NCBI GenBank assembly: GCA_000091205.1
Contig: AP006501.2
DNA length: 64,000 bases
Strand: one strand, 5' to 3'
From: Cyanidioschyzon merolae
Lineage: Eukaryota
Shown here: positions 1 to 64,000 of the stretch, one piece after another
Position numbering within the stretch: the stretch's first letter is position 1
How the letters are laid out: the number at the start of each line of letters is the position of its first letter
Made by a program: the position numbers and the translations under genes
The notes under the pieces: generated by a model
What the model was told of the DNA's origin: nothing
What the model saw: the letters and a program-made list of their open reading frames with translations, nothing else
The model's database searches: none

Positions 1-1016
1 TGGGACGTGTGATATCAGCGGTCTCGAGTCACGGAAAAGTGAGAGCGGAAAGGCAGCCTCCGTAGGAGCCGTGCTCTCTCGATCGGGGAACACCCAACTT
101 GTCCGTCTTCAGTTTCGGGCTCCGACTCGATGGGGTACAAGAGGGCATCACACGCCAAAGCAACGAAGCATGCGCTGCGTTCAGCCGTAGCCGCAGGTTC
201 CGCTCCTGCCCCGTTCACGTTTCACCGCTTCTGACGACGCTTATAAAGTCACGGGGGTGGTATCGAGCTGTGTTCTGCATATAATTTTCAAGACAAGGCG
301 CCCGATTCCAAGTGCTCGGTGTCCAGACACCCGCCATATGAGTCAACGTGCATGCTGGTCGATGTCATCATCGGATATGTGCTCAATGAACTTTCCTATT
401 TAGGTAGCTCGCAAACTCGACGGACGCAGCCCTTCATGCATTCAGAGTATACGCAATCCCAAGCGCCCATCCCTTCTGTAAGGACCAAGTTTACGGCGAG
501 GACGCCAAAACGTTGCAGGAAATGCACGTGAACGGCTCCCGGTATAGGTGTGTACTGGACTCGTTGGAACGGAGCCGCTCGAACTGCCACATATCGTCTG
601 CGAAAGTGAAACCGAAACACCGACTAGGTATGAGTCAGCGATATCTGAGGCGGCTTTGACACACGTAAGCCGCCTACGCAGCGCACGTCGCACTGTTGTG
701 TTCGGGATGAAACTTCCCCAGCTGGGCTGGGTGGCACTCAGAGAGCCACCCAGTCTCGTTTACGCTATGAATATAGAATTGGTATCGGCGGGATCCGTAT
801 TCGTGCCTTCTAGAAGAGGCTGCGAAGCGGGTACGGCACCGGCGCAGGAATGGAGCGCATGCTTTTCCGCATATCGCGGAATAAAGCGAAACGGGTCCAT
901 TTTGCACACGCAGGCTGAACGATAGTCTTTCAAGTGAATCTCGTTTCATTCCCAGTTGCTGTGTATATTCGGCGGTCGAAACAAATATGAAATGAACACC
1001 ATGGATCGTTGACGAA

Positions 1017-1661
1017 TTGCCTGAAGGATATCTACACATCTTTACTGAACAATGCAAAGAGGGCTGCATTCCTCCTTCGGATTCGTCACACCACAGTACT
1101 CTGATGGTTGACGAGCACAGAAAGAAACAAGTAGATGCGCTGCATGCCAAAACCCGGTATTCACAAAGACTGTTTGCGGTCAATGGGAGACAACGACCTG
1201 TTGTTCACCTTACGGGAGATGAAAGCGACAATAGTAGCCACCATGGGCGTCTCTGTTTCTCGACAGCTCATTCGTATGGTCTCGAAAACACTGGGATACA
1301 ATCGCAAAAAAAGAGTCCTTGTTCAACCACGGCCATTTTCCACCGAAATCGCAACCACAACAAAGATCCTGAAAAGTCACTACCGGTATGAAGCAGAGGG
1401 ACGTGGGTTTGTTTTTTTTCCAGTCGGTGAAACTTCCTTCGGACGAAACGATCGGTGCGTATATGGGTATTCAGGGGCGATGGGCGCCCGGTCTACGTAC
1501 GATCGAAGTCGAAGAGAACGAGGATAACATCGTCTGCTCTAGCTGCAATGGATTCATTTGGTGGCCACAGTTTCGTTCGCAGAGAAGCCACATACCATAG
1601 CACCCTTTTCGTCGATTCATTGAAGACTGTTCTTCGACGCCTCACGGGGTCCTTCTATTAA
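1017..1661 (+). pseudogene. Tc1/mariner-like DDE transposase, N-terminal part only (HTH plus start of catalytic core), frameshifted
   Basis: ORFs 1017-1391, 1135-1527 and 1455-1661 in three frames align to Tc1 transposase. The HTH block SVS..R.L.......GY.RKK..L.....P matches Tc1 LSVSCRTVRRRLLEVGLRGCVSRKKPL. FVFFPVGETSFGRNDRCVYGY corresponds to Tc1 VVFSDESKFELFGSDGRQYVRR. ITSSALAAMDSFGGHSFV corresponds to Tc1 TVKFGGGSVMVWG. Frameshifts occur between blocks and the first catalytic Asp context is degenerate. Confidence 0.5.
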
Positions 1662-2032
1662 GCAACCTAGTGTTTGACCATTCCAGTGGCGTTCCAGCTT
1701 TTGCGGATTCTATCTGGTAATATAGCTGCTTTTCATTTCTCCGCACACTCTGTGGTTCATGCCCATCGAAGCACCGTAAGCTGTCTTATAACGTAATGAT
1801 CGCTCCACTGGGCGAATCACTGATGCGTTTAGTACACGGTAACACTCCGAGGCACGTGCTGTCTTTGTTTCGCAAACCCTTCTCCTTCCGGGAAGGTCCT
1901 CGTCCAAGGGCATAGAGAACTGCGTTTATTTCGAAGAAATAAGAAACCTGAGGGGCGAGCTGAGGTGTGCGCACTTTACCAGGTCGCGTTTGAGAAACCC
2001 CAGCGCAGCGCTTTGGCGATAGAAACGCACGC

Positions 2033-2230
2033 GGAGCTGGCGGAGCACCAAATGGCACAGAGGGCACGCGTTCGAGGACTCCCTGCATTGGTGACTTCAA
2101 CCAGTGGTAATACATGGAAGGAGTTCTTGAACTGAGACTTCAACGCTGCAATTAATAGCAGAAGATATGCGATACTGAAGATGAAACCCACGGAGCTGAC
2201 GTGATCCAGCTTTGTGGAGCAGCATCTCAA
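2033..2230 (+). pseudogene. Fanzor/TnpB C-terminal (RuvC-III) fragment with an in-frame stop
   Basis: The plus-strand frame reads LPALVTSTSGNTWKEFLN*DFNAAINSRRYAILKMKPTELT. This aligns with the element-B ORF GLLALVSTTPNGKKLMEFMNRDFNAAINIRKYALMEKRPPELT. The Arg codon of the RD motif has become TGA. Confidence 0.5.
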
Positions 2231-2367
2231 GGTCGAATTGCATCAGGAGAAGTTGATGCCAGTGGTAGGTGGCCAGTCAAAAAACGCTGGGAGGCGTCTA
2301 TGAGAAGGTGGATATATGTACCCTACATGGTGGTGGGGCATTATTTGTTTCACTGACTGTAGCGTAT

Positions 2368-3117
2368 TGGTCACTTTTCACTGTCATGAACGACAGGAAC
2401 TTTTGCGTGCCTCTTCTGTGACTGCTTCCTTTTCCTCGATCCCCGATCTGTGGATTTCAATACGCAGGTCTCGCTTGTCGATCCAGCTCCGCTATCAAAG
2501 AATTTGACGCCCAGAGTGAAGCTCCCGTCTATGCTTCGCTTGGCATTGTCGATCTCTGTGTATACAGCGTCGGTGCGACCCTCGAAGCGCTTGCTCGTCC
2601 GTATGGTCAAGTGTTCCCAGGGGTGTCCAGTGCACCTCCTCCTCCTCAGAGCGCCGTCCTGCCGAACGTTAACGCTTGCTATGTCGCTCGGTACATGCCC
2701 CTGACTGATACGGAACGCTGCCATCGGCGCCCGCACTCCGCTCCCGAGTCCGATGCCGTACCCTACGACCACGAGCTTGTTCTGGGCAACGCTCTCGGCG
2801 AGTGCGCTACCCGACGCACACGAGAGCGCTCACTGTCCCATTCAAAAACGTGTTTGTGGGAAGCGGTGTCGCTCATGGTGAATAAGCACCGAGCGGGAAA
2901 TCCAGGATACGGAACAAGTCGAGCGATATCGATCCGTCTCTGCGCTCTTCGAATAATACCTTGTCGCGTTTTTTTGCACTGGAAGCGAATGCTGCGATGG
3001 CTCAAGCCCAAGTCCGAGACCTTTCCTATGGAGAGAAAAGAGGCAGGGAGCGTCGAAGAGCGTGTCCTCTGACAGGTATGATGCTGCTCGGGATTGTCGA
3101 TTTATCGATTGCTACAA
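2368..3117. repeat. Direct repeat, copy 1 of 2 (about 750 bp, near-identical to 5587-6336)
   Basis: A sequence beginning ggtcacttttcactgtcatgaacgaca and ending gattgctacaaag recurs 3219 bp downstream. The embedded ORFs (2371-2772 minus, 2611-3072 plus) differ from their counterparts by only a few residues, implying about 97-98% nucleotide identity. No protein domain was recognised. Confidence 0.85.
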
Positions 3118-3703
3118 AGAAGGGCGGATTTTTCAACTAGAAGGATATCCATCGTCTGACGAAACAAGTTCTGTAAACTTTCTGAACGAGCTTGTGAACA
3201 AATCGTTGAAGACGCCGTGGAGGTGTTTCCTCGACAATCCAGCAGCGCGCATAGCAGCGCGCGCGAGTTGCCTTGAAACAGAAAGATCGATGACTTGGAG
3301 AATATTTAATTGCTTCAATTTACACATCATGAATGGAGAAGACTATAGTCTTCTCCATATGCATTGCATCGCGATATCACATAAATGACAAAATTTTGTC
3401 CGAGAACGTCGCATATTGCCTTTTATTCCGATGACGTGACAAACTCCAACGACGAAGAGGCCAATGATCTACATCGAAAAGACGACCGAGAATTCCAAAT
3501 TTTCGTGCGAATCGGTAAATACCCTATTCCTACACATCGAACGTTGAGGATGTGCATCCAAAACAAGTTCGGAAAGAAACCTCAAGGCGGGAGCGAACCA
3601 TGGAGTTCAGGGCTCCACGTTCATCCAACAGAGATGCAGGCTGGGAAGCGGTTGCACCAGGTCGTCTGCAGAGCCTGCCCCATGCTCTCTTCAAATCGAA
3701 TGT

Positions 3704-5002
3704 TTAAATCGACTGACAGATACGCAGCAGCCGCACTCCGTTACCAGAAGCGAGACGCTCTAGCCGCCATAGAGTATGCGCATCGACTGCGTGGAAAACC
3801 TTGTGATCCTGGAAGTCCTTGAGTATTCGTTGTATTTCGTCGCTGTGAAACCGCGGTATTTCCTGGATCACTGGTTGCAAATTCGACGGAAGTTCCTGGT
3901 CCACCCATCGGGCAGCCTGACTGCCGTCAGGGTCCCGCTGCATTGCCGGTGTTGGTCGGTGCAGAACAGAGCCCACAACGCGAGACGCCCGCACACGTCC
4001 GAGGCCCCGAGCGCTGGTCTCCGCGCATAGCACCAGTCCACGTCGCATTCGAGCCCCGAAGCGCGTAAACATGTTCCATGCGTTCAGCGGACGAAGGCTA
4101 CGAAGCGCACTGGCATGCAAGAAACGTCCCTTTTTCTGCGGATGCCGAATGCTCGTGAGTGCATTCAACAAATTCCAATCATCGATTGCAAAGAGCACAG
4201 GAACCTGTCGGACACATTGAAGTTGGCGCAGAAAAAGCCGATAAGTCCGACCAAAGGCATCCAGGTTCAACTCGGCGAGCTCACCTTCCAGTCGGCGGCC
4301 AGATTGCAAGCAGGCATCCACCAGTCCCAACAGGTTGGTATGCTGATCAGTAGACGTGGCGGTCTGGCGCGCCACATCTCCGTCCCGCGCTTCATCATCG
4401 AGGTCACTCTCCCGAAGCAGTTGCTCCGTAGGAAGACAGGTAATGGATTCCAGCGTTCGGGCATGGACCTGGCGACACGCCTGCAGGCTGTCAAGCACCA
4501 GACGAGCCTGATCGAAGAAAAGAGGTTCGCGCAACAAGCTCGCACTCCGTGCACCTCGAGGTCGCGGTGTTAGAACCACGTCACAAGAGTCGCGTTCATG
4601 TAGCCAGTGGTACAGGTTTGGCAGATAGAACACCAGCCAGTCCTGCTCACGAGCTCGCTCGACAGCGTGAAATAGACTCGTGCTCTTCCCGGAACCTGGT
4701 GGGCCACGAAGCAGCACACATCGCGTACCTTGCCAGAGCGGATCAGATCGCTCTTGAACCAGCTTCCACACGTCTGCGTCTGCCTGACGCCAAAGCAGTT
4801 TCAGGGCAGTTTTCGTTTCTGTACTGTGCCGTTTGCTGGCGTCTGCGCCGTGGACCTCCGTCCAACGAGCGAGCACCCCTTTGGGCCAAGCCTCCGGAAC
4901 CAGACGGTGACTCAACACTCGAAACTCATTAACAACAGCTGGGGTATGATACAAACGACCAAGCAGCAGACACGTGCTGAACACTGGCCTGCAAGCCCGC
5001 AT
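3704..5002 (-). CDS. DAP3: Mitochondrial ribosomal protein S29 / DAP3-family P-loop protein
   Basis: The 432-aa ORF contains LLRGPPGSGKSTSLFHAVERAREQDWLVFYLPNLYHW. This matches the DAP3 P-loop region [34 protein letters not shown]. Protein length is appropriate for the family. Confidence 0.65.
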   Translation of the reverse strand: MRACRPVFSTCLLLGRLYHTPAVVNEFRVLSHRLVPEAWPKGVLARWTEVHGADASKRHSTETKTALKLLWRQADADVWKLVQERSDPLWQGTRCVLLRGPPGSGKSTSLFHAVERAREQDWLVFYLPNLYHWLHERDSCDVVLTPRPRGARSASLLREPLFFDQARLVLDSLQACRQVHARTLESITCLPTEQLLRESDLDDEARDGDVARQTATSTDQHTNLLGLVDACLQSGRRLEGELAELNLDAFGRTYRLFLRQLQCVRQVPVLFAIDDWNLLNALTSIRHPQKKGRFLHASALRSLRPLNAWNMFTRFGARMRRGLVLCAETSARGLGRVRASRVVGSVLHRPTPAMQRDPDGSQAARWVDQELPSNLQPVIQEIPRFHSDEIQRILKDFQDHKVFHAVDAHTLWRLERLASGNGVRLLRICQSI

Positions 5003-5586
5003 GAACAGCTTGAAGCTTGGTGCTCAGGGAGCGTTCCCCGGAACGTATACTTGCCCAGTATTGCTGGGGCCGCCTCGCCAGTCGCCCCACGAGCACCGGG
5101 ACCCTGCGTTGCGATGTTGCGATCCCCGGGGAGCATTACTGAATGAGAGCAAACAAGGATCACCCAGCGCGAAGCTGTAAACGGTATCTAGGAAAGCCCC
5201 GGGTCGTCCGTTCATGACCTTGTCCACTTCATGGCGCGTAAAGCAGACATCCTTCAGGAGAACATGAGGCGCTGACGCGAGCCTGCCGCTGGTCGAGTCT
5301 GCCAGAGGGCCTAGCGCGCTGCTGCGAGCGTTTCACGCGGGCACCAGGGCTTTTCGATAGACTTGAGGACGTCGGCTGGAAGCAAGTCTGCCAGTGATGG
5401 ACACGAGGTGAGTGCATGAGATGTGCGAGTATGCCAACTCAAGCTGGAGCTGTTTCAGAGACAACCCAGACGACATATTTTCCATGGAATAGATGCAATA
5501 ATCTGGATGCGCATACAACATCAGCTGTTTCAGAATATGGAGGAAATGGGTCCAGCGCGCTCCCTCGGGCGTACATACGAACATTT

Positions 5587-6336
5587 GGGTCACTTTTCAC
5601 TGTCATGAACGACACGAACTTTTGCGTGCCTCTTCTGTGACTGCTTCCTTTTCCTCGATCCCCGATCTGTGGATTTCAATACGCAGGTCTCGCTTGTCGA
5701 TCCAGCTCCGCTGTCAAAGAATTTGACGCCCAGAGTGAAGCTCCCGTCTATGCTTCGCTTGGCATTGTCGATCTCTGTGTATACAGCGTCGGTGCGACCC
5801 TCGAAGCGCTTGCTCGTCCGTATGGTCAAGTGTTCCCAGGGGTGTCCAGTGCACCTCCTCCTCCTCAGAGCGCCGTCCTGCCGAACGTGAACGCTTGCTA
5901 TGTCGCTCGGTACATGCCCCTGACTGATACGGAACGCTGCCATCGGCGCCCGCACTCCGCTCCCGAGTCCGATGCCGTACCCTACGACCACGAGCTTGTT
6001 CTGGGCAACGCTCTCGGCGAGTGCGCTACCCGATGCACACGAGCGCGCTCACTGTCCCATTCAAAAACGTGTTCGTGGGAAGCGGTGTCGCTCATGGTGC
6101 ATAAGCACCGAGCGGGAAATCCAGGATACGGAACAAGTCGAGCGATATCGATCCGTCTCTGCGCTCTTCGAATAATACCTTGTCGCGTTTTTTTGCACTG
6201 GAAGCGAATGCTGCGATGGCTCAAGCCCAAGTCCGAGACCTTTCCTATGGAGAGAAAAGAGGCAGGGAGCGTCGAAGAGCGTGTCCTCTGACAGGTATGA
6301 TGCTGCTCGGGATTGTCGATTTGTCGATTGCTACAA
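5587..6336. repeat. Direct repeat, copy 2 of 2 (near-identical to 2368-3117)
   Basis: Same sequence as 2368-3117 with a few substitutions, for example ORF 5830-6291 against ORF 2611-3072. It is in direct orientation and lies on the other flank of the DAP3-like gene. Confidence 0.85.
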
Positions 6337-6984
6337 AGCGAAGAGTCATCGACTTTTCGGAAAACATCGGTTAATTGGCCTGATAGATTCACAGATCTTT
6401 CATCATGATCACTGAGACGAGACTCCAAGGGATAGGTCGATGTTTGTCCTCGTCAATGTCGCAGCGCGAATTGTTGCTCCCGCAAGCTGCCCTGAGACAG
6501 AGGGATAAAAAACTACATGTACGCATGATTTCAGCATGCTACAAGTAATAAAAGGAGCATAAATGAGACTTGTTCATAGCAACTGACGAAACATATCTGC
6601 TACTTACATAAACCTCGTTCAAGATCAGCGCGAGTCACCGCAATGCTCGTGATGCTACGAAATCCAGCGGCAACGCGTCGAATGAGTCACGCTGAAAAGA
6701 CAACTGCGAATCCTAAATCTACGTAAACATCTGTCATTTCGATGCTGTACACATAGAAAAAAACCCGGAAAACCTTCGTACAGGAGCAGAGTAAGCATTT
6801 CCGCGTTCTATATGCATCCGTAACCAGTGTCGCACGCCCATCGCTCGTGCAAACATCGTGCCACAGTAGACCGCAGACACAGATGCTCCAGGTTGAAGAC
6901 GCTCACCTACACTACATGCAGTGCTTCATATTACCAGATCCATAAAATATTTAGGGAAGGGCTCGGATACCTCACCGCAGGTTC

Positions 6985-9900
6985 ATGAACCTGCGTAGAG
7001 CTCATAGAGAGCGCATGGCAAGGGGCATCGATCCCGTGGACGCTGGCGTCCGCTGCGGATGTCCTGCACGTGAGGCACCGGCAACGCGTTCCGTGCTGAA
7101 GCGCCAGCACAAACGTCCGTTGACGCTGAGCTGTATCATGTTCTCGGGACGGAGAGAGCGTGACCCAGCAGAACCCAGAGATCAGCTTCAAGGAGATAGC
7201 TATTATACAGAAGCCGGTAGCACGGAGCAGAACCCGCTTGTCGACCTGGACCTTGTGCGCAGTCGCCGTTTGGCGCGGTTTACCACCAAGTCGACGGCAG
7301 CGGACTCGTCGGGTGCTGTCGCTGAAACTTCTGCAACTGCTGGGCAGCACTCGAGCCGACCGGCTTGTGAGCGACCAGAGAATAAAACTGGGACTGAAGA
7401 GCGAGTCTTGCATCGGGCGGAAAGTGAAAAAGCACCGAGTGTGGAAGCGTGCCCGGCACCACAACGAAAAGCAGCCCCGGCTGTTTCTGAAAAGGAACTC
7501 GTGCACCAGAGCCTCTTGCGCATTTTGAATCTCTCGAGTGCGGAACTAGAAGAAATCTGGGCGAGAGCTGGTGTCGCTGCGTCGCAAGCGCCGACGCACC
7601 TAACCGTTGCTGAACTCGATACGGTGCTGGCGGAACGACTCCAGGATCCTCGCATCGTAGATGCGCTCTCCTACTTGATACTTTGCTACCAACGACTCCG
7701 TCAGGAGCTGGCCTCAATCCAAGCGGCTCGTTCACAGGTGTTGCGTGAGAGCCTGGGCAATGCGCTACCGCTTGTTGTGACCTATGCGCGAACATGTCTC
7801 TGGGAGCCGCACCTCTTCGTCTCAGGTCGTCGTTGGCCAGCGGAGAGCGCTCCACACGAGGCTGCCGCATTATGGCTCGTGGAGCAGTTTCAAAAACAGC
7901 AGATACCAGCAGAGGGCGATGCAGCAATCCTGCCACCAGCCATGTACGCGGACCTGGTGCACTGGTGGGCTCGCGACGCACCCGACGAACTCGAGCAACT
8001 GTTTCCAGTATTCTTTCGTGGCCTGGTGGAAAGCGCTCGTGCGGAACTGGATCAGATTTTTCTGCAGAGGTCACAGCTGTCATGTTTACGAGCTTTGGGA
8101 AGCGCGCTAGAGCCGCATGAGGCCTTGAACGCATTCGTGTCGATGGCGGATTTCGTTGCAGTGGATACCCGAAACAACGTCCGGTCGCTTCTTGGGCCAT
8201 TCCTGACACCAACAGCTCTACACTATGAGGACGATCGCGTTTCAAGGGCGCTCTTGCCGAACAACGTATCAACCGAAAGCGAGACCGCTGAGCGGGACGC
8301 GATCTCGGCTGTGCAGTGGTCTCTGGACACGCTACGCGACGGCTTGTACCGGCTCTTGATGCGACTTTTGCGCGCTGGACCGTATCCTCGTGAGCGAGTT
8401 CTCACCTGGCTGGCGAACCAGCTTAACCAGAATCGGGAAAGGATGAAACTGCAGGCCGCAACCGCAGAAACATGCACGGACGGGTACATGCTGAACCTTA
8501 CGGATGTCCTGCTGCGCCTTGCAGCGCCTTTTGCTGACCCGCGCTCCCCCAAACTGCAGTCCATTCCAATCAAATGTCTATACGATCATCATCGAATCCG
8601 CTTGGCGGAGCAGGAGACGCGCGTCGGATGCGATTATGCGGAAGCGCAGCGTCTACAAGCCGACTATTTGCAGCAGCAGCAGCAGCAGCAGGCCGGGAAT
8701 CCCTACGCATTCATTCCCGAATGTTTTTTCCTGACGACGCGTGCACTTCAGCTCACATATCTGCCATTTTTGCAGTATTATCGAGAGGAAATCTTGCATC
8801 AACTGCAGCGGCTTGAAGAGATGCGCGAGGAACTGAATCTCGCGCAACAGCAACAGCAGCAGCAACCGGTATCTTCGATGCAGCAACTGGAACAACAGCT
8901 GATGCGAAGCCAGTGTGAGCGAGCCATCGCCGGTCTCCGACGTGATCGCCAATCCTGCCTCTTCTATTTGTTCGATAGCGGCTCACTGGATCGTCTTTTG
9001 CAATTTTTAGCTGCGCTGGCGGCATACATCATGCAAATAGCAGGTTTTGCCGGACGCTTACCGCTGCCTGCTCAGGATGCGGCTTCTGTACCCCGGGAGT
9101 ACGCCTTGTTACCCGAGTCAATTTTTGAGCTGCTGGCTGAGGTGCTCCAATCGATCGTACAGCTGCGCTTGCCCGTGCCGCTGACCACGGTGGGCGCCCT
9201 CTTTCCCCAGTTTGTAGAGTTCGCTACCATGCTGCTTTCGAATACGTTCTACTTGCGGAACATACATATCCGCGCACGCTACGCTGAATGGCTCGCACAA
9301 ATGTTCCCGGCGATAGGGAACGAGCTGCGCCATGCGCTCGGAGCAGTGCATCTACCGCCCGAATTCGAGGCCGCTTTTCTCGGCAATGAACAGGTCGTTG
9401 AGAATCTGCCACCAGCTCTGATGCAGCTCTATATCGATGTGGAGCGTACTGGAACGCATACACAGTTCTTCGACAAGTTCTCGATGCGATTCTACATGAG
9501 TGAGGTACTGGTGGCCATGTGGCGGGTCCCGGCGTATGCGCGTGTGCTCCGACGCCTCGCCTCGACGCGAGAGGGACTTTTCGTACATTTCAGCAATATG
9601 CTCTTTAATGATGCCAATTTCTTGCTTGATGAGTCGTTGCAAGCCCTGGCAGAAATCCACGAACTCGAGCGGCTTCTAGAGCCGAATTCGATACAGGGTC
9701 AGGCTCTGGAGCCGCAGGCTCGCGAAGAGAAACGCAAGCGCCTGCTTCAGTTGCAGCGTCAGGCCAAGTCGTTCAACCAGCTTGCCAACAGCAGTATTCG
9801 CTTGATGGTGACGCTAACCGAGGAGGTGCGGCAGCCGTTTTTGCGACCGGAACTGCTGGATCGTCTAACGAACATGCTGAACTATTTCTTGGTGGCACTT

Positions 9901-10458
9901 TGCGGGCCGCGTTGCGAGAACCTCGTTGTTCAGGAGCGTCATCGGTACGAATGGGAACCGCGCCAGCTATTATCCCAGATCCTGCGGATTTATCTGTCGA
10001 TGCACGATCCGCTTCGGGATCGTGACGGCACCAGACGCTTCTGTTGCTCAATAGCAGCTGACGGGCGCTCGTATCGACCGGAGGTTTTCGAGCGGGCGGC
10101 GCAGATAGCTGCAACGCGGGGCCTCTTGACGCCTGCCGAGTGCCAACGATTTCACGAACTCGTCGAGTCCGTGGCGATCTGTGCTAAGGAGCTTGTTGCC
10201 GAGGATGAGGAGCTCAGCGAAGCACCCGACGAATTCCTAGATCCGATTCTGGCAACCCTGATGCAGGATCCCGTCATGTTGCCATCGAGTCGCAAAATCG
10301 TGGATCGCTCGACCATCGTGCGACATTTGTTGAGCGATCCGCACGATCCATTCAACAGACAACCGCTGAGAATAGAGGACGTGATCCCGCAACCAGCGCT
10401 CAAAGAACAGATTACGAGCTGGCTACAAGAGAGACAGGGAACGCGGCGTGTCTCGTGA
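6985..10458 (+). CDS. UFD2: Ubiquitin conjugation factor E4 (Ufd2-type, C-terminal U-box)
   Basis: The 1157-aa ORF ends with a U-box: [65 protein letters not shown] long helical Ufd2-core-like region lies upstream, with poly-Q tracts encoded by CAG runs at 8671-8691 and about 8846-8866. The exact start Met is uncertain; alternative Mets lie at codons 11 and 52. Confidence 0.85.
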
Positions 10459-10464
10459 GCGGGT

Positions 10465-10466
<2 letters not shown>

Positions 10467-10492
<26 letters not shown>
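10467..10492. repeat. (CTG)n trinucleotide microsatellite just 3' of the Ufd2 stop
   Basis: gctgctgctgctgctgctgctgctgct read directly from the sequence. Confidence 0.9.
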
Positions 10493-10495
<3 letters not shown>

Positions 10496-10989
10496 TATAT
10501 CGGCGAGCGCGCGTACTGGACGAGATATCTGGTTTCGGGGAGCTCGCTGCCACTGCGATACACTAAGCTGATCCGACCTGCGTAAACTGACCGAGAAAAT
10601 GGAGCAACGGCACACCATGATCGTCGACAAATGGACCGGACAGATCGTCTCCGGTGTTGATACACGGCGCTCTCGTGAATCTGGATTCCTGACCTGGACC
10701 GCACGAGTGCGCTGTTCCAGGCGGGATTCCCATGCCCTCTCACCTGGCTACTGTTTTTTCTCATCGCAAGTCTTCGGCGTTTCCGTACAGTGCCCAAACG
10801 GAGTACGAAACGATGACCACGAAACTTTGCTCGATACAAAGCCAGTCGTCGCTCCAAAAGCACACGGCGATGCCGGGTATTGATCCAAGCGTCCAAGTCC
10901 GGATGCGGAAGGAGCTCGTGTGTATTGCTGCAGGTGGAATCTCGATATTGCAAGCATCTCACCTGTTATTGCCTCGCGGTGTGAGGTTC

Positions 10990-13745
10990 GCTCAGCTTAG
11001 CATACACCATGCGGTGCATCGTTTGGTTTCACGCGATGCCTCGCTTCCAGCCTCAGCGCGCAACGCTCCTCGAGATGTGTGTACGTCATCCTAAACGCAT
11101 CGATGGGAATCGAATACCATCGATGCCTGTTCTCGTTGCACACTCTAGGCGAAGGAGCTGGTGTGTTAACTTTTTTTGGGAACCGTGCGCCCTGCTCCGT
11201 ACGCTACTACGAGCCTCTGACTCTGGTCCTCCGTGAGGGCGCTCATCTGATTAAAAAAGTTGGCGAATGCAAGCCGTTTCCCTTTGCACAAGTTCAGTCG
11301 CTGACGAGCCCACCTGGGCTTTGTATACTCTTTCCGTAGCGCCTCGTCATGAGCAGCTTGAGTTCCCGTGGATTCCCGAAAAGCTTCAAAGGCCGCTTTG
11401 CGGCCCGTCAGTTTGTTCATCGCTTCCAGATGCTTCTTCATTCCTGAATTCCACGTCTCACTCTGTTTCCTTGCATTCATTATACCCGATTCTTGGTGAT
11501 ACCTCGCTCTTGAGAACTTTCAAAGACGCATGCCTTTCTGAAGTAAGTTGCCGTCGATACCATCTTTCGCACACTTGCGTGCAGCAATGGTTACGATCTT
11601 CGTGTTCTCGGGGCGAAGAGCAACGACAAATTCGTTCTCCTACGGGTTATACGTTCCAGGATCTGCCTCCTTTTTTTCTTCATGTTCCGCCAAGGGCGAC
11701 AACAAAGACGCATTAGGTCGATCCACCTTCAAGCGCCTGTAGTGAATGCATGTGGACACTCCATCGATATCGAACATCCCCGTGAATACCTTTTGCTTGC
11801 TGATTTTGAGACGTTTGAAATTGAAGATGTTCTTCCAGTACGTCTCCCGGTTTTCGCCGGTGAAGTCCTCCCTGCTAACATAGAACTCGGGACAGATCTG
11901 CTTCATGATTCCATGAAGGATTCTGGAGTCGATACTCACAAAATGTGACCTGATGTTGCACAACAGAACGATGTTGAAGCGCTTCCCCGTTAGGAAAGCC
12001 TTCCGTCTCTCCCACTCTTCATTTTTTCTCGACACGCCTCCTTTTCGGCCTTGCGTTCGAGTTCTCGATTCAAAAACACGAAATAGCGTAGCACGAGGTG
12101 ATAGCATCTTTCTTCATCTTTTATCATATCTGATCCCTGTTCTGTTGGGTTGACAAGCCCCGAGACCGCACGGTGCTCTTGAAAAGCCGCACGGATCACA
12201 GAAGCTTCATTCTTTCTCCTGGCTGATGCCTTCTTGTTGACGAATTCGATCTCCTGTTTATTCCTACAATTCTTCGTGATGCCGTTGATGATGGCCCATA
12301 TCGTTTTGCGAGAGAGGCCCGGGTAGAGTGCAAACACGGCGCGTATCACGAAACGTTCGATATTCACGATCATATGGTTCCTCGGGCTCGTGGGGTATCT
12401 CATCGCCCCGTATTCGGAAATACGCGAGTCACCCCTGTATCCAGTACCGTCGAAGCGGTATTTGGCGTGATTTTCGTGGAGGGCATGCACTCGCTCATTT
12501 TTCGTCGACGCGTCCCCTGTGCCAACCATCAGGTGACGAATAAAGTTCATGTTGAGAAACTCTTCCGAAACCTCGACTGTTTTGATGTCCGTCACGTCGT
12601 GATACATCCCCTGCACCAAATGCATCAGCCCTGAAGAAGCCTCACGAACACTCATGGAGTACGAATCGACATGGTTTCTGATGGATTCTCGCAACGTTTC
12701 CTTCTACGAGTCCTTGATAGGTCCAAGAGGACAGGCTTTCACAACCATATCGTCGTGCTGTCGTCATTCTGGGAGCTTCTGACATTGGACCTCCCGATTT
12801 TGCCTCTTCCTTTTGTCTTGCACTTCTGCGCTTGGTACTTTTGTTCGTTTTTTCTTATGCGGCAGCTGGCGGCACCTGCCCTCCAGGATCCTTCATTTCC
12901 GTGTCCAGGACTTTCCTTTGCTATTTTTTTGAAAAAAAAACGCACATTGAACGCTTCTGTTATGAAACACGTAAAATCACTTGAATACACTAATGTGAAC
13001 GTTGAAAGACGATTGAATTGAAACACTATAATTTGCAATGACTTGAACGCAGATGCAACTTGTACGTCGAAGCGACAAGTCGACGAACGGTCAGGATCGC
13101 GTTACATTTCAACGGCGACATGCGTGTCGCGTCTCGTGAAGGCCTGATCTCCCAGGTGCGCATATCGAACCTACTATATAGAATAAAGAGCAGAGACTCT
13201 AGATTCACCCGCAAATATGAATAGCCATATTTCTTTCCCCTCTACGATACACGTTAAACGCGGGAAAAGTTTCTTTATTGCGGATAGTTTGCTTCATAGG
13301 CGATGGGTCCCGCGAACCGGACGAGTCTGTCGAGGATGTGCTTCATGCGACTCTGCAGTACCGAGCGCTGTAGTGAGACCCCAGCAGCTCGTCGGCAACG
13401 CAGTCTATTCTGGGACTAGGGCCAGTTAGGCTGCGTCTGTGCGTCACCCTGGTCGCGGTGGACTCCTAGTATATCGCTTCGCGCTGCCACAGGAAGTACG
13501 CCAGTCCGCGCGGGTTTCAGGCTCCTAGAATGATAATGTATACCGATTCCATGTTGAATGAACCACGCCTCGGGCCGATGCTCCCAGTTGTATGGCAAAG
13601 CCGTTGCGTCCCCGGGCAGCATCTGCTTCAGCGGTATGCAAGCGCTACAGTGGGTGCTCGAAGCAGGCACTCGGCGCACCAAAGAACATACGAAACAACC
13701 AGTATATCCGAGAGGAATTATCGGTAATGGAACTTGAAGGTATGG
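10990..13745 (-). mobile_element. Fanzor/TnpB-like transposon, degenerate copy A (about 2.7 kb)
   Basis: Nucleotide and protein homology to 38255-40795 runs along the full length. Shared landmarks include APCSVRYYEPLT, [28 protein letters not shown], KRLAFANFFNQMSALTEDQSQRLVVAYGAG, LPxAARSDxLGVHxDQGDA, and the terminal motif ACGAAACAACCAGTATATCCGAGAG. The 3' (RuvC-III) end is diverged or lost. Confidence 0.55.
11166..12694 (-). pseudogene. Fanzor/TnpB-like nuclease pseudogene (copy A), with in-frame stops and a lost RuvC-I Asp
   Basis: Minus-strand ORFs 11990-12694 (234 aa, starts with Met), 11640-12107 and 11166-11480 together form one gene. Hand translation of the minus strand across 11560 gives [56 protein letters not shown]. 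This is the RuvC-I position but reads ALRPEN where copy B reads GADPGN, and it contains a TGA stop. The N-terminal 200 aa are about 50% identical to copy B. Confidence 0.5.
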
Positions 13746-14311
13746 TGCGGAATGATGGACACAATCTCGATTACCAATGTCCGTCGTGCAATCTGGGATT
13801 CACGGACAATGGAAACCTCATCGAAAAATTCACCAGTGAGATCAACACTCGGGCGATCGTGCGCGCCATTGCCAGTGGCGGACACCGGATCGCACATGCG
13901 CAAACAGATACCCATATACTTATGGAGGATCGTAACTTGCTCAATTTCTATCCAGGTACTTATATATACATAAATATATAATATGGCACACCATTGGAAA
14001 TCGAATCGAAAGCGGGAACGGCCGCGGGATCCATGCGCCGATGCGCCAGGCGTACGGGCGCACGACCCGCAAGGACATCGATGCATGCGCATCGCGCGAC
14101 CGTGATGCCGCGTTTGCCGCTTCCCAGATGCGCCGTCTGCGGAATCTTTCCCTGCACAGATGCGCTCGTGTACGCCGATGATGCACCTCCACCGTGATCC
14201 AAAAACATGTGATATGCAACGTTTTTTTTCGTTGTTGTTCTGCGAACGATACGTTCACTCCTATTCGAAGAAAAAGTCACTTGAATCAATCGATCTGAAA
14301 GCGATTCAACA

Positions 14312-16168
14312 ATGTCCAGGGAAGAGCGCGATGGATCAGCGGGTTTCGTGGAGCATGCTGCGACAGCAGCGCGTTCCCCTGACCCACCGTACGTCGGCAG
14401 AGAGCCGCTGCCCAGTGCTGCAGAACGAACCAATGCGGACGGTGCGTGCGATGAATTCGTACTTCCGATATCTCCAGAGGTGCCTGGTGGCGACCCCGAG
14501 CAGCCGACGACTGGCTTGACACCGTCGGAGCCTAGTGCGTCGCTCTCGGAGAAGCGGGAACCCTCGGCGGACTTTGGCCCTCGAAAGGGTGAGTCGCGTC
14601 GGGACTATTTGCGGCGCGAGTTCCAACAGCTTCGCTCCTACATCGTCGTCACATCGGCATATCTCCTATTTTCCCTGACCGATGGGGGCATTCGAATGAT
14701 CGTGCTGCTGTACTCGATTTTCCTGGGATTCTCCGCATTCGCAACAGCGCTCATGTTCTCGGCATACGAACTTGCTGGGGTGTCGACGAATATCATTGCC
14801 GGCATGATCGGGTCGGCTTGGGGAATTCGAGCCCCGCTACTGATTGGACTCGGGTTCCAGCTCCTCGGACTGGTCATGCTTTTCGTGTGGCAGGCAGACA
14901 ACCAGCATCTGCTTGGGGTGCGAGGCGCGGTCTACGTTGCGGCCGCTCAGGTGCTGAGCGGTGCCGCCAAGGACATGGTGAAACTCTCCGGCAAGTCCAT
15001 ATCTCGGCTCGTGACCCCGGAATCGAAACAAACGCGCCTCTTTCGTCTGGTAGGGTTCATCACTGGCTTTAAGAATACGTTCAAAGGCCTCGGGTACATC
15101 ATGGGTGCATCGATCGTGTTTGTTTCCTACTATGCCGCACTTGGTGTGATGGTCGGGATCGTTCTCATCGTCGCTGTGATCGTTTGGTTCGGGCTGGACT
15201 GGGAGACTGGGCGTATACCGCACGACTATGTCTCGCTGAGGCGCATGCTCACTGTGAATCACAACGTTGGTTTTCTCTGTCTCGCGCGGATATTTCTCTT
15301 CGGTGTACGTGATCTGTGGCTCGAAGTTCCGATACTGTACTTCCTCCAGAACCAAAAGTATGGGTTCTCCTGGCCGGACTATGCCGTGGGTCTGTTTGTT
15401 GGCCTCTACACGGTACAGTACGGTCAGATACAGAGCTGGGCGCCGCAGTACTTGCTTCGGCCGCTCGGACAGATGCCGTCCAATCGTTATACGCTTCTGT
15501 TCTGGAACATACTTCTTTTGCCGGTGGTTGTCTTTATGGCTGCCTTTATTCAATGGTCCCCGACATTTGCCAATCATGATGTGAATGGCATGATTGGGTT
15601 CGTGATTGTGACGGTGTTCGCGTTCTCGTTCGTTTTCGCCGTGAATTCGTCAGCGCATAGTTACATGATCGTCAAGTACACGTCCGGCGACAAGGTCGCC
15701 ATGACAGTAGGTTTTTACTACATGACCAACGCTATTGGCCGCTTCATTGGTACCTTTTTCGGTGGACTGCTCTATACCTACGTCAGTTCCGACAAAGTCG
15801 AAAGTCTGGCTGCATGTTTCTGGACATCGGTCGGATTCATTCTGGCAGCTGAGGTCTTTACCTATTTCCTTCATGATAATGTTGGCGGATTCCGATGCGG
15901 CCCCTGTTTCGCGTACGCCGTGGATGCAGAAGACTCGGAGGTCAGTCGGAGCAAGGTTGATCTCATCGAGGGCAAACCCGCATCATCATTCTTGGATTCA
16001 GATACTCACATGAACAACAAGCTCGAGAAAGCCGAGCTCAGTCCAGCATATCAGGGCAACCAGTTCGCCGGCGTGCCGCGCACAGCGTACAGCACTGGCA
16101 GCGAAGAGACGCAAGCTGAAATACCAGGATCCCAGATCCGGAACGAACGTGACCGAAATGAGCGCTAG
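14312..16168 (+). CDS. Polytopic membrane protein, major-facilitator-superfamily-like transporter (tentative)
   Basis: The 618-aa ORF has about 12 hydrophobic segments after a roughly 110-aa low-complexity N-terminus. NIIAGMIGSAWGIRAPLLIGLGFQ resembles the MFS loop 2-3 motif G-x-L-a-D-r-x-G-r-r. It is the longest ORF here; the antisense ORF 14837-15577 is rejected. Confidence 0.5.
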   Translation: MSREERDGSAGFVEHAATAARSPDPPYVGREPLPSAAERTNADGACDEFVLPISPEVPGGDPEQPTTGLTPSEPSASLSEKREPSADFGPRKGESRRDYLRREFQQLRSYIVVTSAYLLFSLTDGGIRMIVLLYSIFLGFSAFATALMFSAYELAGVSTNIIAGMIGSAWGIRAPLLIGLGFQLLGLVMLFVWQADNQHLLGVRGAVYVAAAQVLSGAAKDMVKLSGKSISRLVTPESKQTRLFRLVGFITGFKNTFKGLGYIMGASIVFVSYYAALGVMVGIVLIVAVIVWFGLDWETGRIPHDYVSLRRMLTVNHNVGFLCLARIFLFGVRDLWLEVPILYFLQNQKYGFSWPDYAVGLFVGLYTVQYGQIQSWAPQYLLRPLGQMPSNRYTLLFWNILLLPVVVFMAAFIQWSPTFANHDVNGMIGFVIVTVFAFSFVFAVNSSAHSYMIVKYTSGDKVAMTVGFYYMTNAIGRFIGTFFGGLLYTYVSSDKVESLAACFWTSVGFILAAEVFTYFLHDNVGGFRCGPCFAYAVDAEDSEVSRSKVDLIEGKPASSFLDSDTHMNNKLEKAELSPAYQGNQFAGVPRTAYSTGSEETQAEIPGSQIRNERDRNER

Positions 16169-16299
16169 CACTAGCGTTTGTGGGTCTGCGTGTGCTGTTT
16201 TCGCAGAGTGATCGAAAATGCTTCCTCAACGCAAAATTTGGTTTAAGGAAATGGTCCATCCGACAATCACATCCAGCGAGATTGTAAAGTTACGACCCA

Positions 16300-17103
16300 T
16301 CAGTATCGACGCTGATGCATCGACGTGATCTTCTCCATGAAGAGCCGTTGTCGCTCGCGTACGCTCAGCTTGCTCACGAGCTCAGGCGAGGCCAACGGAT
16401 CGTTGCCTCGGGACCGACCACCGTGAGGGCTCGCTCCGCTGCTCTCCCGACGCATCTGGCTCGAAGCGTCCGCTGCCTGCACATCCGACACACTCGCCGC
16501 TTCAAGACGATCGCAAAGCTCCTGCAACTTGCTCTCCGCGTATTCGCGACGCTGCATCTCGAGAGTCAGGGCCTCGGTCATCTCCTGGCGAAAGCGCTCA
16601 AAACGTTCCCGCAGTGTGTCGAGTTCGGTCTCAAGGTCGGCACATCGGTAGCGCCAATATTGTTCTCCGGTGCCCGCCGGGTGCTCTGGAGCTGAGCGCG
16701 CTTTCGCAGATAAGTTGATCGGCTGCTTCCATAGGGTTGCGGGATCAGCGCCCTCTTCGGAGACTGCGCTCGCGTCGGCCGCTCCAGTCGTGGACACGTT
16801 TTCCAAGTTGCCGTCAAGGCGCTTCGTGTTCGGCTCCTCCTCCGCCGCCGCTGTGATGTTCAGTTCCCGCAAGGCTTGCTCCAGCTCAGCTTGCCCGAGT
16901 TCTCGGCAGTAGTTCTTGGGCAGCCAGCCCTGTGCACCATCGCGCAAACGTTTCCCATGCACCCATTTTGAGTCTGAGACCGTTTCCCCGACTGCAAGGA
17001 TATCACCTCGTTCCAGTTTCAGTTGCCCTTTACCTTCCTTACCAGCAGGAGGGTTATAAGGATACCTGCACTTGACCAAACGCTGCATGATCTTTTCTTT
17101 CAC
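16300..17103 (-). CDS. SH3-domain protein with a C-terminal coiled coil
   Basis: The N-terminus KCRYPYNPPAGKEGKGQLKLERGDILAVGETVSDSKWVHGKRLRDGAQGWLPKNYCREL has the SH3 signature (ALYDY-like start, W..G, G.G.FP.NYV-like end). It is followed by a charged helical region. Length is 267 aa. Confidence 0.6.
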   Translation of the reverse strand: MKEKIMQRLVKCRYPYNPPAGKEGKGQLKLERGDILAVGETVSDSKWVHGKRLRDGAQGWLPKNYCRELGQAELEQALRELNITAAAEEEPNTKRLDGNLENVSTTGAADASAVSEEGADPATLWKQPINLSAKARSAPEHPAGTGEQYWRYRCADLETELDTLRERFERFRQEMTEALTLEMQRREYAESKLQELCDRLEAASVSDVQAADASSQMRRESSGASPHGGRSRGNDPLASPELVSKLSVRERQRLFMEKITSMHQRRY

Positions 17104-17947
17104 AAGAACGGAAGCGCAGCGCGATCAGACGGTACCGAGAGCGCCCGTGGCTATCGCGCTCGTCGGGGTGCAGAGAAAACCGCGGCGAGGCGCGCGGATC
17201 GGCGATTTGAATTTCCTGTGGATGGTGTCGTATGGATGCATGGGAGAAGGTGTCCACGAATTCCGCCATTGTTGTTGGCAACCGGGACAGCAGCCACCAC
17301 TTCAATCCAATATTGTCGAATGCCAGTAGTTAGAAGCGGGATTGGCTTTCAGAGACCATGATTCATTCATGTGAGGCTTCGGATTCTAAGCGTACCGTTC
17401 GTGGTCTTTGCGATTGGCTCACGCGAACGTCGCGCTGTTGTGCTGAAGCGGCCCGATATCACTCGGTTGTGCAGTTTCCGATCTTTCGATATACCTGCGT
17501 CAGATGAAAATGGGAATGAGAATCATAAGATCTGCTCGCACTTCTCGGTTTTACGGACTATTTATTCGATTTGTAGTTTTAGTGGTATAAGTGCAGCAGT
17601 GAGGGTTTGTGGACTCAGAGGTAGTTTTTCGGATTCTTTGTCGTGTTTTTCAGAGTGAATTGCTCGGCGCGTTGCGCTTGAATTCATTACGTCATTATCC
17701 GTACGATCATTCGGGACGCGGTCGAACGCGGTCTTATGAAACAAGAGATTAGAGTATCCAGTGTTTGGGTAGAAGCCTCCACGCTTCTCCGCATCCTTGC
17801 GTGTCGCTTGACCGGCTCCTGCGTTCTTCAAGTTTTCGATCACTCTGTGCCAAGACAACTGGCGGGTGCAGCAATTTGCGCCGTTCGACTGATAAGTGAA
17901 AATATGGCCGGGAACACGATAAACATTTCACGACAATGTAGGGAAAA

Positions 17948-18256
17948 TTAGTGTCCATTCGCAGATATCTTGCAGCTTTTTGCTGGCCGGCCATCAGCAA
18001 CCGGTTTCAGTGTAGCCAGACATGCTTCGAGCCTGAGAGGCTGCCCCATAAAGTTAGATAGCCTCAGCTCCGCGGGTCTCGTCCTGGGCACCGCGCATCC
18101 CCTGATATCGATGGTGGCAAGGAAGTCACGGTTCACGAACTCCATGCAGGCACTGCCGCTGGTTGAACGCACCTCTGCAAGGAGTCCCCGAACTCGTATC
18201 TTCTGTGCCACTACAATCTCGTCATCGTGCTGTCGGGCAAACACATTTTTTGTCAT
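17948..18256 (-). pseudogene. Fanzor/TnpB C-terminal (RuvC-III region) fragment, copy 2
   Basis: DEIVVAQKIRVRGLLAEVRSTSGSACMEFVNRDFLATIDIRGCAVPRTRPAELRLSNF aligns with copy B KVRGLLALVSTTPNGKKLMEFMNRDFNAAINIRKYALMEKRPPELTRELF. The NAAxNI core is mutated. Confidence 0.5.
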
Positions 18257-18508
18257 CTATAGCTTCTCTTCTTTTCCTGTTTTGCTGCTTGCGCCTCTTC
18301 GCTCAATGGTTGGCGAGAAGGGAATTTTTATTGGCTTTTTTTTGTCGAACCCGGCGATGACGGCCCTCCAGGATCCTCGACTTGCATGTCCATACCTCTC
18401 ACATGGATTTGTTATCTTTGATAATGAACGCAATTCTTTGTGCCCTTAGGTGAGAACCTTCTCTGAGGGTGAAGGACCTGCGGTGGAAAGTCGACATTTA
18501 CCCTGGTG

Positions 18509-19246
18509 TCACTGTGTGCTGAACGCTTCAGCGATTCGCCAAACGGTGCGGTCATTACGTTTCAGGATGGAAAACACTCCTTCGACAGGGATGAACTTTC
18601 GTGAGCACGGAGATATGATAAACAGATCTGTCACGATAGAATCGCCAAGAGCTCGAACGCAAAGGTAAGAGCAATCGTTCCGTTGTTCAATAGAAGGACG
18701 GCGCCGGACGTCAGCGAAAAGTCTTCGATGATTCGACAAAGTGGCTGGTGCTGTTTTACGAGCCCCCTCTGCACGAACGAACCTGTGGCCGCGAACTGAA
18801 TCCACTGCAGCTAGAACAGATGATGATATCCTCATTCTCGTTCAGTTCGATAGCACATACAACGGGCTCTCTCTAAGTACATACCCATGGACGCCCCCAC
18901 CGTTTCGTCCGAAACAAGTCTTATTGACCGAAAGAACGGACCGACGTTCCTGTACTTTATATCGATCGCTGGGTTTCAGGAATACTGCAGTAGCTGCACT
19001 TTCGGAGGACGAAGGCCGTGCGTGAACTCGGGCTCTTCTTTGGCAACAGTATCCCAGTGTTTTCAGGATCACCGGAACAAGCTGTTGAGGAACAGAGACC
19101 CCTGTGGCACCTACTGTATTTGCTTTTGCATCCCTTAAGGCGGCAAACGGGTCGTATGCTATCATGTACCTCAACCATTCTTCGAGAACATCAGTTTTTA
19201 TTATGGAGCGCATCTCCTTCTGTCTATCCCAGTGTTCCTCAACCAT
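18509..19246 (-). pseudogene. Tc1/mariner-like transposase N-terminal remnant (copy 2), frameshifted
   Basis: ATGVSVPQQLVPVILKTLGYCCQRRARVHARP aligns with the Tc1 HTH region. RSVLSVNKTCFGRNGGGVHGYVLRES aligns with Tc1 VVFSDESKFELFGSDGRQYVRRP, where the catalytic Asp has become Asn. SSVLAAVDSVRGHRFV aligns with Tc1 KFGGGSVMVWG in a different frame. Confidence 0.45.
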
Positions 19247-19574
19247 CTGAATACTGTTGTCTGACTGGCCTGAGGGAAAAGGGCAGTCCTCCTTTACTAT
19301 CTCGTTGCGAATATATATCCTACAGAAAATTCATTTACGATCTGTTCGGTACATTGCGTCGCGGTGTCGATCCCATGCCATACACTGCGAAAAAGCATCC
19401 GATGACACACAGCGGACATGGAACCGAATTCAGCTTGGAAGACAATACATCGATCAGGTGTCGCTCGTTTCAGCTGTGAACCGTGCGCGTCAACGGCGCT
19501 CTTGTTCGAGCAACAGCATACGTAGGAGCGAGCCTTGGACAAGGCTTCAGCGTTTCGGCTCGTTTTCACAGTAC

Positions 19575-20834
19575 ATGGACTCAGATCGCGTGGCAGAAGC
19601 TAAAGCACTTGAGGCGGCTCACGAATATGAGGCCGAGGCCTTGTACCGCTCCATCATCACGGAGCCTCTGCCTGAGAACGGGGCGGAAATCGCACAAAAA
19701 GAGAAAGAGTCAGCAATTGTGGCGCTGATCGAACTGCTTGGTCACAGGAACCGCATAGCAGACCTGGCAGAGTTGGCGCGCTGGTTGCGCCCCTATTTTG
19801 ATGCAGTTCCGAAAGCAAAGACTGCGAAGATCGTACGTACGCTCATTGAAACGCTCAGCCGCTGTCCAGGTTCTGGTGAGGTCTTGTTGGCGCTCTGTCA
19901 CGAGGTTGTGCAGTGGTGCCGCGACGAAAAGCGCACGTTTCTTCGTCAACGTGTGGAAACGCGATTGGCTTCCCTCTACCTGGAACGCAAGCAGTACCCC
20001 GAGGCGTTGGCGCTGATCACGAGTTTGCTTCACGAAGTGCGGCGCATGGACGACAGAGGTCTATTGCTGGAAGTGCAACTGTTGGAAACGCGACTTCATC
20101 ACGCGTTGCGGAACATTTCAAAGGCACGAGCAGCGCTAACAGGCGCACGAGCTACCGCCAACGCCATCTATGTGCCGCCAGCGTTGCAAGGAGAGATTGA
20201 TCTCTGGGCAGGTATAATCTATGCAGAAGAACGCGACTACAAGACTGCTTTCTCCTACTTTTACGAATCCTTTGAAGTCTTCGCATCAATCGATGACTCG
20301 CGCGCTCTCGACAGTCTCAAGTACCTTCTTCTCTGCAAGGTCATGACGCAGCAGACCGGTGAGATTGCCGCGCTCCTGCAGGGCCGAGTTGCGCTTCGCT
20401 ATCAAGGTCGAGAGCTCGATGCAATGCGGGAACTAGCCGCCGCCTGCGAGAAGCGCTCGGTACAGGACCTTGAACAAGTGCTCCGCACCAATCAGCAGTT
20501 TCTAACCGAGGATCCGATTATTAGGAACCATCTGGATGAGCTCTATCAGAAACTACTGGAGCGCAACATCCTGCGAATCATCGAACCGTATCATCGTGTC
20601 GATTTAGCCCATATCGCACGCAAGCTTGCAATGCCACTTCCGCAGATCGAGGCGAAATGCTCGCAAATGATTCTCGATGGGAAACTGAACGGCATCATCG
20701 ATCAGGGTGCGGGCTGTCTGATCGTCCACGAATCGACGCAGACCGATGCGCTGTGCCAGGACGCAAATCGTTTGATCAAGAACCTTGATGAAGCGGTATC
20801 GAATCTTTTCATGTTGGCTGCGCGTTTGCGGTAA
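19575..20834 (+). CDS. RPN6: 26S proteasome regulatory subunit Rpn6 / PSMD11 (PCI domain)
   Basis: The 420-aa protein starts at atggactcagatcgc (19575), inside the longer ORF 19257-20834. Long collinear matches to PSMD11 include EKRTFLRQRVETRLASLYLERKQYPEAL, LLLEVQLLETRLHHALRNISKARAALTGARATANAIYVPP, AFSYFYESFE, SLKYLLLCKVM, IIEPYHRVDLAHIA and QMILDGKLNGIIDQGAGCLIV. Confidence 0.9.
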   Translation: MDSDRVAEAKALEAAHEYEAEALYRSIITEPLPENGAEIAQKEKESAIVALIELLGHRNRIADLAELARWLRPYFDAVPKAKTAKIVRTLIETLSRCPGSGEVLLALCHEVVQWCRDEKRTFLRQRVETRLASLYLERKQYPEALALITSLLHEVRRMDDRGLLLEVQLLETRLHHALRNISKARAALTGARATANAIYVPPALQGEIDLWAGIIYAEERDYKTAFSYFYESFEVFASIDDSRALDSLKYLLLCKVMTQQTGEIAALLQGRVALRYQGRELDAMRELAAACEKRSVQDLEQVLRTNQQFLTEDPIIRNHLDELYQKLLERNILRIIEPYHRVDLAHIARKLAMPLPQIEAKCSQMILDGKLNGIIDQGAGCLIVHESTQTDALCQDANRLIKNLDEAVSNLFMLAARLR

Positions 20835-20854
20835 ACGAAGGCCTCTCTGGCTCC

Positions 20855-20882
20855 TGTGTGTGTGTATGTGTGTGTGTGTGTC
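20855..20882. repeat. (GT)n dinucleotide microsatellite
   Basis: tgtgtgtgtgtatgtgtgtgtgtgtgtc lies immediately 3' of Rpn6. Confidence 0.9.
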
Positions 20883-22364
20883 TATCGATCACTCGGTCGG
20901 CCGCTCGTTGCCTGCGGCATCGGGTATATGCGGGTTGCCGCGCCTACATCGCATCGATCAGGGGCGGCGTTCCTGTGCTTCGTTCACATCTGCGCTCTGC
21001 AAGCTATGCGGATGCTGCTGGTCGCTTCGCCTGGTCGAGGCAGTGGAACAGGTCTCAGTCCATGGGGCGTGCAAGTTCGCGCGCATGCTTGTGGGGCGTT
21101 CGTCCACGCATGCGGCACCCTGGCGAACACGCTGGTGCACGATGCCGACACTCGTCAATCTCCTCGTAACCATAGCAGATAATGTGAATCGCGTGTAATG
21201 ATATCGTTCTTTAGGCGGCATGTGACACGAGTTTATGAACTTTGGTCTCGCAAGAATTTGGTTCAGCGAGGACGCTGCGTTTCTAGAGGCACAGCCCTGG
21301 CTCATGATGAAATAGCAATGGTGATGCGAGGTGCGCTTTCCCGCGAAGCTGTCTCTCTCCACCCAAGCGAGTTGATGAACGCCACCTAACAAAAAGATCG
21401 GTATCATGCGATGACCGGGAGCACGACCTCTCTCGCTATCCGAATCGAAAGCAGCTGCCTCTGGTGATGGCTGGAAAGCTTTTCCTTTCGAGAGAGCTCC
21501 AAGGCACGCAGCTCTACAGGCAATTCCTGCTGATGCGGTAACGTCGGTCGCGCATGTCCTTTCGAGGGGATTCCTGAGAATCGCGCGACAAGCCCAGCTC
21601 AATGATTGGACCTGCTCCAAGGTCGCTGCGGTTGCTCCGGCTACTTCAGCGTCGCACCCAGGTTCCAATTGCTCGAGTCGCATCTGTCAGGGCCATGAAC
21701 ATCGGCGACGGCAACCGCAAGAACAATAAGACATCCAAACCCGAGGTCACCAGTTTCTGAGCATTGGACTCGCCTGTGCGTCGGTGGGCAACGAAACCGA
21801 TGCCTCGACAGGCGCTTCGGGGCAGTCATTCTCGCGATGCGCTCCATAAGAAGAGCGCTCATCTGTGATATGAAGCGTCCATTCGAAAGGTAGTGCGTAC
21901 ACCAGTCGACTAGCTGGGTCGTCTCGAGCGCTTCATAGCTGCTGTGGCTTGTGGCGATGGACGGCTGGCCGGAACGGCCTCTCGCGAACCTCATTTCACT
22001 CTGGTGACTGCCCAGAGTCAGCGATAGGCGCGAATAAGCACGTTCGCCTGCCATACGTATGCATCCTAGATGTCTCGGTCCGTTTCTATGTATCCGTTCA
22101 TGAGCAAAGCAGGTATGCGATCGCCAATATCACCTTCTGGATCTGCTCACGCCGATTCCGTGTACATCTCGATCAGTTCCTCCCATCAACGCTGCTGCTA
22201 TCGTCTTCGTCGTTCCGGTTCGAGGCTCGCGAATGGCAACACATCTGCGGACGCTCACAGCACCATTCGCAAGTACGCATCGGCAAAGCGACCAGCGCCC
22301 AATGCTCAGACGACGGCGATGTGCGTTCCGTTCAAACCGCATGGAGCGTCGTTGCCAATATGAA

Positions 22365-23303
22365 TTAAAGGCTTTGCTTGTGCTCGCCAGCCTGCAGATC
22401 CTGCCACCAGCGTGTAGCCAGTTCCGCTAGATCACCAACCATGACCGTACCGCAGCCTCCCCAGAGCAGGCGATCGAGCACACCGTCCGTCACGCGCCGT
22501 CCACGCTGGAACCCTAAACGCTCAAAATATCGAACAAGTTTCTGGTGACGATGGAAGCCGTCGTCTATAGCCAAGAAGTAGCAGTGCGGTGCGCCCTTTC
22601 GCAACGCCTCACAAGCTGCAGCTACAGCCAGCAACTTCGATGTGACTCGCGGTGTGTTCGTCGGGCGCTCGCTCACAAGCTCAATGCGCTCTACCTGCGT
22701 CCGACGAAGCAGGGGCGCCAGACAGAGTGCGCTGACGTAGCCCGCGAGTACCCAGTTCTCGCAGTCTGGGGCAACGTCAGTGCGCCGACGCTGCGCTGGA
22801 GCAGTTGCTGCCGTCGTCGCTGCAGTGACTTGGCCCCGGGTCGACTGCGAGGAACGTCCAGCACGCTCTGTGCTAGCAGCGACCCTGACATATGCCTCGA
22901 TGCGAAGCAATGGCCCCAGACTGCGGTTCAGCAGCCGAACCCCTCGCTGAAGCGCGTGTGCAGTAACGGTACTCAAGGTCAGCGGGGTAGCGGGGTCGCC
23001 ACCCCGACCAGTTGCATAGACCGCTGCGCAACGACTTGGGCGCGAGAAGCGTTTCGGTGGGGAGCTTCCGGTGTGTTCACGAGGAAACGACCACGCACGG
23101 CAAGCGCAGGGCACAAAGTTCATAACCAACGGGAGCTTCAAGTTACCCAACGCCAATGGCTTGGTGTCTTTGGGTCTTTCACCCGTCTCCGCGTTGCAGA
23201 GCCCGTTCTGCTTTGGCTTGCGCCTGGCGCCCGCCAAAGCGGTGCCGTCTACCGCCGTGTCGCCCCGAGACCCTCGAAGCGTGCTCCGAACCGCCAGAGT
23301 CAC
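22365..23303 (-). CDS. Hypothetical protein with a possible GNAT-acetyltransferase-like C-terminal segment (tentative)
   Basis: The 312-aa ORF has a C-terminal stretch RVTSKLLAVAAACEALRKGAPHCYFLAIDDGFHRHQKLVRYFERLGFQ. This loosely fits GNAT motifs A and B (R..G.G..L..........L.V...N..A...Y...GF). The N-terminal 200 aa are low-complexity. The call is weak. Confidence 0.3.
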   Translation of the reverse strand: MTLAVRSTLRGSRGDTAVDGTALAGARRKPKQNGLCNAETGERPKDTKPLALGNLKLPLVMNFVPCACRAWSFPREHTGSSPPKRFSRPSRCAAVYATGRGGDPATPLTLSTVTAHALQRGVRLLNRSLGPLLRIEAYVRVAASTERAGRSSQSTRGQVTAATTAATAPAQRRRTDVAPDCENWVLAGYVSALCLAPLLRRTQVERIELVSERPTNTPRVTSKLLAVAAACEALRKGAPHCYFLAIDDGFHRHQKLVRYFERLGFQRGRRVTDGVLDRLLWGGCGTVMVGDLAELATRWWQDLQAGEHKQSL

Positions 23304-23419
23304 CAGGACCGAGGGAGCAGGGTCAAACGCGAACGAGTGCTGACCTGCCGCTGTCTAACGAGAGCTCTCCAACGGGCGAAGCGGAAGCTTCGGATGGCAA
23401 CGGACACGAGCTCTCGTTT

Positions 23420-23797
23420 ATGCGGAGCACGGGAGTAGACGACCTTGACGCTCGTTTGATTGCCGAAGACCCGTCATTTGCTGAGCTTGAGAAAGCAGCA
23501 CGGGCCTGGATTGGCGATTCACTCGATCGGTGGCTGTGGTGGGAACGCCAAAAGGCCCGGCGATATCGTTTGCTTCAGCAGATAAAGCAGCAGGAAGAAC
23601 TTGTGGCCGTAGAGTTGGCGGAGCTGGAGCAATCACTGGGTGAACTGCAGTCTCTAACTGGTCTGCGCTTTCTCAGCGAAGACGGGAAGATATCAGGCCT
23701 GGGCTGGGTATTAATCGCGATGATTCTCCTGATTCCATGTGGGTTGATCTTCGTTTCGATTCACTTGGTTCAGCAGGCTTTATCAAATCAGGTGTAA
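23420..23797 (+). CDS. Hypothetical small coiled-coil protein with a C-terminal transmembrane anchor (tail-anchored topology)
   Basis: An internal Met begins MRSTGVDDLDARLIAEDPSFAELEKAARAW. A helical stretch with heptad-like QQIKQQEELVAVELAELEQSLGELQSL follows. The sequence ends with the hydrophobic GLGWVLIAMILLIPCGLIFVSIHLV. The start lies 117 bp from the start of the minus-strand ORF 22365-23303, making a divergent pair. Confidence 0.3.
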   Translation: MRSTGVDDLDARLIAEDPSFAELEKAARAWIGDSLDRWLWWERQKARRYRLLQQIKQQEELVAVELAELEQSLGELQSLTGLRFLSEDGKISGLGWVLIAMILLIPCGLIFVSIHLVQQALSNQV

Positions 23798-23812
23798 TCG
23801 ATGCGCCATTCA

Positions 23813-23833
23813 AACACACACACACACACACAC
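23813..23833. repeat. (CA)n dinucleotide microsatellite
   Basis: acacacacacacacacacacac read directly. Confidence 0.9.
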
Positions 23834-24397
23834 TATAACTCGAGCGATGTAGGGATGCATGGTTACTGACGCTTGGAGGGGGTGCGAGCATCAGCGCCCC
23901 GCTTGCACCGCTGCTCGACGCAAGCCCGTGAGGTTGTGAAGCGTCGCAACCGGCAAATAAGAGTGCAATCATGGGTTCGCTTTGGTCGCTTCGAGATCCT
24001 CAAAACAAATCCTTTCATTCCTTTCTGATCGGGTATAGCATACAGGTACAGGGACGCGACACCTCCAGACGCTGCGTCTTGGTGTAGGACTCTAAGCCGG
24101 AGGCCTGATACCGGCCCCCGGGGAAGTCGTCGATGCTAAGCACCGAGGCTCCGGAAAGCGAACTGTCCTCGCTCGCTTTTCGAAGCATGTTCGCAGCAGG
24201 AGCAGATTCCAGAACGTCTTCGTCGATCAAAGCGTTGCGAACGGACAACACAGTGCCTTGAGCCCGCCTCAACGCTATCGGCAAAACTGCGCGACATTCG
24301 ACAATGCTTCAGACTCGGAACATCCGGGGCACGTTATTCGCTCGCTGCCATAGCGTACGCAAGAACATCCAGCCTGGGGGATTACTGCAGGCCTACA

Positions 24398-25162
24398 TCA
24401 CGGGCTCAACGCAAGCTCAAGTGGTTCCAGCTCGGTGTCGTCAGGAACTTCCCATCGGATATCCTTGATCCAGACGCGTGTGTACGGTTGACGGTGACCA
24501 AGCAAGCGTTCGTGGCCCTTTCGGCGTTTCTTTTGATAGATGTAGATCTTTTGGGAAAGCGACTGCTCTTCGATGACAGCGATGACTTCGGCACCGGGCA
24601 CCTGTGGCCGCCCCAGCACCGACCAATCGACGGACCCGAGGGCCAGCACCGTCGAGAATCGAACCTCCTCAGAAACTTGACCGCGTATGCGAGCCAAATA
24701 CACAATATCTCCAACTGTGACCTTGTACTGCTTTGGTCCATGAGCTATAACTGCGAAGCAGCCTTCACCTCGCCCATCAATGAGCGGATCGCGCTTCGCA
24801 GGAGTGCTCGTTGAAGCAGTTGCCCCAGGGGGGTGTCGGGCGAAAATCGCTGGCAGCGCGTTTTCGTTCATCCCAGCCACTTGTCGTTTAATTGTATAAT
24901 AGGAGAAGCCTAGCGGCTTGGTCAGTTCGTTATACAGTATGCTTTTTCGGGGAGCTTGCGCGTCTCCCGAAACCGTGTCGGGTGCTTTCATCGCTAGCGC
25001 ACGCGAAGCGCTCGCGATGCTAGCGCGCTGCAGTGGCGACGCGCGCCTCAAAACATGAATCACTCGTTCCAGCACTCTCATGATATTAACATTGTCCAAG
25101 AACTGAACAGGTGCTTGTTGTACACGTCTGAACTGCTGTTTCTTTAAGGCAGTTTCTGACAC
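24398..25162 (-). CDS. Organellar (mitochondrial-type) ribosomal protein bL21 with an N-terminal extension
   Basis: The C-terminal 110 aa carry the bL21 signature: KQYKVTVGDIVYLARIRGQVSEEVRFSTVLALGSVDWSVLGRPQVPGAEVIAVIEEQSLSQKIYIYQKKRRKGHERLLGHRQPYTRVWIKDI. The N-terminal 140 aa are non-homologous and presequence-like. Confidence 0.8.
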   Translation of the reverse strand: MSETALKKQQFRRVQQAPVQFLDNVNIMRVLERVIHVLRRASPLQRASIASASRALAMKAPDTVSGDAQAPRKSILYNELTKPLGFSYYTIKRQVAGMNENALPAIFARHPPGATASTSTPAKRDPLIDGRGEGCFAVIAHGPKQYKVTVGDIVYLARIRGQVSEEVRFSTVLALGSVDWSVLGRPQVPGAEVIAVIEEQSLSQKIYIYQKKRRKGHERLLGHRQPYTRVWIKDIRWEVPDDTELEPLELALSP

Positions 25163-25451
25163 CAGCAGCGGTGAAAACAGCTTGCGGCGACGAACTGGAA
25201 CTCCACAGCGTCGCGTTCGGGGATGTTGAACGAGGGTGCCGCGGCCGCTCGCTACGAGCGCACTCTGGAGTGTTTTGGGTTGTTGGCGTTTCGGAGGCTT
25301 TCAGCTTGCTTGCAGACTTTTTTCATGGAATAAGTGGTTGTAAACCGTACGAAGAGGGTTACATACATACGCTTGAAACTTTTAGCTTCAAAGTTCTGGC
25401 TCCCGATATGCTTCGCAAACCATAAAAGAGGGAGGCGCTTGAAGTAAGGTT
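25163..25451. promoter_or_regulatory. Putative bidirectional promoter region between the divergent bL21 (minus) and WLM (plus) genes
   Basis: This is inference only: a 289-bp interval sits between two divergently oriented start codons. No specific motif was verified. Confidence 0.25.
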
Positions 25452-26513
25452 TTGTCGGAAACGTCCTCGCTTGGCGCGACTGGGCACGTGCGCGCCATGT
25501 TCGCCGACATCCGAATCCTTCAGCGAGAACCTGATAGCCATGTGGCATTCGAACTGCTATTTAGGGCGGCAGAGGCCGTCCAAGAGCTGATGCAACGAAG
25601 AAAGTGGGTAGTCGGTGTGCTGCGCGAGTTCCTGCCGCGAGGCTCGCAACTGCTCGGGCTCAATATCAACGGTGGGCGCGTGATCTGTATCCGGTTGCGT
25701 AAGCACCGTTCAGGCGGGTGTCGGCGTCAGTCTCGGGCGGCGAGAACTGATCACCAGCGCGAGGAGCGCTCTCTAACTGGAGCTCCACAACGAGTGCGAG
25801 GCCTTTCAGACATACCGGGTACGTCGGCATCGAATTTCTTCGCATATGAGGAAATCCTGGGCACGTTACTCCATGAACTTGTACATATTGAAATCAGTGC
25901 CCATAATCGGGCGTTTTATGCGTTATTGGAGACGCTTTGGGAGGAGGTTCGCTGGAGCGCTCGCTCCGGACTATACGGTCCTGTTCATCGTTTATCACCG
26001 CGCGGCTGTGGTGATGGATCATGCGGTTCACGACCCGTCCTTGCTTCTGCACCAGCGACACCGGGAACGATTGCTCTCTTGGATTGTCATCCAGAACAGC
26101 GGCGGAATCTTCTTTTGAAGGCAGTGCTGCGTCGCCTTGAACAACAAAGACCGGATCCTCATGACGCAACACGGTATTCGGACGAATCGCAGGGGGCGTT
26201 GGCGCTCGTCAACTGGAATCGACCACCAGTGATCCAGGTAGCGGAGAACGATCCATCTGGTTTGGAGGAACGCGTTGTCGCGTTGGAATCAGAAGAGCGT
26301 ACCAGGTTTTCGGAGTCAGCGACTTGTTTGGAGCAGGGAGATACCTGCCAAGTGATCCAAGTGGTTGATCTCACGGTTGAAGATGCGGATGACACGCTCG
26401 AATGCATCGATCTTTGTGCAACGGATGATGAGGAAAATGACGAAAGAACAGCACGAGCAGCAGCAGCAGCAGCAGATGATGATGATGATGATGATGATCA
26501 TGATCGAGCGTAG
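25452..26513 (+). CDS. WLM-domain (Wss1-like) zinc metalloprotease
   Basis: The N-terminus contains IRILQREPDSHVAFELLFRAAEAVQELMQRRKWVVGVLREFLPRGSQLLGLNINGGRVICIRLR, the WLM hallmark (LLGLN.N.G..I.LRLR). The HExxH site HELVHIEISAHNRAFYALLETL follows. The C-terminus is acidic with poly-Asp encoded by (GAT)7 at 26476-26496, preceded by (CAG)6. Confidence 0.65.
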   Translation: MSETSSLGATGHVRAMFADIRILQREPDSHVAFELLFRAAEAVQELMQRRKWVVGVLREFLPRGSQLLGLNINGGRVICIRLRKHRSGGCRRQSRAARTDHQREERSLTGAPQRVRGLSDIPGTSASNFFAYEEILGTLLHELVHIEISAHNRAFYALLETLWEEVRWSARSGLYGPVHRLSPRGCGDGSCGSRPVLASAPATPGTIALLDCHPEQRRNLLLKAVLRRLEQQRPDPHDATRYSDESQGALALVNWNRPPVIQVAENDPSGLEERVVALESEERTRFSESATCLEQGDTCQVIQVVDLTVEDADDTLECIDLCATDDEENDERTARAAAAAADDDDDDDDHDRA

Positions 26514-28883
26514 CGTCTTGATGTGCTGATCCGAATGATGACCCGCAGCCTCGTTTGATAGATGATGAGCATAGGACTTGCATGCTTTTATGGATCTTTC
26601 GCGAGAGCATACATCGATAGATGCTACCGAGAGGAGTTGGGCACTAGTCCCCCATGACGTCTGACAGTTTTGTTCATTGTCTGCGGCCTACCGTATGCTT
26701 TGTCGCTGCTGCCGGTCCAGAAGTAGCGTCGGCGGCACAGCAGGGCCGTCCACGCCTATCCATCGATCGCACGCCATGACGGAGTCGAAAGCTTCATCGC
26801 GAATGTACGGATCTGCGTCCTTTTAACTAGTCATGATCAGTTTCCGAACCTAGGGGCCAACAGTCGGCGTGCGCCAGCAATGCCTCTCGAAGCCGTCCGA
26901 AGACAGCCGGCAGGCCGCTGCACAAGTCGCAGCCCAGCTGCACCAATCCAGTAACCGCAATGCTGCGTCCACCCTACCATTATAACATAACATGATACAG
27001 AATCTGGCGAAAAAAGATCAATTTTCACCAAGTCGGATGTTGCGGTAACGTGCATTCGAGTACCTGCACCCTTGCCACTACATGAACAGAGTCCGCATGG
27101 CCACCCGACTGCCTCAGACATGCGCAGGATGCAAGACACCGCAAGTCGACACGCGTCAAGCCATGGCAAAGCGATTCCGTCTCTACAAGGCAACGAGGGA
27201 GCTGCTGATGCCTCCAGCATCGATGCTTGCGTCGACGGTATGCTCAACGTATCGAGAACATACATTGCGGGCTGAATGTAACCGCTTTCCCGGTCGGCAC
27301 GTCAGATTCGACTTGCAACAACGCGGTTGCCTTCTGCGAGAAGCTGATAGCTCAGTCCTGCTCATGTGTAGCGCTCACATATCAGAAGAATCCCCACTCG
27401 ATGCATCGATCTGATACCATTCAAAGATCGTCACCCGAACGCAACAGCGTCACCGGATCCCTCAACAGCGTACTCGTTATCGCTTCGCGAACGCTACAAG
27501 CGTGCGTTATGCCATGCTCCAGCTGCAGCGCTTACACATCCAACTCAGTCGGGGGCGCCTCGGTCCTGCGCTGCTGCCGGTTTCGAATAGCTGGCAGCCG
27601 CTCCGGAGCGCCCTGCCCTCAGCGTCTACTCTGAAGCACCCCCCAGAAGAATCATGGTTGCTTCGTCCTCTGCAACGGTCGATCGACGCATACTTTTGGT
27701 GACTGATCGCGCGAGCCCTACGTTTCGATACAAAAACTGAGGCTGTTTCACAGCGGGTGCTTTGAGCCGCTGTTTCACCGGCCGAGTGTCGCCTTCCCTC
27801 GTAACCGCTGGAACTGGCTTTGTACTTCCGGCCGATTGGGCCTGTATAGAAGAAGCAGCTTGTACTGCTTTTCTGGCGGCGTGGCGAAAGTGAATCAACG
27901 GTGACACCATCGCCTGCTTGTTCGAAAACGGAACGTTCGTGCCGATGCTACCACAGATCCTGACCTTCGCCGCAAAAAACAGTTCTATTCCAGGCGACGT
28001 ATCCTGCGAAGCAAGCACCTTCGAGCTGAGTTTCCGCAGATCGCTACGGATTCACAACAAAGAACATAGAAAATGACCCCAAACGATCTATATGATGCCC
28101 AGCACCTGGTGTTTCCAGTCGTAGTGCCCGCTCAGAGACGTTGCGTCAAACGCAACCGCGTTGACTTTTTTGCATATAGCGCCGCAGCATCCGAATGCTA
28201 CCCGAAGGTCGACTGGGCGCCGGTTCTGCTTCTCGCGTATCATGCCGCATCGCGACGCTCGATACAGGGCAAGGGTAGAGGACGTTGTTTGTTTTCTGAA
28301 TGAGAAAGCTCTGAGCTCACCAACAGGTACGGGTGTGTAGGCGACGCGGGCAAACGTCGTGCTCTTGCACGAGGCGTGCACCCGCTAGGGCAAGCCGTAT
28401 ACCTGGGGCGTCACCCGTTTCACAGGGTCAGATGCTCGTGAGCGCACCAGGTGAACCGGTAGCGTCTTGATTTTCGTCGTCTCAGTTGTTGATAGCGCAC
28501 GATTTATACCTATGGGGTCTTGAGGTGCATATGGGTGAGGTAGTCCTCGAGCTTGCCGGCAACGCACCATCCCTAACGTCCGCTGGAAAACTTCAATCAA
28601 AAACGTCGGGCGAGAACAACTGCAACAGTTTCCGTGGGGCGCATCTGTTACAGAGCAACGAAGAGGAAGCGATATCACGCTTGAGCTCAGCTAAACCAAA
28701 TATCGTCCGCTTCTACCGGACACTGATGCTGTCTGGAGCAGGCACCCCGCTGCAGAGAACGGAACCTGCGTACGATACCACGCCCCGGTGGCACGCTCCG
28801 AGATATTCCATTCCCAAGCGGGGGAGCGGCTTTCAACGGGGCTCGGAGCGTAAACCGCGTTCCACTATACCGTGCTACGCGCA

Positions 28884-29885
28884 TCAGGGACCCGACATTG
28901 TCTGTGTATGTGCTGCCTCGCTAATCAGCGGGATACGATCGGGAACCTGTCCCCGTCCACATGACTGGATCACATAGAGGATGCAACCGAGCATTCCATA
29001 AAAGACGGAAGCTTGTAGCACCTGAATCGCCACAGCTGACACTGGAAGAGCGTTGCTTAATCCCTGGAAAAGCTGTGGTAAAATCAAGGCAATATCCAGC
29101 GTCAGTGCCTGCATCGTGTTGAATCGTACAAAGTAGCTGACGCGGGGGTTTCGCACCACGAGCACGAGCATGAGTACGAAAATGATCAGAGGCAGGAAAG
29201 GAATGCCGCGGTAGATGCTCAGCAGAGGCCACAATGGTTGCAAGACGAACATAGAGAAAATTGGGAATCGCTCAAACACGTACTTTCCGTATACCAATGA
29301 GTCCAGCAGCGGCACCAGATACGGCAAGATACCGAGGAGCCGCTCAGACCAGGGTATCGGCGAGGCAGGCGGTCGTCTGCGTTTGCGCACAAAACGCTCC
29401 ACTGGGTGCTCGTCTGGGTCGTCAAACTGCTGTTTCAGGGATAAAGCTCCCTTAAACTGGCTGCGCTTACCTCGCATCAGCGGGCTCGAGCGGGAAGCAC
29501 TTGTCTGGTGGCGGTGCGTGTTCCAGCTCCTGCAAACGCTCGCCTGGCTCCGCGACGCGCCCTTGACGACGATGCCCGAACCCCCAGCAACAAGAGAACG
29601 CTTCATAGCGCACCATACGGGATTTGCGATGAAGAAAATAGGTGTCGTGAGTCTTAGCAAGGGTGTAGTCCTGTTCAATCTCGGGTTCGTGACGCTGAAT
29701 ACCCGCCTTGCTTGCATCAACATCGGGGGTGTCGCGTTCAACCGAACCTTCGCTGGTGTGAACGGCGGTTCCGTCATGGTTAACCAGGCGGTTGCGTGCG
29801 TACACGTTGGTGTTGTCTTGATCAACCTCGGGGTACTTGTCACCAATGTTGGCTTCATTCTCGTCAACATGGGCGTCGCCGTCAT
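28884..29885 (-). CDS. TIC20: Tic20-family protein (plastid inner-envelope translocon component) with a repetitive N-terminal presequence
   Basis: The C-terminal 180 aa read LGILPYLVPLLDSLVYGKYVFERFPIFSMFVLQPLWPLLSIYRGIPFLPLIIFVLMLVLVVRNPRVSYFVRFNTMQALTLDIALILPQLF. This matches the Tic20 pattern (Y..PL.D.L.YG....P....PL...Y...PF...I.F.....VVRN...S.FVRFN.MQA..LDI.L..P.L). The N-terminal 90 aa are Thr/Pro/Arg/Leu-rich decapeptide repeats. Confidence 0.8.
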   Translation of the reverse strand: MTATPMLTRMKPTLVTSTPRLIKTTPTCTHATAWLTMTEPPFTPAKVRLNATPPMLMQARRVFSVTNPRLNRTTPLLRLTTPIFFIANPVWCAMKRSLVAGGSGIVVKGASRSQASVCRSWNTHRHQTSASRSSPLMRGKRSQFKGALSLKQQFDDPDEHPVERFVRKRRRPPASPIPWSERLLGILPYLVPLLDSLVYGKYVFERFPIFSMFVLQPLWPLLSIYRGIPFLPLIIFVLMLVLVVRNPRVSYFVRFNTMQALTLDIALILPQLFQGLSNALPVSAVAIQVLQASVFYGMLGCILYVIQSCGRGQVPDRIPLISEAAHTQTMSGP

Positions 29886-31836
29886 GAACGCGGGCTTTGT
29901 GCTCTGGAACCCGGGTGTTGTCGTTGCGACTGCCAGCTTTATTCACGCCAATATCGGAGCTGCTGCGAAGCGTGTTTCTTTTTCCAAGCTTCGCAAGGAG
30001 CTTGGCCCTGCGTTTCCCAAAACGTCGCTAGCGTAATGGCCAAGCGTCACTGTGTTCGAACGCAACGCGAGACAGTCTGGCCTACGACGCTGTGAACTGC
30101 GACCTTACGGTGCCGTTGCGTCGCTTGTGAAGTGAGCAGCGCGTCCGCACGAGCAGCACTGGGGTAGTTGCAAGAGGCTAGCAAGTTTTATGGATAACGT
30201 GCGTAAACTGGGAGTTTTATTCGTTTGATTCAACCAGGTCTTGCTGTTGCATTTTGGTTTGGACGCACGTTGCATCCTTTCCGCTGGTAGCGGTTCGTTC
30301 GAGGTGTTGCTGCCGTTTACAACGTCGTGTTCGACGTTTTAGACAGTTTTCGAGGGCGTCTGCTTCCAGAGACTCTTTTTGACGCACACTGGAGGTTTCC
30401 GAAAGCAACAGCGAGAGCTGTTGGATACGGGTCAGGAAACTCTCTAGGACGCGTTTGGTCGAGGTACGCCTGCTCTAGGTTCGTGGAGGCGGACCTACTG
30501 TTCTGGCTTTGCGCAAGGCCAAATCTCGCTTGTTCCGGGCAGTGTTCAGTGTGCCGCAGTGCCTGGAAGTAGGTTTTGTGCCCGAAACCTCTCTCAAAAC
30601 AGTTACGCTTCTTTCGGACTTGTCGCGAGCATGCAACGTTGCGCGCGTGCACGAAAGGGAACCAGCGGTTAGGGGGCGCTCTAGTCGAGACTCGAATGCG
30701 TCCGCGAACGCCATACTGGCCCTGGGCGCTGCTCGATACGCTGTGGTTAGGGTTTGCTTCTTGGGACCTCAAGCGCGAGTCACGGTTCACCGCTGTGGCG
30801 TCAGCGCTTGCGTACTGGATGCTACCGCAACAACGCATGCTTGCTCGAGCGTGGATCTGGTCACTGACTTTCGAGGCAGGCATACAGCTGGCGCTGGTTC
30901 TTCTGCTTCCGAAAGGATACGCATACCCGCAGCCTGTGGAGGTAGCGCATGAGCTGCGGTTCGGGGTCGACGCCTGTAATCTTCTACAGCCATGGCGTTT
31001 CGCACTCGCGAGCCTCTTAGCGCTGCTTGTTTGGACGCGGTCGATGGCTCTTTGGACGACTCGGAGCGCGTGTCAAGGTTAGACTCTGAGCTCAGGCGAT
31101 TGCATTCGCTCCATTTCAGATGCATTGCACTGGCATCGGACTCGGGGTTGAAGAGCAATCTACATGGGTCAAGGATGCATGTCCGCAGATGCGTCTGCTG
31201 ACATGCACCGAATGTTGTCTGGGCTTACTCCGCAGTGGATGTTTCCCGAAACAGAACACCAGCGGGATGTTCAAGACGATACAGACTAGTTTGAATCACG
31301 TGTACACATCCGATTCTACGGGTGTGAATGAGTATTCCCCAAAGACCGCGGCGAGCAGCGGCAACTTTACCAGAGCCTTCCTGCTACTGTCGTCTTGGAC
31401 GCTCGCCTGCATCTTGCAGCGCATTGACGGAAGCCATGGGCTCGGTCCCGGGACATTTTCGAATCACCCAGTTTCCGAACTTGCGTCATCTGACCTCAAC
31501 GACAACGAAAAAGCTAAACACTGCGCGAGAAGCTTTATGCTATAATTGGGTACCGCGATCATCCGTGCGTACCGGCCTGTGCGTCGCTTCATTCCCGCAC
31601 GAACAAAAGCGCGCACACCTGCCCCCACGGTGCAAGGAGATTCGTCATACTCCAATCATGCCGACCGCATGGCTACGTATCGACGTCGGCTCCCGTACGG
31701 TGCCCTGCAGCAATGCGGAGCCCTGCGACAAACGCGCACCGCCGTGAACATCAGCCCTAACACAGGTCGCAGAGCGCTACCCGCAACGGCGAAGCGGTGG
31801 CATCTCGAACCGAGTGCCCAGGGCACTGCTGTTTTC

Positions 31837-33195
31837 TCAGAGCTCCTCCACGTGCGTCTTATCCGCATAGTACCTCGCTTCCTGTGTGCCCTTCCGCTGC
31901 TGGCGCTCTAGATACCGTTCTCGATTGCGAACGATCCGCTCGATGATCTTCGGAACACTCAAGTCACTCGATGAGGGAATCTCTCGAAAGATACCGAGAC
32001 GTTTCGGCACCTCGTATGGATCATCGTCACCGTCTCGAATATTCAGCTCATCATAGTGCGTGCCGTGTATCACTAGCGAAATATTCATTGTTTTGATCAT
32101 GTCCTCGGTTACTTTCCAGGGCGCACCAATGATCACCTCGTCGACGTACCGGATACTGAGCACCATCAGCGTGCGCTCATGAAGGTTCAGAATCGGATAG
32201 TTGCGTCCTCGATGCTGATTCACCGCGTGATCATCATGAATACCGACTAGGAGGAAATCGCCAAGCTCACGGCACTGTTTCAGGAAGCGAATGTGCGCCA
32301 CGGTGAGCATATCCCATGCCCCGTCGGCGTAGATGACTCGATCCCCGGGCCGTGGCTTGCTCCCCGAGCTGAACTGCATCAAACGACGAGAAGTCGGGAG
32401 AAAGCACGACGCCCTTGGTTGCTGATATCCTTGTTCGGGTTGCTGTGATTGTTCGCTCTTCGCTGTTGGCCCATTTGTCAGCATTGGGCGCTCTTCTGCT
32501 GGCGATTGGGCATCCTCTGGTCCGTCAAGTTCAGCAGACTGACTTCGCGACGGCGGTAAATGATGCGAAGTCGTACAGAGGAGCATCCTACCCACGATAT
32601 CCGTCGAGGAGACGCCCTCAGTGCGGGCAATGGTTCGAAATTTCCCCGCCTGCTTGACGGCCTCGTAGACATCGCGACCCGACGCATCGAGGCACGGGTC
32701 GTCACCGTGCACCACATAGTCAATCTCGTAGTCACGCACAAGCGTTTCCAGGAACTCGGGCGTCACGTTATATGGAACACCACGGATGACGTGATCCACC
32801 CATTTGACGGCCTCCACGGTCTCGTAGCGCTCCTCCTCGGTCATGACTGGAGGACCCTTGTGTTTCGTGATCTCCTCATCGCTACAGACACCAACAATGA
32901 GTTCGTCCCCAAGGGAGGCTGCCTGGCGTATTGCGTTCGCATGCCCATAGTGCATCAAGTCAAAGCAACCGTCTAGATATATTCGCACTTTCTTCCGGGG
33001 CTCTGCGGGTGCTGAGGCGGTTAGTGCCGCCCCACCATCCTTCGATCGCGTCAATCGCCAACGAAAGTACGCTTTCAGGAAACCGTAAACAGCTCGAGTG
33101 GAGAGCGCCACGTCAAAAACCAGCAAAAGCCGTGAAAAAGCCGAGCGACCGGGGTTGTTATCCATCAACCCGGCAAGCAAGCGCGGTGGCGACAC
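31837..33195 (-). CDS. ECT: Ethanolamine-phosphate cytidylyltransferase (two tandem CTP-transferase domains)
   Basis: Two cytidylyltransferase folds each carry an HxGH motif: VRIYLDGCFDLMHYGHANAIRQA and VIYADGAWDMLTVAHIRFLKQC. The spacing and length (452 aa) match PCYT2/ECT. An N-terminal hydrophobic segment is present. Confidence 0.9.
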   Translation of the reverse strand: MSPPRLLAGLMDNNPGRSAFSRLLLVFDVALSTRAVYGFLKAYFRWRLTRSKDGGAALTASAPAEPRKKVRIYLDGCFDLMHYGHANAIRQAASLGDELIVGVCSDEEITKHKGPPVMTEEERYETVEAVKWVDHVIRGVPYNVTPEFLETLVRDYEIDYVVHGDDPCLDASGRDVYEAVKQAGKFRTIARTEGVSSTDIVGRMLLCTTSHHLPPSRSQSAELDGPEDAQSPAEERPMLTNGPTAKSEQSQQPEQGYQQPRASCFLPTSRRLMQFSSGSKPRPGDRVIYADGAWDMLTVAHIRFLKQCRELGDFLLVGIHDDHAVNQHRGRNYPILNLHERTLMVLSIRYVDEVIIGAPWKVTEDMIKTMNISLVIHGTHYDELNIRDGDDDPYEVPKRLGIFREIPSSSDLSVPKIIERIVRNRERYLERQQRKGTQEARYYADKTHVEEL

Positions 33196-33815
33196 CGCCG
33201 CTCAGGAGCGCTCTGAGCAGCACCTGCAAACAGGCTCGCGGATAGCCGACGGCTTCCAAACGAGAACGTTCAACGGCAGGCCAGTCTTCGTGGTAAGAAG
33301 GACGCGTAAACCTGGTATTCTCAAGCGAGATCTTTGCTGAACGCTCAGGTCTTGAATCCTTCCACGAAGCCTGCAGACTAGCTGCGCTCGCCGAACGCTC
33401 TCGTGCAAGCCGGCGCGACGCAAGTCGTGAGGAGCGTGCGCAGCACTCGAGCGCCTGCGGAACGCTGCGACTTGTCAGCGGCCGTCACCAAGGACGTCTG
33501 TACCGCCATAGACGGTTCAGGGTCTGATCTTGTAGTGCTTCAGCCATAGAGAGGTTTGCTTTGATCCCGGCAATCTTTGGTTGGTGCGTCTGTGGCGCAA
33601 CTGAACGCATCGGACGACAACGAGCTGGTACCGCTCGTCTCGGAAGCGACGCGGTGAGCACTTTTGCTGCTATGCTGAAGCGGTGAGCCGCGTTTACGGG
33701 CGCTTCGGAAACGCGTCCGACTTGTTCTGCAGGTTTTGTGGTTCCAACCGGCGCATTGTAACGCGATTTTGGACGAAAGAGCCGCGGTCATCGAAGAACG
33801 CATAGAAACACTTTT
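33196..33815. promoter_or_regulatory. Putative bidirectional promoter region between the divergent ECT (minus) and RsmH (plus) genes
   Basis: This is inference only: a 620-bp interval sits between two divergent start codons. No motif was verified. Confidence 0.2.
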
Positions 33816-35417
33816 ATGTTCACTGCTTTAGTGAGCAGTACGGGGCTCTCGCTTGCGCTTGGACGCCGAGGTTTCCCCCGCACCCCGAAAGGCACCTGGA
33901 CGCCAGCAATAGTGAGGCACCTCGCGGCCGGAAGCCGAGCAGGTAAGCCGTCGCAACGCTTCGGGCAAGGGCGTCATTGGGCCAACTTCGCGCGCATGCA
34001 TCGTAAAAACAACCACGACTACGTGGAACTTCCCCAAGAGGAAATGGATAACTTGAAAATCCAACCGGAGACGCATTCGCAGAGAGTAGCTCGTGTGCAT
34101 GTGCCAGTGCTTGCAGATGCTGTGCGACAAGCCTTCGCAGGGCGCTCTATGACCCACTTTGTTGACGGCACGCTCGGTGCGGGCGGGCATGCCACGATGA
34201 TCATCGCTGACCATCCCGAACTGGAGCATTTTATCGGCATCGATCGAGATCGATCTGCCCTTGAGCTGGCATCGAAACACTTGGAAGAACAGTTTGCGGG
34301 GCGACATGCCCCCCAGATGCATTTTCTGCACGGGAATTTTCGCGATATTATGGCACTCTGCCAAGCCAGATCCATTAACGCGGTGGATGGCATTCTCCTG
34401 GATTTGGGAGTGTCTTCGATGCAGCTGGACCACCCTGAAAGAGGGTTCAGTTTCGGCGGAAGCGCTCGCGCTCGAAGCGATTTCAGCCAGGGAAAGCGTA
34501 CAGACGCGCCTTGGGATGCGCCTCTCGACATGCGCATGGATCAGCACGCTACAGGCGCACTCACTGCTCAGGATATCGTGAACACCTGGAGCGAATCCGA
34601 GTTGTATCGCATATTGCGAGCGTACGGCGAGGAGCCTCGTGCACGCCAAATCGCCCGAGGCATCGTGGAGGCGCGACGGCGGGCGCCCATCGAGACCACA
34701 GGGCAACTCGCCACCATCGTACTCGAGGCCAAGGGCATCCGCCGTCGAACACATGCACAACACCAAGACGCCTTGACGGGATCGAGCGAGCAACCAGCCA
34801 TAGGGACGGCGGCTTCCAAGCGACGGCTTCCAGTGATGGAGCAGGTCGGCGTTTGGCACCCCGGAAGACGACGGCACCAGCACGGCGGAACGCTGCATCC
34901 GGCGACGCTCACGTTCCAGGCGTTACGCATTGCTGTGAACGACGAGCTTGGATGCCTCGAGCAGGGCCTCCAAGCATGCATTCGACTGCTGCGTCCGGGT
35001 GGACGCTTGGCTGTCATCTCGTTCCATCGACTCGAGGATCGCATCGTCAAGTGGACTTTTCGGGCATTTGCTGAAGGGCAACGCACGCCAGCGAGCGGAT
35101 GCGCTGCGATACCCGCCGTCTCCCGGCGGGCGTCAGGAGCGCACGAGGCACGCCCTGCGACACGCATCAGCGATGAGGACACGTCATCGGATGATGCGTG
35201 CACGGAGGGCGCACGCATCGCGCAACTCTGCTCAGTGGAGGTGCCGCGGCAACCGGCGAACGATTCAGCATATGCTGAGCAGCTCGAGGATCACGAATGC
35301 TGGCGCATCATCACGAAGAAGCCCATTGTGCCGAGCCCCGAAGAGGTGAACCAGAATCCGCGAAGTCGCTCGGCAAAATTGCGGATCATCGAGAACGTTG
35401 CAGGTACGTGTGGTTGA
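33816..35417 (+). CDS. rsmH: 16S rRNA (cytosine-N4)-methyltransferase RsmH/MraW homologue (organellar type) with insertions and a C-terminal extension
   Basis: The ORF is collinear with bacterial RsmH. Matches are HVPVLADAV, FVDGTLGAGGHATMI, FIGIDRDRSAL, DGILLDLGVSSMQLDHPERGFSF, PLDMRMD, YGEEPRARQIARGIVEARRRAPIETTGQLA, HPATLTFQALRIAVNDELGCLEQGL, LRPGGRLAVISFHRLEDRIVK and NPRSRSAKLRIIE. The N-terminal 70 aa are presequence-like. Confidence 0.85.
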   Translation: MFTALVSSTGLSLALGRRGFPRTPKGTWTPAIVRHLAAGSRAGKPSQRFGQGRHWANFARMHRKNNHDYVELPQEEMDNLKIQPETHSQRVARVHVPVLADAVRQAFAGRSMTHFVDGTLGAGGHATMIIADHPELEHFIGIDRDRSALELASKHLEEQFAGRHAPQMHFLHGNFRDIMALCQARSINAVDGILLDLGVSSMQLDHPERGFSFGGSARARSDFSQGKRTDAPWDAPLDMRMDQHATGALTAQDIVNTWSESELYRILRAYGEEPRARQIARGIVEARRRAPIETTGQLATIVLEAKGIRRRTHAQHQDALTGSSEQPAIGTAASKRRLPVMEQVGVWHPGRRRHQHGGTLHPATLTFQALRIAVNDELGCLEQGLQACIRLLRPGGRLAVISFHRLEDRIVKWTFRAFAEGQRTPASGCAAIPAVSRRASGAHEARPATRISDEDTSSDDACTEGARIAQLCSVEVPRQPANDSAYAEQLEDHECWRIITKKPIVPSPEEVNQNPRSRSAKLRIIENVAGTCG

Positions 35418-36294
35418 GTTCATAAGCTGGCACTCATCTCGGTGCATGATGTTCGGAAGCGTGCTGCTCAATTGCCGGGGTGATAGGAGTCGTCCCGCTT
35501 GGCTAGTGATTGATGCTCGCGAACTGATCAGGGGATTGGTCGAGAAGAACCAGCTTTGATACATGTTCCATGATGGTATTGGTAGCGGTTGCGATACAGG
35601 TTACTGCTTGTGTTACAATGGTACGTGCTCGTGCAAGCACGCTCGACACCGCGATACGCGCCTTGGCCGGGGGCAAACGTCGGCGACGCGTCGACTCGTG
35701 TTGCGCGGATGCCGCCTACGCGGGGTGCGCGCGGACCCGCAGCGCCCGTCAATTAGTGCAGGTTGCTTGCGCACGTCCAACCGGTATCCCAGATACCCGC
35801 CTCGGTCGTTAGCAATGGCGGGCGGGACAATGTCGAGGCAATCGTTGCACTGATGGACGCGGACGCTCGGTCCGATACGTCCTTGATCAAGTAAAGTCCG
35901 TTGTGGTCGGTGAACAGCGCTTACTTCGGTGCGAAAATCTGCAGATAGCTCTCTGACGGAAGGAAGCTTTTACGCGTAGTATAGAGCAGGCTTCGACACC
36001 TTGAGCCTGCTCGCGACTGAAGGCTAGGTGCACTGGCGGTCGCGCTACATCCAGAACGAGAACTGCGTCATCGTATGCCAAGACTTGGTCGATTCGTCGC
36101 GAAGCGACCACGCAATTCCCGAGTACATCACATAGCGCGGTTGTGTATTCGCATAACCGCAGCGATACCGTAGCTCTACCGAGTGCTTTCGGCCCATATT
36201 CGCGTGCTGGACACCAGCATGCAACAGATTCGTGCCTAGTCGCCCACGACGACGCCGCGTACCTGCTGGTCATTTTCATCTGCTGGTGTATTGT

Positions 36295-36315
36295 ATTGCA
36301 TTGCATTGCATTGCG
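36295..36315. repeat. (GCATT)n pentanucleotide microsatellite
   Basis: attgcattgcattgcattgcg read directly. Confidence 0.85.
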
Positions 36316-36657
36316 TTACATATATCCTGTTGGTACCAGGCGAGGCTTGGGTACTGCGAGGCAATGCGCGGCGGACCCCGAAGTGAACGCCATTCGCTGG
36401 CCCAAAACCCGAAGCCATCGACAAGAACGGCAGCATCCTGCCTCCCGCATCTGCGCGAATCCTCCGCTATTCGGGGCAATCCGTATCTGTCCATTCGGTG
36501 TGCTTCGCAACAGCTCCGCAAAGACTCGTGGTATGGTCGTCTGAAAAACGAGCGCGAAGCATCCACGTCACCTCGGTATCGTCGATTCCGGATCCGTGTG
36601 GTCGACGCGTCACCTTTGGCGCCGAACACGCCACGGTCCACAGGAGCTCCACCACGC

Positions 36658-37983
36658 TCATTTGTTCCGATTCTTCTTCGGTGCCGAGTCTGTATTGGGC
36701 GCTGCAGACGCATTCGAAGTTTCGTTCTGCGTTTCTGTGATGACGCGCGTGTAGCAGCTCGTGTATGAAACCGCCCCAAAGCCTTCTGAATCATCAATAA
36801 TCTCGGCTTCCTGGAAACGACTTTCATCGAAATTCAGACGCTGCAGAAGCTCTTGCATGCGCGGAGAAAGGGTCTGCGGCTCGCTCGAGTAGCGCGGGAT
36901 CTGGTTTCCTCGATACCGGTGTCGATACGCTCCTCGACTCGTCATTCTCGACGTGTTAGCGAGCTTTTTCAGCTCCTGAGGCGCCATCGACTGGTCTGGC
37001 GTGCGTCGGCCAACCGCACTCCGGGAACCGGGGCCAGAGCTGGACGCGTCTGGACGTTTGTCGGCAGTTGGCTTCGCTCCTGGAACGGAACCTCTGCGGC
37101 TGCCGGCGGTTGCGTCGCGCCCCAGACCGGGAGCCGACGCAGACGATTCTCGTCGAGCGGTTTCGAGCCCGTTGCTTGGTGCGATGCTACTCGGGTGCGG
37201 GTCGCTGGGCGGCGGCCCCGTGCCTTGACTCCAGTGACCCTGCGGATGACGCCCCTGAGTATCAGATGAACGCCGTTGCGTTGGTGCTGGCGCGGGTTCA
37301 TGCGGCAACGGCACCGCTGGTGATGTAGGTTTCGATTCTGGAGGCGTCTTGAGCGCAGCTCTTGTGCGCGGTTTTCTTTTCTCCGACTTTGATGTGGTGG
37401 ACGACTCCGAAGGCAGTGGAGTCACAGAAGCGGAGGGGCGTTCAGGAACACGCGGGTGCTTCAAGTCGCGCGTTGACTTTGGGTCCCTCTGTTTCGGGCG
37501 CGGACGGAATGCGCGCCGCCGCTCTGGCGGCCCAATGTCGGCGTCCTCCGCGTGATCCTCCTCGAAGTCTAAGCGCATCCAACAGGGCGAAATCGCTGTC
37601 CTTTGTGCACAGTGGTGTCGCCATCGCCGCGTACGACACGTACCGGAGCAGTTAAAAGCAGAGCAGCGGCTCTCGTTGCGAAGTGCGCCGAACACCGAGA
37701 CAAAAGCGCAGTCGCGATGCGCGCCCATGGTAGACGCTCCCTGATCCACTTGGAAGCAATGGAAAAGCACCATCGACGACAAAGCGTGCGCGTGCGGCAC
37801 AGACGGGTTGGTAAAATACGTCCTCAATGAACAACGACGGGTTGAACAAACGCACCCCACTGTCGACAACCGGTCGTCAGTGCGTCTCGACGGGTCCGTC
37901 TGGGAACCGCCCTTGCGCCAAAAACTGGGTACGGCCGACCTTGAATCCGATGAGAAGCCCCGTTGCCTGTGTGTGCGCTTCAC
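36658..37983 (-). CDS. Hypothetical Pro/Ser/Arg-rich low-complexity protein; coding status uncertain
   Basis: The 441-aa ORF lies in a very GC-rich interval where both strands carry long ORFs (36232-36768 plus, 36276-36827 minus). No domain was recognised. It is reported only because it is the longest ORF in a 2.8-kb interval that otherwise has no gene. Confidence 0.2.
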   Translation of the reverse strand: MKRTHRQRGFSSDSRSAVPSFWRKGGSQTDPSRRTDDRLSTVGCVCSTRRCSLRTYFTNPSVPHAHALSSMVLFHCFQVDQGASTMGAHRDCAFVSVFGALRNESRCSAFNCSGTCRTRRWRHHCAQRTAISPCWMRLDFEEDHAEDADIGPPERRRAFRPRPKQRDPKSTRDLKHPRVPERPSASVTPLPSESSTTSKSEKRKPRTRAALKTPPESKPTSPAVPLPHEPAPAPTQRRSSDTQGRHPQGHWSQGTGPPPSDPHPSSIAPSNGLETARRESSASAPGLGRDATAGSRRGSVPGAKPTADKRPDASSSGPGSRSAVGRRTPDQSMAPQELKKLANTSRMTSRGAYRHRYRGNQIPRYSSEPQTLSPRMQELLQRLNFDESRFQEAEIIDDSEGFGAVSYTSCYTRVITETQNETSNASAAPNTDSAPKKNRNK

Positions 37984-38254
37984 TCCTGCGTTCTCTGTAA
38001 CAGCTCTAGGGCCTTCTGCAAGTGCCAGGAGAAGCCCACTGGCAGAGCGGGGTTCACGAAACCGAAAAGGCTACGCTTTCCGACCGATTCCACACGGTGG
38101 AACGTTTCAAGCTCGCAACAGTGCCCCTGGTTTCCTGTTCTCCAACAAGTACTGGGTCAAAAACCGTACACAAAAAGCACACACCGCCGGCAACAAACGC
38201 TTTTCAAAAGAAAGACGCTGCCGCCAGCGGTGTACAGTAGTCGCGACCGGCGCC

Positions 38255-40322
38255 CTAGAGGAAACGTCTCCAATTGACGTGCAGACGCCTTCCAGCTTTT
38301 TTCCACTGGCCACCCACTACGGCTTCCAACTTTATCTCATATAATTCCACATTCAGAGATTGTTCAATAAAGAGTTCTCTTGTCAACTCTGGGGGTCTCT
38401 TCTCCATCAACGCATATTTCCTTATATTGATGGCAGCATTAAAGTCTCGATTCATAAACTCCATCAGTTTCTTGCCGTTGGGAGTTGTACTCACTAATGC
38501 AAGTAGTCCACGAACTTTCGCGCTCCTTTCCATTTGCTCTTCCGTCAGCGTACCGTACTTTCTTATAACCTCAGGACTCCTCTGGCACTTTTCCATCTCG
38601 ACCCTCTGAAGTGTACACCCCAGTTCATGGTGTGTATAGGACGTTCGAAACTCATCTACAGGTATCGTGCCGATACGCCGTGCACACTCTTTGTACGTTC
38701 TTGTCGTTGGAGCTGGCGAAGTTCCTTGCTTGGGTCTTCCGTCGCCCTGCTCCGTACGCTACTACGAGCCTCTGACTTTCATCCTCCTTCAAGGCGCTCA
38801 GCTGATTGAAAAAGTTCGCGAATGCACGCTGCTTCCCACAATACAAATTCATTCGCAGTCGAACCCGCCGGGGCTTGGTCTACTCCTCCTACAGCGCATC
38901 CCAATGAGCAACACGAACTTCCATGAATTTCCGTAGAGCCTGAAAGTCCGCTCCTCGGCTTGTCACCTCGCTCAAAGCTTCCAGGTGCTCTTTCATTCCT
39001 GCATTTCACTTCTCAATTTTCTTCCTCGCATTCATTATACCGGATTCTCGATAGAATCTCGCTCTCGAGAACCCCAAAAGACGCATGTCTTTCTGACGTA
39101 AGTTAGCATCAGTACCATCTTCCGCACGCTAGGGTACTGCGATGGTTATGTTATTTGTGTTTCCGGGATCCGCGCCAACGACAAAGTCGTTATCTTGCAC
39201 CTCCTGCGTCGCAGGATCCGCCTCCTTCTCATCTTCATGCATCGTCGCGCCAACGACAAGGTCGTTATCTTGCACCTCCTGCGTCCCAGGATCCGCCTTC
39301 TGCTCATCTGCATCCTTCGTCACGGGCGCAGCCGAGGGAGGGACTGGGCGATCTGTCTTCAACCGCCGATAGTGTATACACAAGGCTACTCCATCGGTTT
39401 CGATCATCTCAGTGAATACCTTTTGTTTGCTGACTTTGAGACGTTTGAAATCGAAGATACTCTTCCAGTACGTCTCACGGTTTTCACCGGAGAATTTCTT
39501 CCTGCTAACATCGGACTCAGGACTGATCTCGCTCATGATGCTGCAAAGACGCCAGAGTGGATAGTCACAAAATGTGACTTGATATTGTACATTGGAACAA
39601 CGTTGAAGCGCTTCCCCATTAGGAACGCCTTCCGTCTCTCCCACTCTTCATTTTTTCCTCATTCAGCCTCATCTCTGCCGTGCGTTCGAGTTCGCGGTCC
39701 AAAAACACGAAATACCTCAAGATGAGGAGGTAGTATCTTTCCTTATCTTTTCCAACTCTGATATCTTGTCTGCTGGATTAACCAGCCCCAAGACTGCACG
39801 GTGTTCCTGTATAACCGCACGGATTAGAGAAGCTTCATTCGTGCACTCATTCGACGCCTTCTTGTCAACGAACTCGATCTCATCTTCATGATGGCGATCG
39901 TTCGTGATGCAACTGATAATTGCCCATTTTCCTGCGCGAGACAGACCCAGGTAGAGTGCAACCACGGTGCGTATCATGAAACGTTCGAAGTTCGCTGTCA
40001 AATGGTTCTTCAGATTCGCGAGGTACTTCATCGCCCCATAGCTGTAAATATCCCAGTCACCCTTGTACCGAGTACCCTCGAACCCGTCAAAGGGATGTTT
40101 TTCGTGGAGAGCATGCACTAGCACATTTTCCCTCCGCGCTTTCTCTGTACCAAGCATCAGGTGACGAATAAAGGTCTTGTCGAAGAACTCGCCGGGAATC
40201 TCGACCGTTTCCATGTGCGTCCCGTCGCGATACATCTCTCTCACCAAATGCATCAGTCTTGACAACGCGTTGACAATACTCTTGGAGTACGACGCAAAAC
40301 GTTTTTCGATAGCGTCTCGCAA
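38255..40322 (-). pseudogene. Fanzor/TnpB-like RuvC-fold nuclease gene (about 640 codons) disrupted by in-frame stop codons
   Basis: Minus-strand ORFs 39717-40322 (201 aa, starts with Met), 39129-39644, 38779-39009, 38652-38852 and 38255-38596 are collinear pieces of one gene. Hand translation keeps a single frame from RuvC-I through HDTCR but passes TAG, TGA, TAG and TAG stops; the first three are AVP*, IEK* and DAL*. One frame change occurs before the RuvC-III exon-like piece. About 257 aa separate RuvC-I from RuvC-III, which is appropriate for Fanzor. A possible degenerate Cys-pair segment (VCTAYRHDTC ... GCTLQRVEMEKC) precedes RuvC-III. Confidence 0.55.
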
Positions 40323-40795
40323 CTTTTGTTTATGGGGATCCTTGATATATCCAAAAGGGTCCGCCAGGCTCGCGCTTCATGCTCCCGCCAGTACTTACTG
40401 CTGTAGCGATATCTAAGCGACTCGTCGAGAAACGCTGGTCATTCTGGGCTCGGGGCGGGTAGCCTGCGTCAGGGGCGTCGCCCTGGTCGCAGTGGACTCC
40501 TAGCGTATCGCTTCGCGCTGCTGCAGGCAGTAGGTCTAACTGCACATCTCCCAGGCTTCCAGAATGTTGACGAATCCCGATTCCGTATTCAATGAAGCAT
40601 TCCTCGATCCGATACCCCCATGGATATGGCAAAACCGTTCTGTCTCCATTCAGCATCCGCACTAGCAGCATCGGCTCTATTGCGGATGCAGCAATGCAGG
40701 TACTCAGCGCACGATGGAACATACGAAATTACCAGTATATCCGAGAACAGACCATGAAACTTGGCGTAAGAGCGAAGCATATTGAGCACTGGCAT
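38255..40795 (-). mobile_element. Fanzor/TnpB-like transposon, copy B (about 2.5 kb, better preserved)
   Basis: Homologous to copy A over its whole length. It carries a recognisable RuvC-I motif ([20 protein letters not shown] 39129-39644) and a RuvC-III motif (LMEFMNRDFNAAINIRKYAL, ORF 38255-38596) in the TnpB order. The 5' terminal motif is ACGAAATTACCAGTATATCCGAGAA at about 40725-40750. Confidence 0.6.
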
Positions 40796-40983
40796 TGATT
40801 CCAATATCCACCCCACAATCTAGAATCCATGATCCATACAAACGTCTTCTCATCGAAGAAATGGCTTCAGCAGCCACAACGCTACCGACGACGACGTCAA
40901 TTACAATAACGCAATCTGGCATACATTATCTGGAGCTAGCGTTGTACCGGGAGTCTGCGTGCCTCGGTCGCTAGTCGACGTCC

Positions 40984-42315
40984 TTGCCCAAGGATATGTG
41001 GGTGTCTACAGTGCACGGGTGGCAAGCGCTACCCCACTTGGAAGGCGTGCGACAGCACCGACGAGCACCGTGCCGACGACCTCCGCGAACCGCGAGGCGC
41101 TCTGACGCTGGAGTCTCGCTGCCTCGAACTGCGTTGCCGACTCGAGGGCGCTTCACTGCTGGGGTACCGACGTCAGCAGACTGCTCCGCGGTGCCGCGTT
41201 TGCGCTGCTTGGATGCGACACCAGCCAGCAGCGATGGAGCGGACACCGCTTCGACTCCAGCTGCAGCGGCAGGTGCGGGCGCTCAAAGCGTAGGGAGCGC
41301 AGTGGTTGCCTCCGAGCGCCCAGCGGACGCGAGAAGTGCAGCCTTGGTAGCTGCGGTGGCCACTACGCGTCCGGCACGTGATCTGGCTGTCCGAGTGGTG
41401 TCCGGCATTGTTATGGGTTTGGTTGCCACGACCTGGATTCTGGCGGGTATCTGGGTGTTTACGGCCGGTCTGACAGTTGTCGCAGTGCTCGGTCAACTTG
41501 AGTATTATAACATGGTGCGGGCAAAGGGCATCCGACCGGCACAACGCGCTGGGATAGCGGCGTCCATTTTGGCGCTGTGGGTAGCCGCAGCAGCACCGCA
41601 GGCATCAGAGGCCGTGTTCCCGGTCTCAGCGACGCTGATCTGTACCTACATGCTGTTGCATCGCCGGGAGAAGTTCGCTACGATCGCCGACATCAGCACA
41701 ACGTTCATGGGAATGTTTTACGCTGGATACCTGCCGACCTTCTGGGTTCGCATGCGAGCTCTCGGCGGCATTGAGCAGACGCGCTTTCCAGCGGTGGTAT
41801 CGCGTCTCCCCGATGTGCTGTGGCCAGGCTGGTTGCCACCACCGGAAGGCTGGACCGTAGGCGCAGCCCTAACCTGGTGGACCTGGCTCTCAGTGGCAAG
41901 TAGTGATATCGGTGCGCTGTTTATTGGCCGCGCGTTCGGGCGCCGCAAACTCAGCGACATTTCGCCGAAGAAGACCGTCGAAGGCGCCATCGGAGGCTTC
42001 CTCTGTTCTGCACTCGTTTCGATATTGGGAGCTTTCTTGATGAGATGGCCGCTCTGGTGGCTCACCGGCACCCTCTACGGAATCCTGATTGGCGTCGTGG
42101 GCCTTCTGGGAGATTTGACAGCCTCCCTCTTCAAGCGTGACGCTGGATTCAAGGACTCGCCTGCAACAGCGTTTGGGGGACGTTTCCGCTGGGCGCTCCC
42201 CGGCCACGGAGGAATTCTCGATCGAACCGATAGTTTTGTATTTACAGCGCCCCTCGTATATTATTTTGTCACCATGTTTTTGCCTGCGTTGCGCGCCTTT
42301 ATTTTGAAGAGATAG
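40984..42315 (+). CDS. Phosphatidate cytidylyltransferase (CDP-diacylglycerol synthase, CdsA family) with a presequence-like N-terminus
   Basis: The C-terminal signature is SPKKTVEGAIGGFLCSALVSILGAF ... GDLTASLFKRDAGFKDSPATAFGGRFRWALPGHGGILDRTDSFVF. This is the CTP_transf_1 motif (SPxKTxEGxxGG; GDLxxSxxKRxxGxKDSxxxxPGHGGxxDRxDS). Multiple transmembrane segments are present. The first 130 aa are Arg/Ser/Ala/Thr-rich, which is consistent with organelle targeting but unproven. Confidence 0.85.
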   Translation: MPKDMWVSTVHGWQALPHLEGVRQHRRAPCRRPPRTARRSDAGVSLPRTALPTRGRFTAGVPTSADCSAVPRLRCLDATPASSDGADTASTPAAAAGAGAQSVGSAVVASERPADARSAALVAAVATTRPARDLAVRVVSGIVMGLVATTWILAGIWVFTAGLTVVAVLGQLEYYNMVRAKGIRPAQRAGIAASILALWVAAAAPQASEAVFPVSATLICTYMLLHRREKFATIADISTTFMGMFYAGYLPTFWVRMRALGGIEQTRFPAVVSRLPDVLWPGWLPPPEGWTVGAALTWWTWLSVASSDIGALFIGRAFGRRKLSDISPKKTVEGAIGGFLCSALVSILGAFLMRWPLWWLTGTLYGILIGVVGLLGDLTASLFKRDAGFKDSPATAFGGRFRWALPGHGGILDRTDSFVFTAPLVYYFVTMFLPALRAFILKR

Positions 42316-44151
42316 AGCGCGTCTGCAACCATCGCCTCGATGTTCGCATCATTCGACCATGCGAATCGCTGGATGCCGTGGACTAGGGCGCTGGGGGCAG
42401 TGACGCGTTGGCCTGAACGCTGCCACCACAATGTTGGTGCCGGTCTGAACGATTCAGGATGCAACGCAAGCACGATGAGCAGCTGTAAGGGACGCGAGAT
42501 GCCCTGTCGCTCTGCGGCAGGTTGCGATAGCCTGCTACGCGCGTCCGCATTATCGTTGGTTGCCTCGGGTGGTGGTATGCATATCGCGAGCGCTTCATTA
42601 TAGCGGGTTTGCATGGATATTGGCGAGCTTGGCAACTCCGTTTACGAAACGATCACCGCTTCGGTGTACGCTGTACTGGACACATTCGGTGCCGCATGCG
42701 ATACCCCTGAGCCGATGTACCCTGGACGCACCGCTCTCGCGTCGGTACACGATACCCGTTTCAGGTGAAGCTAAAACTCTGCGCTGCTTGCTTTCTTCGT
42801 GTCTGGCGACTCTTCTCTTTTCTTTCTGCGGATGGTATTTTAGATATACAGACTCGACATTCCAAGCAAATCCATATCGGATTGCGGGTGCAAAAGCGGA
42901 TCTAGGAGTCTCGGTCGTACGTTCGGAGTCGGCGCTTGGATGATCGGCCGCTGGAACGCTAGAAGGCAGTGGAATTCAGATGAGGTGCAGCAACCTCAAA
43001 AAAGCGGGATTGTAAACTAACCGATATCACGAGTCCAACAGCTCTCTACAAGCCTATACGCTTATCCATCGCTTGCATCCTTCGGTTCTTCGAGTGCTCT
43101 TTTCCAAGGCAGACCGTGAGCGCACCCAGAAAAGCTCAGCTGGATGCACGAGTGAATCTACTTGACATCATCATTTGGCGCCACGATCACAAGCATATGC
43201 TCGTCATTGACTTACATTTGTACTGCAAATAATCGCTGGCGTTCGAAGGACAAATACTTCGCGCTTTGCGGTTACTGGTGAAACGGCATTCGCCAACAGC
43301 AGCGTCATACCGATCACGTGATGGATACTCCCAGGCGCTCTACTCTTCGTCTGGCAACGGATACAGTCTTGCACTCAGACTTGAGTCATCATCGGTGTTA
43401 TCACTTGTTCTAGTCGAGCGTGCGTCATCGTTTTGCACGAAGGCGGCACAACGCGGGGTCGGAGACACAATGAATATCTGGGAACACCCGACAGCACCCA
43501 AGTGTCAACGCGGTGAGGCACACAACGATGCACTGCACTGAAAAAGATGCACACGGCAAGCGAGACGCTGACCGCTACGTCTTGCCTATGCGATCAATGC
43601 ATAGAGAACAGCTGGAAATAGCGTCATCGGGATTGGAACGCTACCATCACCATCCCTCGACTGCTGACCGCTGAAGTGCAGGCGTATCAGATACCGACCC
43701 ACGTAAAAACCGTTGATAAGGGAGACGAACACGAACCAGTCTCCGATAAAGCACACAAACGCTGGTGTTCTTGATGCCGGAAACAGACCTAAGCTTGACA
43801 GTGAATGCCCGAGTTCGTGGACCTGTTCGCATTCATACCAACAGGGCTACGAAACATCGATAGCCTGGAGATTGTAGAAGCGCGCCGTTCACCGCCTCTG
43901 AAAGTGAATATTGTGGCACAGGAGTCTTGGACCTCTGATAGGTGACGGCGATGGGCTTCGTGGCACCTTTTTCTCAGAGCGTACGCCACTGGTACCTGCA
44001 GGAAACGAATCAGCGGAGCTTACAGCGTCAACGACCTAGAGCTTCTCTGGGAATCCGATGTAGATGCTAACGATGAAGCGCACGCTGGAGGTCGGCGACA
44101 CGTGTCCGTTTCTCTGGTCGCTGGAACGCAGATCGCAGCTCAGCGCGTGGC

Positions 44152-45162
44152 GTGCGGTGGTGTGTGTGTGGCGCACGAGCGCTCCCCAGCCGGGACGCCA
44201 GCTTATTTGTTGAGTGCTTCATTGGCTTCAGTCCGGCAGTGTCTGCGCCCTCTCCAAGCACGATGATCGGTTTCGTATTGCTGCTGTCAGGTCAGTCGAA
44301 TGCGCAAGTTTCTTCGCGGCTACGGAGATCCCTATGCAAAGGCGACACATGTGCGTGTCTGAGAGAGGATGAATTGGTGCCCGTTGGGAGGGCACGCTCG
44401 CCCCGCGGTCATCGCTCAGTTGCTGGACCGTCGAACGTGCGGCTGAGGCGTCAGCGCTGCTGCCACTTGCGTACTGTTAGTGAAGGTGCCACTGGAGGTG
44501 GCGGCGGCAGCGGGGGTAGAGGCGGCGGAAGTGGCGGTGGCGGCAGAGGTGGCGACGCCTCCGGAGCTTCGCCTCCACAGCAGCCTGGCTTACTGTTGGC
44601 GCTTTTCGAGCGTTACTGCAGGGCTCTCGAACGCCGTCCTATCTTCACAAAGTCGATAACAGCAGCCCTTTTGAATTTTTTCGCTGATCTTACTGCGCAG
44701 TACTTTGAAGCGCGCAAGCACCCCTCGGATACCCCGCCGGGGTGGCAGCGTCGGCGCACGTTGTCGTTCGCCATCATTGGCCTGTGCTTTGTTGGGCCTG
44801 GGCTCCACGGCTGGTTCTCGTTTTTGGAGAGAGCCTTCCCTCCATCACGGTTGTCACTTGTTGGAAAGTTGCTAATTGATCAGACTTTAGGAGCGGCGGT
44901 TTTCAACGGAGTTTTACTGGTCATGTTGTACTGGCTGGAGCACGGTGGCAAGTTCCAGGACGCGTGGCAGTCAATGAAACATCGTTTGCCACCCACAATG
45001 ATAGGAAACTGGAAAGTATGGCCGGCTGCTCAGCTCGTGAATTTTGCGTTCGTGCCACCAGCATTCAGGGTGCTCTACGTGAATAGCGTATCCTTCTTTT
45101 GGACCATCTATTTGTCGGAAATCGCGCACCGCACGATCACGAAGGAAGAAAAAAAGAGCTGA
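44152..45162 (+). CDS. Mpv17/PMP22-family membrane protein with a Gly-rich, Arg/Ser-rich N-terminal extension
   Basis: The C-terminal 190 aa read LLALFERYCRALERRPIFTKSITAALLNFFADLTAQYFE ... GPGLHGWFSFLERAFP ... LLIDQTLGAAVFNGVLLVMLYWLEHGG ... WKVWPAAQLVNFAFVPPAFRVLYVNSVSFFWTIYLS, matching the Mpv17/PMP22 fold. Upstream is a GGGGSGGRGGGSGGGG tract. The true start Met is uncertain. Confidence 0.7.
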   Translation: MRWCVCGARALPSRDASLFVECFIGFSPAVSAPSPSTMIGFVLLLSGQSNAQVSSRLRRSLCKGDTCACLREDELVPVGRARSPRGHRSVAGPSNVRLRRQRCCHLRTVSEGATGGGGGSGGRGGGSGGGGRGGDASGASPPQQPGLLLALFERYCRALERRPIFTKSITAALLNFFADLTAQYFEARKHPSDTPPGWQRRRTLSFAIIGLCFVGPGLHGWFSFLERAFPPSRLSLVGKLLIDQTLGAAVFNGVLLVMLYWLEHGGKFQDAWQSMKHRLPPTMIGNWKVWPAAQLVNFAFVPPAFRVLYVNSVSFFWTIYLSEIAHRTITKEEKKS

Positions 45163-46376
45163 GAATTATGCATTTCGTGGTGCATTTCTCGCAAAAGTCC
45201 AAAAACGTGGTTGTGATGGGAAACTCGTCGTCGAACAAGGCTAAGGTTTATGGGATTCGATGAGCTCGCGGGGCGCGTCACGTTGGGGCTGCGGACGCGT
45301 GCGGGCCGTTCATGACGACGACTATGGTGTGCAACGTCACGATAGTGACAGTTGGTAGATTAGAGACTCCAAACCGAGTACTCATCATGCTAGCATTTGG
45401 TGTTTGTCATATCCATGGTAAGGAGTCTGCGTGGACATGTCTGAGGGATTCTGCGCTGCCAAATGCAGCAGCGTGGGCGCTGGAGCGGAGCGTTTTATAC
45501 AGCGGCGCATCCGCTTGCTATTGATGCTGCCGAGCCGCCCGACTCGAACGCCAACGCTCTCGACATGTCAAATTTGCCTCGATGCTCCATCCGGGCTGCG
45601 ATAGAATCAGACACTCCCGTGGAAATCGTCCAGATCACAGAAATGATACACCAGCGCGACTCGCGTGAACGTATGAATGAATGTATGTATGCTGCCAGGG
45701 TATACGATTCGAACGACGCTTACATGGCAAGCGATTTGCGAACGACAAGAGCGGCGAGGTTTACATTTTTTAGCACGCGCAGTTCGAAGAAGCATTCAGG
45801 AAGATCGCACCTGTCCACCGACCGCGCGCACCGTGCGAAACGCATTCCCAGACGCCCAAGCCAGTGCTTGATTTGCTGCTCTCCTCTCTGATTCATGTTG
45901 TCCAGATCCAGTGAAAACTTACTGGGGAGGCTCTTCAGTCGGTGATCGCGCGCTCTGTCTAGTGGCTGCGGCGTGACAAGGCGGTTCTGGTGCGACACCT
46001 TCATCGACATCATGCAATGCAAATACAGAGCATTCATCCATTTGCAGAAGAATGTCCGGCTTTGATCTAGAGACGGTCGTGCTTGCGGGCGCTGCGACGC
46101 ATCTTCCGGATTCGTAGCAACGTACCTGCTCCGTCTGTGGAGTTTCCATTCTTGGGATGACTCGTTGAACATAGGTCGAGCTCCGGACACCAGATACCCA
46201 AAGCTGCAGCACGCTGTGCCAGAAACAATCGCATCTGCATTGGTCGCCTGAGCACCGAATGCGCTTGCCAGGTGCCTTGCAGTTCCAAAGGGCGTGTATG
46301 CTTGCAACCTCGGCATACTGCCTGGATGCGCTCGAGTCGGTGTGCGCTTCGTCATCAGCGTGCAGCCTGGCGGAGG

Positions 46377-47840
46377 TTATCGATGCGGATCTGCATGGAG
46401 TTCGCGCAATACCTCTCGTATCTGTGCGGATGGCAGCGGAATTCTCAAGCAATCGGGAATACTTCGGCTGTTCTCAAGGCCCGAGGCCCCGGTTCGCCAA
46501 CCCGGGACTGCAGACTCCAATAGATTGTGGTCTTCGAGTTCCCGAAGAATTGCCTGCAGGGAGTTGGCATTGCTCACGAAAAACTTTGAACGGCAAATGC
46601 GGTAAAAATCTGAGAACGAGATGCCTTGTTTCACTCGGTCGCCTCTCGTGCGATCTTCCGCACTGGCGGCAGACTCGAGCTGCATCTGCGCCAGCAACTG
46701 AAAAATGCGTCGGGCATTGGGCGTTAATCCAGTAAGAAGCATGATAGCGCCGCGAACGAGCTGCTCCGCCGACAGGGTCTTGGCACTTTCGGCATGGCCT
46801 CCGGTCTCCACGACATGGGGCAAATGCGTTGGGCAATGCTGCCAAATCCATTGGAATCGTTCGTAACATGATCCTACAGGCCACAGAATTGTCACCTCCA
46901 TTCGATCTATGGAGGCGATTAGATGAACGCGAGGCTGCGAGGCAAGGTTCGCCAGCAACGTCTGTGTCTCGGTGGTGGACAAGGTCTGCCCATCGATGTT
47001 GTGGACCACGAGGAAAAGCCTCCGCGGTGCTTCCGCCTTGTACAACTCGCCGAGCATTCGCAACTGCGCCGCCAGCGGACGCCCCCGTCTCGCGTGCGGC
47101 TCATGCTCGTGCTCGTGCTTCCTAGAGTGAGGCGATAACCGCCGCGCTCCAGCTGCATCGGCAATTTCCTGGACCAGCGCACGCACCTGGACGAATGGAT
47201 TGAATCCGTTCACAACCAGCACAGCGGAGGCGATGTTCGGTGCATCAACAGCGTTTCTCTTCACCAAGTCAGCTGCGAATGCTTCCAAGACAGCAAATTT
47301 GCTTCCTTCGCCATGAAGTAATACCGAAAAGCCGCCAAGTACGAGCAAGTGATACCAGAGATGGAATTTTGCACGCGCCGCTTCGACGGCTGCCGAAATC
47401 GACGCTTCCGGACAGGCGCCTCCGCTTGCCGGTGGTTCGTTTTCCGCTCCAGCTGGTCTGCACTGGACAGACGAAACCGAGCGTGCATGGGCCCCTGGGG
47501 CGCGCTCGTGCGTCTGGCAACCCAGCAGCCGTGACCTATCGTTCGCATTCGACGAACGCGCTTCCCGAAGGTCCCGAGGTTTCCCCAGTATGCCGCGCTG
47601 CGAACGAGCACGCGAACGAGTGGCACGCAACGCTGCCCGAGCCGCTGCCGCGGCACCAGCGTCACGACACGCCCGCCTCAGTTGACTTTGTCGCGTTGCG
47701 GCCCCTGCAGCCACCTCACCGTCTACGTCGTCACGTCGCATGCCAGGGAAGTGCTTCGCGATGTCGTTCAGTGTCCGTAAAAGTCTAGAGGTTTTGGTGG
47801 AATCAGAAACTTTCACCGACAGTGCGTGATGCTTCCACAA
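46377..47840 (-). CDS. ORC2: Origin recognition complex subunit 2 (ORC2)
   Basis: The middle block AKFHLWYHLLVLGGFSVLLHGEGSKFAVLEAFAADLV matches the ORC2 motif F..W..LL.GFN.LLYG.GSK..LL..F. The conserved ORC2 C-terminal architecture follows through ...QLVRGAIMLLTGLTPNARRIFQLLAQMQL and FSDFYRICRSKFFVSNANSLQAILRELEDHNLL. The N-terminus is low-complexity. Confidence 0.75.
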   Translation of the reverse strand: MWKHHALSVKVSDSTKTSRLLRTLNDIAKHFPGMRRDDVDGEVAAGAATRQSQLRRACRDAGAAAAARAALRATRSRARSQRGILGKPRDLREARSSNANDRSRLLGCQTHERAPGAHARSVSSVQCRPAGAENEPPASGGACPEASISAAVEAARAKFHLWYHLLVLGGFSVLLHGEGSKFAVLEAFAADLVKRNAVDAPNIASAVLVVNGFNPFVQVRALVQEIADAAGARRLSPHSRKHEHEHEPHARRGRPLAAQLRMLGELYKAEAPRRLFLVVHNIDGQTLSTTETQTLLANLASQPRVHLIASIDRMEVTILWPVGSCYERFQWIWQHCPTHLPHVVETGGHAESAKTLSAEQLVRGAIMLLTGLTPNARRIFQLLAQMQLESAASAEDRTRGDRVKQGISFSDFYRICRSKFFVSNANSLQAILRELEDHNLLESAVPGWRTGASGLENSRSIPDCLRIPLPSAQIREVLRELHADPHR

Positions 47841-48094
47841 ACGTGCACCAGAAGAGTTCGTGCACCTAACCAGCGCTCGCGTCCGCGTTGAGTTAAGGAG
47901 CGTCTCACGCTGGGTTCAATGGAGTGCAACTGCTGCCGTTCACAACCGCGTTTGACCAGCGGTTGCACGCTCTCGTTTCCAGGTACCTAGAAATGCTTCG
48001 ACGCAAGTCGCTTTCTCGTAGACAGTGCCTTGGCGTTACCATTTTCCCGCGAAAAATTGGTACACGCATCGCGCTGCGCTGTCGAATCGATGCA

Positions 48095-48190
48095 TGGCGT
48101 CGATGGTGGCAGCGCACACCACGGCACGACGATAGGATGTACGAAACGACCAGAATATCCGAGAAGAAGTGCAGGTAATGTAACTTGGAG
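48095..48190 (-). mobile_element. Orphan fragment of the Fanzor-element 5' terminus
   Basis: The sequence acgaaacgaccagaatatccgagaagaagtgcaggtaatgtaacttggagg is about 80% identical to the terminus of copy A (acgaaacaaccagtatatccgagaggaattatcggtaatggaacttgaagg, about 13695-13745). It also matches the terminus of copy B at about 40725-40790. No adjacent Fanzor coding sequence is present. Confidence 0.4.
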
Positions 48191-49727
48191 GTAGCGGGTT
48201 TGATGGATACTTTGCCGCGTACTGAGAAAAAAACACACAAAAAAAGCAGGAAAAGAAAAATGCGCATAATCGGAGAACGCTGGACTAAGTAAACGTTTTG
48301 TCAATGAAAAAAAAACACGGAGCGGCCGCTCGGCGCAACCAGTGCGCACCCTGGAGGCGACACGAACGGCACCGGAGGCGCGCCATTGCGATGCTTGCGC
48401 TAACGATTGTGCTGCTCAGGAAGGATATACTGGGAGGCACGGCTCATGCTCGGGAAGCGAGCAGATTCGCGAACAGCATGCCAACGTGATCGTTGTCGCA
48501 GGGGCTGGGGGCGGGCATCGAAGAGCAGGCGACTATCCGGTCAGCGATGCACCATCGAGTCGTGTGCATGTGAACGATACCGAGTGCTAGAGCCGGTGTA
48601 TCAACTCGTCACCAGGTCGTTATCTTACCCAGGTATCGTTGGAGTACTTGGGTATCGTCAAAGTTGTGGATGCTGGCATGCTACTCCTGGAGGTCCTTCG
48701 TGAATGCATCTGTACTGATCGGTTGCCACGATGTGGGGGAATTCGCAGCAACGACGCCAACAGAGACGTCGTCGATGTCGGTCGTTTGACGTTTTGCACT
48801 TGTCTCGATGCAGAGGATCTGATCGCGTCCGTTTGCTGCTTATCCAAACGTGTGCCTCCAGCTAGCACTGCCTACGAACAAGATGCGGTTCCGCTGATGC
48901 GAATGCGCAGCATCCTGACGAGTTCCCGCGGAAGCGCACATACGTCGATTGCTCAGCACCCTCAAACACGAGATACGAGGATATGGTCGCTATGTGGTTT
49001 ACGATCTACATGGATGTAATGAGCGTGTGACGATGGTTTGGGAGCGATGCGGGCCTCGTCGATATCACCGCCGAATCTGAAGTATGCGCCGTCGATGTGG
49101 CATCGTCGCAGAGAGAACATAGAGCGCAGCGTTTTTCACGGTCAACGGTATGTGAGTGTATCTGACAATGGACCAGCAAATGCGTACTTTGAGCAGGAGT
49201 GACCGCCGTGCACCATTGGTGGTGAAGGGAGTCTCGGGCGAGATAGCGGGGACCGCCAGCATCACCTCGTCTTTCTGGAAAACCCCATGAATTCAAAGAA
49301 ACGAGAATCGACGCGAATGCTCACAATAGCAATCATATCGTTCTGATCGTCCAATTGTTGAAGACGTCAACTGCAAAAACTCAGTTTACGTCAGAAAACG
49401 GGATCGGATGCGAATCCATACCATATCATCAAGCCGCTGCACTGTTGCGTGTCGAAGACGTGAAACTCGAATCCAAGTGCGCATTCCCTTGAGGCAGTTG
49501 CATCGTCGCACCTGGGCCTGGAGCTCCTGGTAAATCTGGGTGTCTTGCAAATGTTCCGCTTCAGGGGCGATGCGCGGCACTACAGGGGAAACACCCAAGG
49601 TCAACGGCGGCCTCGCTCAAGCTGGTGACACCCTACTCGAATGTCGATGCGCGAGATCCCAGCTTGCATGCCCTACTGCGGCATCTGCTGCTCAGCCTCT
49701 TGTGCGCGTTTTGCATCATCGTGACAG

Positions 49728-51761
49728 CTATATACTACGATTCACCAGGCTTTGCAGACGTTCCTCGACTGCAGTCACATCCCGCAAATGCAAACGTTCG
49801 ACATCTTCCGCAGAAAACGCTCCGCTCTCAGAGATTGCGGAAACCAGCTGTCGATACTTTGCGAGCAAAGCAGAGGCAAGCCCGAAGAGCAGCTTCTGCC
49901 GCGTAGCGAGGCTTCGAATACGTGTCGCAAGCGGTGGCGGGAACCAGTCCGATACGGGCGCGTCGAAGAGCAACGACTCGAACGCGCGCATGCGCAGTGC
50001 AAGCGCTTCGAGGCTGGGCCAGGACGCTTCGCGCTGTTGTCCATGTTCAGTTGCAGCCGAGAATGGATCCCCATAGGAGCCGGCAAGCTTACTGATCTCC
50101 AACAGACGACACCGCTGCAGCAAGGAGTCCACTGCTGCAGCAATGTACGCGGCCATGTGCTCCTGGAGCAAGTGCTCGAGGCGCGCGCGTTGCACCTCAG
50201 TCCAGAAATGAGCTAAAACGTTGACGATTGCATCCAGGGTATTCCCGACGAAGACCGAACGCCCCAATGGGTCCAAATCTCGAACAGCCAGCACACGCAC
50301 CAGCGCATCGACGCTCTCAAGAACGACATCTGTCAACTGGGCAGTGTCTACCGACTGTGATGTGCGCGGCAGACCTGGGTCAGCTTGAATCTCGAGACAG
50401 GCACGCAAATGCTCTGCCTCATGCAGCAGTAACGGCGGTATTGATAAATCGTGCGGTATGATCAGGTTATTTTGAAGCAACCTCATGAACCGTTCACGCC
50501 AACCCGAAACGCAGCGCCCCAGAACCTCACGACGAATCGATGCCAACGCCAGCGGGAGTACTGCTTCCGTACCCAGAACTCGTTGGAAGAAATGTTCGTA
50601 GAGAACCAAGAACTTGTGCACCTCGTGTAATGCTGACAGCGGCAGCGACTCATTGTCAATCCACATCTTCAGACGAGAGCTCATGGCGTCGGCGTAAACA
50701 TCACTGCTTTGCCGTAGAATCGTCTGCACCAGGTCTGTCGCGCGTGCCGCATTGTGCTCAGCGGCGGCATGTCGTCCAGCGTTGTGCGCATTCTCGTGCG
50801 GATGCTGTACGGCGAACGCTCGGAGCCATTGCTCTTTCTCTAGCTCAAGCTGCTGATGCACAATCGCAAACAAATCGTTGATGAGGCGCAATACCTCATC
50901 ACCGGCGGTAGACCGATCTGCTGCTGGACTCAAGTTCCGAACATGCTCATCCCATTGTCGTTGGAGCTCCCGAAGTAGCACCTGTTGGCGACCCGCGACA
51001 ATAGGTTGCAGGCAGGACGCTAACAGCGGTAACCAGGCTCGAATCAGGAGCAGAACATGCGATTCCGGTGCTTCGATGGGCAGTTCTGGCTTCGCCCAAT
51101 CCAAAGCGCGCACCCAGGATTGCACTCGATCCCATGCAGACTCGAGAACGATGTGCAGCTCACGTTGAGCATCCTGAATCAACTTCCAAGACCGCATTTC
51201 AGCGGGTAACTCCTTGAGGCGAGACTCAATTCGTTGCACACGCCCCAATGCATCCAAGACGGCGACATCGAGGTCGTCTCGACGCAGCTGTGCGGCATCA
51301 TCCTCGTGAATCGATAGGGCTCGCAGCAGCACTTCGAGAGTGTGCTGTCGTTTTTGGACTCTATGCAGTGCGCTTTCCATGGACTGGAGGTCATCGGCCC
51401 AGCGTTGCATATGCGCATCGCTGCGGAGGTCGCTCAGTCTGCTCCTGTGGGCATACAGCTGCGCTCGACTCTCTTCGATTGTAGGATCAAATGCAAGACT
51501 TGGTATACGTTGTTCGCTGGCTTGATGTACTAGTTCCTGCAGCGCTGCGTTCCTTTCTCTTTCAATGACATCCAAGTATTCTAGTGAATGTCTAGTGCAG
51601 AATGCTTGTGCCAAGTAAAGCGCCGGTTTGAGGCTGGCATCACGTTCAACGTCCGCGTCCACATCATGTGCAAGCGGCATGACTCCCTGAAATGGCTTCA
51701 GGCTCGAGAACCGGCCAAATGAGCAGTCGCACGTGCTATAGTTGCTCAGGTTCCAGGACAC
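49728..51761 (-). CDS. Uncharacterised 677-aa all-helical protein (possibly a vesicle-tethering or kinetochore-type helical-bundle subunit; family not recognised)
   Basis: Long ORF with a coiled-coil-like N-terminal third, then Leu-rich helical repeats. No motif I can name with confidence. Coding status is supported only by length; the antisense ORFs 49752-50216 and 49775-50143 are short. Confidence 0.5.
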   Translation of the reverse strand: MSWNLSNYSTCDCSFGRFSSLKPFQGVMPLAHDVDADVERDASLKPALYLAQAFCTRHSLEYLDVIERERNAALQELVHQASEQRIPSLAFDPTIEESRAQLYAHRSRLSDLRSDAHMQRWADDLQSMESALHRVQKRQHTLEVLLRALSIHEDDAAQLRRDDLDVAVLDALGRVQRIESRLKELPAEMRSWKLIQDAQRELHIVLESAWDRVQSWVRALDWAKPELPIEAPESHVLLLIRAWLPLLASCLQPIVAGRQQVLLRELQRQWDEHVRNLSPAADRSTAGDEVLRLINDLFAIVHQQLELEKEQWLRAFAVQHPHENAHNAGRHAAAEHNAARATDLVQTILRQSSDVYADAMSSRLKMWIDNESLPLSALHEVHKFLVLYEHFFQRVLGTEAVLPLALASIRREVLGRCVSGWRERFMRLLQNNLIIPHDLSIPPLLLHEAEHLRACLEIQADPGLPRTSQSVDTAQLTDVVLESVDALVRVLAVRDLDPLGRSVFVGNTLDAIVNVLAHFWTEVQRARLEHLLQEHMAAYIAAAVDSLLQRCRLLEISKLAGSYGDPFSAATEHGQQREASWPSLEALALRMRAFESLLFDAPVSDWFPPPLATRIRSLATRQKLLFGLASALLAKYRQLVSAISESGAFSAEDVERLHLRDVTAVEERLQSLVNRSI

Positions 51762-52777
51762 CTTCCAGAGGGCGTTCCGAACGACTACGCGCGTTCAAAA
51801 CACACCCGCGCTGACAACTGACGGACGCGAAACCCCGTGAAGCACCTACCTTCCTTGGCTCCGTTCTTTCGGTTTAGAAAGCGGGTTCTCGCAAAACTGC
51901 AGGGTGCTCCGCCAGAGTCCGGAGAAGATTCACCTAGTAACACAGCTGAAATGGTGCACGAAGAAACCTGCAGTACAGGCGTAAAGGCAGCCGCAACCGA
52001 TATGACGAACGATATCCACACCGTATCCTGGTGACACACTGCGACTTGTTGCGAGTTGCGGTCGATGTGGTGACCCCTGCACCATGAGCCAACTTGCCAC
52101 TGGAACTGAAACCGCCCGCAGGTAGAGCGGATCGTCGCTAGATGCTCTTGCTCGACGTCGATTAGGCGTGAAGACCTGGCGACTCTTCCCGATGGTCCAC
52201 GCCAACGGAGTCGTGAGCTGCACGAGTGCTGCTGAACAGGAGCGTTCAAATAGCGATGCCGCGCCCAGTATATGCCTTGCGTTGTCTTATCTTCGTGTCG
52301 GAGAACAGGCAGTTGTACAATCGGGAAATGCAGCGCGTTCAGGTAGAGCGTCTTGCTGCTCGCGCTATGTATCGACTTGGATGACCATGCGAAGCCGCCT
52401 CTGCATACACCATCATATCAACCTTAACCGGTACGCGCTTGTCTGCATGCCATGGAAAAGGCCCAGCTACCGAACTCGAGAATGGACCCTGGATTGTGTG
52501 TCTCTAACTGATGCATCCAACAGCAGCGTTCGCGGCTTTCTCTGCGACCGCTTCCTCTCTTTCTCGCTTACCGCTTGCGCTGAATACGGAGCTCCATCTT
52601 GTCCGTGCATCTTCGTTATAAGCAGTCGATGGATGTTGATCTTTGTGTTCAAGTCCTGATTTTGCTGCTTTCGGTAGTTGCCAATGCATTCCATGTGTGA
52701 ACGGAAGTTGCGATGTTCATCTTGTTTGTGCACAGCCTGGTTGCGCGCTTTGCAAATGTTCTATTTGGCCGTGGTCA

Positions 52778-52885
52778 GGTGTTCCTATATGTTCACCGTG
52801 TATGCGTATCCTCGGCGCGTCGTCTTGTGGAAGGTGTTCCTATATGCTCACCGTGTATGGATATCCTCGGCGCGTCGTCTTGTGG
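52778..52885. repeat. Tandem duplication, 2 x about 55 bp
   Basis: ggtgttcctatatgttcaccgtgtatgcgtatcctcggcgcgtcgtcttgtgg is followed by the near-identical ggtgttcctatatgctcaccgtgtatggatatcctcggcgcgtcgtcttgtgg. Confidence 0.7.
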
Positions 52886-54147
52886 CGCGTCGACGCGTGT
52901 ATCATCGCTTGGTATACGCTCTTGACGAGTACGGAAAGCTGCCGTCGATGGTCTCTTATGCTTACGCTTCTGTGTGATTCCGTCGGCAGCGACTCTGCTC
53001 GTTGCACACACAAGCGCACGCTGTCCTAGTCGATTGGGAATTTGCGGAACGCGATGCTGTCCACAATGAGACAAGAACCGGAACGAATATCCAGGATGCA
53101 GGAGAGGCTGAGCACTGCCGATCCGTCTACGCTCCATTCTTGAAAAGCGTTGACACACGAATCACTGGAAGAGATCGCTGCGATGAATCAGACTCCAGTC
53201 GAAGATGCTTTCTCATTCAAACAGAAGGGATGGGTGCGTCTAGTCGCATATCCCTTGAGAGGGATTTGCTGCGGTGGAATGCGGTTTTTTGTTAACGGCC
53301 ATGAAAAGAATAAAAAATTCGTCGTTCCAACGGTATCGCTCATTTTTTGGTATGAGAAGTTTGGTGCGCATTTAGCATGAGCTTTTGCACTGGCCATCAA
53401 GCGACGACTTCGAGTTCCTGTCCCCGTCAATCCAGCAGCGCGAATTGCTGCGCCCACATGCTGCCTTGGTACAGAGAGAACCCAAGCTTAAAGAATGCGT
53501 AATCGAACACGCTTCAGGCATGGAAAGGAGAATACTTGACGCTCGTGCGAATGAGTGTGTTCATGATTCCGGTTCTGACACGATGCCGTGCTCGAGAACA
53601 TCGCGAATTATCTTGACTCCTAAATCGTATTCTATTCCAGCTGAGAAGCGTCAAAAGAGTCACTCCGAACAGACTTCAGAGCATCCGAAACCTACGTATG
53701 CGTTCGTTAACTACTATCCGTATTCCGCCAATGTCCAGATTGTGTATCAGAAAAGTTTTGGGAAACATCGCAAGGCAGGTACACAGCGCGTCCTCCAATG
53801 TTTTGTATTCAAGAGGTACGTGTAATCTGTCCATATATTCTAATATTGGGTATAAAGGAACAGACCCTGACATACAGTCTGGAGAATTTGTCCGTATTAG
53901 TTACAAAATATACATCTATGTATCATGACATAGAGCCTGCAACGAGGGCGCCCATTTCCCCATACATCAGCGGTGTCGTCGATGACTCGCCGCTTCGCCA
54001 GCCGCGGACGCCGAACTCATTCTGCCAGCCTATTCAAGAGGGAAAGAAAGCCCAGTGTACTTCGGTTGCTGGAGAACCCACACGTGGCGTCAGCGGTAAC
54101 GCCCAAAGGCCTCTTTCGGAAGCAAGGGCATCCGCAATAAAATTCGC

Positions 54148-57100
54148 TTGCGGAAGAATTTCTTGCGCATGGGCGGTAAACCACCAGCACCAGCCCAAAC
54201 GGACCGCAAGAAGGTTGCAGTTGCGCGGCCGAAAGCGTCGGCTCGCAACGTCCAACGCCAGGCGAACCGCGAACTGCACCGCATCCACGCCCCTATAGAG
54301 GATCGTTCTGGCGGAGATGCAGCGCCAAGAATCGTTGCTGTGGTTGGACCCCGTGCGTCTGGCAAGTCGAGCATCATTAGAGCGCTCGTCAAACACTACA
54401 GCCACCGCAACCTCGAGCAAGTCCGGGGTCCGCTCACTATCGTCACCAGCAAAACTCGACGATTGACCCTGGTTGAAGTGCCTCCTGAACTTCCCAGTAT
54501 GGTGGACGCTGCTAAAATTGCGGATCTAGTTCTTCTCGTCATCAACGCTGCCGAGGGTTTCGAAATGGAGTGTTTCGAGTTTCTCAGCGTCGCTGCCGCC
54601 CACGGTATGCCGCGAGTGCTCAGCGTTTTGACGCATTTGGACGCAATCAAAGACACGGAGAAGATGCGGCGCACAAAGAAGCTCTTGAAAGATCGTTTAG
54701 CGTCAGAAATTGTTCAAGGCGCCAAATTATTCTACTTGACCGGTATGCGAGAGAACGGTGCGTATTTGAAACGAGAGGTTCAGAATCTCGCCCGTTTTAT
54801 ATCCATTATCAAGTATCGCCCGATATCCTGGAGAAATGAACATCCGTTCGTTCTCGTGGATCGCATTGAGGATATCACACCGGCTGGGCGAACGCCTGAC
54901 GAGGCTGCCGCGGATCGCCAGCTGCTCGTCCATGGATTCGTGCACGGCTCGCCGTTGCGACTGCCCACAATGTTTCACGTGCCCGGTCTAGGCGACGTCT
55001 TTGTCGAAAGTGCCGTAGCGCGTGCGGATCCCATTCCTCCACCAGCAGCTACCGAGCCAGATACCTCGAACAAGACTGGTCCCAAACGGCGAAGAACATT
55101 GCAGCAGAAAGAGCGCCTGCTGTACGCACCGATGTCCAGCTTGGATGGTGTCTTTTTTGATCCTGATGCTTTGTATGTGAACATACCCGATTCGTACGTT
55201 CGATTTACGCCAACCGGCAAAGACAGCATATTGAATACAGAAGCTACTGATGTGTCGGTCGCCTCTGCCGTGCATGATGAAGAGGCCGGACTATCGGTTG
55301 GAGAGCAGATGGTGCGAGCGCTCCAGAATCCCCAGCACGCTCCACTGCAGACGTTGTCGGCGAAAGCGATTCGACTCTTTGGGGACGCTCACCCTGTGAC
55401 TTGGGAGACCAACTTGTCTGCAGCATCTTCTGAGGACGAAGGTGCCCAAGTGGGTTCTCTCGGCAAATACGGCGAACATGCTAGGGACGGGCGCCTGGCG
55501 GCCACTACCGCTTCCGACGATACCGACACCTCAGCGGGCTCGGAGACTTGCAGTTCCGACACGTCATCCGCGCGCGCACAGGATGCACATGTGTACGAAG
55601 CAGGTGGCGCTCGCGACCTGGGCAGAGTCCACAGCACTCCAGAGCGCCGTCGACCAGCGGAGCGGATGGCATCTCGTTCGGAGCCCTGCGACTGGCCAGT
55701 TGTCCCTACACTGGATGCAATCCGGTATCCAACGATCACCAAGGCCGCCCGACTGCGTCGCAGCGCCTCGGAACTAGGCCAAGATGCCGTTCCAGTCGAC
55801 GATACGCGCTCTCTGGGGAGCGACCAAGAAGACAGCACATCCTCTGCAACCCAGGGGGAGTTCTTCCGCACCGTGAAACGAAATCGTTTTGCAACACACG
55901 AACGAGGCATTCGTATCGACGATGAATCTTACGTGTCACCATCACCATCATCATCATCAGACGACGAGGAAGACGCCACAGAATCGGATTCCAGTTTTCT
56001 CGCTCGTTTCGCCGGAGCAGCGCGGCCTGTTGATCGTTCTAGTGACAGCAGCAAGCGACCTGCAGTTAGGATCGTGAACGGTGCCAGCGAGCGCACGCCC
56101 ACTCCTTGCCGTGGAGTTGTCAGCAGTGCCAGCAGCGACCAAAGCTTCTCCACGGAGACTGGCGCAGTTCATGCTGAGAACGGCGATGCCGTTTCGAGCG
56201 ACTCTGACATCGCACATTCGCCCTCTGCGGCTAGCGCTGAAGGCTCCTCCACCGACGATGCCCTCACAGACGCCAGCAGCGAAACGGACGCATCGCTTGG
56301 ACTGAGGAAACGGCAGCCAGCGCTGACTTCGGCTTTGTCAGAATGGCTGCAGCAGCAACCAGATCGTTCGAAAAGTGAGGCCGATTCCTCCGAAGCTACC
56401 TTCGGAAACATGTCGACTGGCGATTCTGCAACGTCACATGACTCCAGACGCGTACGACCACCTTGTATGGCTCCCGATATCGATTCTGATCATGCTCTAA
56501 CAGGAGAGCGTTCAGCAAAAGCGCTGGATGAAAGCGAACCAACGATTCTTCTGGATGCAAACTTTGATCAGCGCTGCTTCGCGCCGGGTACCTATCTTCG
56601 CTTGGAGCTGCGCGGTGTACCAGCTGCTTTCGTTAGCAACTTTGATCCCATGCGTCCGCTGATTCTCGGTGCGCTGCCGCTCCCAATGGAACGAACTAGG
56701 GCCATGATGCGCATTCGCATCCTGCGACATCGGTGGTTTCGTCGGCTTCTCAAGACCCGAGATCCACTGCTGTTCTCCGTTGGCTGGCACCGCTTCGAGT
56801 CGGTGCCGGTGTTTTGTGTCGAGGATTCGACTGGTCGCCACCGGATGCTGAAGTACACCCTCGAACACATGCACTGTGAAGCAATGCTCTATGGGCCGGT
56901 AGTCGCGCCCGGGACTGGGGTTGTCTGTTTCCAGAGCCTCGGTTCCGAGCGCAGCCGCGACTTTCGCATTGCTGCGACCGGTGTGGTCTGCGAGATCGAC
57001 CACAAGTTCCGTATTGTGAAGAAACTGAAGCTTGTTGGCGAACCGTACCGCATTTTTAAGAATACTGCCTTCATTAAGGGCATGTTCAATTCTGAGCTCG

Positions 57101-57786
57101 AAGTGAGCAAGTTTGTGGGCGCACATCTCCGCACGCCAAGTGGATTACGGGGCGTCATCAAGAAATCCGTCCGGGACGGTCCACCGGGTACATTTCGAGC
57201 CACCTTTGAGGATCGATTGCTCATGAGCGACCTGGTCTTTCTTCGAACCTGGGTGCCGGTGGAGGCGCCCACCTATTACCATGCGGTTCGGAACCTGCTG
57301 GAACCGGCACCATGGGCAAGCAATGATCCTCATCGCACCTATCGATGGATGCGTACTGCGCGTGAACTGCGCACAGCTTACCAGACTCCTCTGGAGGTGA
57401 AGGCGGATTCAGTATATCGACCGGTTGAGCGTTTGCCGCGTCGCTTTCATCCGTTGCGTATTCCACGAGCACTGGAGGCCGCACTGCCATTTGCATCGAA
57501 ACCGAAACAAGTCGAGGCGTTGAGCGAGCGCAAGCGTCGTCGATTGGAACGTGCAGTGCCGGGTCTCGCAGAGCGTATGCCAACCGCAGCAACCGCGGAG
57601 CGCAAGGAGGCTCAGTTCCTGCAGATGCTTCGGACCGTGCGACGGGAGCGCGAAAGTCAACGGGCAGAGGCCCAGAAAAAGAGACGAGAAGTGCACCAGC
57701 GACAGCTGGAAAAAGAGGAACGCCAACGGCTGGCTGCAAGACGTGTTCGAAAGAAACAAGAGTACGCGAGTGGCGCTCACAGGTGA
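54148..57786 (+). CDS. BMS1: Ribosome biogenesis GTPase BMS1
   Basis: The N-terminal GTPase domain is collinear with BMS1: IVAVVGPRASGKSSIIRALVKHYS, LTIVTSKTRRLTLVEVPPELPSMVDAAKIADLVLLVINAAEGFEMECFEFLSVAAAHGMPRVLSVLTHLD, GAKLFYLTGMRENGAYLKREVQNLARFISIIKYRPISWRNEHPFVLVDRIEDIT. The conserved C-terminal domain matches the AARP2CN/DUF663-like region. A long acidic Ser/Asp-rich middle insert and a basic C-terminal tail are present. The start could be the Met at 54169. Confidence 0.85.
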   Translation: MRKNFLRMGGKPPAPAQTDRKKVAVARPKASARNVQRQANRELHRIHAPIEDRSGGDAAPRIVAVVGPRASGKSSIIRALVKHYSHRNLEQVRGPLTIVTSKTRRLTLVEVPPELPSMVDAAKIADLVLLVINAAEGFEMECFEFLSVAAAHGMPRVLSVLTHLDAIKDTEKMRRTKKLLKDRLASEIVQGAKLFYLTGMRENGAYLKREVQNLARFISIIKYRPISWRNEHPFVLVDRIEDITPAGRTPDEAAADRQLLVHGFVHGSPLRLPTMFHVPGLGDVFVESAVARADPIPPPAATEPDTSNKTGPKRRRTLQQKERLLYAPMSSLDGVFFDPDALYVNIPDSYVRFTPTGKDSILNTEATDVSVASAVHDEEAGLSVGEQMVRALQNPQHAPLQTLSAKAIRLFGDAHPVTWETNLSAASSEDEGAQVGSLGKYGEHARDGRLAATTASDDTDTSAGSETCSSDTSSARAQDAHVYEAGGARDLGRVHSTPERRRPAERMASRSEPCDWPVVPTLDAIRYPTITKAARLRRSASELGQDAVPVDDTRSLGSDQEDSTSSATQGEFFRTVKRNRFATHERGIRIDDESYVSPSPSSSSDDEEDATESDSSFLARFAGAARPVDRSSDSSKRPAVRIVNGASERTPTPCRGVVSSASSDQSFSTETGAVHAENGDAVSSDSDIAHSPSAASAEGSSTDDALTDASSETDASLGLRKRQPALTSALSEWLQQQPDRSKSEADSSEATFGNMSTGDSATSHDSRRVRPPCMAPDIDSDHALTGERSAKALDESEPTILLDANFDQRCFAPGTYLRLELRGVPAAFVSNFDPMRPLILGALPLPMERTRAMMRIRILRHRWFRRLLKTRDPLLFSVGWHRFESVPVFCVEDSTGRHRMLKYTLEHMHCEAMLYGPVVAPGTGVVCFQSLGSERSRDFRIAATGVVCEIDHKFRIVKKLKLVGEPYRIFKNTAFIKGMFNSELEVSKFVGAHLRTPSGLRGVIKKSVRDGPPGTFRATFEDRLLMSDLVFLRTWVPVEAPTYYHAVRNLLEPAPWASNDPHRTYRWMRTARELRTAYQTPLEVKADSVYRPVERLPRRFHPLRIPRALEAALPFASKPKQVEALSERKRRRLERAVPGLAERMPTAATAERKEAQFLQMLRTVRRERESQRAEAQKKRREVHQRQLEKEERQRLAARRVRKKQEYASGAHR

Positions 57787-57847
57787 AAGCGGTGACGGTG
57801 GTGGTGTAGTCACCGTCGTGCATAGGCTCACGGGGAGGCGCAGCTCC

Positions 57848-58766
57848 ACTGGAACGGCAGTAGACTTCGATGGCGGACTGGTTTTTGTATGCATATGTGA
57901 TACGGTATATGTAAAACTGGGTATCGAACTTGCAGCGCTGATAAACGTGGCAGTAGACTTCGATGGCGGACTGGTTTGTATGCATATGTGATACGGTATA
58001 TGTAAAACTGGGTATCGAACTTGCAGCGCTGATAAACGTGGCAGTAGACTTCGATGGCGGACTGGTTTGTATGCATATGTGATACGGTGTGTGTAAAACT
58101 GGGTATCGAACTTGGAGCGCTGATAAACGTGGCAGTAGACTTCGATGGCGGACTGGTTTGTATGCATATGTGATACGGTGTATGTGAAACTGGGTATCGA
58201 ACTTGGAGCGCTGATAAACGTGGCAGTAGACTTCGATGGCGGACTGGTTTGTATGCATATGTGATACGGTGTATGTGAAACTGGGTATCGAACTTGGAGC
58301 GCTGATAAACGTGGCAGTAGACTTCGATGGCGGACTGGTTTGTATGCATATGTGATACGGTGTATGTGAAACTGGGTATCGAACTTGGAGCGCTGATAAA
58401 CGTGGCAGTAGACTTCGATGGCGGACTGGTTTGTATGCATATGTGATACGGTGTGTGTAAAACTGGGTATCGAACTTGGAGCGCTGATAAACGTGGCAGT
58501 AGACTTCGATGGCGGACTGGTTTGTATGCATATGTGATACGGTGTGTGTAAAACTGGGTATCGAACTTGCAGCGCTGATAAACGTGGCAGTAGACTTCGA
58601 TGGCGGACTGGTTTGTATGCATATGTGATACGGTGTATGTAAAACTGGGTATCGAACTTGCAGCGCTGATAAACGTGGCAGTAGACTTCGATGGCGGACT
58701 GGTTTGTATGCATATGTGATACGGTGTATGTGAAACTGGGTATCGAACTTGGAGCGCTGGTAAACG
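57848..58766. repeat. Minisatellite: about 10 tandem copies of a 91-bp unit
   Basis: The unit ggcagtagacttcgatggcggactggtttgtatgcatatgtgatacggtgtatgtgaaactgggtatcgaacttggagcgctgataaacgt recurs at 57856, 57949, 58040, 58131, 58222, 58313, 58404, 58495, 58586 and 58677. The first copy has a 2-bp insertion. Point variants (gtgtatgtga/gtgtgtgtaa, ggagcg/gcagcg) mark alternating subtypes. It starts 62 bp after the BMS1 stop. Confidence 0.9.
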
Positions 58767-59379
58767 TAGAGAGCGCGCCACCCAGCCAACGCCGATGCTG
58801 ACTAGGATCCCCGCGCAATACCATAGTCACCTGTCTGACGTTTCCTTGGCGCAGTTGTTTTCAGTCTACCAAATAAGAGCGCCGCGTGTGTACTGAGGAT
58901 TGCTAGCGCTGCACACCGGATCGAGTAGCACCTGCCGTCGTGTGGAACGCCTCGACTAGAGCGTTTGCTGTTTCGGCGCCCTGCGTTGCTTCCAGATCTG
59001 CTGCTCATGTTGCTGTACGTAGTATGGTGGACGTGCATGGCCATGGACCCCTGGTCGAAGCATTGAAAGTAGCGAGCATAGGCATGCACGAAACAGCTGT
59101 TGTCTCAATGCAAGTTCGCTGTATCGAAACGCGTACCGGATGCAAGGTTAACGTTATTTTAGAGGGACATTAAAGCACTCGGATGGCTGCTCGGGTACCA
59201 GGCACCTCGGAAGCTACACCCACACCTACGCGATCAACAAGCGCGTCCACCAGTCCAGGATGCTTCGGAATCGTGCGTTCTGCAGACATCGATGCAAGCA
59301 TCTATTCGCAACTGGACAGGTAATGATAGAAGCAGCTGCCTCTGACGTACAATTCGTGCTGAGCATCGTGGACGCGATG

Positions 59380-59606
59380 CATCCTAATGGCAAAAATACA
59401 GATATTCGACGGCATCTGATGAATCAATCGAACAAGCACGACCTAGGATGTCTACCCTGCACACCGATCACCGTCACTGAGCGATAGATGCTTACATCCT
59501 AATGGCAAAAATACAGATATTCGACGGCATCTGATGAATCAATCGAACAAGCACGACCTAGGATGTCTACCCTGCACACTGATCACCGTCACGGAGCGAT
59601 AGACGC
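59380..59606. repeat. Tandem duplication, 2 x about 115 bp
   Basis: catcctaatggcaaaaatacagatattcgacggcatctgatgaatcaatcgaacaagcacgacctaggatgtctaccctgcacaccgatcaccgtcactgagcgatag is repeated from 59495 with two substitutions. It lies about 340 bp upstream of the MsrA start. Confidence 0.8.
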
Positions 59607-59944
59607 TATTGTACGAATGGCAACATGGCATCTGTTGCGATTCCCGCTAGCGCAGATCGAAACAGATACGAAGCGTCGCTGCACCTGTTCCGCAATCTTC
59701 AGCCGCAACGTGCATCCCGCTGTTCTGTTCAGTGGAAGCGTGAACGAACATTCTGCGCGTTACCATTCTGGTCGGAAACGGGATTCTTGCAGACATTATG
59801 GCGTTTCTGGCACCTGGTTTCCTCTCCTTGCGTTGCGTTTTCATATCCAGGACAAGATACATTCGTTTCACCAACCGCGCGCTCGCTTTGCGACAGTGTC
59901 GATACACGAGAACTCGCTCTAGTCGTGGCACGAGCTCGCTTGCG

Positions 59945-60640
59945 ATGGGCCTTTTCAGTGGCCTGTTTGGACGCGAGAGCGCTTCACCGGCCGCAGGGTC
60001 ACGAAAACCGATGCCTGTTCCCGAGAAACACTACGTTCTGGGGACACCGTTGAAGACCGTTCCAGAGGGCATGCGCGTGGCTGTTTTCGGGGGCGGCTGT
60101 TTCTGGGGACTGGAACGGCGCTTCTTCCAGACACCAGGCGTGTACAGTACCGCTGTGGGGTACGCAGGCGGCAGCTTGCCGGACCCGACCTACTACGAGG
60201 TATGCTCAGGGCGCACTGGACACGCTGAGGTGGTGAGAGTGGTCTATGATCCTCAGAAAGTCGATTATTTGACGCTGCTCGACGTGTTCTGGTCTGCGCA
60301 CGACCCGACCCAGTTGAACCGACAGGGAAACGACGTCGGCACGCAGTACCGCTCCGTGATTATCTATGCGGATGATGAACAAAAGCGACTTGCGGAAGCA
60401 ACACGGGCTGCGTTCGACAAGACGTTAAGAGAGAACGGGTACGGAAGGATTGTCACCGAGCTCCTACCTGCCGCTGATAACCCGTTTTACTTTGCAGAGG
60501 AATACCATCAGCAGTACTTGGCGAAGAACCCGGGTGGCTACTGTGGACTGGGCGGGACAAGACTGTATAATCCCGAGGCGATACGAAGCGCGCTGAAAGA
60601 GATGGAGGCGGCAGCAGCAGCAGCAGCAGCGCGTGAGTGA
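59945..60640 (+). CDS. MSRA: Peptide methionine sulfoxide reductase MsrA
   Basis: A 232-aa protein starts at the internal ATG 59945 of ORF 59798-60640. Matches are [101 protein letters not shown] ... [20 protein letters not shown], covering the GCFWG active site and the MsrA core. The C-terminal poly-Ala is encoded by (GCA)n at about 60611-60630. Confidence 0.85.
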
Positions 60641-61034
60641 TATACGGGGAGGATGTGTGAGGCCCAAGTCACCGAGGCAAGGCGCTCGAGTTCGAGAAAA
60701 CAGCAGCGGATGTAAAAGCGCGCACTGGTTTAAACATCATGCTTTTAGAGCTGCGCACTGTTACCTGAGAACAAACGCAACGAGTCGCGGCAAACTAGTA
60801 TCCATGAATGCCCGGCTACAGATAGATGCCCAAGTGTGGAGAATGCGCTTCGCGTCGCCGCTCGAGAGCGTTTAGAGAGGATGAATCTGGACAAGCAGCT
60901 GCCGGGCGACTTGCGAGCCGTCACGCAACGAGCTGTGCACCCAGTGCACTGATTCTTCTTCATCCGGTAACCATACATGCTGTTTCAAGGCCACCATGCA
61001 ACTCGGATTCAGACTGAACCCCCATGACCTGGGG

Positions 61035-64000
61035 TCAGGTAGAATTCGAGCTCCAGGCCGCAAGTGAATGCAGCGAGCGCGACGATGCCGTGCGGCTTGC
61101 GCCTTTCTCGGCCGGGCTGGATTGGGTGAATTGCAATAGCCGCTCCGCGACTCTCGCAGAGAGATGAGCGGATTTCCGTGCTAACGCTGCAGCCGCGCGT
61201 ACCGATGGCCCACCTGCGGCCACGGCTGTGTTGCTTGAGGTTTCCTCGGGTCGCGCTGGAGCATCAGCGCTTGGCGCCGCATCTGCATCGATCGCTGGAC
61301 GTTTCGGATGCGACTCTGTGCCGGTCGCTGCTTCCTCGGGATCAGAAGTTGACCTAGATCTACGCGCATCATCGTTTCCAGACGGTTGAGCAAGGAAGCT
61401 CGGTGCTCGTTCGCTCGCTATATTCGCTTGTGCGTCAGCATGCGCTGCAGCGAGCAGCTGCTCGACAACGGACTTAGAGGACTCGAGCTCCTCTATGCGA
61501 ATCTGTGCGAACTGGGTGATTTTCTCGGCGAGAATCGCTCGTTTGAGACGGTTGGCAATCTGTACAGCTACCTTGAAAGCAGCAGCACTCGACAGTCGTG
61601 AAGCCAAGTCAAGGACGCGGCGGTCACGTTGTTTCTCGCAAGCTTCCTCGATGAGATACAGAAGGGTCTTATCTGCTTGGCGCTGCAGTTCCCGTGCTTT
61701 TTGCGCGAGCGCCTCAAGCATTTCGTGTTCGCTATGCTGGTATTGTGTGCCATCTACTGTCGTTGTCCGGGAAAAAGCGATTGCGTCAAACAACGCAGAC
61801 CGCGTGGCGCGGATTGATGCAACCGTCCTGAGATAGGCTTGCTCGAGTTCCGAATACTGGCTATCCTGGGCAAGCGGCCAAGGGAATCGTTCGAGCGGTA
61901 CCTGGCGCAGTTGCGATCGAGGATACGGCAGAGGACTCGTCGCGTCTGCAGGCAAGATAATGCCATGAAGAACGCGATTCTTCACGCCGAGCGGATAAAA
62001 CCATTGTCGGTCGGGATCGAAAATCTCTTCACCATCTGCTTCGGCCAATGCTTGCCGAGTTCGTTCACTTGTCAGTGCCAGGTGCCAGGTCAAGTGCATG
62101 GATCCGCGTTGGAGACTGGACAACGGATGGCAACCGTGCGTCCAGTTCCAAGTGGCTGAACGGTAGCAGCCAAAGGTCCACGCTCGCAGCGTAAAAAGGT
62201 GACCAGACGCGAAATATATCCATAGCGCGCAATCCTCACTCGCATCCGACGTAGAATCGGCAGCTTCGGAGGATGTGTCTCGTTTTGTGTCCGTAAGACC
62301 GACCCAAACCAGACGCGACGTCTCAAGGTGCTGAAGCCTCTTCGCCCGAGGGCGAGCGCGCACAGCGGGGCATATCGGCAGGTTGCCGCGAACGAGACAT
62401 TCGCTCACGTATCCATTCTGGTGAATGCGCAGCAGCATATACTCCCCTGCTCCATCGGGCCCGTGACTCCGCGAAAGAATGCACAAGAGATTTTCACTTG
62501 CTACCATCGTCAGAATGCTGCCATTCAGACCAGGGTGGAAACTGTCGGTGATTAGTCCCGTGAAAGAGTAGAGGTGAACCGACTGGGCGCTGGTCGCCAC
62601 TGCAACCCAGAACTTACTCATGCAGAGGGCAATAGGGTCCTCCTGTGGCGGCAGGAATCGTATCCAGTCGCTCTGTAGAGACCACGACTCGTGAGGACGA
62701 TAATATATCAATGCAGGACGATCTGATCCGCCCTGCCCGCTCTGGGCCCCTAGCAGTATCCCATATGCATTCAAGGTGCCGTACTGGAAACCATAACGGT
62801 CTGGAAATCGAATGGATCGCTTGCTAACATCGCTAAACTCGAGCTCAATCTGTCTGGCGGGTTCCTCGCTCGTCGCAACTGCTGAGCCAGCGGGCAATGA
62901 TGTCAGGCAGCCTGTGAGGTTCCACTGTAAAATTCGCCGCTTCGCGCCCAAATCGAGCGTGGATCCGATCTGGAACGGCTGTTGGCACGTACGGTCGCAG
63001 CAGCAGGAAGATCGCCCATGAGACAACCCTGTTGCGAAGCGGCGACGCTTTCGCGAGCTCAGTGTCGTGTCGCCCACATCCGAATCGTCATTCCCATCAT
63101 CATCATCATCATCATCAGTTTCGCCTGCAGGCTCCCGTTGAGACACGCTTGACACACGTTCGGAATCATCATCGCTCGGGGTGCTTCCACCTTGAGACGG
63201 CCTAGAAGCTGCCTCTTTGAATGTCAACGAATTTGAAGTCTGCACCTGCAGCGAAGTGCCGCGCACCAATTTTGTGGTCGACCCGGGCGTCTCTGCGTTT
63301 CTCGTCGATGCCTCACCAGTGTGGGCGCCTTCTCGACTTTGGTGATGTCCGCAATGCGCATCCACGGTTCCATTATCCAACAGAGACGTAGAGAGTCTCT
63401 CGCTCCCTCTGGAGGAGATCGTTCCGCGCTCAGCTGGCAGCGTGACAACCCCAAGTTGCCCCAAAAGATCAAGATAATAGGTCACCGAGGAAACAGGGCA
63501 ACAAGCCAATGCCCGAATCTCTGCTTCAGCGACGCCTAGTTGCCGTGATGCTGCATCAGCGAGGTCATAGAGAATGATCGTGTCACCATTATCCTCCTGG
63601 AGCTTCGCGGTTACCACCAAACGTGTCGTCGAGCGAGCATCCCATGCGAGCGTCGATATGGAGATGGGCTTATCGACATGCGAACCAGCCGGGCACTGCG
63701 CTCGTGCCCAGACCTGAACATCAAAAACAGGATACCCCGCATTCTCCCAGGAGTCGCGTTCTAGAAAGTGCACCCGACCTGTGCGATCTCCAACAGCCAG
63801 AATCTGCCCGTCTGGTGAAAATCGCGCGCAACATGCATGACGTATTCTTCCGACCCCGAAGCCAATGACCCGTTGGGCATCAACAGACCAGAGACAAACG
63901 TTCGCCATTGCGGCAGGAGTTCGGGCAGTGGACGTTGCGCGTCCTTGCCCCGAGGGCACCTCATGGACGGTGGCAAAGTAGCAGCCAAGCGGATCGACCG
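61035..64000 (-). CDS. CTF4: Ctf4/AND-1 (WDHD1)-like replisome protein: N-terminal WD40, SepB-type middle domain, C-terminal helical domain. Partial: the N-terminus runs off the window edge
   Basis: WD-repeat N-terminus (FSPDGQILAVGDRTGRVHF ...). The middle block SKFWVAVATSAQSVHLYSFTGLITDSFHPGLNGSILTMVASENLLCIL fits the Ctf4 SepB propeller motif. The C-terminal helical bundle (LLYLIEEACEKQRDRRVLDLASRL ... AVQIANRLKRAILAEKI) fits the Ctf4/Mcl1 C-terminal domain. Poly-Asp is encoded by (CAT)n on the plus strand at 63095-63117. The stop is at 61035; the ORF is open to the window end. Confidence 0.6.
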   Translation of the reverse strand, partial: VDPLGCYFATVHEVPSGQGRATSTARTPAAMANVCLWSVDAQRVIGFGVGRIRHACCARFSPDGQILAVGDRTGRVHFLERDSWENAGYPVFDVQVWARAQCPAGSHVDKPISISTLAWDARSTTRLVVTAKLQEDNGDTIILYDLADAASRQLGVAEAEIRALACCPVSSVTYYLDLLGQLGVVTLPAERGTISSRGSERLSTSLLDNGTVDAHCGHHQSREGAHTGEASTRNAETPGSTTKLVRGTSLQVQTSNSLTFKEAASRPSQGGSTPSDDDSERVSSVSQREPAGETDDDDDDDGNDDSDVGDTTLSSRKRRRFATGLSHGRSSCCCDRTCQQPFQIGSTLDLGAKRRILQWNLTGCLTSLPAGSAVATSEEPARQIELEFSDVSKRSIRFPDRYGFQYGTLNAYGILLGAQSGQGGSDRPALIYYRPHESWSLQSDWIRFLPPQEDPIALCMSKFWVAVATSAQSVHLYSFTGLITDSFHPGLNGSILTMVASENLLCILSRSHGPDGAGEYMLLRIHQNGYVSECLVRGNLPICPAVRARPRAKRLQHLETSRLVWVGLTDTKRDTSSEAADSTSDASEDCALWIYFASGHLFTLRAWTFGCYRSATWNWTHGCHPLSSLQRGSMHLTWHLALTSERTRQALAEADGEEIFDPDRQWFYPLGVKNRVLHGIILPADATSPLPYPRSQLRQVPLERFPWPLAQDSQYSELEQAYLRTVASIRATRSALFDAIAFSRTTTVDGTQYQHSEHEMLEALAQKARELQRQADKTLLYLIEEACEKQRDRRVLDLASRLSSAAAFKVAVQIANRLKRAILAEKITQFAQIRIEELESSKSVVEQLLAAAHADAQANIASERAPSFLAQPSGNDDARRSRSTSDPEEAATGTESHPKRPAIDADAAPSADAPARPEETSSNTAVAAGGPSVRAAAALARKSAHLSARVAERLLQFTQSSPAEKGASRTASSRSLHSLAAWSSNST

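Follow-up and report, generated by a model that had tools for sequence, protein, structure and literature searches.

The window analyzed here, a 64,000-nucleotide stretch of a Cyanidioschyzon merolae contig, holds two copies (C1 and C2) of one composite repeat, in each of which a frameshifted, full-length IS630/Tc1-type DD34E transposase gene precedes remnants of the Fanzor1 gene from CMe-1A (Table 1). CMe-1A is a Fanzor1 element of C. merolae that was described as 3169 bp long, present in ∼150 copies, and of unknown classification, with no terminal inverted repeats (TIRs) (PMC3627910); two copies of it, F1 and F2, lie in the same window. C1 and C2 are ∼67% identical to each other, and blastn pairs positions 958-1946 with 19388-18408 (E 5e-135) and 2053-2335 with 18210-17929 (E 8e-35), far beyond chance, which confirms the two copies claimed by an earlier, sequence-only reading of the window. 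The peptides quoted in that reading are present as well, namely GVSVSRQLIRMVSKTLGYNRKK at about 1243-1311, EFLN*DFNAAINSRRY at 2121-2168 in C1, and EFVNRDFLATIDIRG at 18098-18142 on the minus strand in C2, and its spans of 995-2260 and 17948-19385 were too narrow. We placed the borders of C1 where homology to at least six copies at other loci begins and ends; a conservation profile over 27 loci rises at ∼920 and falls at ∼2355 (C1 coordinates), with outer borders common to the transposase and Fanzor parts. In a related strain, the locus L014 is the ortholog of the C2 locus, with 98% identity.

Table 1. Composite copies C1 and C2, their parts, and the CMe-1A copies in the window
Feature	Position	Strand	Length, evidence, or remark
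Composite copy C1, whole element	923-2359	+	1437 bp
C1 left terminal sequence TAGTCTTTCAAGTGAATCTCGTTTCA	923-948	+	Probable family TIR remnant; homologous to CMe-1A consensus 797-822
C1 transposase pseudogene (IS630/Tc1-type, DD34E)	992-1842	+	HMM, tblastn, NCBIfam
C1 spacer and 5′ UTR remnant directly before the Fanzor start codon	1919-1948	+	About CMe-1A 869-898; alignments, consensus position by eye
C1 Fanzor1 C-terminal fragment	1957-2299	+	CMe-1A 2739-3082, residues about 612-726
C1 right-hand end (60 bp), peculiar to the composite family	2300-2359	+	Differs from CMe-1A 3085-3169; ends ...TTTGTTTCACTGACTG, then TA
Composite copy C2, whole element	17905-19445	-	1541 bp
C2 transposase pseudogene	18509-19354	-	HMM, tblastn
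C2 Fanzor 5′ UTR and first ∼56 codons (MDMQVEDPGGP...)	18215-18435	-	CMe-1A 869 to ∼1075
C2 Fanzor1 C-terminal fragment	17961-18214	-	CMe-1A about 2828-3084
F2, second CMe-1A copy	11069-13816	-	81% to consensus, positions 13-2741; 3′ truncated; frameshifts
F1, CMe-1A copy (Fanzor only)	38198-40855	-	83% to consensus; without consensus 500-1083; frameshifts; tail reference

The transposase is whole in both copies, with ∼290 aa comprising a helix-turn-helix (HTH) region and a DD34E catalytic domain. The sequence-only reading had seen an N terminus only; the 400 bp that it left between this N terminus and the Fanzor fragment is the remainder of the gene. C1 carries several frameshifts and stops, and its second catalytic D is changed to S (LLLSN); C2 has one stop, several frameshifts, and a change of the same residue to N (LLLNN), and an intact D, D, E triad in an open frame is found in neither. 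A hidden Markov model of intact relatives (see below), mostly independent of C1 and C2 in that seven of its eight member sequences are such relatives, matches C1 with an E value of 4e-39 (nucleotides 1024-1866) and C2 with 8.5e-40, and the transposase of one relative, L033, finds the two copies by tblastn (E 2.4e-19 for C1 and 7e-22 for C2). Pfam searches of the raw window frames with stops masked gave no matches, and frame correction, then a multicopy consensus, were needed. The frame-corrected translation of C1 alone matches the NCBIfam IS630 profile at E 2.2e-8, under the curated cutoff. A seven-copy consensus, which includes C1 and C2 and is thus not independent of them, matches the same profile at E 3.6e-36 (125 bits, with a cutoff of 100; profile positions 17-275 of 299) and Pfam DDE_3 at E 7.7e-22 (78 bits, with a cutoff of 28.6). 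Failure under a profile search had been named beforehand as grounds for giving up the Tc1-like assignment, which these matches uphold. The consensus triad reads SVDETSF, LLLDNVAFHH, and SPYSPWFNPIE, with the 34 residues from the second D to the E that define DD34E, and the consensus aligns end to end with intact transposases of 294 to 303 aa. Its N-terminal region matches Pfam HTH_Tnp_Tc3_2 below the cutoff (E 4e-4, 20.9 bits versus 31.5) and aligns with the HTH region of the intact relatives, whose own Pfam matches are below the cutoff too. A phmmer search with the consensus transposase against PDB sequences found no solved Tc1/mariner structure that is detectably similar.

To place the Fanzor parts, we mapped the CMe-1A consensus (PMC3627910, supplement 2) onto F1, F2, C1, and C2. 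F1 and F2 are collinear with the 3169-bp consensus at ∼80% identity, and C1 and C2 are not. The nature of the CMe-1A gene itself is indicated by a profile of 12 homologues of the F1 gene, which matches the Fanzor1 of Spizellomyces punctatus (8GKH) with an E value of 1.7e-12, the match covering 334 positions of the profile; phmmer with the broken F1 translation against PDB sequences gave nothing useful. C1 retains CMe-1A 866-898 and 2739-3082, whereas C2 retains 869 to ∼1075 and ∼2828-3084. Contrary to the sequence-only reading, the architecture of the copies is therefore not identical, since their internal Fanzor deletions differ. In the type 1 deletion of C1, the Fanzor 5′ UTR is fused to codon ∼612, the junction directly following the 5′ UTR remnant and recurring identically at locus L006. 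In the type 2 deletion of C2, codon ∼56 is fused in frame to codon ∼641. The 5′ Fanzor piece of C2, absent from C1, is present at 13 further type 2 loci; blastn maps CMe-1A 869-962 to 18435-18337, and the extension to ∼1075 was read from the sequence. The truncation of F2 at consensus position 2741 lies close to the type 1 breakpoint (2737-2739), and a hotspot shared by the two was considered and rejected, as weak F2 protein similarity runs past this point and the agreement is not exact.

The C-terminal identity proposed for the tails holds for both copies. The C1 tail is 72% identical to the CMe-1A consensus by blastn (E 8e-57), matches the CMe-1 Fanzor1 C terminus by tblastn (E 1e-28), and has a tblastx match to the intact-looking tail open reading frame (ORF) at 38255-38596; for C2, blastn maps CMe-1A 2849-3084 at 68% identity, and tblastn gives E 2e-16. 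Within the RuvC-III motif (the peptides located above), the R of the RD motif is replaced by a stop in C1 (N*D), and C2 reads NRD. A RuvC active site is made up of a D in RuvC-I, an E in RuvC-II, and RD in RuvC-III (D-X-[TS][TS]-zinc finger-RD, Bao and Jurka), and the parts with the D (GADPGNT) and the E (VDEFRTS) are deleted in C1 and C2. Judged from what is left of their sequence, the tails are Fanzor gene fragments and not Fanzor genes.

Compared with CMe-1A, the composite copies share the left 65 bp (CMe-1A 797-862), the Fanzor spacer and start, and the Fanzor 3′ part, at 68 to 72% identity over the common segments. CMe-1A matches the left 65 bp of the composite and resumes just past the transposase gene, with ∼3 bp in place of the ∼0.95-kb transposase segment of C1 and C2. 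Conversely, C1 and C2 are without CMe-1A 1-796, which includes TE-N2_CMe, and without ∼1.7 to 1.8 kb of the Fanzor ORF, and they end in a different 60 to 75 bp, the last 85 bp of CMe-1A being absent.

The composite family is widespread in Cyanidioschyzon-type contigs, where we count 29 distinct transposase loci, 13 of type 1, 14 of type 2, and 2 others. A Fanzor tail lies 80 to 370 bp downstream on the same strand at 27 of the 29, and a full Fanzor gene was found behind none of these transposases. The transposase is thus almost never without the tail, in a comparison of copy distributions that would have told against the composite had the two parts been distributed independently. Together with the common outer borders and the intact two-gene relatives, these counts bear out the proposal that the transposase and Fanzor parts propagated as one unit. 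Since each deletion type occurs at 13 to 14 nonsyntenic loci, each must have multiplied after its deletion arose. The transposase frames are broken at all 29 loci, which indicates that none of the copies seen in the Cyanidioschyzon lineage is active here. Right of C1 lies a repeat, X (2360-3700), that was tried as a part or specific target of the element and rejected, as it has no homologous junction with the composite; it belongs to an abundant separate family with three copies in the window and is found near 11 of 27 loci at variable distance and orientation. X also occurs near C2, L006, and L010.

Scanning metagenomes with the consensus transposase protein revealed, in environments other than those of the Cyanidioschyzon-type contigs, ∼20 intact loci where an ORF of ∼300 aa (DDE_3, E 1e-23 to 1e-26) is followed by a second of 587 to 702 aa that aligns to residues 14-702 of the CMe-1 Fanzor. 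Their layout is TIR, transposase, Fanzor1, TIR, with clear TIRs of ∼29 bp, TA beside both ends, and 180 to 210 bp from the Fanzor stop codon to the right TIR. In these relatives and in C1 alike, the transposase ORF starts ∼55 to 70 bp from the outer left end. The copies of one relative, 2,981 bp long and bounded by a 29-bp TIR and TA, are 100% identical at three sites with unlike flanks. The relatives appear to have been active recently. The two genes diverge in parallel: compared with the C. merolae sequences, the transposase and Fanzor of L033 are 49% and 42% identical, and those of L058 are 41% and 30% identical. As both genes lie within one pair of TIRs in the intact relatives, the composite is one transposon and not two chance insertions.

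The ends of the Cyanidioschyzon copies appear to have kept part of this structure. At the left end, the sequence fits the relatives' 29-bp TIR in the same register (CAAGTGAAT...GTT.CA; shuffle P of 0.001 to 0.013, and about 0.003 to 0.009 for the left terminal sequence of C1), and the right end resembles it weakly (P of 0.05 to 0.3). Between the two ends of the Cyanidioschyzon copies, no significant inverted repeat was found, either in the consensus (local alignment, P = 0.26) or in single copies tested by local alignment. TA is found where homology stops at the right border of six out of seven copies and at the left border of about half. In the window, C2 has TA on both sides (19446-19447 and 17903-17904), and C1 has GA on the left (921-922) and TA on the right (2360-2361).

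Taken together, C1 and C2 are very probably two ancient, dead copies of a cut-and-paste IS630/Tc1/mariner transposon and deletion derivatives of a two-gene ancestor. Their architecture is that of two independent deletion derivatives of a longer element with a transposase and a full Fanzor, and not of one arrangement present twice. The ancestor would have had a left TIR, ∼70 bp, a transposase of ∼300 aa with two HTH motifs and a DD34E domain, a short spacer, a Fanzor1 of ∼600 to 730 aa, a 3′ noncoding stretch, and a right TIR, a layout that the intact relatives still have. Its transposase would have excised the unit and reinserted it at TA sites. In Cyanidioschyzon, the transposase was retained in two derivatives from which most of Fanzor was deleted; a third may have lost the transposase gene almost exactly while keeping Fanzor, and may have gained 796 bp at its 5′ end, giving CMe-1A. 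A need for the right end in cis may be the reason why no derivative lost the 3′ end. For the state of the ancestor in Cyanidioschyzon, we infer from distant metagenomic relatives, with transposase identities of 41 to 49%, what the local element probably looked like.

An alternative origin is a nested insertion, in which a Tc1-like transposon of separate origin inserted into the 5′ UTR of a CMe-1 element with Fanzor only, the resulting chimera was copied along with that element, and the transposase is a passenger. CMe-1A is far commoner than the composite, with its ∼150 copies (PMC3627910), and is continuous across the site of the transposase segment, both of which would fit such an event. On the other hand, the alignments as we read them show neither an inverted repeat at the inner borders of the transposase segment nor a TA in CMe-1A where the segment is missing; the ∼20 intact relatives have the same gene order in a single TIR pair, their two genes diverge in parallel, and the transposase starts at the same short distance from the outer left end in the relatives and C1. 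We consider a nested insertion improbable. A twofold chance adjacency of a Tc1-like pseudogene and a Fanzor fragment would be easier to accept in a repeat-rich region, and the window, with two CMe-1A copies and three X copies, is one. However, at 27 of 29 loci, which are nonsyntenic, the tail follows the transposase on its own strand at a constant distance through one of the same two junctions, which refutes chance adjacency, and the outer borders common to the copies speak against it too; we give coincidence practically no credence.

No more credible is a function for the type 2 fusion as a mini-protein, with ∼56 N-terminal (K/R-rich) and ∼95 C-terminal Fanzor residues, that acts as a regulator or inhibitor. 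In the consensus, the reading frame continues across the type 2 junction, and five loci have an open ORF of 66 to 109 aa from MAQ(K/R)A.VRG to the end. Yet the fusion frame of C2 meets stops at codon 22 and farther on, the R of the C1 RD motif is replaced by a stop, most loci are broken, and the sequence is conserved only to the neutral level seen in the adjacent pseudogene.

A further proposal, from the sequence-only reading, adds to the deletion derivative explanation without replacing it and concerns the reason why the Fanzor tail was retained. The tail could be the scaffold of an omega RNA (fRNA). The transposase-only derivatives would then have gone on producing a guide RNA, which Fanzor from CMe-1A copies would use in trans for homing or retention. 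Two independent deletions left 250 bp or more of the 3′ end of Fanzor in place together with the right terminus, and each of the resulting derivatives went on to multiply. The tail is also spanned by a complementary pair of conserved sequence, GCCTCTC...GGGAGGC. The guide RNA of characterized Fanzors comes from the 3′ part of the ORF and from the noncoding stretch beside the right end, across the TIR, and stand-alone fRNA copies exist in Chlamydomonas (PMC10530073); moreover, some CMe-1A copies retain intact Fanzor ORFs (PMC3627910). Against this, conservation in the tail does not exceed that in the transposase pseudogene (majority agreement of 0.76 to 0.84 compared to 0.80 to 0.86), the RNAalifold consensus is weak (−8.2 kcal/mol) with an unfavorable covariation term and compensatory change in 3 of 22 predicted pairs, and the composite is without the last 85 bp of CMe-1A, including a conserved hairpin (CGTCT...AGACG). 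We know of only two deletion events, and chance or transposase binding sites account for the retention equally well. RNAalifold on composite tails and CMe-1A 3′ ends showed no covariation, Rfam searches of the whole window at gathering thresholds returned nothing, and fold z-scores range from −1.7 to −3.4 in comparison to a few mononucleotide shuffles. These sequence comparisons decide neither for nor against retention for an omega RNA, which stays conjecture and which we regard as unlikely.

Somewhat less likely still is a mutual reliance in trans, in which the transposase lineage would supply the transposase for movement and the CMe-1A lineage Fanzor and guide RNA for homing or retention. 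After a split of the two-gene ancestor, the transposase, a usable guide RNA module, and the right end would have persisted in the composite lineage (at least 29 loci), and only Fanzor in CMe-1A (∼150 copies). If true, such reliance would explain why intact Fanzor ORFs were kept so long in CMe-1A elements that have no transposase of their own, a puzzle raised by Bao and Jurka in 2013 (PMC3627910). Mobilization of CMe-1A by the composite transposase is no more than a possibility, since the last 85 bp of CMe-1A differ from the composite end and 796 additional bp lie at its 5′ end.

Mariner/Tc1 transposons that carry Fanzor1 genes have been on record since 2013 (PMC3627910), and the kind of element described here is not new. 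What is new is a likely origin for CMe-1A, which was published as lacking TIRs and being of unknown classification and which looks, from the segments it shares with the composite, as if it arose by deletion from an IS630/Tc1-type transposon carrying transposase and Fanzor. Derivatives of the opposite kind, which retained the transposase and lost most of Fanzor, multiplied too, and this suggests that spread did not require a working Fanzor encoded in cis. The elements in the window are, as their broken frames indicate, inert relics, and the intact metagenomic relatives are possible test systems for the role of Fanzor in a cut-and-paste transposon.

Among known systems, the composite resembles the bacterial IS630 insertion sequences and the eukaryotic Tc1 transposases in its NCBIfam IS630 and Pfam DDE_3 matches, its DD34E spacing, and the TA at most of its right borders; its transposase of ∼300 aa is shorter than typical Tc1 transposases and, unlike both groups, is linked to a Fanzor gene. 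Guide-RNA-only derivatives of TnpB/Fanzor-type elements, such as the stand-alone fRNA copies in Chlamydomonas (PMC10530073) and the omega RNA-bearing nonautonomous IS605 derivatives, have likewise lost the nuclease gene and kept the 3′ end and right end. In contrast to them, the composite keeps its transposase, and neither RNAalifold nor the conservation profile revealed conservation of RNA structure in its tail. The closest parallels are PUl-1 from Pythium ultimum and PGv-1, which are Fanzor1-carrying Mariner/Tc1 transposons (PMC3627910; PMC10530073) and in which a Mariner/IS630-type DDE transposase lies upstream of a same-strand Fanzor1, within TIRs and TA duplications, a layout shared by L058, L042, L033, and the other intact relatives. 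By tblastn, the PUl-1 Mariner transposase has no significant similarity to the present transposase (E ∼0.1), and in view of this lack of detectable BLAST similarity, we place the present transposase in a separate lineage. Fanzor-only derivatives with common ends are also known, as in the case of PUl-4 (PMC3627910; PMC10530073). Compared to PUl-1 and PGv-1, the copies in the window are dead, and they represent the reverse kind of derivative, one that kept its transposase and had its Fanzor gene gutted.

Self-comparison of the window matched 958-1946 to 19388-18408 and 2053-2335 to 18210-17929, the partners being on opposite strands (∼67% identity; E values of 1e-35 to 1e-135), and these segments belong to two composite copies, C1 and C2, each a transposase pseudogene followed by pieces of a Fanzor1 gene. 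The sequence-only reading had described a Tc1/mariner transposase N terminus plus a Fanzor tail, present twice with identical architecture. The peptide strings it quoted are found in translations of the window; however, both copies hold a full-length transposase, their true borders are wider than proposed, and their Fanzor deletions differ. The window itself has a G+C content of 54% and many long intron-free ORFs, and its DAP3-like ORF has a sequence-identical match in JGI and ENA metagenome contigs.

Features of the window, with the parts of the CMe-1A consensus kept
Feature	Position	Strand	CMe-1A consensus kept	Remarks
C1, composite	923 (TAGTCTTTCAAGTGAAT...) to 2359 (...TTTGTTTCACTGACTG)	+	2739-3082, after ∼30 bp equivalent to 869-898	GA at left, TA at right
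C1 transposase, whole	992-1842	+		frameshifts, stops; second catalytic D lost
C2, composite	19445 down to 17905	-	869-962 (to ∼1075 by eye) and 2849-3084 (from ∼2828 by eye)	TA at both sides
C2 transposase, whole	19354-18509	-		frameshifts, stops; second catalytic D lost
F1, Fanzor-only copy	38198-40855	-	1-499 and 1084-3169	larger broken gene; its final ORF is a third "tail" match, 38282-38617 (-)
F1, ∼25-aa unit	39171-39324			tandemly duplicated
F2, Fanzor-only copy	11069-13816	-	13-2741	paralogue of F1
Isolated fragment	48122-48217		60-156	96 bp, TE-N2_CMe part, 81% identity
Repeat family X	2360-3700, 5588-6758, 52864-53779			three copies
X, near-identical patch	2369-3119 and 5588-6338			751 bp, 98.9% identity
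X, HTH remnants	3219-3387, 6444-6723	-		domain E ∼1e-5 to 4e-7
DAP3-like ORF	3704-5002
Tandem array	57856-58767			91-bp unit, ∼10 copies, 93-98% identity, within long minus-strand ORFs
Tandem duplication near array	59380-59623			shorter, period ∼115 bp

The raw reading frames of C1 and C2 gave no match in Pfam, and a hand-corrected translation of C1 matched the NCBIfam IS630 model at an E value of 2.2e-8 and the Pfam DDE_3 model at 0.004. Queried with the two frame-corrected translations, the database returned seven same-family ORF fragments, whose contigs yielded five further composite copies (L005, L006, L007, L008, and L010); another locus, L014, is the orthologue of C2 (98% identical). The protein is recovered by taking the majority consensus of seven copies (MYPIDRRRIA...VSHTTVLRWL...LKTLGYSRKK...SVDETSFGRNG...LLLDNVAFHH...SPYSPWFNPIEG...KRNDR), which matches DDE_3 at an E value of 7.7e-22 and IS630 at 3.6e-36, both above the curated cut-offs and the latter spanning profile positions 17-275 of 299. 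The 34 residues between the second D and the E mark it as a DD34E enzyme.

Scanning metagenome contigs with the consensus transposase gave 80 loci, and those in Cyanidioschyzon-type contigs collapsed to 29 distinct loci, C1 and C2 included. The transposase frame is broken in all 29, and none has a full Fanzor gene behind it. After the transposase, 13 loci continue, like C1, with CMe-1A 2737/2739 to ∼3084 (type 1), 14 continue, like C2, with 869 to ∼1013 and then ∼2831-3084 (type 2), and 2 continue with TE-N2_CMe-like sequence. In these last two (L023 and L092), CMe-1A 4-636 (77-78% identity) replaces the Fanzor tail, 11-646 bp after the transposase remnant. The flanks of the composite loci are mutually unrelated, and the conservation profile of 27 loci climbs from a background of ∼0.45 to 0.74-0.86 at window position ∼920 and returns to it at ∼2355. 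Since C1 and C2 keep different CMe-1A segments, the Fanzor gene has lost a different internal part in each; neither copy is derivable from the other, and their shared ancestor must have had more of that gene. One contig also bears a transposase-less mini-copy (L006, 4142-4722, minus strand; CMe-1A 785-969 plus 2809-3084, composite-type 3′ end); a full composite (4726-6155, plus strand) lies ∼5 bp away in head-to-head orientation.

Outside the Cyanidioschyzon-type contigs, about 20 loci from brine, lakes, and further environments (G+C of 30-50%) have an intact ORF1 of 294-303 aa (transposase identity of 41-49%; DDE_3 at 1e-23 to 1e-26) and, after it on the same strand, an intact ORF2 of 587-702 aa that aligns to CMe-1 Fanzor residues 14-702 and in L058 matches Pfam Cas12f1-like_TNB (E = 6e-6). 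Three of them (L058, 1040-4020; L060, 59-3039; L062, 410-3391) have the same 2,981 bp (100% identity) within three different flanks and end in a 29-bp inverted repeat, TACACTC(AGA/CGC)CAAGTGAATAATGTTACAC, with TA adjoining each end; L042, L043, and L044 form an analogous set. The L058/L060/L062 element was probably recently active, in a host of ∼38% G+C. From its Fanzor stop codon to its right end there are 209 bp. An HMM built mostly from intact transposases matches C1 at 4e-39 and C2 at 8.5e-40, the L033 protein alone finds them by tblastn (2.4e-19 and 7e-22), and the consensus transposase is alignable to the intact proteins from residue one on. Relatives that are nearer by transposase are nearer by Fanzor too. 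The shared layout and these matches indicate that the ancestral element consisted of terminal inverted repeat (TIR), transposase, Fanzor1, and TIR; C1 and C2 are deletion derivatives of it that multiplied after the deletions. The proposal that the composite spread as one unit on a Tc1/mariner-type element is thus borne out by the shared borders of the 27 loci, their unrelated flanks, and the intact relatives.

TA stands exactly at the end of homology on the right border in six of seven copies. In-register alignment with the relatives' TIR gave p of 0.001-0.013 for the left end; the right end has only AA.AATGT..CAC in common with that TIR (p of 0.05-0.3); the left and right composite ends show no significant inverted repeat with each other. 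The composite likely had TIRs and a target duplication.

Why the tail persists is a separate question, for which retention of the omega RNA had been suggested. Published work maps the Fanzor guide RNA to the ORF's 3′ end plus the noncoding stretch by the right end, crossing the TIR (PMC10530073), so that the retained region is in the right place. Tail conservation is not above that of the transposase pseudogene, fold z-scores are modest, and the RNAalifold consensus (-8.2 kcal/mol) has an unfavourable covariation term; a sequence-conserved hairpin, without covariation, lies in the last 85 bp of CMe-1A, which the composite lacks. These tests have little power because the copies decayed neutrally, and we regard retention for the omega RNA as unlikely.

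Beside C1 lies a repeat family, X, also present in 11 of 27 related loci, at ∼60% identity to the window copies. Its ORFs gave no match in Pfam, and a related transposase HTH region survives as a weak remnant on its minus strand. The two copies flanking the DAP3-like gene, in direct orientation, are only ∼83% alike overall outside a 751-bp patch that looks like recent gene conversion or partial duplication.

The Fanzor gene of F1 has the motifs GADPGNT, VDEFRTS, and NRDFNAAINI and 59 database homologues, some of 600-750 aa; the only PDB match of a 12-homologue profile was Spizellomyces punctatus Fanzor1 (8GKH; E = 1.7e-12). A ∼25-aa unit immediately upstream of its RuvC-I motif is present twice in F1, four times in homologue P0001, and once in the CMe-1 consensus. 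F1 and F2 are 83% and 81% identical to CMe-1A, a red algal Fanzor1 element (Cyanidioschyzon merolae) whose consensus (supplement 2; Fanzor ORF at 906-3110) is ∼80% identical to its copies and which was described in 2013 as unclassified and without TIRs (Bao and Jurka 2013, PMC3627910). Probably, the window therefore derives from C. merolae itself or a near relative of it. A literature search found no later paper in which Fanzor of C. merolae is tied to a transposase of the Tc1/mariner type. CMe-1A 797-862 is homologous to the initial ∼65 bp of the composite, and from 866 CMe-1A resumes with what stands behind the transposase gene there. Judged by this alignment, CMe-1A looks like the same element, from which the transposase gene would have been lost almost exactly. 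CMe-1A differs from the composite in its additional 5′ 796 bp, of which 1-635 are TE-N2_CMe, and in its last 85 bp; among the composite copies, L079 alone ends in the CMe-1A-type 3′ sequence. The window elements are inert relics of an already known kind of transposon, and the novelty is modest: a likely origin for CMe-1A and a set of intact metagenomic relatives.

What the first reader, a model, noticed from the sequence alone, without database searches (positions are those of the whole stretch)
2368..6336. Near-identical 750-bp direct repeats bracket the single-copy DAP3/mS29 gene
The copies at 2368-3117 and 5587-6336 differ by only a few substitutions. They lie in direct orientation with 2.5 kb between them, which holds the minus-strand DAP3-like gene. 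Copy 1 begins about 110 bp after the composite transposon relic ends. Possible explanations are the LTR pair of a degraded retroelement whose interior was replaced, a recent segmental duplication, or an assembly artefact. Direct repeats this similar permit recombinational deletion of an essential mitoribosomal gene, which is unusual to tolerate.
Basis: seen in the sequence. Interest (0 to 1): 0.5.

Follow-up and report, generated by a model that had tools for sequence, protein, structure and literature searches.

The report
Gene-converted old repeats flanking the mS29 gene

Summary
Window 2369-3119 and 5588-6338 are direct repeats of 751 bp with 8 mismatches and no gaps. They flank CMS040C (mS29/DAP3) of Cyanidioschyzon merolae 10D, chromosome 19. 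Four independent metagenome contigs span both copies, so this is not an assembly artefact.

It is not an LTR pair. There are no TG..CA ends, no TSD and no retroelement remnant, and C. merolae is reported to have no LTR elements. The interior is a host gene whose position (E4-mS29-CBS) is ancestral.

It is also not a simple recent duplication. Homology continues in register to the right of both copies at only about 51-57%. The block belongs to a modular non-coding family (L/C/R) with five members in the window. In the R module the two members are no closer to each other than to the other members.

Across strains, the core has 0 fixed differences between copies and 18 shared polymorphisms, and lineage-specific variants occur in both copies. 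The adjacent 301 bp has about 147 fixed differences. The core evolves at least as fast as other intergenic DNA.

Best reading: non-crossover gene conversion homogenises the C modules of two neighbouring old repeats. Crossover deletion would remove mS29 and is presumably purged by selection. This is a known process and of modest interest.

The parts
2369..3119 (+). Copy 1 of the 751-bp homogenised core. It is the C module of family member 1.
   Evidence: It differs from 5588-6338 at 8 sites with no gaps. It has no Pfam, Rfam or tRNA hit. All 4 substitutions inside its 153-aa + strand ORF are nonsynonymous.
5588..6338 (+). Copy 2 of the 751-bp homogenised core. It is the C module of family member 2 and lies in the divergent mS29/E4 intergenic region.
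   Evidence: It is fully spanned by metagenome contigs L001, L007-L010, L012 and L022.
3120..3640 (+). Hypervariable spacer (3120-~3220) plus the R module of member 1. It ends 64 bp before the mS29 stop codon.
   Evidence: In-register identity to 6339-6639 is about 51%. The R-profile hit is 3211-3639, E 1e-107.
6339..6838 (+). Hypervariable spacer plus the R module of member 2. It ends about 147 bp upstream of the E4 ATG.
   Evidence: The R-profile hit is 6430-6833, E 8e-102. About 147 fixed differences separate it from member 1 over the first 301 bp in all strains.
921..2368 (+). It is contiguous with copy 1.
   Evidence: nhmmer aligns 921-2350 to 19447-17914 (-), E 3e-155. A six-frame Pfam search of 1-2400 found nothing.
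3704..5002 (-). mS29/DAP3 gene (CMS040C), single copy, between the repeats.
   Evidence: Pfam PF10236. Exact match to BAM82687.1. The gene order E4-mS29-CBS is conserved in Cyanidiococcus, and mS29-CBS adjacency holds in a more distant relative.
5003..5587 (.). Unique spacer upstream of mS29. It is presumably the promoter / 5' UTR region (inference).
   Evidence: nhmmer finds no other copy in the window and no homology in the outgroups.
52397..53830 (+). Family member 3 (C-R), diverged.
   Evidence: nhmmer aligns 52505-53783 to 2378-3595, E 2e-64. Its C module is 57-61% identical to the core.
42745..43882 (-). Family member 4 (C-R), diverged.
   Evidence: R-profile E 1e-93.
17470..19447 (-). 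Family member 5 (L-R, lacking the C module).
   Evidence: R-profile E 2e-102. The L part aligns to 921-2350.
6985..10458 (+). Ubiquitin conjugation factor E4 B (UFD2 core + U-box), the divergent neighbour of mS29. Context only.
   Evidence: Pfam PF10408 and PF04564. Exact match to BAM82688.1.

Best explanation
Two neighbouring members of an old, non-coding, modular dispersed-repeat family lie in the same orientation on either side of the mS29 gene. The family has modules L, C and R and was not detected in the outgroup loci examined. Member 1 (921-3640, L-C-R) sits between the 3' ends of mS29 and CBS. Member 2 (5550-6838, C-R) sits in the divergent mS29/E4 promoter region.

Their R modules and spacers have diverged to about 40-57% identity, like any other pair in the family. 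Their 751-bp C modules are kept about 99% identical by intrachromosomal (or sister-chromatid) non-crossover gene conversion, i.e. concerted evolution.

Crossover or single-strand-annealing between the two copies would delete the 2.5 kb that holds the single-copy mitoribosomal gene. Such products are presumably lethal in this haploid alga. Only non-crossover outcomes survive, and the repeat pair persists.

Shown: the repeat anatomy, family membership, the sharp step in identity, the lack of constraint, variant sharing across strains, absence from the outgroup loci, and ancestral synteny of mS29. Inferred: the recombination mechanism, that mS29 is essential, and whether homogenisation has been continuous or began with one replacement event.
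For: (1) Step in identity. The core is 743/751 identical, but the next 301 bp, in exact register, is 50.8% identical.

(2) Family context. There are five R modules, four C modules and two L modules in the window. In R, m1-m2 identity is 57%, the same as m1-m3 (58/52%), m2-m3 (60/50%) and m1-m4 (57/52%). In C, m1-m2 is 99%, against 57-61% to m3 and 34-47% to m4.

(3) Homologous replacement, not insertion. The core-to-R spacing is identical in both members and nearly so in m3.

(4) Population data. Among 11 copy-1 and 16 copy-2 sequences from 10D and independent metagenome contigs, the core has 0 fixed differences, 18 shared polymorphisms and 13 private ones. Paralogs within a genome differ at 2-8 sites and orthologs between genomes at 0-13, so there are no copy-specific clades. 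In the extension there are about 147 fixed differences.

(5) Phasing-independent test. 10D has G/G at 2601 and T/T at 2637 where every other genome has A/A. L022 has T/T at 2581 where L008 and L009 have C/C. About 0.04 such sites per genome pair are expected from parallel mutation.

(6) No constraint. Strain divergence is 0.8-1.7% in the core, 0.3-0.4% in the mS29 CDS and 0.5-1.4% in most other intergenic segments (about 3% in R2). No coding, Rfam or tRNA signal was found.

(7) Only this locus carries the near-identical sequence in the data searched.

(8) Outgroups keep E4-mS29-CBS synteny with short spacers and no L/C/R homology or flanking repeats.

(9) Literature. 10D is a haploid clone with highly efficient homologous recombination. 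Direct repeats flanking a marker excise it by intrachromosomal recombination in this strain (PMC8504449, PMC13353863). [quoted passage not shown]
Against: Most population sequences come from short-read metagenome assemblies. These can collapse or mis-phase a 751-bp repeat. L007's two copies differ at only 2 sites and may be partly collapsed. The fully robust evidence for post-divergence exchange therefore reduces to a few sites (2581, 2601, 2637), and 2601 and 2637 could reflect a single event.

It is unclear how conversion could start between sequences that were only about 57% identical. Continuous homogenisation since an ancient family burst is needed instead, and this is not shown.

Identity does not fall off gradually from the boundary. 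It is lowest (39%) in the 100 bp next to the core. That fits a discrete replacement event better than a slowly shrinking conversion domain.

The GC excess of the core (55-56% against 51-52% in the C modules of m3 and m4) is small and not diagnostic of biased conversion.

That mS29 is essential in C. merolae is assumed, not tested.

A genome-wide count of the family could not be made. The 10D genome is not searchable with these tools beyond this window.
Confidence: 0.72

Rival explanations
1. A single recent copy-and-replace event overwrote one C module with the other shortly before the sampled strains diverged. It could have been one long conversion tract, or a template switch during break repair or replication. 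Since then the two copies have simply drifted apart, and the apparent sharing of polymorphisms comes from mis-phased or collapsed metagenome assemblies.
For: The boundaries are abrupt, with the lowest identity right next to the core. Paralog divergence in 10D (1.07%) is about equal to strain divergence (0.8-1.7%). L007's copies are suspiciously alike. The 24-mer scan shows that assemblers usually resolve only one copy.
Against: 10D, a finished Sanger genome whose copies are clearly not collapsed, shares G/G at 2601 and T/T at 2637 against A/A in all other genomes. L022 and L008/L009 differ T/T against C/C at 2581, although each keeps 6-7 paralogous differences. The same phase was recovered in three separate assemblies, L008, L009 and L022. 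There are no fixed differences among 27 sequences.
Confidence: 0.17
2. The 751-bp sequence is a functional element needed in two identical copies around mS29. It could be, for example, paired boundary or loop-anchor elements, a duplicated promoter/terminator, or a non-coding RNA gene. On this view selection, not recombination, keeps the copies alike.
For: The copies sit at 585 and 586 bp from the two ends of the gene. Both copies are present at the same sites in all sampled strains.
Against: Orthologous copies differ between strains by 0.8-1.7%. That is as fast as or faster than most other intergenic segments and 3-5 times faster than the mS29 CDS. Purifying selection therefore cannot explain 99% paralog identity. 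There is no Rfam hit at E<=1. The ORFs inside carry only nonsynonymous differences. Cyanidiococcus keeps the same gene order without the element.
Confidence: 0.04
3. The copies are the LTR pair of a degraded retroelement whose interior was replaced by the mS29 gene, or two insertions of a young 751-bp mobile element.
For: Two direct repeats of LTR-like length and high identity lie next to other repeat debris.
Against: The ends read GGTCAC...CTACAAAG, not TG..CA. There is no TSD for the pair or for either copy, and no TIR longer than 6 bp. The interior has only a DAP3 domain, and mS29 lies between E4 and CBS in the outgroups too. Nozaki et al. 2007 found no LTR retrotransposons in this genome. 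The C module is an integral, in-register part of older C-R elements, not a nested insertion. No further near-identical copies were found.
Confidence: 0.02
4. The pair is an assembly artefact: a falsely duplicated or mis-joined segment in the reference genome.
For: None beyond the general suspicion that attaches to near-identical repeats.
Against: Contigs L007, L008, L009 and L022 come from four separate metagenome assemblies. They are collinear with window 1-14000 at about 99.1% identity and contain both copies. L001, L010 and L012 span copy 2 and enter copy 1. Many 2.4-3.1 kb contigs stop at or just inside the repeats. The reference is a finished, gap-free assembly (PMC1955436). The two copies have different flanks and 8 real differences.
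Confidence: 0.01

Closest known systems
Concerted evolution by ectopic (interlocus) gene conversion between closely linked paralogous repeats. Examples from my own knowledge, not tested here: the arms of human Y-chromosome palindromes, duplicated tuf genes in bacteria, and the model of Walsh 1987 and Teshima & Innan in which duplicates either stay homogenised or escape once diverged.
   Same: There is a sharp-edged tract of near-identity embedded in older, diverged homology. No fixed differences separate the paralogs, polymorphisms are shared, and lineage-specific variants occur in both copies. The short distance (3.2 kb) favours exchange.
   Different: The substrate here is non-coding dispersed-repeat DNA with no detectable function, not genes. 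The copies are direct repeats flanking an essential gene, not palindrome arms. Whether conversion is continuous or began with one event is not resolved.
Direct-repeat 'pop-out' (loop-out) recombination used for selectable-marker recycling in C. merolae (Takemura et al. 2018, as summarised in PMC8504449; tUBQ repeats in PMC13353863).
   Same: The geometry is the same: two direct repeats of a few hundred bp flank a 2-3 kb segment in the same haploid, recombination-proficient strain. Excision of the intervening DNA has been demonstrated experimentally in that setting.
   Different: In the engineered case the deletion is selected for. Here the deletion would remove mS29 and is presumably selected against, so only non-crossover products remain. 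No deletion allele was seen or could be searched for.
Solo-LTR / LTR pair of an LTR retrotransposon.
   Same: Two direct repeats of several hundred bp at about 99% identity.
   Different: There are no TG..CA ends, TSD, PBS/PPT or gag/pol. The interior is a syntenic host gene. No LTR elements are reported in the genome. Membership fails.
The 'novel interspersed repetitive element' of C. merolae: 253 copies, mean 3.2 kb, a truncated ORF weakly like WSV486, about 5% of the genome, transcribed (Nozaki et al. 2007, PMC1955436).
   Same: Both are interspersed and intergenic with multiple diverged copies per region. The L-C-R composite (2.7 kb) is of similar size. L-like fragments lie next to or inside the ORF-bearing repeat X at 11183-13713 and 38739-40746.
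   Different: No ORF or protein similarity was found in L, C or R. Five members in 64 kb is denser than 253 copies in 16.5 Mb would predict.

Membership tests
LTR retrotransposon (LTR pair) | Two long direct repeats of high identity | tested here: met
   751 bp, 98.9% identical, direct orientation.
LTR retrotransposon (LTR pair) | 5'-TG...CA-3' termini on each LTR | tested here: not met
   The ends are GGTCAC... and ...CTACAAAG.
LTR retrotransposon (LTR pair) | 4-6 bp target-site duplication flanking the whole element | tested here: not met
   The flanks are ...GTAGCGTATT and CGAAGAGTCA.... Only a 4-mer is shared, at non-corresponding positions.
LTR retrotransposon (LTR pair) | Internal gag/pol (RT, integrase) or remnants of them | tested here: not met
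   The interior holds only the mS29/DAP3 ORF (Pfam). That gene is syntenic with E4 and CBS in the outgroups.
LTR retrotransposon (LTR pair) | The host genome contains LTR elements | not testable with these tools
   Nozaki et al. 2007 report that all 26 retroelements are non-LTR and that no LTR retrotransposons were found.
Paralogs under concerted evolution (interlocus gene conversion) | A tract of near-identity embedded in much older homologous sequence, with sharp edges | tested here: met
   Identity is 99% over 751 bp and then 39-57% in register. The boundary is the same in all strains.
Paralogs under concerted evolution (interlocus gene conversion) | Paralogs do not form copy-specific clades across lineages: few fixed differences and many shared polymorphisms | tested here: met
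   0 fixed, 18 shared and 13 private sites; distance matrix. Caveat: the data are short-read metagenome assemblies.
Paralogs under concerted evolution (interlocus gene conversion) | Lineage-specific substitutions present in both copies of one genome | tested here: met
   2601 and 2637 in 10D; 2581 in L022 against L008/L009. About 0.04 such sites are expected by parallel mutation.
Paralogs under concerted evolution (interlocus gene conversion) | Identity not explained by purifying selection | tested here: met
   The core diverges 0.8-1.7% between strains, at least as fast as most other intergenic segments and faster than the CDSs.
Paralogs under concerted evolution (interlocus gene conversion) | GC enrichment of the converted tract (biased gene conversion) | tested here: inconclusive
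   The core is 55-56% GC, against 51-52% in the C modules of m3 and m4 and 45-49% in R. The difference is small and there is no polarised substitution data.
Paralogs under concerted evolution (interlocus gene conversion) | Direct observation of sequence transfer between the copies | not testable with these tools
   This needs a marked allele or mutation-accumulation lines.
Dispersed (transposon-derived) repeat family | Multiple homologous copies at unrelated loci, in both orientations | tested here: met
   Members lie at 921-3640, 5550-6838, 52397-53830, 43882-42745 (-) and 19447-17470 (-).
Dispersed (transposon-derived) repeat family | Absent from the orthologous sites of an outgroup (insertion polymorphism between species) | tested here: met
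   nhmmer finds no L/C/R hit at E<=1 in the Cyanidiococcus locus L020 or in L021. The spacers there are 1.3-1.4 kb, or 60 bp in L021. Loss by divergence cannot be excluded.
Dispersed (transposon-derived) repeat family | Transposon hallmarks: TIRs, TSDs, a poly-A tail, or a transposase/RT ORF | tested here: not met
   No TIR longer than 6 bp, no TSD and no A-tail at the R end. No Pfam hit in six frames of 1-2400. tblastx frames are inconsistent between members.
Simple recent segmental duplication | Uniformly high identity over the whole homologous block, falling to non-homology at both ends | tested here: not met
   Homology continues for about 500 bp to the right at only 40-57%.
Assembly artefact | The arrangement is not reproduced in independent assemblies | tested here: not met
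   Four independent contigs span both copies.

The most novel reading that the evidence does not exclude
The two identical C modules may be more than passive recombination substrates. They could form a functional pair around mS29. One possibility is a natural pop-out / re-integration cassette that releases a 3.2-kb circle carrying mS29, allowing copy-number change. Another is a pair of chromatin boundary elements insulating mS29 from the E4 and CBS genes, with homogeneity favoured by selection. More modestly, L/C/R may be an undescribed, hallmark-free, modular non-coding repeat family. It fills much of the intergenic DNA in this 'repeat-poor' genome and evolves in concert wherever members lie close together.
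Probability: 0.06. Interest if true: 0.55.

Novelty: new member of a known kind. Interest (0 to 1): 0.24.

Why it matters
C. merolae is used as the 'simplest' photosynthetic eukaryote, and its genome is usually described as almost free of repeats.

This locus shows that old non-coding dispersed repeats make up much of several intergenic regions in the window. It also shows that two members 3.2 kb apart exchange sequence, which gives a natural read-out of ectopic gene conversion in a haploid alga with very efficient homologous recombination.

There are two practical consequences. Targeting constructs or PCR assays designed around CMS040C or the neighbouring E4 B gene (BAM82688.1) can recombine with or prime on the wrong copy. 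Short-read assemblies break here.

The finding does not reveal a new kind of element or mechanism.

Tried and rejected
- **Rfam and tRNA.** Rfam on 1-8000 at E<=1 and ARAGORN on the whole window found nothing. An RNA-gene explanation was dropped.
- **Pfam.** Searches of the ORFs inside the repeats and of all six frames of 1-2400 found nothing. tblastx between family members gave only short hits in inconsistent frames. A hidden coding gene was dropped.
- **Codon periodicity.** A test of the 301-bp extension gave 49/43/61 matches per phase with stops in every frame of copy 2. The extension is not coding.
- **Metagenome 24-mer scan.** An invariant 24-mer of the core returned only two contigs, both already known. 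That collection holds few of the relevant assemblies, so this is weak evidence on copy number.
- **Protein-database proxy.** Searching with the spurious 153-aa repeat ORF gave one cluster of 9 members, all on mS29-locus contigs. No extra near-identical copies were found.
- **Outgroups.** nhmmer with L, C, R, m3, m4 and a C-R profile against the Cyanidiococcus and distant-relative loci found nothing.
- **Literature.** A search for CMS040C found no paper.
- **WSV486 link.** I considered spending the last large protein search on the ORF of repeat X to link it to WSV486. The published similarity (BLASTX E 1e-5 to 4e-2) would not be significant in a database of 5.8 billion sequences, so I did not run it.
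- **R-motif hairpin.** The GCAGC...GCTGC stem in the R motif is not kept in member 1, so I did not pursue it.
- **Symmetry of the repeats about the gene.** The 585/586-bp spacing on the two sides has no support beyond the numbers, and I treat it as coincidence.


Full report
**Identity of the window.** The ORF between the repeats (3704-5002, minus strand, 432 aa) matches Pfam DAP3. It is exactly BAM82687.1 / CYME_CMS040C, called mS29 in UniRef, of Cyanidioschyzon merolae 10D. It lies on a 1,282,939-bp record, which I take to be chromosome 19 from the CMS locus prefix. The next ORF (6985-10458, plus strand) is ubiquitin conjugation factor E4 B, BAM82688.1. mS29, E4 B, the MFS transporter and RPN6 have consecutive accessions BAM82687-BAM82690. 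Nothing is therefore annotated as a protein inside the repeats.

**Check of the observation.** The repeats are real. 2369-3119 and 5588-6338 are 751 bp long, in direct orientation, with 8 substitutions, no indels and an offset of 3219. Apart from two tandem arrays, this is the only near-identical pair in the window.

Assembly error is excluded. Metagenome contigs L007 (46 kb), L008, L009 and L022 come from four separate hot-spring assemblies. They are collinear with window 1-14000 at about 99.1% identity and contain both copies. L001, L010 and L012 span copy 2 and stop inside copy 1. Many 2.4-3.1 kb contigs stop at or just inside the repeats, as expected for a true repeat. The reference itself is a finished, gap-free genome (PMC1955436).

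- Homology does not stop at 3119/6338. At exactly the same offset and without gaps, the next 301 bp are 50.8% identical (null 24.7 +/- 2.5%; any offset shifted by 1-6 bp gives background). nhmmer aligns the two blocks over about 1,043 bp and onward to about 3640/6838.
- The block is one of a family. Further diverged copies lie at 52397-53830 (+), 43882-42745 (-) and 17905-17470 (-). The 'transposon relic' left of copy 1 (921-2350) is homologous to 19447-17914 (-), directly adjoining that last copy.
- I therefore distinguish three modules: L (921-2350), C (2369 to about 3220, including a ~100-bp hypervariable spacer) and R (about 430 bp).
- Member 1 is L-C-R, members 2, 3 and 4 are C-R, and member 5 is L-R.
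- A profile of R finds exactly these five copies (E <= 1e-93).

**The decisive comparison.** In R, members 1 and 2 are 57% identical. That is no more than member 1 against 3 (58/52%), 2 against 3 (60/50%) or 1 against 4 (57/52%). In C, members 1 and 2 are 99% identical, while C of member 3 is 57-61% and C of member 4 is 34-47% identical to them.

So two members that look as old and as independent as any others share one freshly identical segment. The distance from the core to the R motif is the same in both, and nearly so in member 3. The segment therefore replaced a homologous predecessor in place; it was not inserted de novo.

**Not an LTR pair or a mobile 751-bp unit.**

- The ends read GGTCAC...CTACAAAG.
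- There is no TSD for the pair or for either copy, no TIR longer than 6 bp and no A-tail.
- Pfam finds nothing in the repeat ORFs or in six frames of 1-2400.
- Nozaki et al. report no LTR retrotransposons in this genome.
- mS29 was not carried in. Cyanidiococcus yangmingshanensis (VWRR01000016.1) has E4-mS29-CBS-Sec1 in the same order and orientation, with spacers of 1.3 and 1.37 kb. A more distant relative has mS29 and CBS 60 bp apart. Neither locus has any L/C/R homology or flanking repeats.
- In C. merolae the same spacers are 2.0 and 5.3 kb. The repeats were gained around a gene whose position is ancestral.

**Not selection.**

- Between 10D and three strains the core differs by 0.8-1.7%.
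- The mS29 CDS differs by 0.3-0.4%, the E4 CDS by 0.5-0.95%, and most other intergenic segments by 0.5-1.4% (R2 reaches about 3%).
- All four substitutions inside the 153-aa plus-strand ORF are nonsynonymous.
- Rfam at E<=1 and ARAGORN find nothing.

**Evidence for exchange between the copies.**

- Among 11 copy-1 and 16 copy-2 sequences (some partial), the core has 0 fixed differences, 18 shared polymorphisms and 13 private ones.
- Paralogs within a genome differ at 2-8 sites and orthologs between genomes at 0-13 sites, so there are no copy-specific clades. In the 301-bp extension the two copies are separated by about 147 fixed differences, with 0-8 differences within each.
- A test that does not depend on phasing counts sites where two genomes are each 'homozygous' for different bases. 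10D has G/G at 2601 and T/T at 2637 against A/A in every other genome. L022 has T/T at 2581 against C/C in L008 and L009, although each of these keeps 6-7 paralogous differences. About 0.04 such sites per pair are expected from parallel mutation.
- Alleles at 2815 and 2881 are swapped between the copies in 10D relative to L008, L009 and L022, and that phase was recovered in three separate assemblies.
- Caveat: short-read assemblers can collapse or mis-phase such a repeat. L007's copies differ at only 2 sites and may be partly collapsed. The fully robust evidence rests on a few sites.

**Copy number of the near-identical sequence.** A 24-mer scan of metagenome contigs found only copy 2 in two known contigs. 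A search of the protein database with the spurious repeat ORF found one cluster of nine variants, all on mS29-locus contigs. There is no sign of a young dispersed subfamily, but the 10D genome itself could not be scanned.

**Mechanism.**

- Literature basis: C. merolae 10D is a haploid clone with highly efficient homologous recombination. Direct repeats flanking a marker excise it by intrachromosomal recombination in this strain. [quoted passage not shown]
- Inference from this and the anatomy: breaks in one C module are repaired from the other, 3.2 kb away. Non-crossover outcomes homogenise the 751 bp.
- Crossover or single-strand-annealing outcomes would delete mS29, the only copy of a mitoribosomal protein gene, and would not survive. 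The essential gene therefore stabilises the pair instead of being endangered by it.
- The tract ends where usable homology ends. On the left this is about 16-40 bp inside the element's end. On the right it is the hypervariable spacer, which is about 40% identical in all family pairs.

**What remains open.** It is unresolved whether homogenisation has been continuous since the family spread or began with one replacement event. Identity is lowest immediately beside the core, which favours a discrete event. Starting conversion between sequences only about 57% identical would be difficult, which favours continuity.

**Verdict.** The LTR and artefact readings are rejected, and the 'recent duplication' reading is refined. 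This is a new example of a well-known process, concerted evolution of linked repeats, in a genome where such repeats are little described. Interest is modest.

Noticed in passing
window 40996-42315 (+): The CDP-diacylglycerol synthase (phosphatidate cytidylyltransferase) protein encoded here carries two C. merolae accessions, BAM82701.1 and BAM81134.1. An identical second gene copy therefore exists at another locus. This gene sits between repeat X2 and family member 4, so it may be part of a recent inter-locus segmental duplication.
   Followed up: no
window 11183-13713 and 38739-40746: A second dispersed repeat family (X) is 74-77% identical between its two copies. It carries a conserved ORF of 221 aa at 11990-12655 (-) and 178 aa at 39717-40253 (-). 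The ORF is called in all metagenome strains but is absent from the 10D protein set. It may be the published 'WSV486-like' interspersed element. L-like fragments lie at 12739-12959 and 38214-38624.
   Followed up: partly
window 16300-17088 (-): A 262-aa ORF with an SH3 domain (Pfam) is present in the metagenome assemblies (cluster of 9 variants; 10D's exact sequence is on 22 contigs). An SH3-domain gene also lies near the Cyanidiococcus locus (L020 1324-2100). It is missing from the 10D protein set: BAM82689 and BAM82690 are the MFS transporter and RPN6 on either side. It is probably an unannotated gene.
   Followed up: partly
window 3226-3285, 6445-6504, 53415-53475, 43155-43095 (-), 17895-17835 (-) (approximate): All five R modules share a conserved motif, roughly TCCTCGTCAATCCAGC-AGCGCGAATTGCTGC...CTGCCTTG..ACAGAG. 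It lies about 100 bp after a spacer that is unalignable in every pair. Its function is unknown. A possible GCAGC/GCTGC hairpin is not kept in member 1.
   Followed up: partly
window 57856-58767 and 59380-59607: A tandem array of a 91-bp unit (10 copies, 98% matches) overlaps long minus-strand ORFs. A 115-bp unit is repeated twice nearby. GC skew is strongly positive here (+0.26).
   Followed up: no
window 2815 and 2881 (and 6034, 6100 in copy 2): The paralogous alleles are swapped between strains. 10D has C and A in copy 1 and T and C in copy 2. L008, L009 and L022 have T and C in copy 1 and C and A in copy 2. This could reflect reciprocal exchange or conversion in opposite directions.
   Followed up: partly
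window 3119-3704 and 5002-5588: The core repeats lie 585 and 586 bp from the stop and start codons of mS29, which is almost perfectly symmetric. No explanation was found, and it is probably coincidence.
   Followed up: no
window 6339-6984 (R2, upstream of the E4 gene): This segment is the most strain-variable part of the region (about 3% divergence from L007, L008 and L009, against 0.5-1.4% in the other intergenic segments), including a 3-bp indel.
   Followed up: no

Follow-up and report, generated by a model that had tools for sequence, protein, structure and literature searches.

A dead CMe-1A-related Fanzor1 relic with a probable mosaic 3' end in Cyanidioschyzon merolae

Introduction

CMe-1A is a transposable element of C. 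merolae, present in ~150 copies that are ~80% identical to their consensus; it is ~3 kb long, has no terminal inverted repeats, and its 5' 635 bp are the short element TE-N2_CMe (Bao and Jurka 2013, Mobile DNA 4:12). The authors who defined the Fanzor1 group list CMe-1A as one of its members (Bao and Jurka 2013, Mobile DNA 4:12). They also describe a C4 zinc finger (OrfB_Zn_ribbon/TNB) between RuvC-II and RuvC-III as "strictly conserved", and they supply the analogy with HAL1-like families, in which part of the coding capacity of the parent element is kept (Bao and Jurka).

Here we analyse a 64,000-nucleotide stretch (the window) of the genome of C. merolae strain 10D, which holds two Fanzor-like copies, A and B. 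Two flanking proteins match entries of strain 10D exactly. The CMe-1A family is already known, and copy A is a relic related to it. The family seen here and CMe-1A share the same genome, a size of ~3 kb, the lack of terminal inverted repeats, many old copies, a Fanzor1 protein and a 5' module of ~600 bp that is common to the element and TE-N2_CMe. Copy B is typical of the family, and copy A is over its 5' 2.65 kb a diverged member, with 77% identity to family copies against a typical pairwise 84%. For the last 570 bp of copy A the relationship is to a second, older lineage instead of CMe-1A.

The nearest systems of known structure are SpuFz1, the Fanzor1 of Spizellomyces punctatus (PDB 8GKH), and the Fanzor1 of Parasitella parasitica (PDB 9CF0). 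Matches of the family profile to both span the WED/RuvC/NUC half, with aligned ETDG, DPG, DE[FY][RK]TS and (N)RD motifs. The family would be expected to share their mechanism, in which one RuvC site, guided by RNA, makes double-strand cuts in DNA. In contrast to SpuFz1, which has a CCCC zinc ribbon, the red-algal family has none; unlike either protein, it carries a variable array of 25-aa tandem repeats just before RuvC-I. The TnpB / IS200-IS605 OMEGA systems resemble the family in that the nuclease gene is placed towards the 3' end, that a conserved structured non-coding segment fills the interval between the stop codon and the precise element boundary, where the guide would be expected to start, and that the ends have subterminal hairpins instead of inverted repeats. 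Unlike them, the family element has no visible TnpA-like transposase, lives in a eukaryotic host and has a rearranged RuvC-II Glu, as in other Fanzors.

Results

Extent of the two copies and their place in the family

Copy A lies between the UFD2/E4B gene (stop at 10458) and an MFS transporter gene (start at 14312) and takes up the greater part of this spacer. A DNA profile of the family (nhmmer) matched it at 13826-11621 and 11709-11060; its 5' limit falls at 13811-13832, and alignment with relics of a second lineage (lineage 2, see below) placed its 3' limit near 10600. The interval first proposed, 10990-13745, was thus too short at both ends. The 5' module also occurs on its own: copy A 13816-13243 matches solo copies of ~555-575 bp, away from Fanzor ORFs, in loci L055, L054, L025, L016 and L015. 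The coding remnants were located by tblastn with the 789-aa family consensus, and the central one contains a single copy of the 25-aa repeat.

Table 1. Features of copies A and B in the window.
Feature	Position	Strand	Remarks
Copy A, whole element	10600..13832	-	~3.23 kb; dead Fanzor1 transposon relic
Copy A, 5' non-coding module	13243..13832	-	counterpart of the short element TE-N2_CMe
Copy A, N-terminal (REC-like) coding remnant, first frame	12026..12856	-	consensus residues 22-298, 59% identity
Copy A, central coding remnant, second frame	11172..12023	-	consensus residues 300-633, 58% identity
Copy A, RuvC-I motif position	11604..11630	-	FVVALRPEN, not FVVGADPGN
Copy A, "conserved block" of the original prediction	11459..11566	-	codes for KFSRARYHQESGIMNARKQSETWNSGMK
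Copy A, junction of main-family 5' part and lineage-2 3' module, with frameshift	11166..11180	-	
Copy A, 3' module of the older lineage-2 type	10600..11166	-	remnants: alternative-Glu motif, RuvC-III motif, 3' end
Copy A, alternative (rearranged) RuvC-II Glu motif	11081..11110	-	IPIDAFRMTY, not IPVDEFRTSY
Copy A, weak RuvC-III remnant (tentative)	10873..10905	-	HPDLDAWINTR; family NRDFNAAINVR
Copy B, typical main-family CMe-1A relic	38191..40862	-	
Copy B, 3' end module	38191..38260	-	stop codon, GC hairpin 1, conserved ACUACUGUACAC stretch, terminal hairpin at element boundary

Comparison of A and B by blastn gave three blocks, with identities of 74.9% over 1114 nt (A 11621-12730 / B 39251-40358), 75.0% over 503 nt (A 11183-11684 / B 38739-39239) and 72.4% over 377 nt (A 13340-13713 / B 40374-40746), and between the N-terminal ORFs identity is 53.6% over 192 aa. 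The predicted homology is therefore real, covering ~2 kb at 72-75% nucleotide identity, and it does not consist of short low-complexity stretches. Reverse-complementing one copy, as had been advised for the alignment, is unnecessary since both lie on the minus strand. The ~600 bp that looked like an extra segment of A (12731-13339, without counterpart in B) are family sequence: 20-60 family copies match them, and the difference is therefore a deletion in B, at ~40358/40374, not an insertion in A.

Apart from this internal deletion, copy B has the hallmarks of a CMe-1A member, homology along the element and the 3' end module. It is 82.5% identical to family copies over 40358-38200, bears a 75-bp tandem duplication (39171-39321), and retains the Asp, Glu and Asp motifs (39159-39185, 38636-38665 and 38423-38452, respectively). 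Its tblastn alignment contains 8 stops, several of them within a frameshifted stretch.

Identity to family copies is 0.768 for A and 0.833 for B, against 0.839 among the family copies themselves. The tree is star-like, with B inside the star and A, the most diverged of the copies examined, on the longest, basal branch. These data agree with the original prediction: A exceeds B in age or, at the least, in divergence. The prediction of an old multi-copy family with subfamilies likewise held, given the ~150 CMe-1A copies (Bao and Jurka 2013) and the relatives found here, 54 proteins and, in a metagenome scan, 395 related loci. Divergence by codon position is nearly flat in A (0.194/0.185/0.232), compared with 0.093/0.081/0.143 in the family. 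As in HAL1-like families, an element without recognisable transposase still keeps a coding signature, its third codon positions being 1.5-1.75 times as variable as first and second positions; this signature is family-wide, and almost none of it is seen in copy A.

Assignment to Fanzor1

A majority consensus of 33 copies yielded an intact 789-aa ORF. When profile A4 was compared with PDB sequences, it matched SpuFz1 (8gkh, E = 6.7e-15, profile positions 298-665) and the Parasitella protein (9cf0, E = 3.2e-14), and the DP, DE[FY][RK]TS and RD motifs of the family profile aligned with those of the Fanzor1 structures. A profile built from the close family only found nothing among PDB sequences: the match needed distant relatives in the profile. 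The family consensus and copy B carry GADPGN, VDEFRTS and NRDFNAAINI, aligned to the SpuFz1 motifs. Homology to Fanzor1 across the RuvC half and all motifs of the catalytic triad (RuvC-I Asp, alternative RuvC-II Glu and RuvC-III D) are thus present at the level of the family, the former in the consensus, copy B and the protein P0030.

The C4 zinc finger is absent. In its place the consensus reads DEFRTSYTHHELGCTLQRVEMEKCQ...VRGLLALVSTT...NRD, where just two Cys and two His occur and a second CxxC is missing. P0081, a distant relative, is likewise without the finger; P0082 has it. Pfam searches of the ORF pieces returned only a sub-threshold Cas12f1-like_TNB match, in copy B (18.7 vs 26.3 bits). 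An AlphaFold2 model of P0030, built from a shallow 17-sequence alignment of close homologues, reached a pLDDT of 32.7 and a pTM of 0.19. As noted, the family is a listed Fanzor1; it is filed here as an atypical one.

Inactivation of copy A

The Fanzor-like pseudogene that had been proposed is borne out in copy A, where five in-frame stops and two frameshifts interrupt the coding sequence. The N-terminal remnant contains a TGA at 12766 and a TAG at 12706, and the central remnant a TAG at 11642, just upstream of RuvC-I, and a TGA at 11522. The latter, 82 nt downstream of the motif, is the stop expected soon after RuvC-I. The frame shifts again at 11176/11172. Copy B reads FVVGADPGN at RuvC-I (39185-39159), a motif that pairs with the SpuFz1 DP motif in the profile alignment; in copy A the codon of the catalytic Asp is CGC (Arg, 11613-11615), confirming the replacement of GADPGN by ALRPEN. 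The Glu of the DEFRTS motif is likewise changed, to Ala (GCG, 11096-11098). An E467A mutant of ApmFNuc is inactive, which is our source for the role of this DEF glutamate (Jiang et al. 2023). At RuvC-III the profile match of copy A amounts to just 7.1 bits, yet it is colinear and correctly spaced after the preceding match. Copy A therefore has no uninterrupted ORF with all three catalytic residues. To judge from its sequence, the copy is completely inactivated, two of the three catalytic residues being gone and the 3' hairpin module of the main family missing, and it cannot be active.

A second lineage at the 3' end of copy A

It had been noted that homology to the RuvC-III region fades near 11000-11100 and, indeed, similarity to the main family ends at ~11045-11060 by nhmmer and tblastx. 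What follows had been taken for an eroded 3' end. Instead, the last 570 bp (11166-10600) are a recognisable 3' module of another, older Fanzor lineage, in register with the upstream part. Over 13832-11180, 5' module included, copy A is homologous to CMe-1A, with 74-80% identity to 20-80 family copies. For the upstream segment, identity is 0.75-0.76 with the main consensus against 0.40-0.51 with lineage 2. Downstream, identity to the main consensus is 0.44-0.485 (0.44, the noise level, over 11166-10600) and identity to three independent lineage-2 relics is 0.55-0.59, which is as close as these relics are among themselves. Identity to the main consensus falls at the junction from ~0.8 to 0.58 and below, and all lineage-2 alignments, obtained with relaxed scoring, start at 11165-11166. 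In these the 3' module is 58-61.5% identical over ~480-490 nt to L027/L076, L075 and L062/L072. In protein terms the junction is at consensus residue ~632, between VVAYGAG and DEFRTS.

Together these data suggest that copy A is a full-length, ~3.2 kb, dead CMe-1A-related Fanzor1 fossil with a mosaic 3' end that has drifted neutrally since insertion, a reading to which we assign a probability of roughly 0.8 on the comparisons above. Its mosaic part draws on just three independent lineage-2 relics at 55-61% identity, to be read against a noise floor of ~0.42-0.47 in forced alignments.

Alternatively, copy A could be plainly truncated or eroded at its 3' end, with the Fanzor sequence ending around 11050 and unrelated spacer making up the remaining 590 bp before the UFD2 stop. 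The DNA profile of the main family does stop at 11045-11060, standard blastn yields no match below 11183, either within the window or in the 80 loci, and a covariance model of the main-family 3' hairpin module has no site in or near copy A. However, five secondary relics, which represent three independent sites, align with 11166-10684 over ~480-490 nt (E 1e-17 to 7e-32), and by protein profile they are Fanzor-like in their own right (L075b, E = 1e-31). The similarity moreover extends to ~10600, and the protein profile match stays colinear and correctly spaced through the RuvC-III position. We therefore regard simple erosion as unlikely.

Even less probable, in our judgement, is that two independent truncated insertions abut, a 3'-truncated CMe-1A and a 5'-truncated lineage-2 relic, and that no recombinant ever existed. 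Nesting and abutting are frequent among transposons, and such an arrangement would produce the sharply different affinities of the two parts. It would not readily produce a junction in register, where the main type ends and lineage 2 starts at the same protein coordinate (residue ~632-660), nor an overlap (11166-11050) in which both types match; we estimate the chance of a same-strand, same-order juxtaposition within ~30 of 789 codons at a few percent. The mosaic thus remains the preferred reading.

Fragment C was considered as the missing 3' part of copy A, as it begins at family-profile position 3305 and A ends at 3316. This was rejected: another 880 bp upstream of that point are common to C and D, so these fragments are internally deleted derivatives of their own kind.

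The conserved block and the 3' end module of the family

The original prediction singled out a block at 11480-11560 (39040-39120 in copy B) as more similar than the flanking sequence and as a candidate structured RNA. The first point did not hold: A-B identity in the block is 0.78 against a mean of ~0.75, which by our estimate is less than one binomial SD, and other A-B windows attain 0.86-0.89. Nor did the covariation check reveal a structure, since there are essentially no compensatory changes and the structure conservation index is 0.45-0.51. The block is where the family diverges least (0.074-0.083), and it encodes the most conserved peptide of the family, RFSRARYYRESGIMNARKKIETWN, which aligns with the SpuFz1 protein.

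A functional structured RNA in place of coding sequence, for example part of a guide RNA, would find an argument in the consensus folding energy, by which 120-nt windows over the block rank 1-4 of 57 across the ORF, and in the 7-bp inverted repeat GGUUCUC...GAGAAUC that these windows contain. We nevertheless consider it highly improbable. Beside the low conservation index, a double compensatory change occurs in one sequence at one of 39 predicted pairs; the block codes for the least variable peptide of the family, alignable to SpuFz1; its A-B identity is surpassed elsewhere; and guide RNAs of Fanzor and TnpB map to the 3' end of the element, the site of the family's conserved hairpins.

Alignment of 61 family copies and copy B defined this 3' boundary, and a family segment of ~65 nt with two hairpins leads from the stop codon to it. 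Covariance model R1 scored 32.5 bits at the 3' module of copy B (E = 2.9e-8), its sole significant match in the window; the model has no site near fragments C and D. A well-kept copy of the 3' end folds with z = -3.07. RNAalifold recovered only 5 pairs from the MAFFT alignment because a 3-nt indel puts the two hairpin variants out of step; in a hand-drawn structure of the main variant pairing is 84%. No covariation was found in this variant, as one would expect of copies that had decayed once inserted. The window, 3' end included, had no match in Rfam and none in a phage collection. By analogy with characterised systems, 38191-38260 of copy B is the expected position of the end of a guide-RNA scaffold.

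Polymorphism in copy A

Copy A is present at the same site in four environmental strains that are 99.1% identical. It has 8.6 segregating sites per kb, compared with 5.9-7.8 in flanking coding and 12-13 in other non-coding DNA; orthologous loci from 99%-identical strains are too close to date the insertion or to gauge selection properly. Between 11640 and 12700 only 3 sites segregate per 1060 bp, which strictly neutral drift does not predict.

Could the host have co-opted all or part of copy A, whether as regulatory or 3'-UTR sequence for UFD2 or MFS, or by making a short protein from the 234-aa ORF at 11990-12694? Its fixation in five sampled genomes would fit, as would the 3 segregating sites in 11640-12700 against ~12 per kb in other non-coding DNA. 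However, the five genomes are ~99% identical, so fixation is little informative; 500-bp windows with 0-1 SNPs occur elsewhere too; and the overall SNP density of copy A is unremarkable. Moreover, codon-position divergence is nearly flat, and the ORF pieces have no above-threshold Pfam domain and are absent from the protein collection as annotated proteins. Co-option thus seems to us very unlikely. Under the preferred reading, copy A would since its insertion have drifted as neutral intergenic DNA between UFD2 and MFS, fixed in the sampled population.

Discussion

By homology with SpuFz1 and ApmFNuc, the ancestral element would have encoded a TnpB-like RNA-guided RuvC endonuclease of ~790 aa, with a guide RNA that would come from the 3' end of the element; we infer this combined guide-RNA and nuclease mechanism of the family from its homologues. 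Copy A would be a mosaic in which the main CMe-1A type accounts for the 5' 2.65 kb (~77-80% identity) and a second, much older Fanzor lineage for the last 570 bp. The parts would be joined in register at protein position ~632, most simply via recombination or gene conversion between two elements. The exchange could have run in either of two directions: A may be a chimera, or the main family may have acquired a new 3' module.

A broader possibility, which we put forward tentatively and think fairly unlikely to be correct, is an in-register swap of the whole 3' module (alternative Glu, TNB region, RuvC-III and the right end that would encode the guide RNA) between two Fanzor1 lineages, within a red-algal clade that would have given up the C4 zinc ribbon with its gene still under purifying selection. 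The essential Glu is absent from all four lineage-2 modules (Ala, Thr, Ala and Ser), and such Glu-less modules would fit the spread, through mobilisation in trans, of an element that is catalytically dead.

As for copy A, it is a fossil, and nothing points to a function. It matters mainly for annotation, in which this stretch is best masked as a CMe-1A/Fanzor1 relic, not called as a gene. The by-products of the analysis may be of use for reconstituting a thermo-acidophilic algal Fanzor (genome editing) or for studies of nuclease/guide-RNA co-evolution. For the family they comprise the uninterrupted 789-aa ORF of the consensus, a defined 3' boundary together with its two hairpins, and a zinc-ribbon-less protein, and further the variable 25-aa repeat array before RuvC-I and the possible 3'-module swap. 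If this swap is true, the C-terminus of the nuclease and the guide-RNA scaffold would evolve and move as one cassette.

Copy A and copy B are related relics

Copy A, a Fanzor1 transposon relic on the minus strand, lies in a 3.85-kb spacer with an ordinary red-algal gene (E4 B, MFS) on either side. Directly 3' of the UFD2 stop codon there is a (GCA/GCT)n trinucleotide run (10464-10500), which shows a 6-bp indel between strains and has comparable runs elsewhere in the window and in the metagenome loci. A 751-bp direct repeat (2369-3119 and 5588-6338, copies 99% identical) brackets a DAP3-like gene and is found in related strains too.

Features of the window and related loci (window positions unless a locus or the consensus is named).
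Feature	Position	Strand	Remark
UFD2 (ubiquitin conjugation factor E4 B)	6985-10458	+	ORF identical to C. merolae 10D protein
MFS-type transporter	14312-16168	+	ORF identical to C. merolae 10D protein
A-B block 1	A 11621-12730 / B 39251-40358	-	blastn 74.9% over 1114 nt
A-B block 2	A 11183-11684 / B 38739-39239	-	blastn 75.0% over 503 nt
A-B block 3	A 13340-13713 / B 40374-40746	-	blastn 72.4% over 377 nt
Copy A coding remnant, frame 1	12856-12026	-	59% identity to consensus
Copy A coding remnant, frame 2	12023-11172	-	58% identity to consensus
Copy A coding remnant, frame 3	11176-10943	-	32% identity to consensus
25-aa repeat	B 39171-39321; A 11650-11700		also P0030, P0035, P0037
Zinc-ribbon-less region	consensus residues ~655-745; copy B 38423-38665		
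Lineage-2 relics	L027 5050-5621; L075 8477-9420; L062 8460-9021		L076, L072 are duplicates
Fragment C	1056-2309	+	RuvC-III/C-terminal ORF part, family-profile positions 3305-3648
Fragment D	17950-19265	-	RuvC-III/C-terminal ORF part, family-profile positions 3415-3649
Stray 5'-module piece	48118-48225	-	83% over 54 nt to A 13689-13742; also matches B 40711-40747

Comparison with blastn gave three colinear blocks between copy A and the second relic, copy B, both on the minus strand. At 72.4-75.0% identity the homology claimed in the original prediction is far past chance or low complexity, and the claimed ~50% amino-acid identity of the N-terminal ORF was measured as 53.6% over 192 aa (longest N-terminal ORFs). 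Because 20-60 family copies match A 12731-13339, a stretch missing from copy B, the difference is a deletion in copy B, not an insertion in copy A; copy B thereby lacks its first ~65 codons and sequence upstream of them.

The RuvC-I site of copy A is TTT GTC GTT GCT CTT CGC CCC GAG AAC (FVVALRPEN, 11630-11604), that of copy B FVVGADPGN (39185-39159). The catalytic Asp is thus replaced in copy A, as predicted (ALRPEN versus GADPGN), and the expected stop soon afterwards is a TGA at 11522; a TAG at 11642 stands ahead of the motif. Copy A contains five in-frame stops, and its catalytic losses are Asp to Arg at RuvC-I and Glu to Ala in IPIDAFRMTY (11110-11081). All three catalytic motifs survive in copy B, which shares 70-80% identity with the consensus but is frameshifted, with eight stops in the tblastn alignment (several within one frameshifted stretch), and carries a 75-bp tandem duplication at 39171-39321.

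The 3' end of copy A

The DNA profile of the main family, the CMe-1A Fanzor1 transposons, ceases to match copy A at 11045-11060. The predicted fading of homology around 11000-11100 therefore holds for the main family, but similarity to a second Fanzor lineage (lineage 2) continues to ~10600. Under the relaxed scoring scheme that these alignments needed, A 11166-10684 aligned over ~480-490 nt, at 58-61.5%, with metagenome relics in L027/L076, L075 and L062/L072, which stand for three independent sites (E between 1e-17 and 7e-32). Protein profiles mark these relics, too, as Fanzor-like (e.g. L075b, E = 1e-31), and similarity among them and copy A ends at ~A 10600. Within this 3' segment, identity of copy A to the three relics (0.55-0.59) is on a par with that of the relics to each other (0.58-0.59); against the main consensus all four reach only 0.42-0.45, the noise level. 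Over the 530 nt just upstream the affinities are reversed, copy A matching the main consensus at 0.75 and the relics at 0.40-0.49. The switch in affinity, at ~11166-11180 (consensus residue ~632, between VVAYGAG and DEFRTS), is in register with the protein, and the RuvC-III position, HPDLDAWINTR (~10905-10873), is colinear and correctly spaced, with a weak 7-bit profile match. The mosaic is most simply read as the outcome of a recombination or gene-conversion event that involved two Fanzor lineages, and the recombinant may be either partner. The 3' end of copy A is not simply eroded, contrary to the earlier proposal: a lineage-2 type 3' segment is present from 11166 to ~10600 and, since similarity to the relics goes on that far, the element spans ~13832-10600 (3.23 kb) instead of 13745-10990.

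Lineage 2, at ~57% pairwise identity, is much older than the main family, and its relics adjoin main-family copies in metagenome contigs. The essential Glu of DEFRTS is missing from all four lineage-2 modules (Thr, Ala and Ser in the relics, Ala in copy A), which would fit an ancestor already without it.

Age and polymorphism

Over 1500 well-aligned columns, identity to family copies is 0.768 for copy A (range 0.754-0.781) and 0.833 for copy B, against 0.839 for family copies among themselves; in a star-like neighbour-joining tree copy A forms the longest, basal branch. Calling it the older copy was fair. Divergence from the consensus at codon positions 1/2/3 is 0.093/0.081/0.143 for the family, 0.116/0.086/0.175 for copy B and 0.194/0.185/0.232 for copy A; because the last series is nearly flat, most change in copy A is unconstrained decay. 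Four environmental genomes with 99.1% identity to the window carry the insertion at the corresponding position. Segregating sites per kb number 8.6 in copy A, 5.9-7.8 in flanking coding sequence and 12-13 in other non-coding stretches. Among five near-identical genomes, A 11640-12700 (1060 bp) has just 3 segregating sites versus ~8-14 per kb in the remainder of copy A, which could be explained by chance, by a local genealogy that is shallow, or by constraint.

The conserved block and the family 3' end

In 81-nt windows, A-B identity varies between 0.64 and 0.89; for the block singled out as strongly conserved (A 11480-11560) it is 0.78, versus 0.86-0.89 in windows at ~11886-11780, ~12021 and ~11281. 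Consensus folding of 120-nt windows ranks the block region 1-4 of 57; its structure conservation index is only 0.45-0.51, and a double change was seen at one of 39 predicted pairs, in one sequence, so that the covariation check spoke against the suggested structured RNA. The block codes for RFSRARYYRESGIMNARKKIETWN, the family's least variable peptide, which aligns with the SpuFz1 protein; protein-level constraint in ancestral master genes explains its conservation.

When 61 family copies and copy B were aligned, conservation ran ~65 nt beyond the stop codon and collapsed at the equivalent of B 38191. This segment comprises, in order, a GC hairpin (GGCG..CGCC, variable inner stem), a near-invariant ACUACUGUACAC and an 11-12-bp terminal hairpin, whose variants GCGUCGUUCGA/UCGAACGGCGU and AAACGUUUUUC/GAAAGACGUUU both keep pairing. 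The folding z is -3.07 for a well-kept segment and 0.02 for the decayed one of copy B. No covariation was found within the main hairpin variant, as expected because the copies decayed after insertion. Across the whole window, a covariance model of the module matched B 38191-38260 (E = 2.9e-8) and, besides this, only one marginal site; copy A gave no match. The marginal match (37576-37637, minus strand, 13.3 bits, E = 0.029) sits ~550 bp past the 3' end of copy B, in the same orientation, retains ACCACUGUGCAC and is probably due to chance. TnpB and Fanzor guide RNAs map to the element right end in published work; by analogy, the family 3' segment would likely be the end of a guide-RNA scaffold.

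Relation to the CMe-1A family

CMe-1A was reported as one Fanzor1 family of the Cyanidioschyzon merolae genome, with ~150 copies each ~80% identical to a ~3-kb consensus, without terminal inverted repeats, and with its 5' 635 bp common to the short element TE-N2_CMe (Bao and Jurka 2013, PMC3627910). Of the two relics, copy B is a typical member and copy A a diverged, mosaic relative; since the family is published, the finding itself is already known. The identification of copy A as Fanzor-like and old was right, whereas its limits, its 3' end and the conserved block had been misjudged; overall, copy A amounts to an ordinary transposon fossil.

Taken over 33 full copies, a majority consensus yields an intact 789-aa ORF. 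Searching with a stitched copy B translation returned 54 protein relatives of at most 752 aa, all from hot-spring metagenomes; a metagenome contig scan found 395 related loci, 80 of which were retrieved. Built from the family and three distant relatives, a profile matched SpuFz1 (8GKH, E = 6.7e-15) and Parasitella Fz1 (9CF0, E = 3.2e-14), and the DPG, DE[FY][RK]TS and RD motifs line up with those of solved Fanzor1 proteins. Fanzors use the Glu of DE[FY][RK]TS as their "alternative" catalytic glutamate, and the E467A change in ApmFNuc abolished cleavage (Jiang et al. 2023).

Fragments C and D, two further Fanzor-related pieces, are inverted, ~16 kb apart and ~69-72% identical; they share ~880 bp of upstream sequence, followed only by the RuvC-III/C-terminal ORF portion, and resemble derivatives with internal deletions. 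The 3' hairpin module is missing from both. Fragment C begins at profile position 3305, near 3316, where main-family homology ends in copy A. The piece at 48118-48225 is a stray bit of a TE-N2_CMe-like 5' module.

Just ahead of the RuvC-I motif there is a tandem repeat with units of 75 bp (25 aa): one unit in copy A, two in copy B, three in the consensus, and four and five in the protein relatives P0030 and P0037. Because every unit terminates in a RuvC-I-like "DNDLVV(D/G)A", the array looks like a serial duplication of the strand leading into the catalytic Asp.

The C4 zinc ribbon, called strictly conserved in the defining paper (Bao and Jurka 2013, PMC3627910), is not present in the family consensus (THHELGCTLQRVEMEKCQ...GLLALVSTT): between DEFRTS and NRD, CMe-1A proteins keep HH..C and one more Cys, and the second CxxC is missing. 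The distant relative P0081 is also without the ribbon; P0082 has it. As third codon positions of CMe-1A are 1.5-1.75 times as variable as first and second positions, the pattern suggests past purifying selection on the family despite the missing ribbon.

Follow-up and report, generated by a model that had tools for sequence, protein, structure and literature searches.

A decayed copy of the Fanzor1-bearing CMe-1A transposon family on chromosome 19 of Cyanidioschyzon merolae

We put at about 96% the probability that the minus-strand region described here is a decayed copy of CMe-1A, a family of non-autonomous DNA transposons that carries Fanzor1 in Cyanidioschyzon merolae. The region lies in a window of 64,000 nucleotides (the whole stretch of DNA that was analysed) from chromosome 19 of C. 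merolae 10D, five ORFs of which are identical to C. merolae 10D proteins, from CMS040C onward. Using blastn and global alignment, we mapped the CMe-1A consensus (sequence taken from Additional file 2 of Bao & Jurka 2013), from base 1 to base 3169, onto 40855..38198 of the window at 85% identity, computed over 2576 aligned bases. Chance cannot account for such identity to a published transposon consensus over so great a length. The parts that aligned were consensus 1-499 and 1084-3169, with both consensus termini present. An earlier note, made from the sequence alone, had placed a Fanzor/TnpB relic at 38255-40795; its location was right, and the element is slightly larger, its 3' limit falling at about 38184 or 38180 once a terminal hairpin is counted (Table 1). 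The copy and the consensus belong to the same family and the same genome and agree in ORF, motifs and absence of terminal inverted repeats (TIRs), but the copy lacks consensus 500-1079, contains a 75-bp repeat twice instead of once, and has acquired four frameshifts and four stops.

The finding is already known at the level of the family. Bao & Jurka 2013 (Mobile DNA 4:12) described CMe-1A as the single Fanzor1 family in the C. merolae genome, with ~150 copies that are ~80% identical to a 3169-bp consensus, a 734-aa protein that they placed in Fanzor1, and no TIRs; the 5' 635 bp of CMe-1A equal a separate element, TE-N2_CMe. Their Repbase-type consensus is given in Additional files 2 and 3, and according to these authors some copies have kept an intact 734-aa ORF. 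Rhodophyte Fanzors were counted again in surveys of 2023. The first reading, which held that this genome hosts, or hosted, a Fanzor family, was thus right yet not new. In the window copy, we found no inverted repeat joining the two element ends, only the arms of the local 3' hairpin, and a search for an unoccupied site that would reveal the target showed the element in all orthologous contigs. On the 5' side of the element, a T-rich sequence (GATTTTGTTTC abutting CGATGAC) could be part of either the target or the element.

The residual coding region comprises ~700 codons (the earlier estimate was ~640), a 25-codon duplication included. By six-frame translation, we located three RuvC segments on its minus strand: RuvC-I (17 aa) at 39188..39138, RuvC-II (IPVDEFRTSYTHH) at 38665..38627, and RuvC-III (MEFMNRDFNAAINIRKYAL) at 38464..38408. 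The earlier note had given RuvC-I at 39129-39180 and RuvC-III at 38400-38460, i.e., with offsets of 4-9 nt, and had left RuvC-II unnamed; the spacing between the RuvC-I and RuvC-III aspartates, which it had set at 257 aa, is 241 aa. The GADPG of the relic aligned with the DPG/DPN of PpFz1/SpuFz1, and VDEFRTS (38659..38639) with IDEFRTS of PpFz1 and LDEYKTS of SpuFz1, while NRDFNAAINI at 38452..38423 carries the RD(x)NA(A) used as the criterion for a Fanzor1 RuvC-III. A DPG in RuvC-I and an alternative RuvC-II glutamate are Fanzor signatures (Yoon et al. 2023, PMC10711439). In Fanzor1, this glutamate lies in a D-E-[FY]-[RK]-T-[ST] pattern directly ahead of the zinc-finger position, a pattern that VDEFRTS fits. 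The 75-bp repeat just before RuvC-I occurs once in the CMe-1A consensus and in one to five copies among relatives, and the 25-aa repeat region is disordered in the AlphaFold model of a relative.

Table 1. Features of the CMe-1A copy, in window coordinates
Feature	Position	Strand	Basis or remark
Whole CMe-1A element copy	38184..40855	-	Consensus alignment; 3' hairpin adds ~14 nt beyond 38198
5' head, non-coding, TE-N2_CMe-like (consensus 1-499)	40359..40855	-	75-78% identity
Junction of 580-bp internal deletion (consensus 500-1079)	40358..40359	-	Global alignment
Residual Fanzor1 coding region, consensus codon 60 to TAG 38257..38255	38255..40354	-	4 frameshifts and 4 premature stops
Two copies of 75-bp in-frame tandem repeat (25 aa), just before RuvC-I	39171..39321	-	TRF, alignment, self-blast
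RuvC-I GADPG, catalytic Asp, Fanzor-type DPG	39162..39176	-	Asp in 53/54 clade representatives
Premature stop TAG (consensus AAG, Lys)	39129..39131	-	Also in L075, not L074
Premature stop TGA (consensus TGG, Trp)	39006..39008	-	Also in L075, not L074
Premature stop TAG (consensus TGG, Trp)	38889..38891	-	Private to this genome
Premature stop TAG (consensus TAT, Tyr)	38880..38882	-	Also in L074 and L075
1-nt insertion, frameshift between RuvC-I and RuvC-II	38728..38728	-	Alignment to consensus
RuvC-II DEFRTS, alternative-position catalytic Glu	38639..38656	-	Glu in 54/54 clade representatives
RuvC-III RDFNAAINI, catalytic Asp	38423..38449	-	Asp in 53/54 clade representatives
3' terminal hairpin, sense strand, ~20 bp (5 G.U), UUUU loop	38184..38230	-	Spans published consensus end

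The window copy cannot make protein. The 580-bp deletion has cost the copy the last part of the head, its 5' UTR, the ATG at consensus 906 and the first 58 codons, and the deletion junction is also present in a non-orthologous metagenome copy (L055), which marks it as that of a deletion subfamily; no ORF fusing the 5' head to the truncated Fanzor ORF was found in common between the window and L055. Three 1-nt deletions, at about 39753, 39657 and 39549, lie upstream of the 1-nt insertion, and all four frameshifts are common to L074 and L075, two independently assembled orthologs from near-identical metagenome strains. That these orthologs share the frameshifts, together with part of the stops, shows the lesions to be real. 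L074 differs from the window copy in the 5' part, upstream of window 40357. The earlier note had called the copy dead on account of four in-frame stops, and exactly four lie in the RuvC-I frame ahead of the RuvC-II segment; it had missed the four frameshifts and the lost start codon, and RuvC-I and RuvC-III lie in different frames, the insertion at 38728 shifting the frame. Substitutions relative to the consensus are ~2-fold enriched at third codon positions (0.119/0.089/0.191), indicating that the gene was first under selection and decayed later. By the time the closely related hot-spring strains split, the copy was already dead, and further stops have accumulated since then. At its 3' end, it is 89% identical to the consensus.

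We next turn to the affiliation of the protein. The repaired protein had 49 database relatives (best E = 0, identity 58-79%), within a wider clade of 2446 cluster representatives, and its closest named protein match came from the volvocine alga Gonium. Searched by phmmer against the PDB, the repaired relic protein gave no match; in Pfam, it gave only a sub-threshold match to Cas12f1-like_TNB (E = 0.075; PF07282, 13.7 bits against a cut-off of 26.3), and seven relatives likewise gave only sub-threshold TNB matches. A profile built from close relatives only (A2) found nothing meaningful in the PDB. In contrast, a profile built from a diverse clade alignment (A3) matched PpFz1 (9cf0, 2.2e-24), SpuFz1 (8gkh, 2e-17) and GtFz1 (9cer, 3.2e-13); the alignments brought all three RuvC motifs into register, and no further match fell under E = 10. 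For P0001, a near-intact relative that is 69% identical to the relic, AlphaFold produced a model with a pLDDT of 82.4 and a pTM of 0.80 (an earlier run on a shallow alignment, with a pLDDT of 43, was discarded), and in a Foldseek search of the PDB with this model the top 7 matches were all Fanzor1 (E 2.8e-17 to 5.9e-14, target TM 0.72), Cas12 and Fanzor2 being far weaker. Given the sub-threshold Pfam matches and the lack of a PDB match for the relic's own protein, its link to Fanzor1 runs via the family profiles and the relative's model. As judged from these profiles and this predicted fold, our analysis shows that the CMe-1 clade belongs to Fanzor1. The earlier proposal of a Fanzor rather than a short TnpB is borne out by both, together with the DPG and the alternative Glu. 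Of the checks that it had suggested, the structure model, built for the relative P0001, gave only Fanzor1 among the top matches, and the HMM search succeeded with the clade profile (2e-24 to 3e-13 against solved Fanzor1) and failed with the repaired protein by itself.

One expected feature is missing. A C4 (CCCC) zinc finger, listed as a hallmark of the Fanzor1 family (the Bao & Jurka motif; the SpuFz1 structure), is absent between RuvC-II and RuvC-III both in the window copy and in the CMe-1 consensus. The corresponding position, which the earlier note had called zinc-finger-like, reads THHELGC...KC...RGLLALVSTT, with no more than 2 Cys and 2 His. The CxxC...CxxC pattern is likewise absent from ~52 of 54 diverse clade members. 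The clade keeps the D-E-D triad. Because the authors' own placement of CMe-1 in Fanzor1, the profile and the fold all agree, we regard this absence as clade-level variation and not as grounds for exclusion.

The 3' end of the element carries the hairpin listed in Table 1, and a second small hairpin is also present there. On the sense strand, the terminal hairpin folds at -28.8 kcal/mol (z = -5.7, with 0/200 shuffles as stable), compared to -14.8 (z = -1.6) on the antisense strand, and across 47 copies the sense strand gives the more stable version of an equivalent hairpin in 43. By this conserved hairpin, copies run ~8-14 nt beyond the published CMe-1A 3' end. Diverged copies contain stem variants, given here as examples and not as formal covariation statistics, such as TTCGA/TCGAA versus TTCTA/TAGAA and CGTTTTTC/GAAAGGCG versus CACGCGC/GCGCGTG. 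RNAalifold predicted no structure from the 3' end alignment, because the subfamilies put the hairpin in different registers, and the results above accordingly come from folding each copy separately. Scanning 37500-41500 with Rfam returned no match. By analogy with related systems, we infer a candidate omega RNA at the element's 3' end.

Several other explanations of the locus were weighed against that of a decayed CMe-1A copy. We give next to no credence to a gene that is still alive, in which the stops and frameshifts would be sequencing errors, introns or programmed recoding and a Fanzor1 nuclease would still be made. Such a gene would account for the three intact catalytic motifs, and the third-position enrichment does attest to past purifying selection; yet the ATG and 58 codons are deleted, none of the eight separate lesions has intron-like boundaries, orthologs assembled independently carry the same four frameshifts and up to three of the same stops, the strain-specific stops fit neutral decay, and 128 of the 227 codons that differ between relic and consensus are nonsynonymous. 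Just as hard to believe is a prokaryotic source, be it a TnpB/IS200-IS605 or IS607 insertion or bacterial contamination, for which the weak Pfam match to the Cas12f1-like/TnpB TNB domain and the RuvC motifs common to TnpB could be cited. However, the locus is flanked on chromosome 19 by nuclear genes of C. merolae, profile and fold searches both put Fanzor1 first and not TnpB or Fanzor2, the protein has DPG instead of the TnpB D-hydrophobic-G and an alternative Glu, its 734 aa far exceed the length of TnpB, and the single-ORF CMe-1A consensus fills the whole 2.66 kb, with no room for a TnpA gene. The nuclear neighbour genes, the Fanzor1 profile matches and the Foldseek ranking effectively refute this origin.

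A stronger rival, though still an improbable one, accepts that the coding part is dead and proposes that the copy acts as RNA or DNA, either providing omega RNA or guide in trans for the Fanzor1 of intact copies or serving as a transposition end mobilised in trans. The terminal hairpin is undamaged in this copy, its unusual stability is confined to the sense strand, and diverged copies keep the hairpin with different stem sequences; moreover, the start-codon-less deletion derivative occurs at at least two non-orthologous loci, which argues for mobilisation in trans. The 3' half of the copy is also better conserved than the 5' head, but this may merely reflect former coding constraint. Against such a role, the presumed promoter and the 5' UTR went with the deletion, and a near-full ORF able to supply the protein occurs in only 1 of 71 related metagenome loci. 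A decayed CMe-1A copy remains our preferred reading.

By homology, an intact progenitor of this copy would consist of a non-coding, TE-N2_CMe-like 5' head, one intronless ORF for a Fanzor1 protein of ~734 aa, and a short 3' UTR closed by a strong sense-strand hairpin. The protein would have a K/R-rich stretch at its N-terminus, regions resembling REC/WED, and a split RuvC with D431, E603 and D672. For CMe-1A, we infer RNA guidance, the omega RNA and the mode of mobilisation: as in characterised Fanzor1 and TnpB, the 3' end of the protein's own transcript would be processed into an omega RNA that the protein binds, and the nuclease would cut guide-matching DNA beside a transposon-adjacent motif, helping the element persist. 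The 5' head varies in related metagenome genomes, where the Fanzor core, starting near consensus 646, is attached to several distinct ones.

As such, the relic matters little, as it re-identifies one of the ~150 decayed copies catalogued in 2013. It serves as a positive control, a broken RuvC nuclease having been recognisable by reading the sequence alone. Beyond this, the analysis refines a known system with a corrected 3' end whose hairpin is specific to the sense strand, a zinc finger lost throughout the clade while the triad is kept, a mobilised deletion subfamily and modular 5' heads, by-products that may aid in testing a Cyanidiales Fanzor1 or in classifying CMe-1A. Cluster representatives of the CMe-1 clade number in the hundreds and come from algae as well as other eukaryotes. 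A bolder proposal, which we consider doubtful and offer only tentatively, is that the clade forms an active, zinc-finger-less Fanzor1 lineage that keeps D-E-D, that its omega RNA ends in the hairpin overrunning the published end, that an intact copy from the thermoacidophilic Cyanidiales would be a programmable nuclease adapted to both heat and acid, and that the deletion subfamily reflects mobilisation and upkeep purely in trans.

Among known systems, SpuFz1 of Spizellomyces punctatus (PDB 8GKH/9CEU; Saito et al. 2023) and PpFz1/GtFz1 (Xu et al. 2024) resemble the CMe-1 clade in whole-protein fold (Foldseek E ~1e-17), and their RuvC-I DPG, RuvC-II alternative Glu and RuvC-III RD align with those of the clade, yet identity is only 12-16%. 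The clade further differs from them in a variable, disordered repeat insertion before RuvC-I, and it has lost the NUC/TNB CCCC zinc finger that SpuFz1 shares with ISDra2 TnpB. Fanzor1c of Chlamydomonas reinhardtii (CrFNuc), carried by non-autonomous Helitron2 elements (Bao & Jurka 2013; Jiang et al. 2023), is likewise algal, multi-copy and without a transposase of its own, and its elements, like CMe-1A, have a 3' UTR or 3' terminal hairpin that is both structured and conserved. Chlamydomonas Fanzor1 genes have introns and zinc-finger cysteines, unlike CMe-1A. Helitron2-type elements are recognised by asymmetric terminal inverted repeats (ATIRs) together with a terminal hairpin at either end, whereas the CMe-1A copy has the 3' hairpin and no 5'/3' ATIR pair; in contrast to the Chlamydomonas elements, CMe-1A is not placed in any transposon class. 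TnpB (e.g., ISDra2, IS200/IS605 OMEGA) is shorter than CMe-1 (~400 versus 734 aa), has D-hydrophobic-G and a canonical Glu where CMe-1 has DPG and the alternative Glu, and comes with a CCCC zinc finger and a TnpA partner, neither of which the CMe-1A relic has. It nevertheless shares with CMe-1 a homologous RuvC core with the D-E-D triad, and in TnpB systems the omega RNA derives from the 3' (right) end with its terminal hairpin, a logic that, by analogy, may be expected to hold for CMe-1A as well.

The flagged copy is a relic of a Fanzor1 gene within a CMe-1A element and is unable to encode protein. When the minus strand of 38100-40950 was translated in three frames, the two peptides that the earlier note had read as RuvC-I and RuvC-III were both recovered, 4-9 nt off the coordinates assigned to them, and between them lay a RuvC-II motif that it had not named. 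Exactly four stop codons interrupt the RuvC-I frame, the number it had counted; RuvC-II and RuvC-III stand in another frame. Three further frame changes lie upstream of RuvC-I.

The finding is already known, the family having been published in 2013. Bao & Jurka (2013; PMC3627910) described a single C. merolae Fanzor1 family, CMe-1A, comprising ~150 copies, each ~80% identical to a 3169-bp consensus, without TIRs and with a 734-aa protein that some copies still encode intact; another element, TE-N2_CMe, matches its 5' 635 bp at 95% identity. Both consensus sequences, DNA and protein, are given in their Additional files and were aligned to the window. Consensus base 1 fell at 40855 and base 3169 at 38198, and the flagged copy was 85% identical to the consensus across 2576 aligned bases. 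Relative to this consensus, all four stops are nonsense substitutions, and a 580-bp deletion (consensus 500-1079) has removed 5' UTR, the ATG (consensus 906) and 58 codons. A 25-aa repeat directly before RuvC-I occurs once in the consensus, twice in the window, and four and five times in the relative proteins P0001 and P0007, respectively; the repeat region (P0001 residues 386-470; window 39171..39321) is predicted to be disordered.

Motifs, lesions and 3' hairpin of the flagged copy
Feature	Position	Strand	Basis
RuvC-I peptide	39188..39138	-	translation
RuvC-II motif IPVDEFRTSYTHH	38665..38627	-	translation
RuvC-III peptide MEFMNRDFNAAINIRKYAL	38464..38408	-	translation
Stop TAG	39131..39129	-	RuvC-I frame
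Stop TGA	39008..39006	-	RuvC-I frame
Stop TAG	38891..38889	-	RuvC-I frame
Stop TAG	38882..38880	-	RuvC-I frame
1-nt deletions, three	~39753, ~39657, ~39549	-	alignment to consensus
1-nt insertion	38728	-	alignment to consensus
75-bp in-frame tandem duplication	39171-39321	-	TRF
3' hairpin CCGCUGGCGGCAGCGUCUUUC-UUUU-GAAAAGCGUUUGUUGCCGGCGG	38230..38184	-	folding

The earlier note had proposed an HMM search of the repaired protein and a structure model of its RuvC core. Alone, the repaired 698-aa protein matched no PDB sequence, and its only Pfam match, to Cas12f1-like_TNB, was sub-threshold (E = 0.075) and lay at the RDFNAAINI motif. Its relatives in the database number 49, at 51-79% identity and mostly from hot-spring metagenomes, with a Gonium pectorale protein among the more distant ones, and an exhaustive profile search reached 2446 cluster representatives at E <= 1e-3. 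By contrast with the single protein, a clade profile (A3) of 54 diverse members, 24-40% identical to P0001, matched exactly three PDB sequences, all Fanzor1, from Parasitella parasitica (2.2e-24), Spizellomyces punctatus (2e-17) and Guillardia theta (3.2e-13), with the DPG, DEFRT and RDxNAAxNI motifs aligned. The model, built with AlphaFold2 on the A3 alignment for the near-intact relative P0001 (pLDDT 82.4, pTM 0.80), matched Fanzor1 best: its top seven Foldseek matches in the PDB, with E between 2.8e-17 and 5.9e-14 and target-normalised TM reaching 0.73, were all Fanzor1, and Cas12 and Fanzor2 structures followed only at E > 1e-3. Both signatures reported to separate Fanzor from TnpB, DPG and the alternative RuvC-II glutamate (Yoon et al. 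2023, PMC10711439), are found in the relic. The profile, fold and signature results therefore support the Fanzor interpretation of the earlier note; its observation is confirmed.

How long the copy has been decaying can be read from the orthologous locus, which is carried by three hot-spring metagenome contigs (L074, L075 and L076) at 98-99% identity. L074 and L075 have in common the stop at 38882 and every one of the four frameshifts; L075 additionally has the stops at 39131 and 39008, and only strain 10D has the one at 38891. Since these lesions recur in orthologous contigs, sequencing error is ruled out as their source; the pattern shows stepwise decay of a gene already dead before 10D and these metagenome strains split. 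Measured against the consensus, codon positions 1, 2 and 3 show substitution rates of 0.119, 0.089 and 0.191, and the differing codons comprise 99 synonymous and 128 nonsynonymous cases. This pattern combines an earlier period of purifying selection with neutral decay later on.

The 580-bp deletion is not confined to this locus. Metagenome locus L055 (1984-4573) is 76% identical to window 38198..40855 and has the identical 499/1080 junction, yet tblastx found no flanking sequence in common between the two. A common junction at non-orthologous loci suggests that the deletion derivative, itself lacking a start codon, was propagated in trans as a subfamily. The orthologous L074 copy (16400-18816; from a 98%-identical strain) retains consensus 648-1083 and then continues into a different repeated element, its collinearity with the window stopping exactly at the deletion junction, 40357. 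This repeated element (16990-18353) contains a 236-aa K/R-rich ORF and is 86-89% identical to sequence beside Fanzor cores in other loci (L004, L008, L009, L023, L037, L047 and L048). Copies that recombined with each other, or a contig assembled as a chimera, could account for the L074 difference. With the window counted alongside the 71 metagenome loci, most copies are pseudogenes like the flagged one; the only nearly complete ORF that keeps the three catalytic motifs is that of L001, which encodes P0001, and it lacks the last 35 residues.

The window holds five or six CMe-1A pieces in its 64 kb. A second large copy at 11132..13816 (-) covers consensus 13-2678 at 81.6% identity and is ~75% identical to the flagged copy; it keeps the region deleted there and is truncated 3' before RuvC-III. 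Short fragments at 1957..2299 (+), 18026..18194 (-), 18337..18435 (-) and 48129..48217 (-) comprise two 3'-terminal coding pieces, one that surrounds the start codon and a TE-N2-like piece of the 5' part. Five long window ORFs exactly match annotated C. merolae 10D proteins, from CMS040C onward, encoded on a record of 1,282,939 bp; the window belongs to chromosome 19 in the nuclear genome of this red alga, a thermoacidophile. Two ORFs flank the relic, one phosphatidate cytidylyltransferase-like (40984..42315 (+), GHGGILDRTDS motif) and one of low complexity (36658..37983 (-)); it occupies most of the ~3 kb between them, ending ~130 bp and ~200 bp from their respective starts.

Element termini were compared across the 71 fetched metagenome loci. 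A long, conserved 3' hairpin straddles the end of the published consensus, running 8-14 nt past it, so the consensus is slightly short at its 3' end. In the window the sense strand folds at -28.8 kcal/mol (z = -5.7, 0 of 200 shuffles as stable), against -14.8 (z = -1.6) for the antisense; across 47 distinct copies (L001-L072), 43 have the more stable fold on the sense strand, and G.U accounts for 159 of 774 predicted pairs. Stem sequences differ among subfamilies yet still pair, in different registers. Such a sense-specific, G.U-rich hairpin would fit an RNA element, either the terminal stem of an omega RNA or a signal marking the 3' end; it would also fit a single-strand DNA transposition end.

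At the other end, the T-rich run GATTTTGTTTC, abutting CGATGAC, precedes every copy that begins at consensus base 1 (window 40856..40868 and 13817..13830; L005, L020, L023, L032, L039, L046, L055 and L056), and could be a target/TAM-like preference or part of the element itself, ~12 nt that went unrecorded. L020 and L033 each have an element that begins 55 nt after the preceding one ends. TIRs and Helitron2-type ATIRs were sought at element ends and none was found. Most metagenome copies (L001-L074) share a Fanzor core from ~consensus 646, joined to different upstream heads (TE-N2 direct, the TE-N2 5' end inverted, GGACACGTGTCC-containing sequence and others), so CMe-1A as published may be a composite of TE-N2 and a ~2.5-kb core.

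In the Bao & Jurka motif (PMC3627910) and in the SpuFz1 structure, the stretch separating RuvC-II from RuvC-III includes a CCCC zinc finger. At this position the CMe-1A protein, CMe-1, reads THHELGC...KC...RGLLALVSTT, without the Fanzor1 CCCC feature. The CxxC...CxxC pattern is absent in ~52 of the 54 A3 members (window 38450..38640), the cysteine pairs being kept only by P0233 and P0258; the D-E-D triad is kept in 53/54, 54/54 and 53/54. Zinc-finger loss is a clade-level Fanzor1 variant and no ground for exclusion. By analogy with relatives whose systems have been characterised (Saito 2023; Jiang 2023; Xu 2024), the intact protein would bind an omega RNA derived from its own transcript's 3' end and cut guide-matched DNA beside a TAM.
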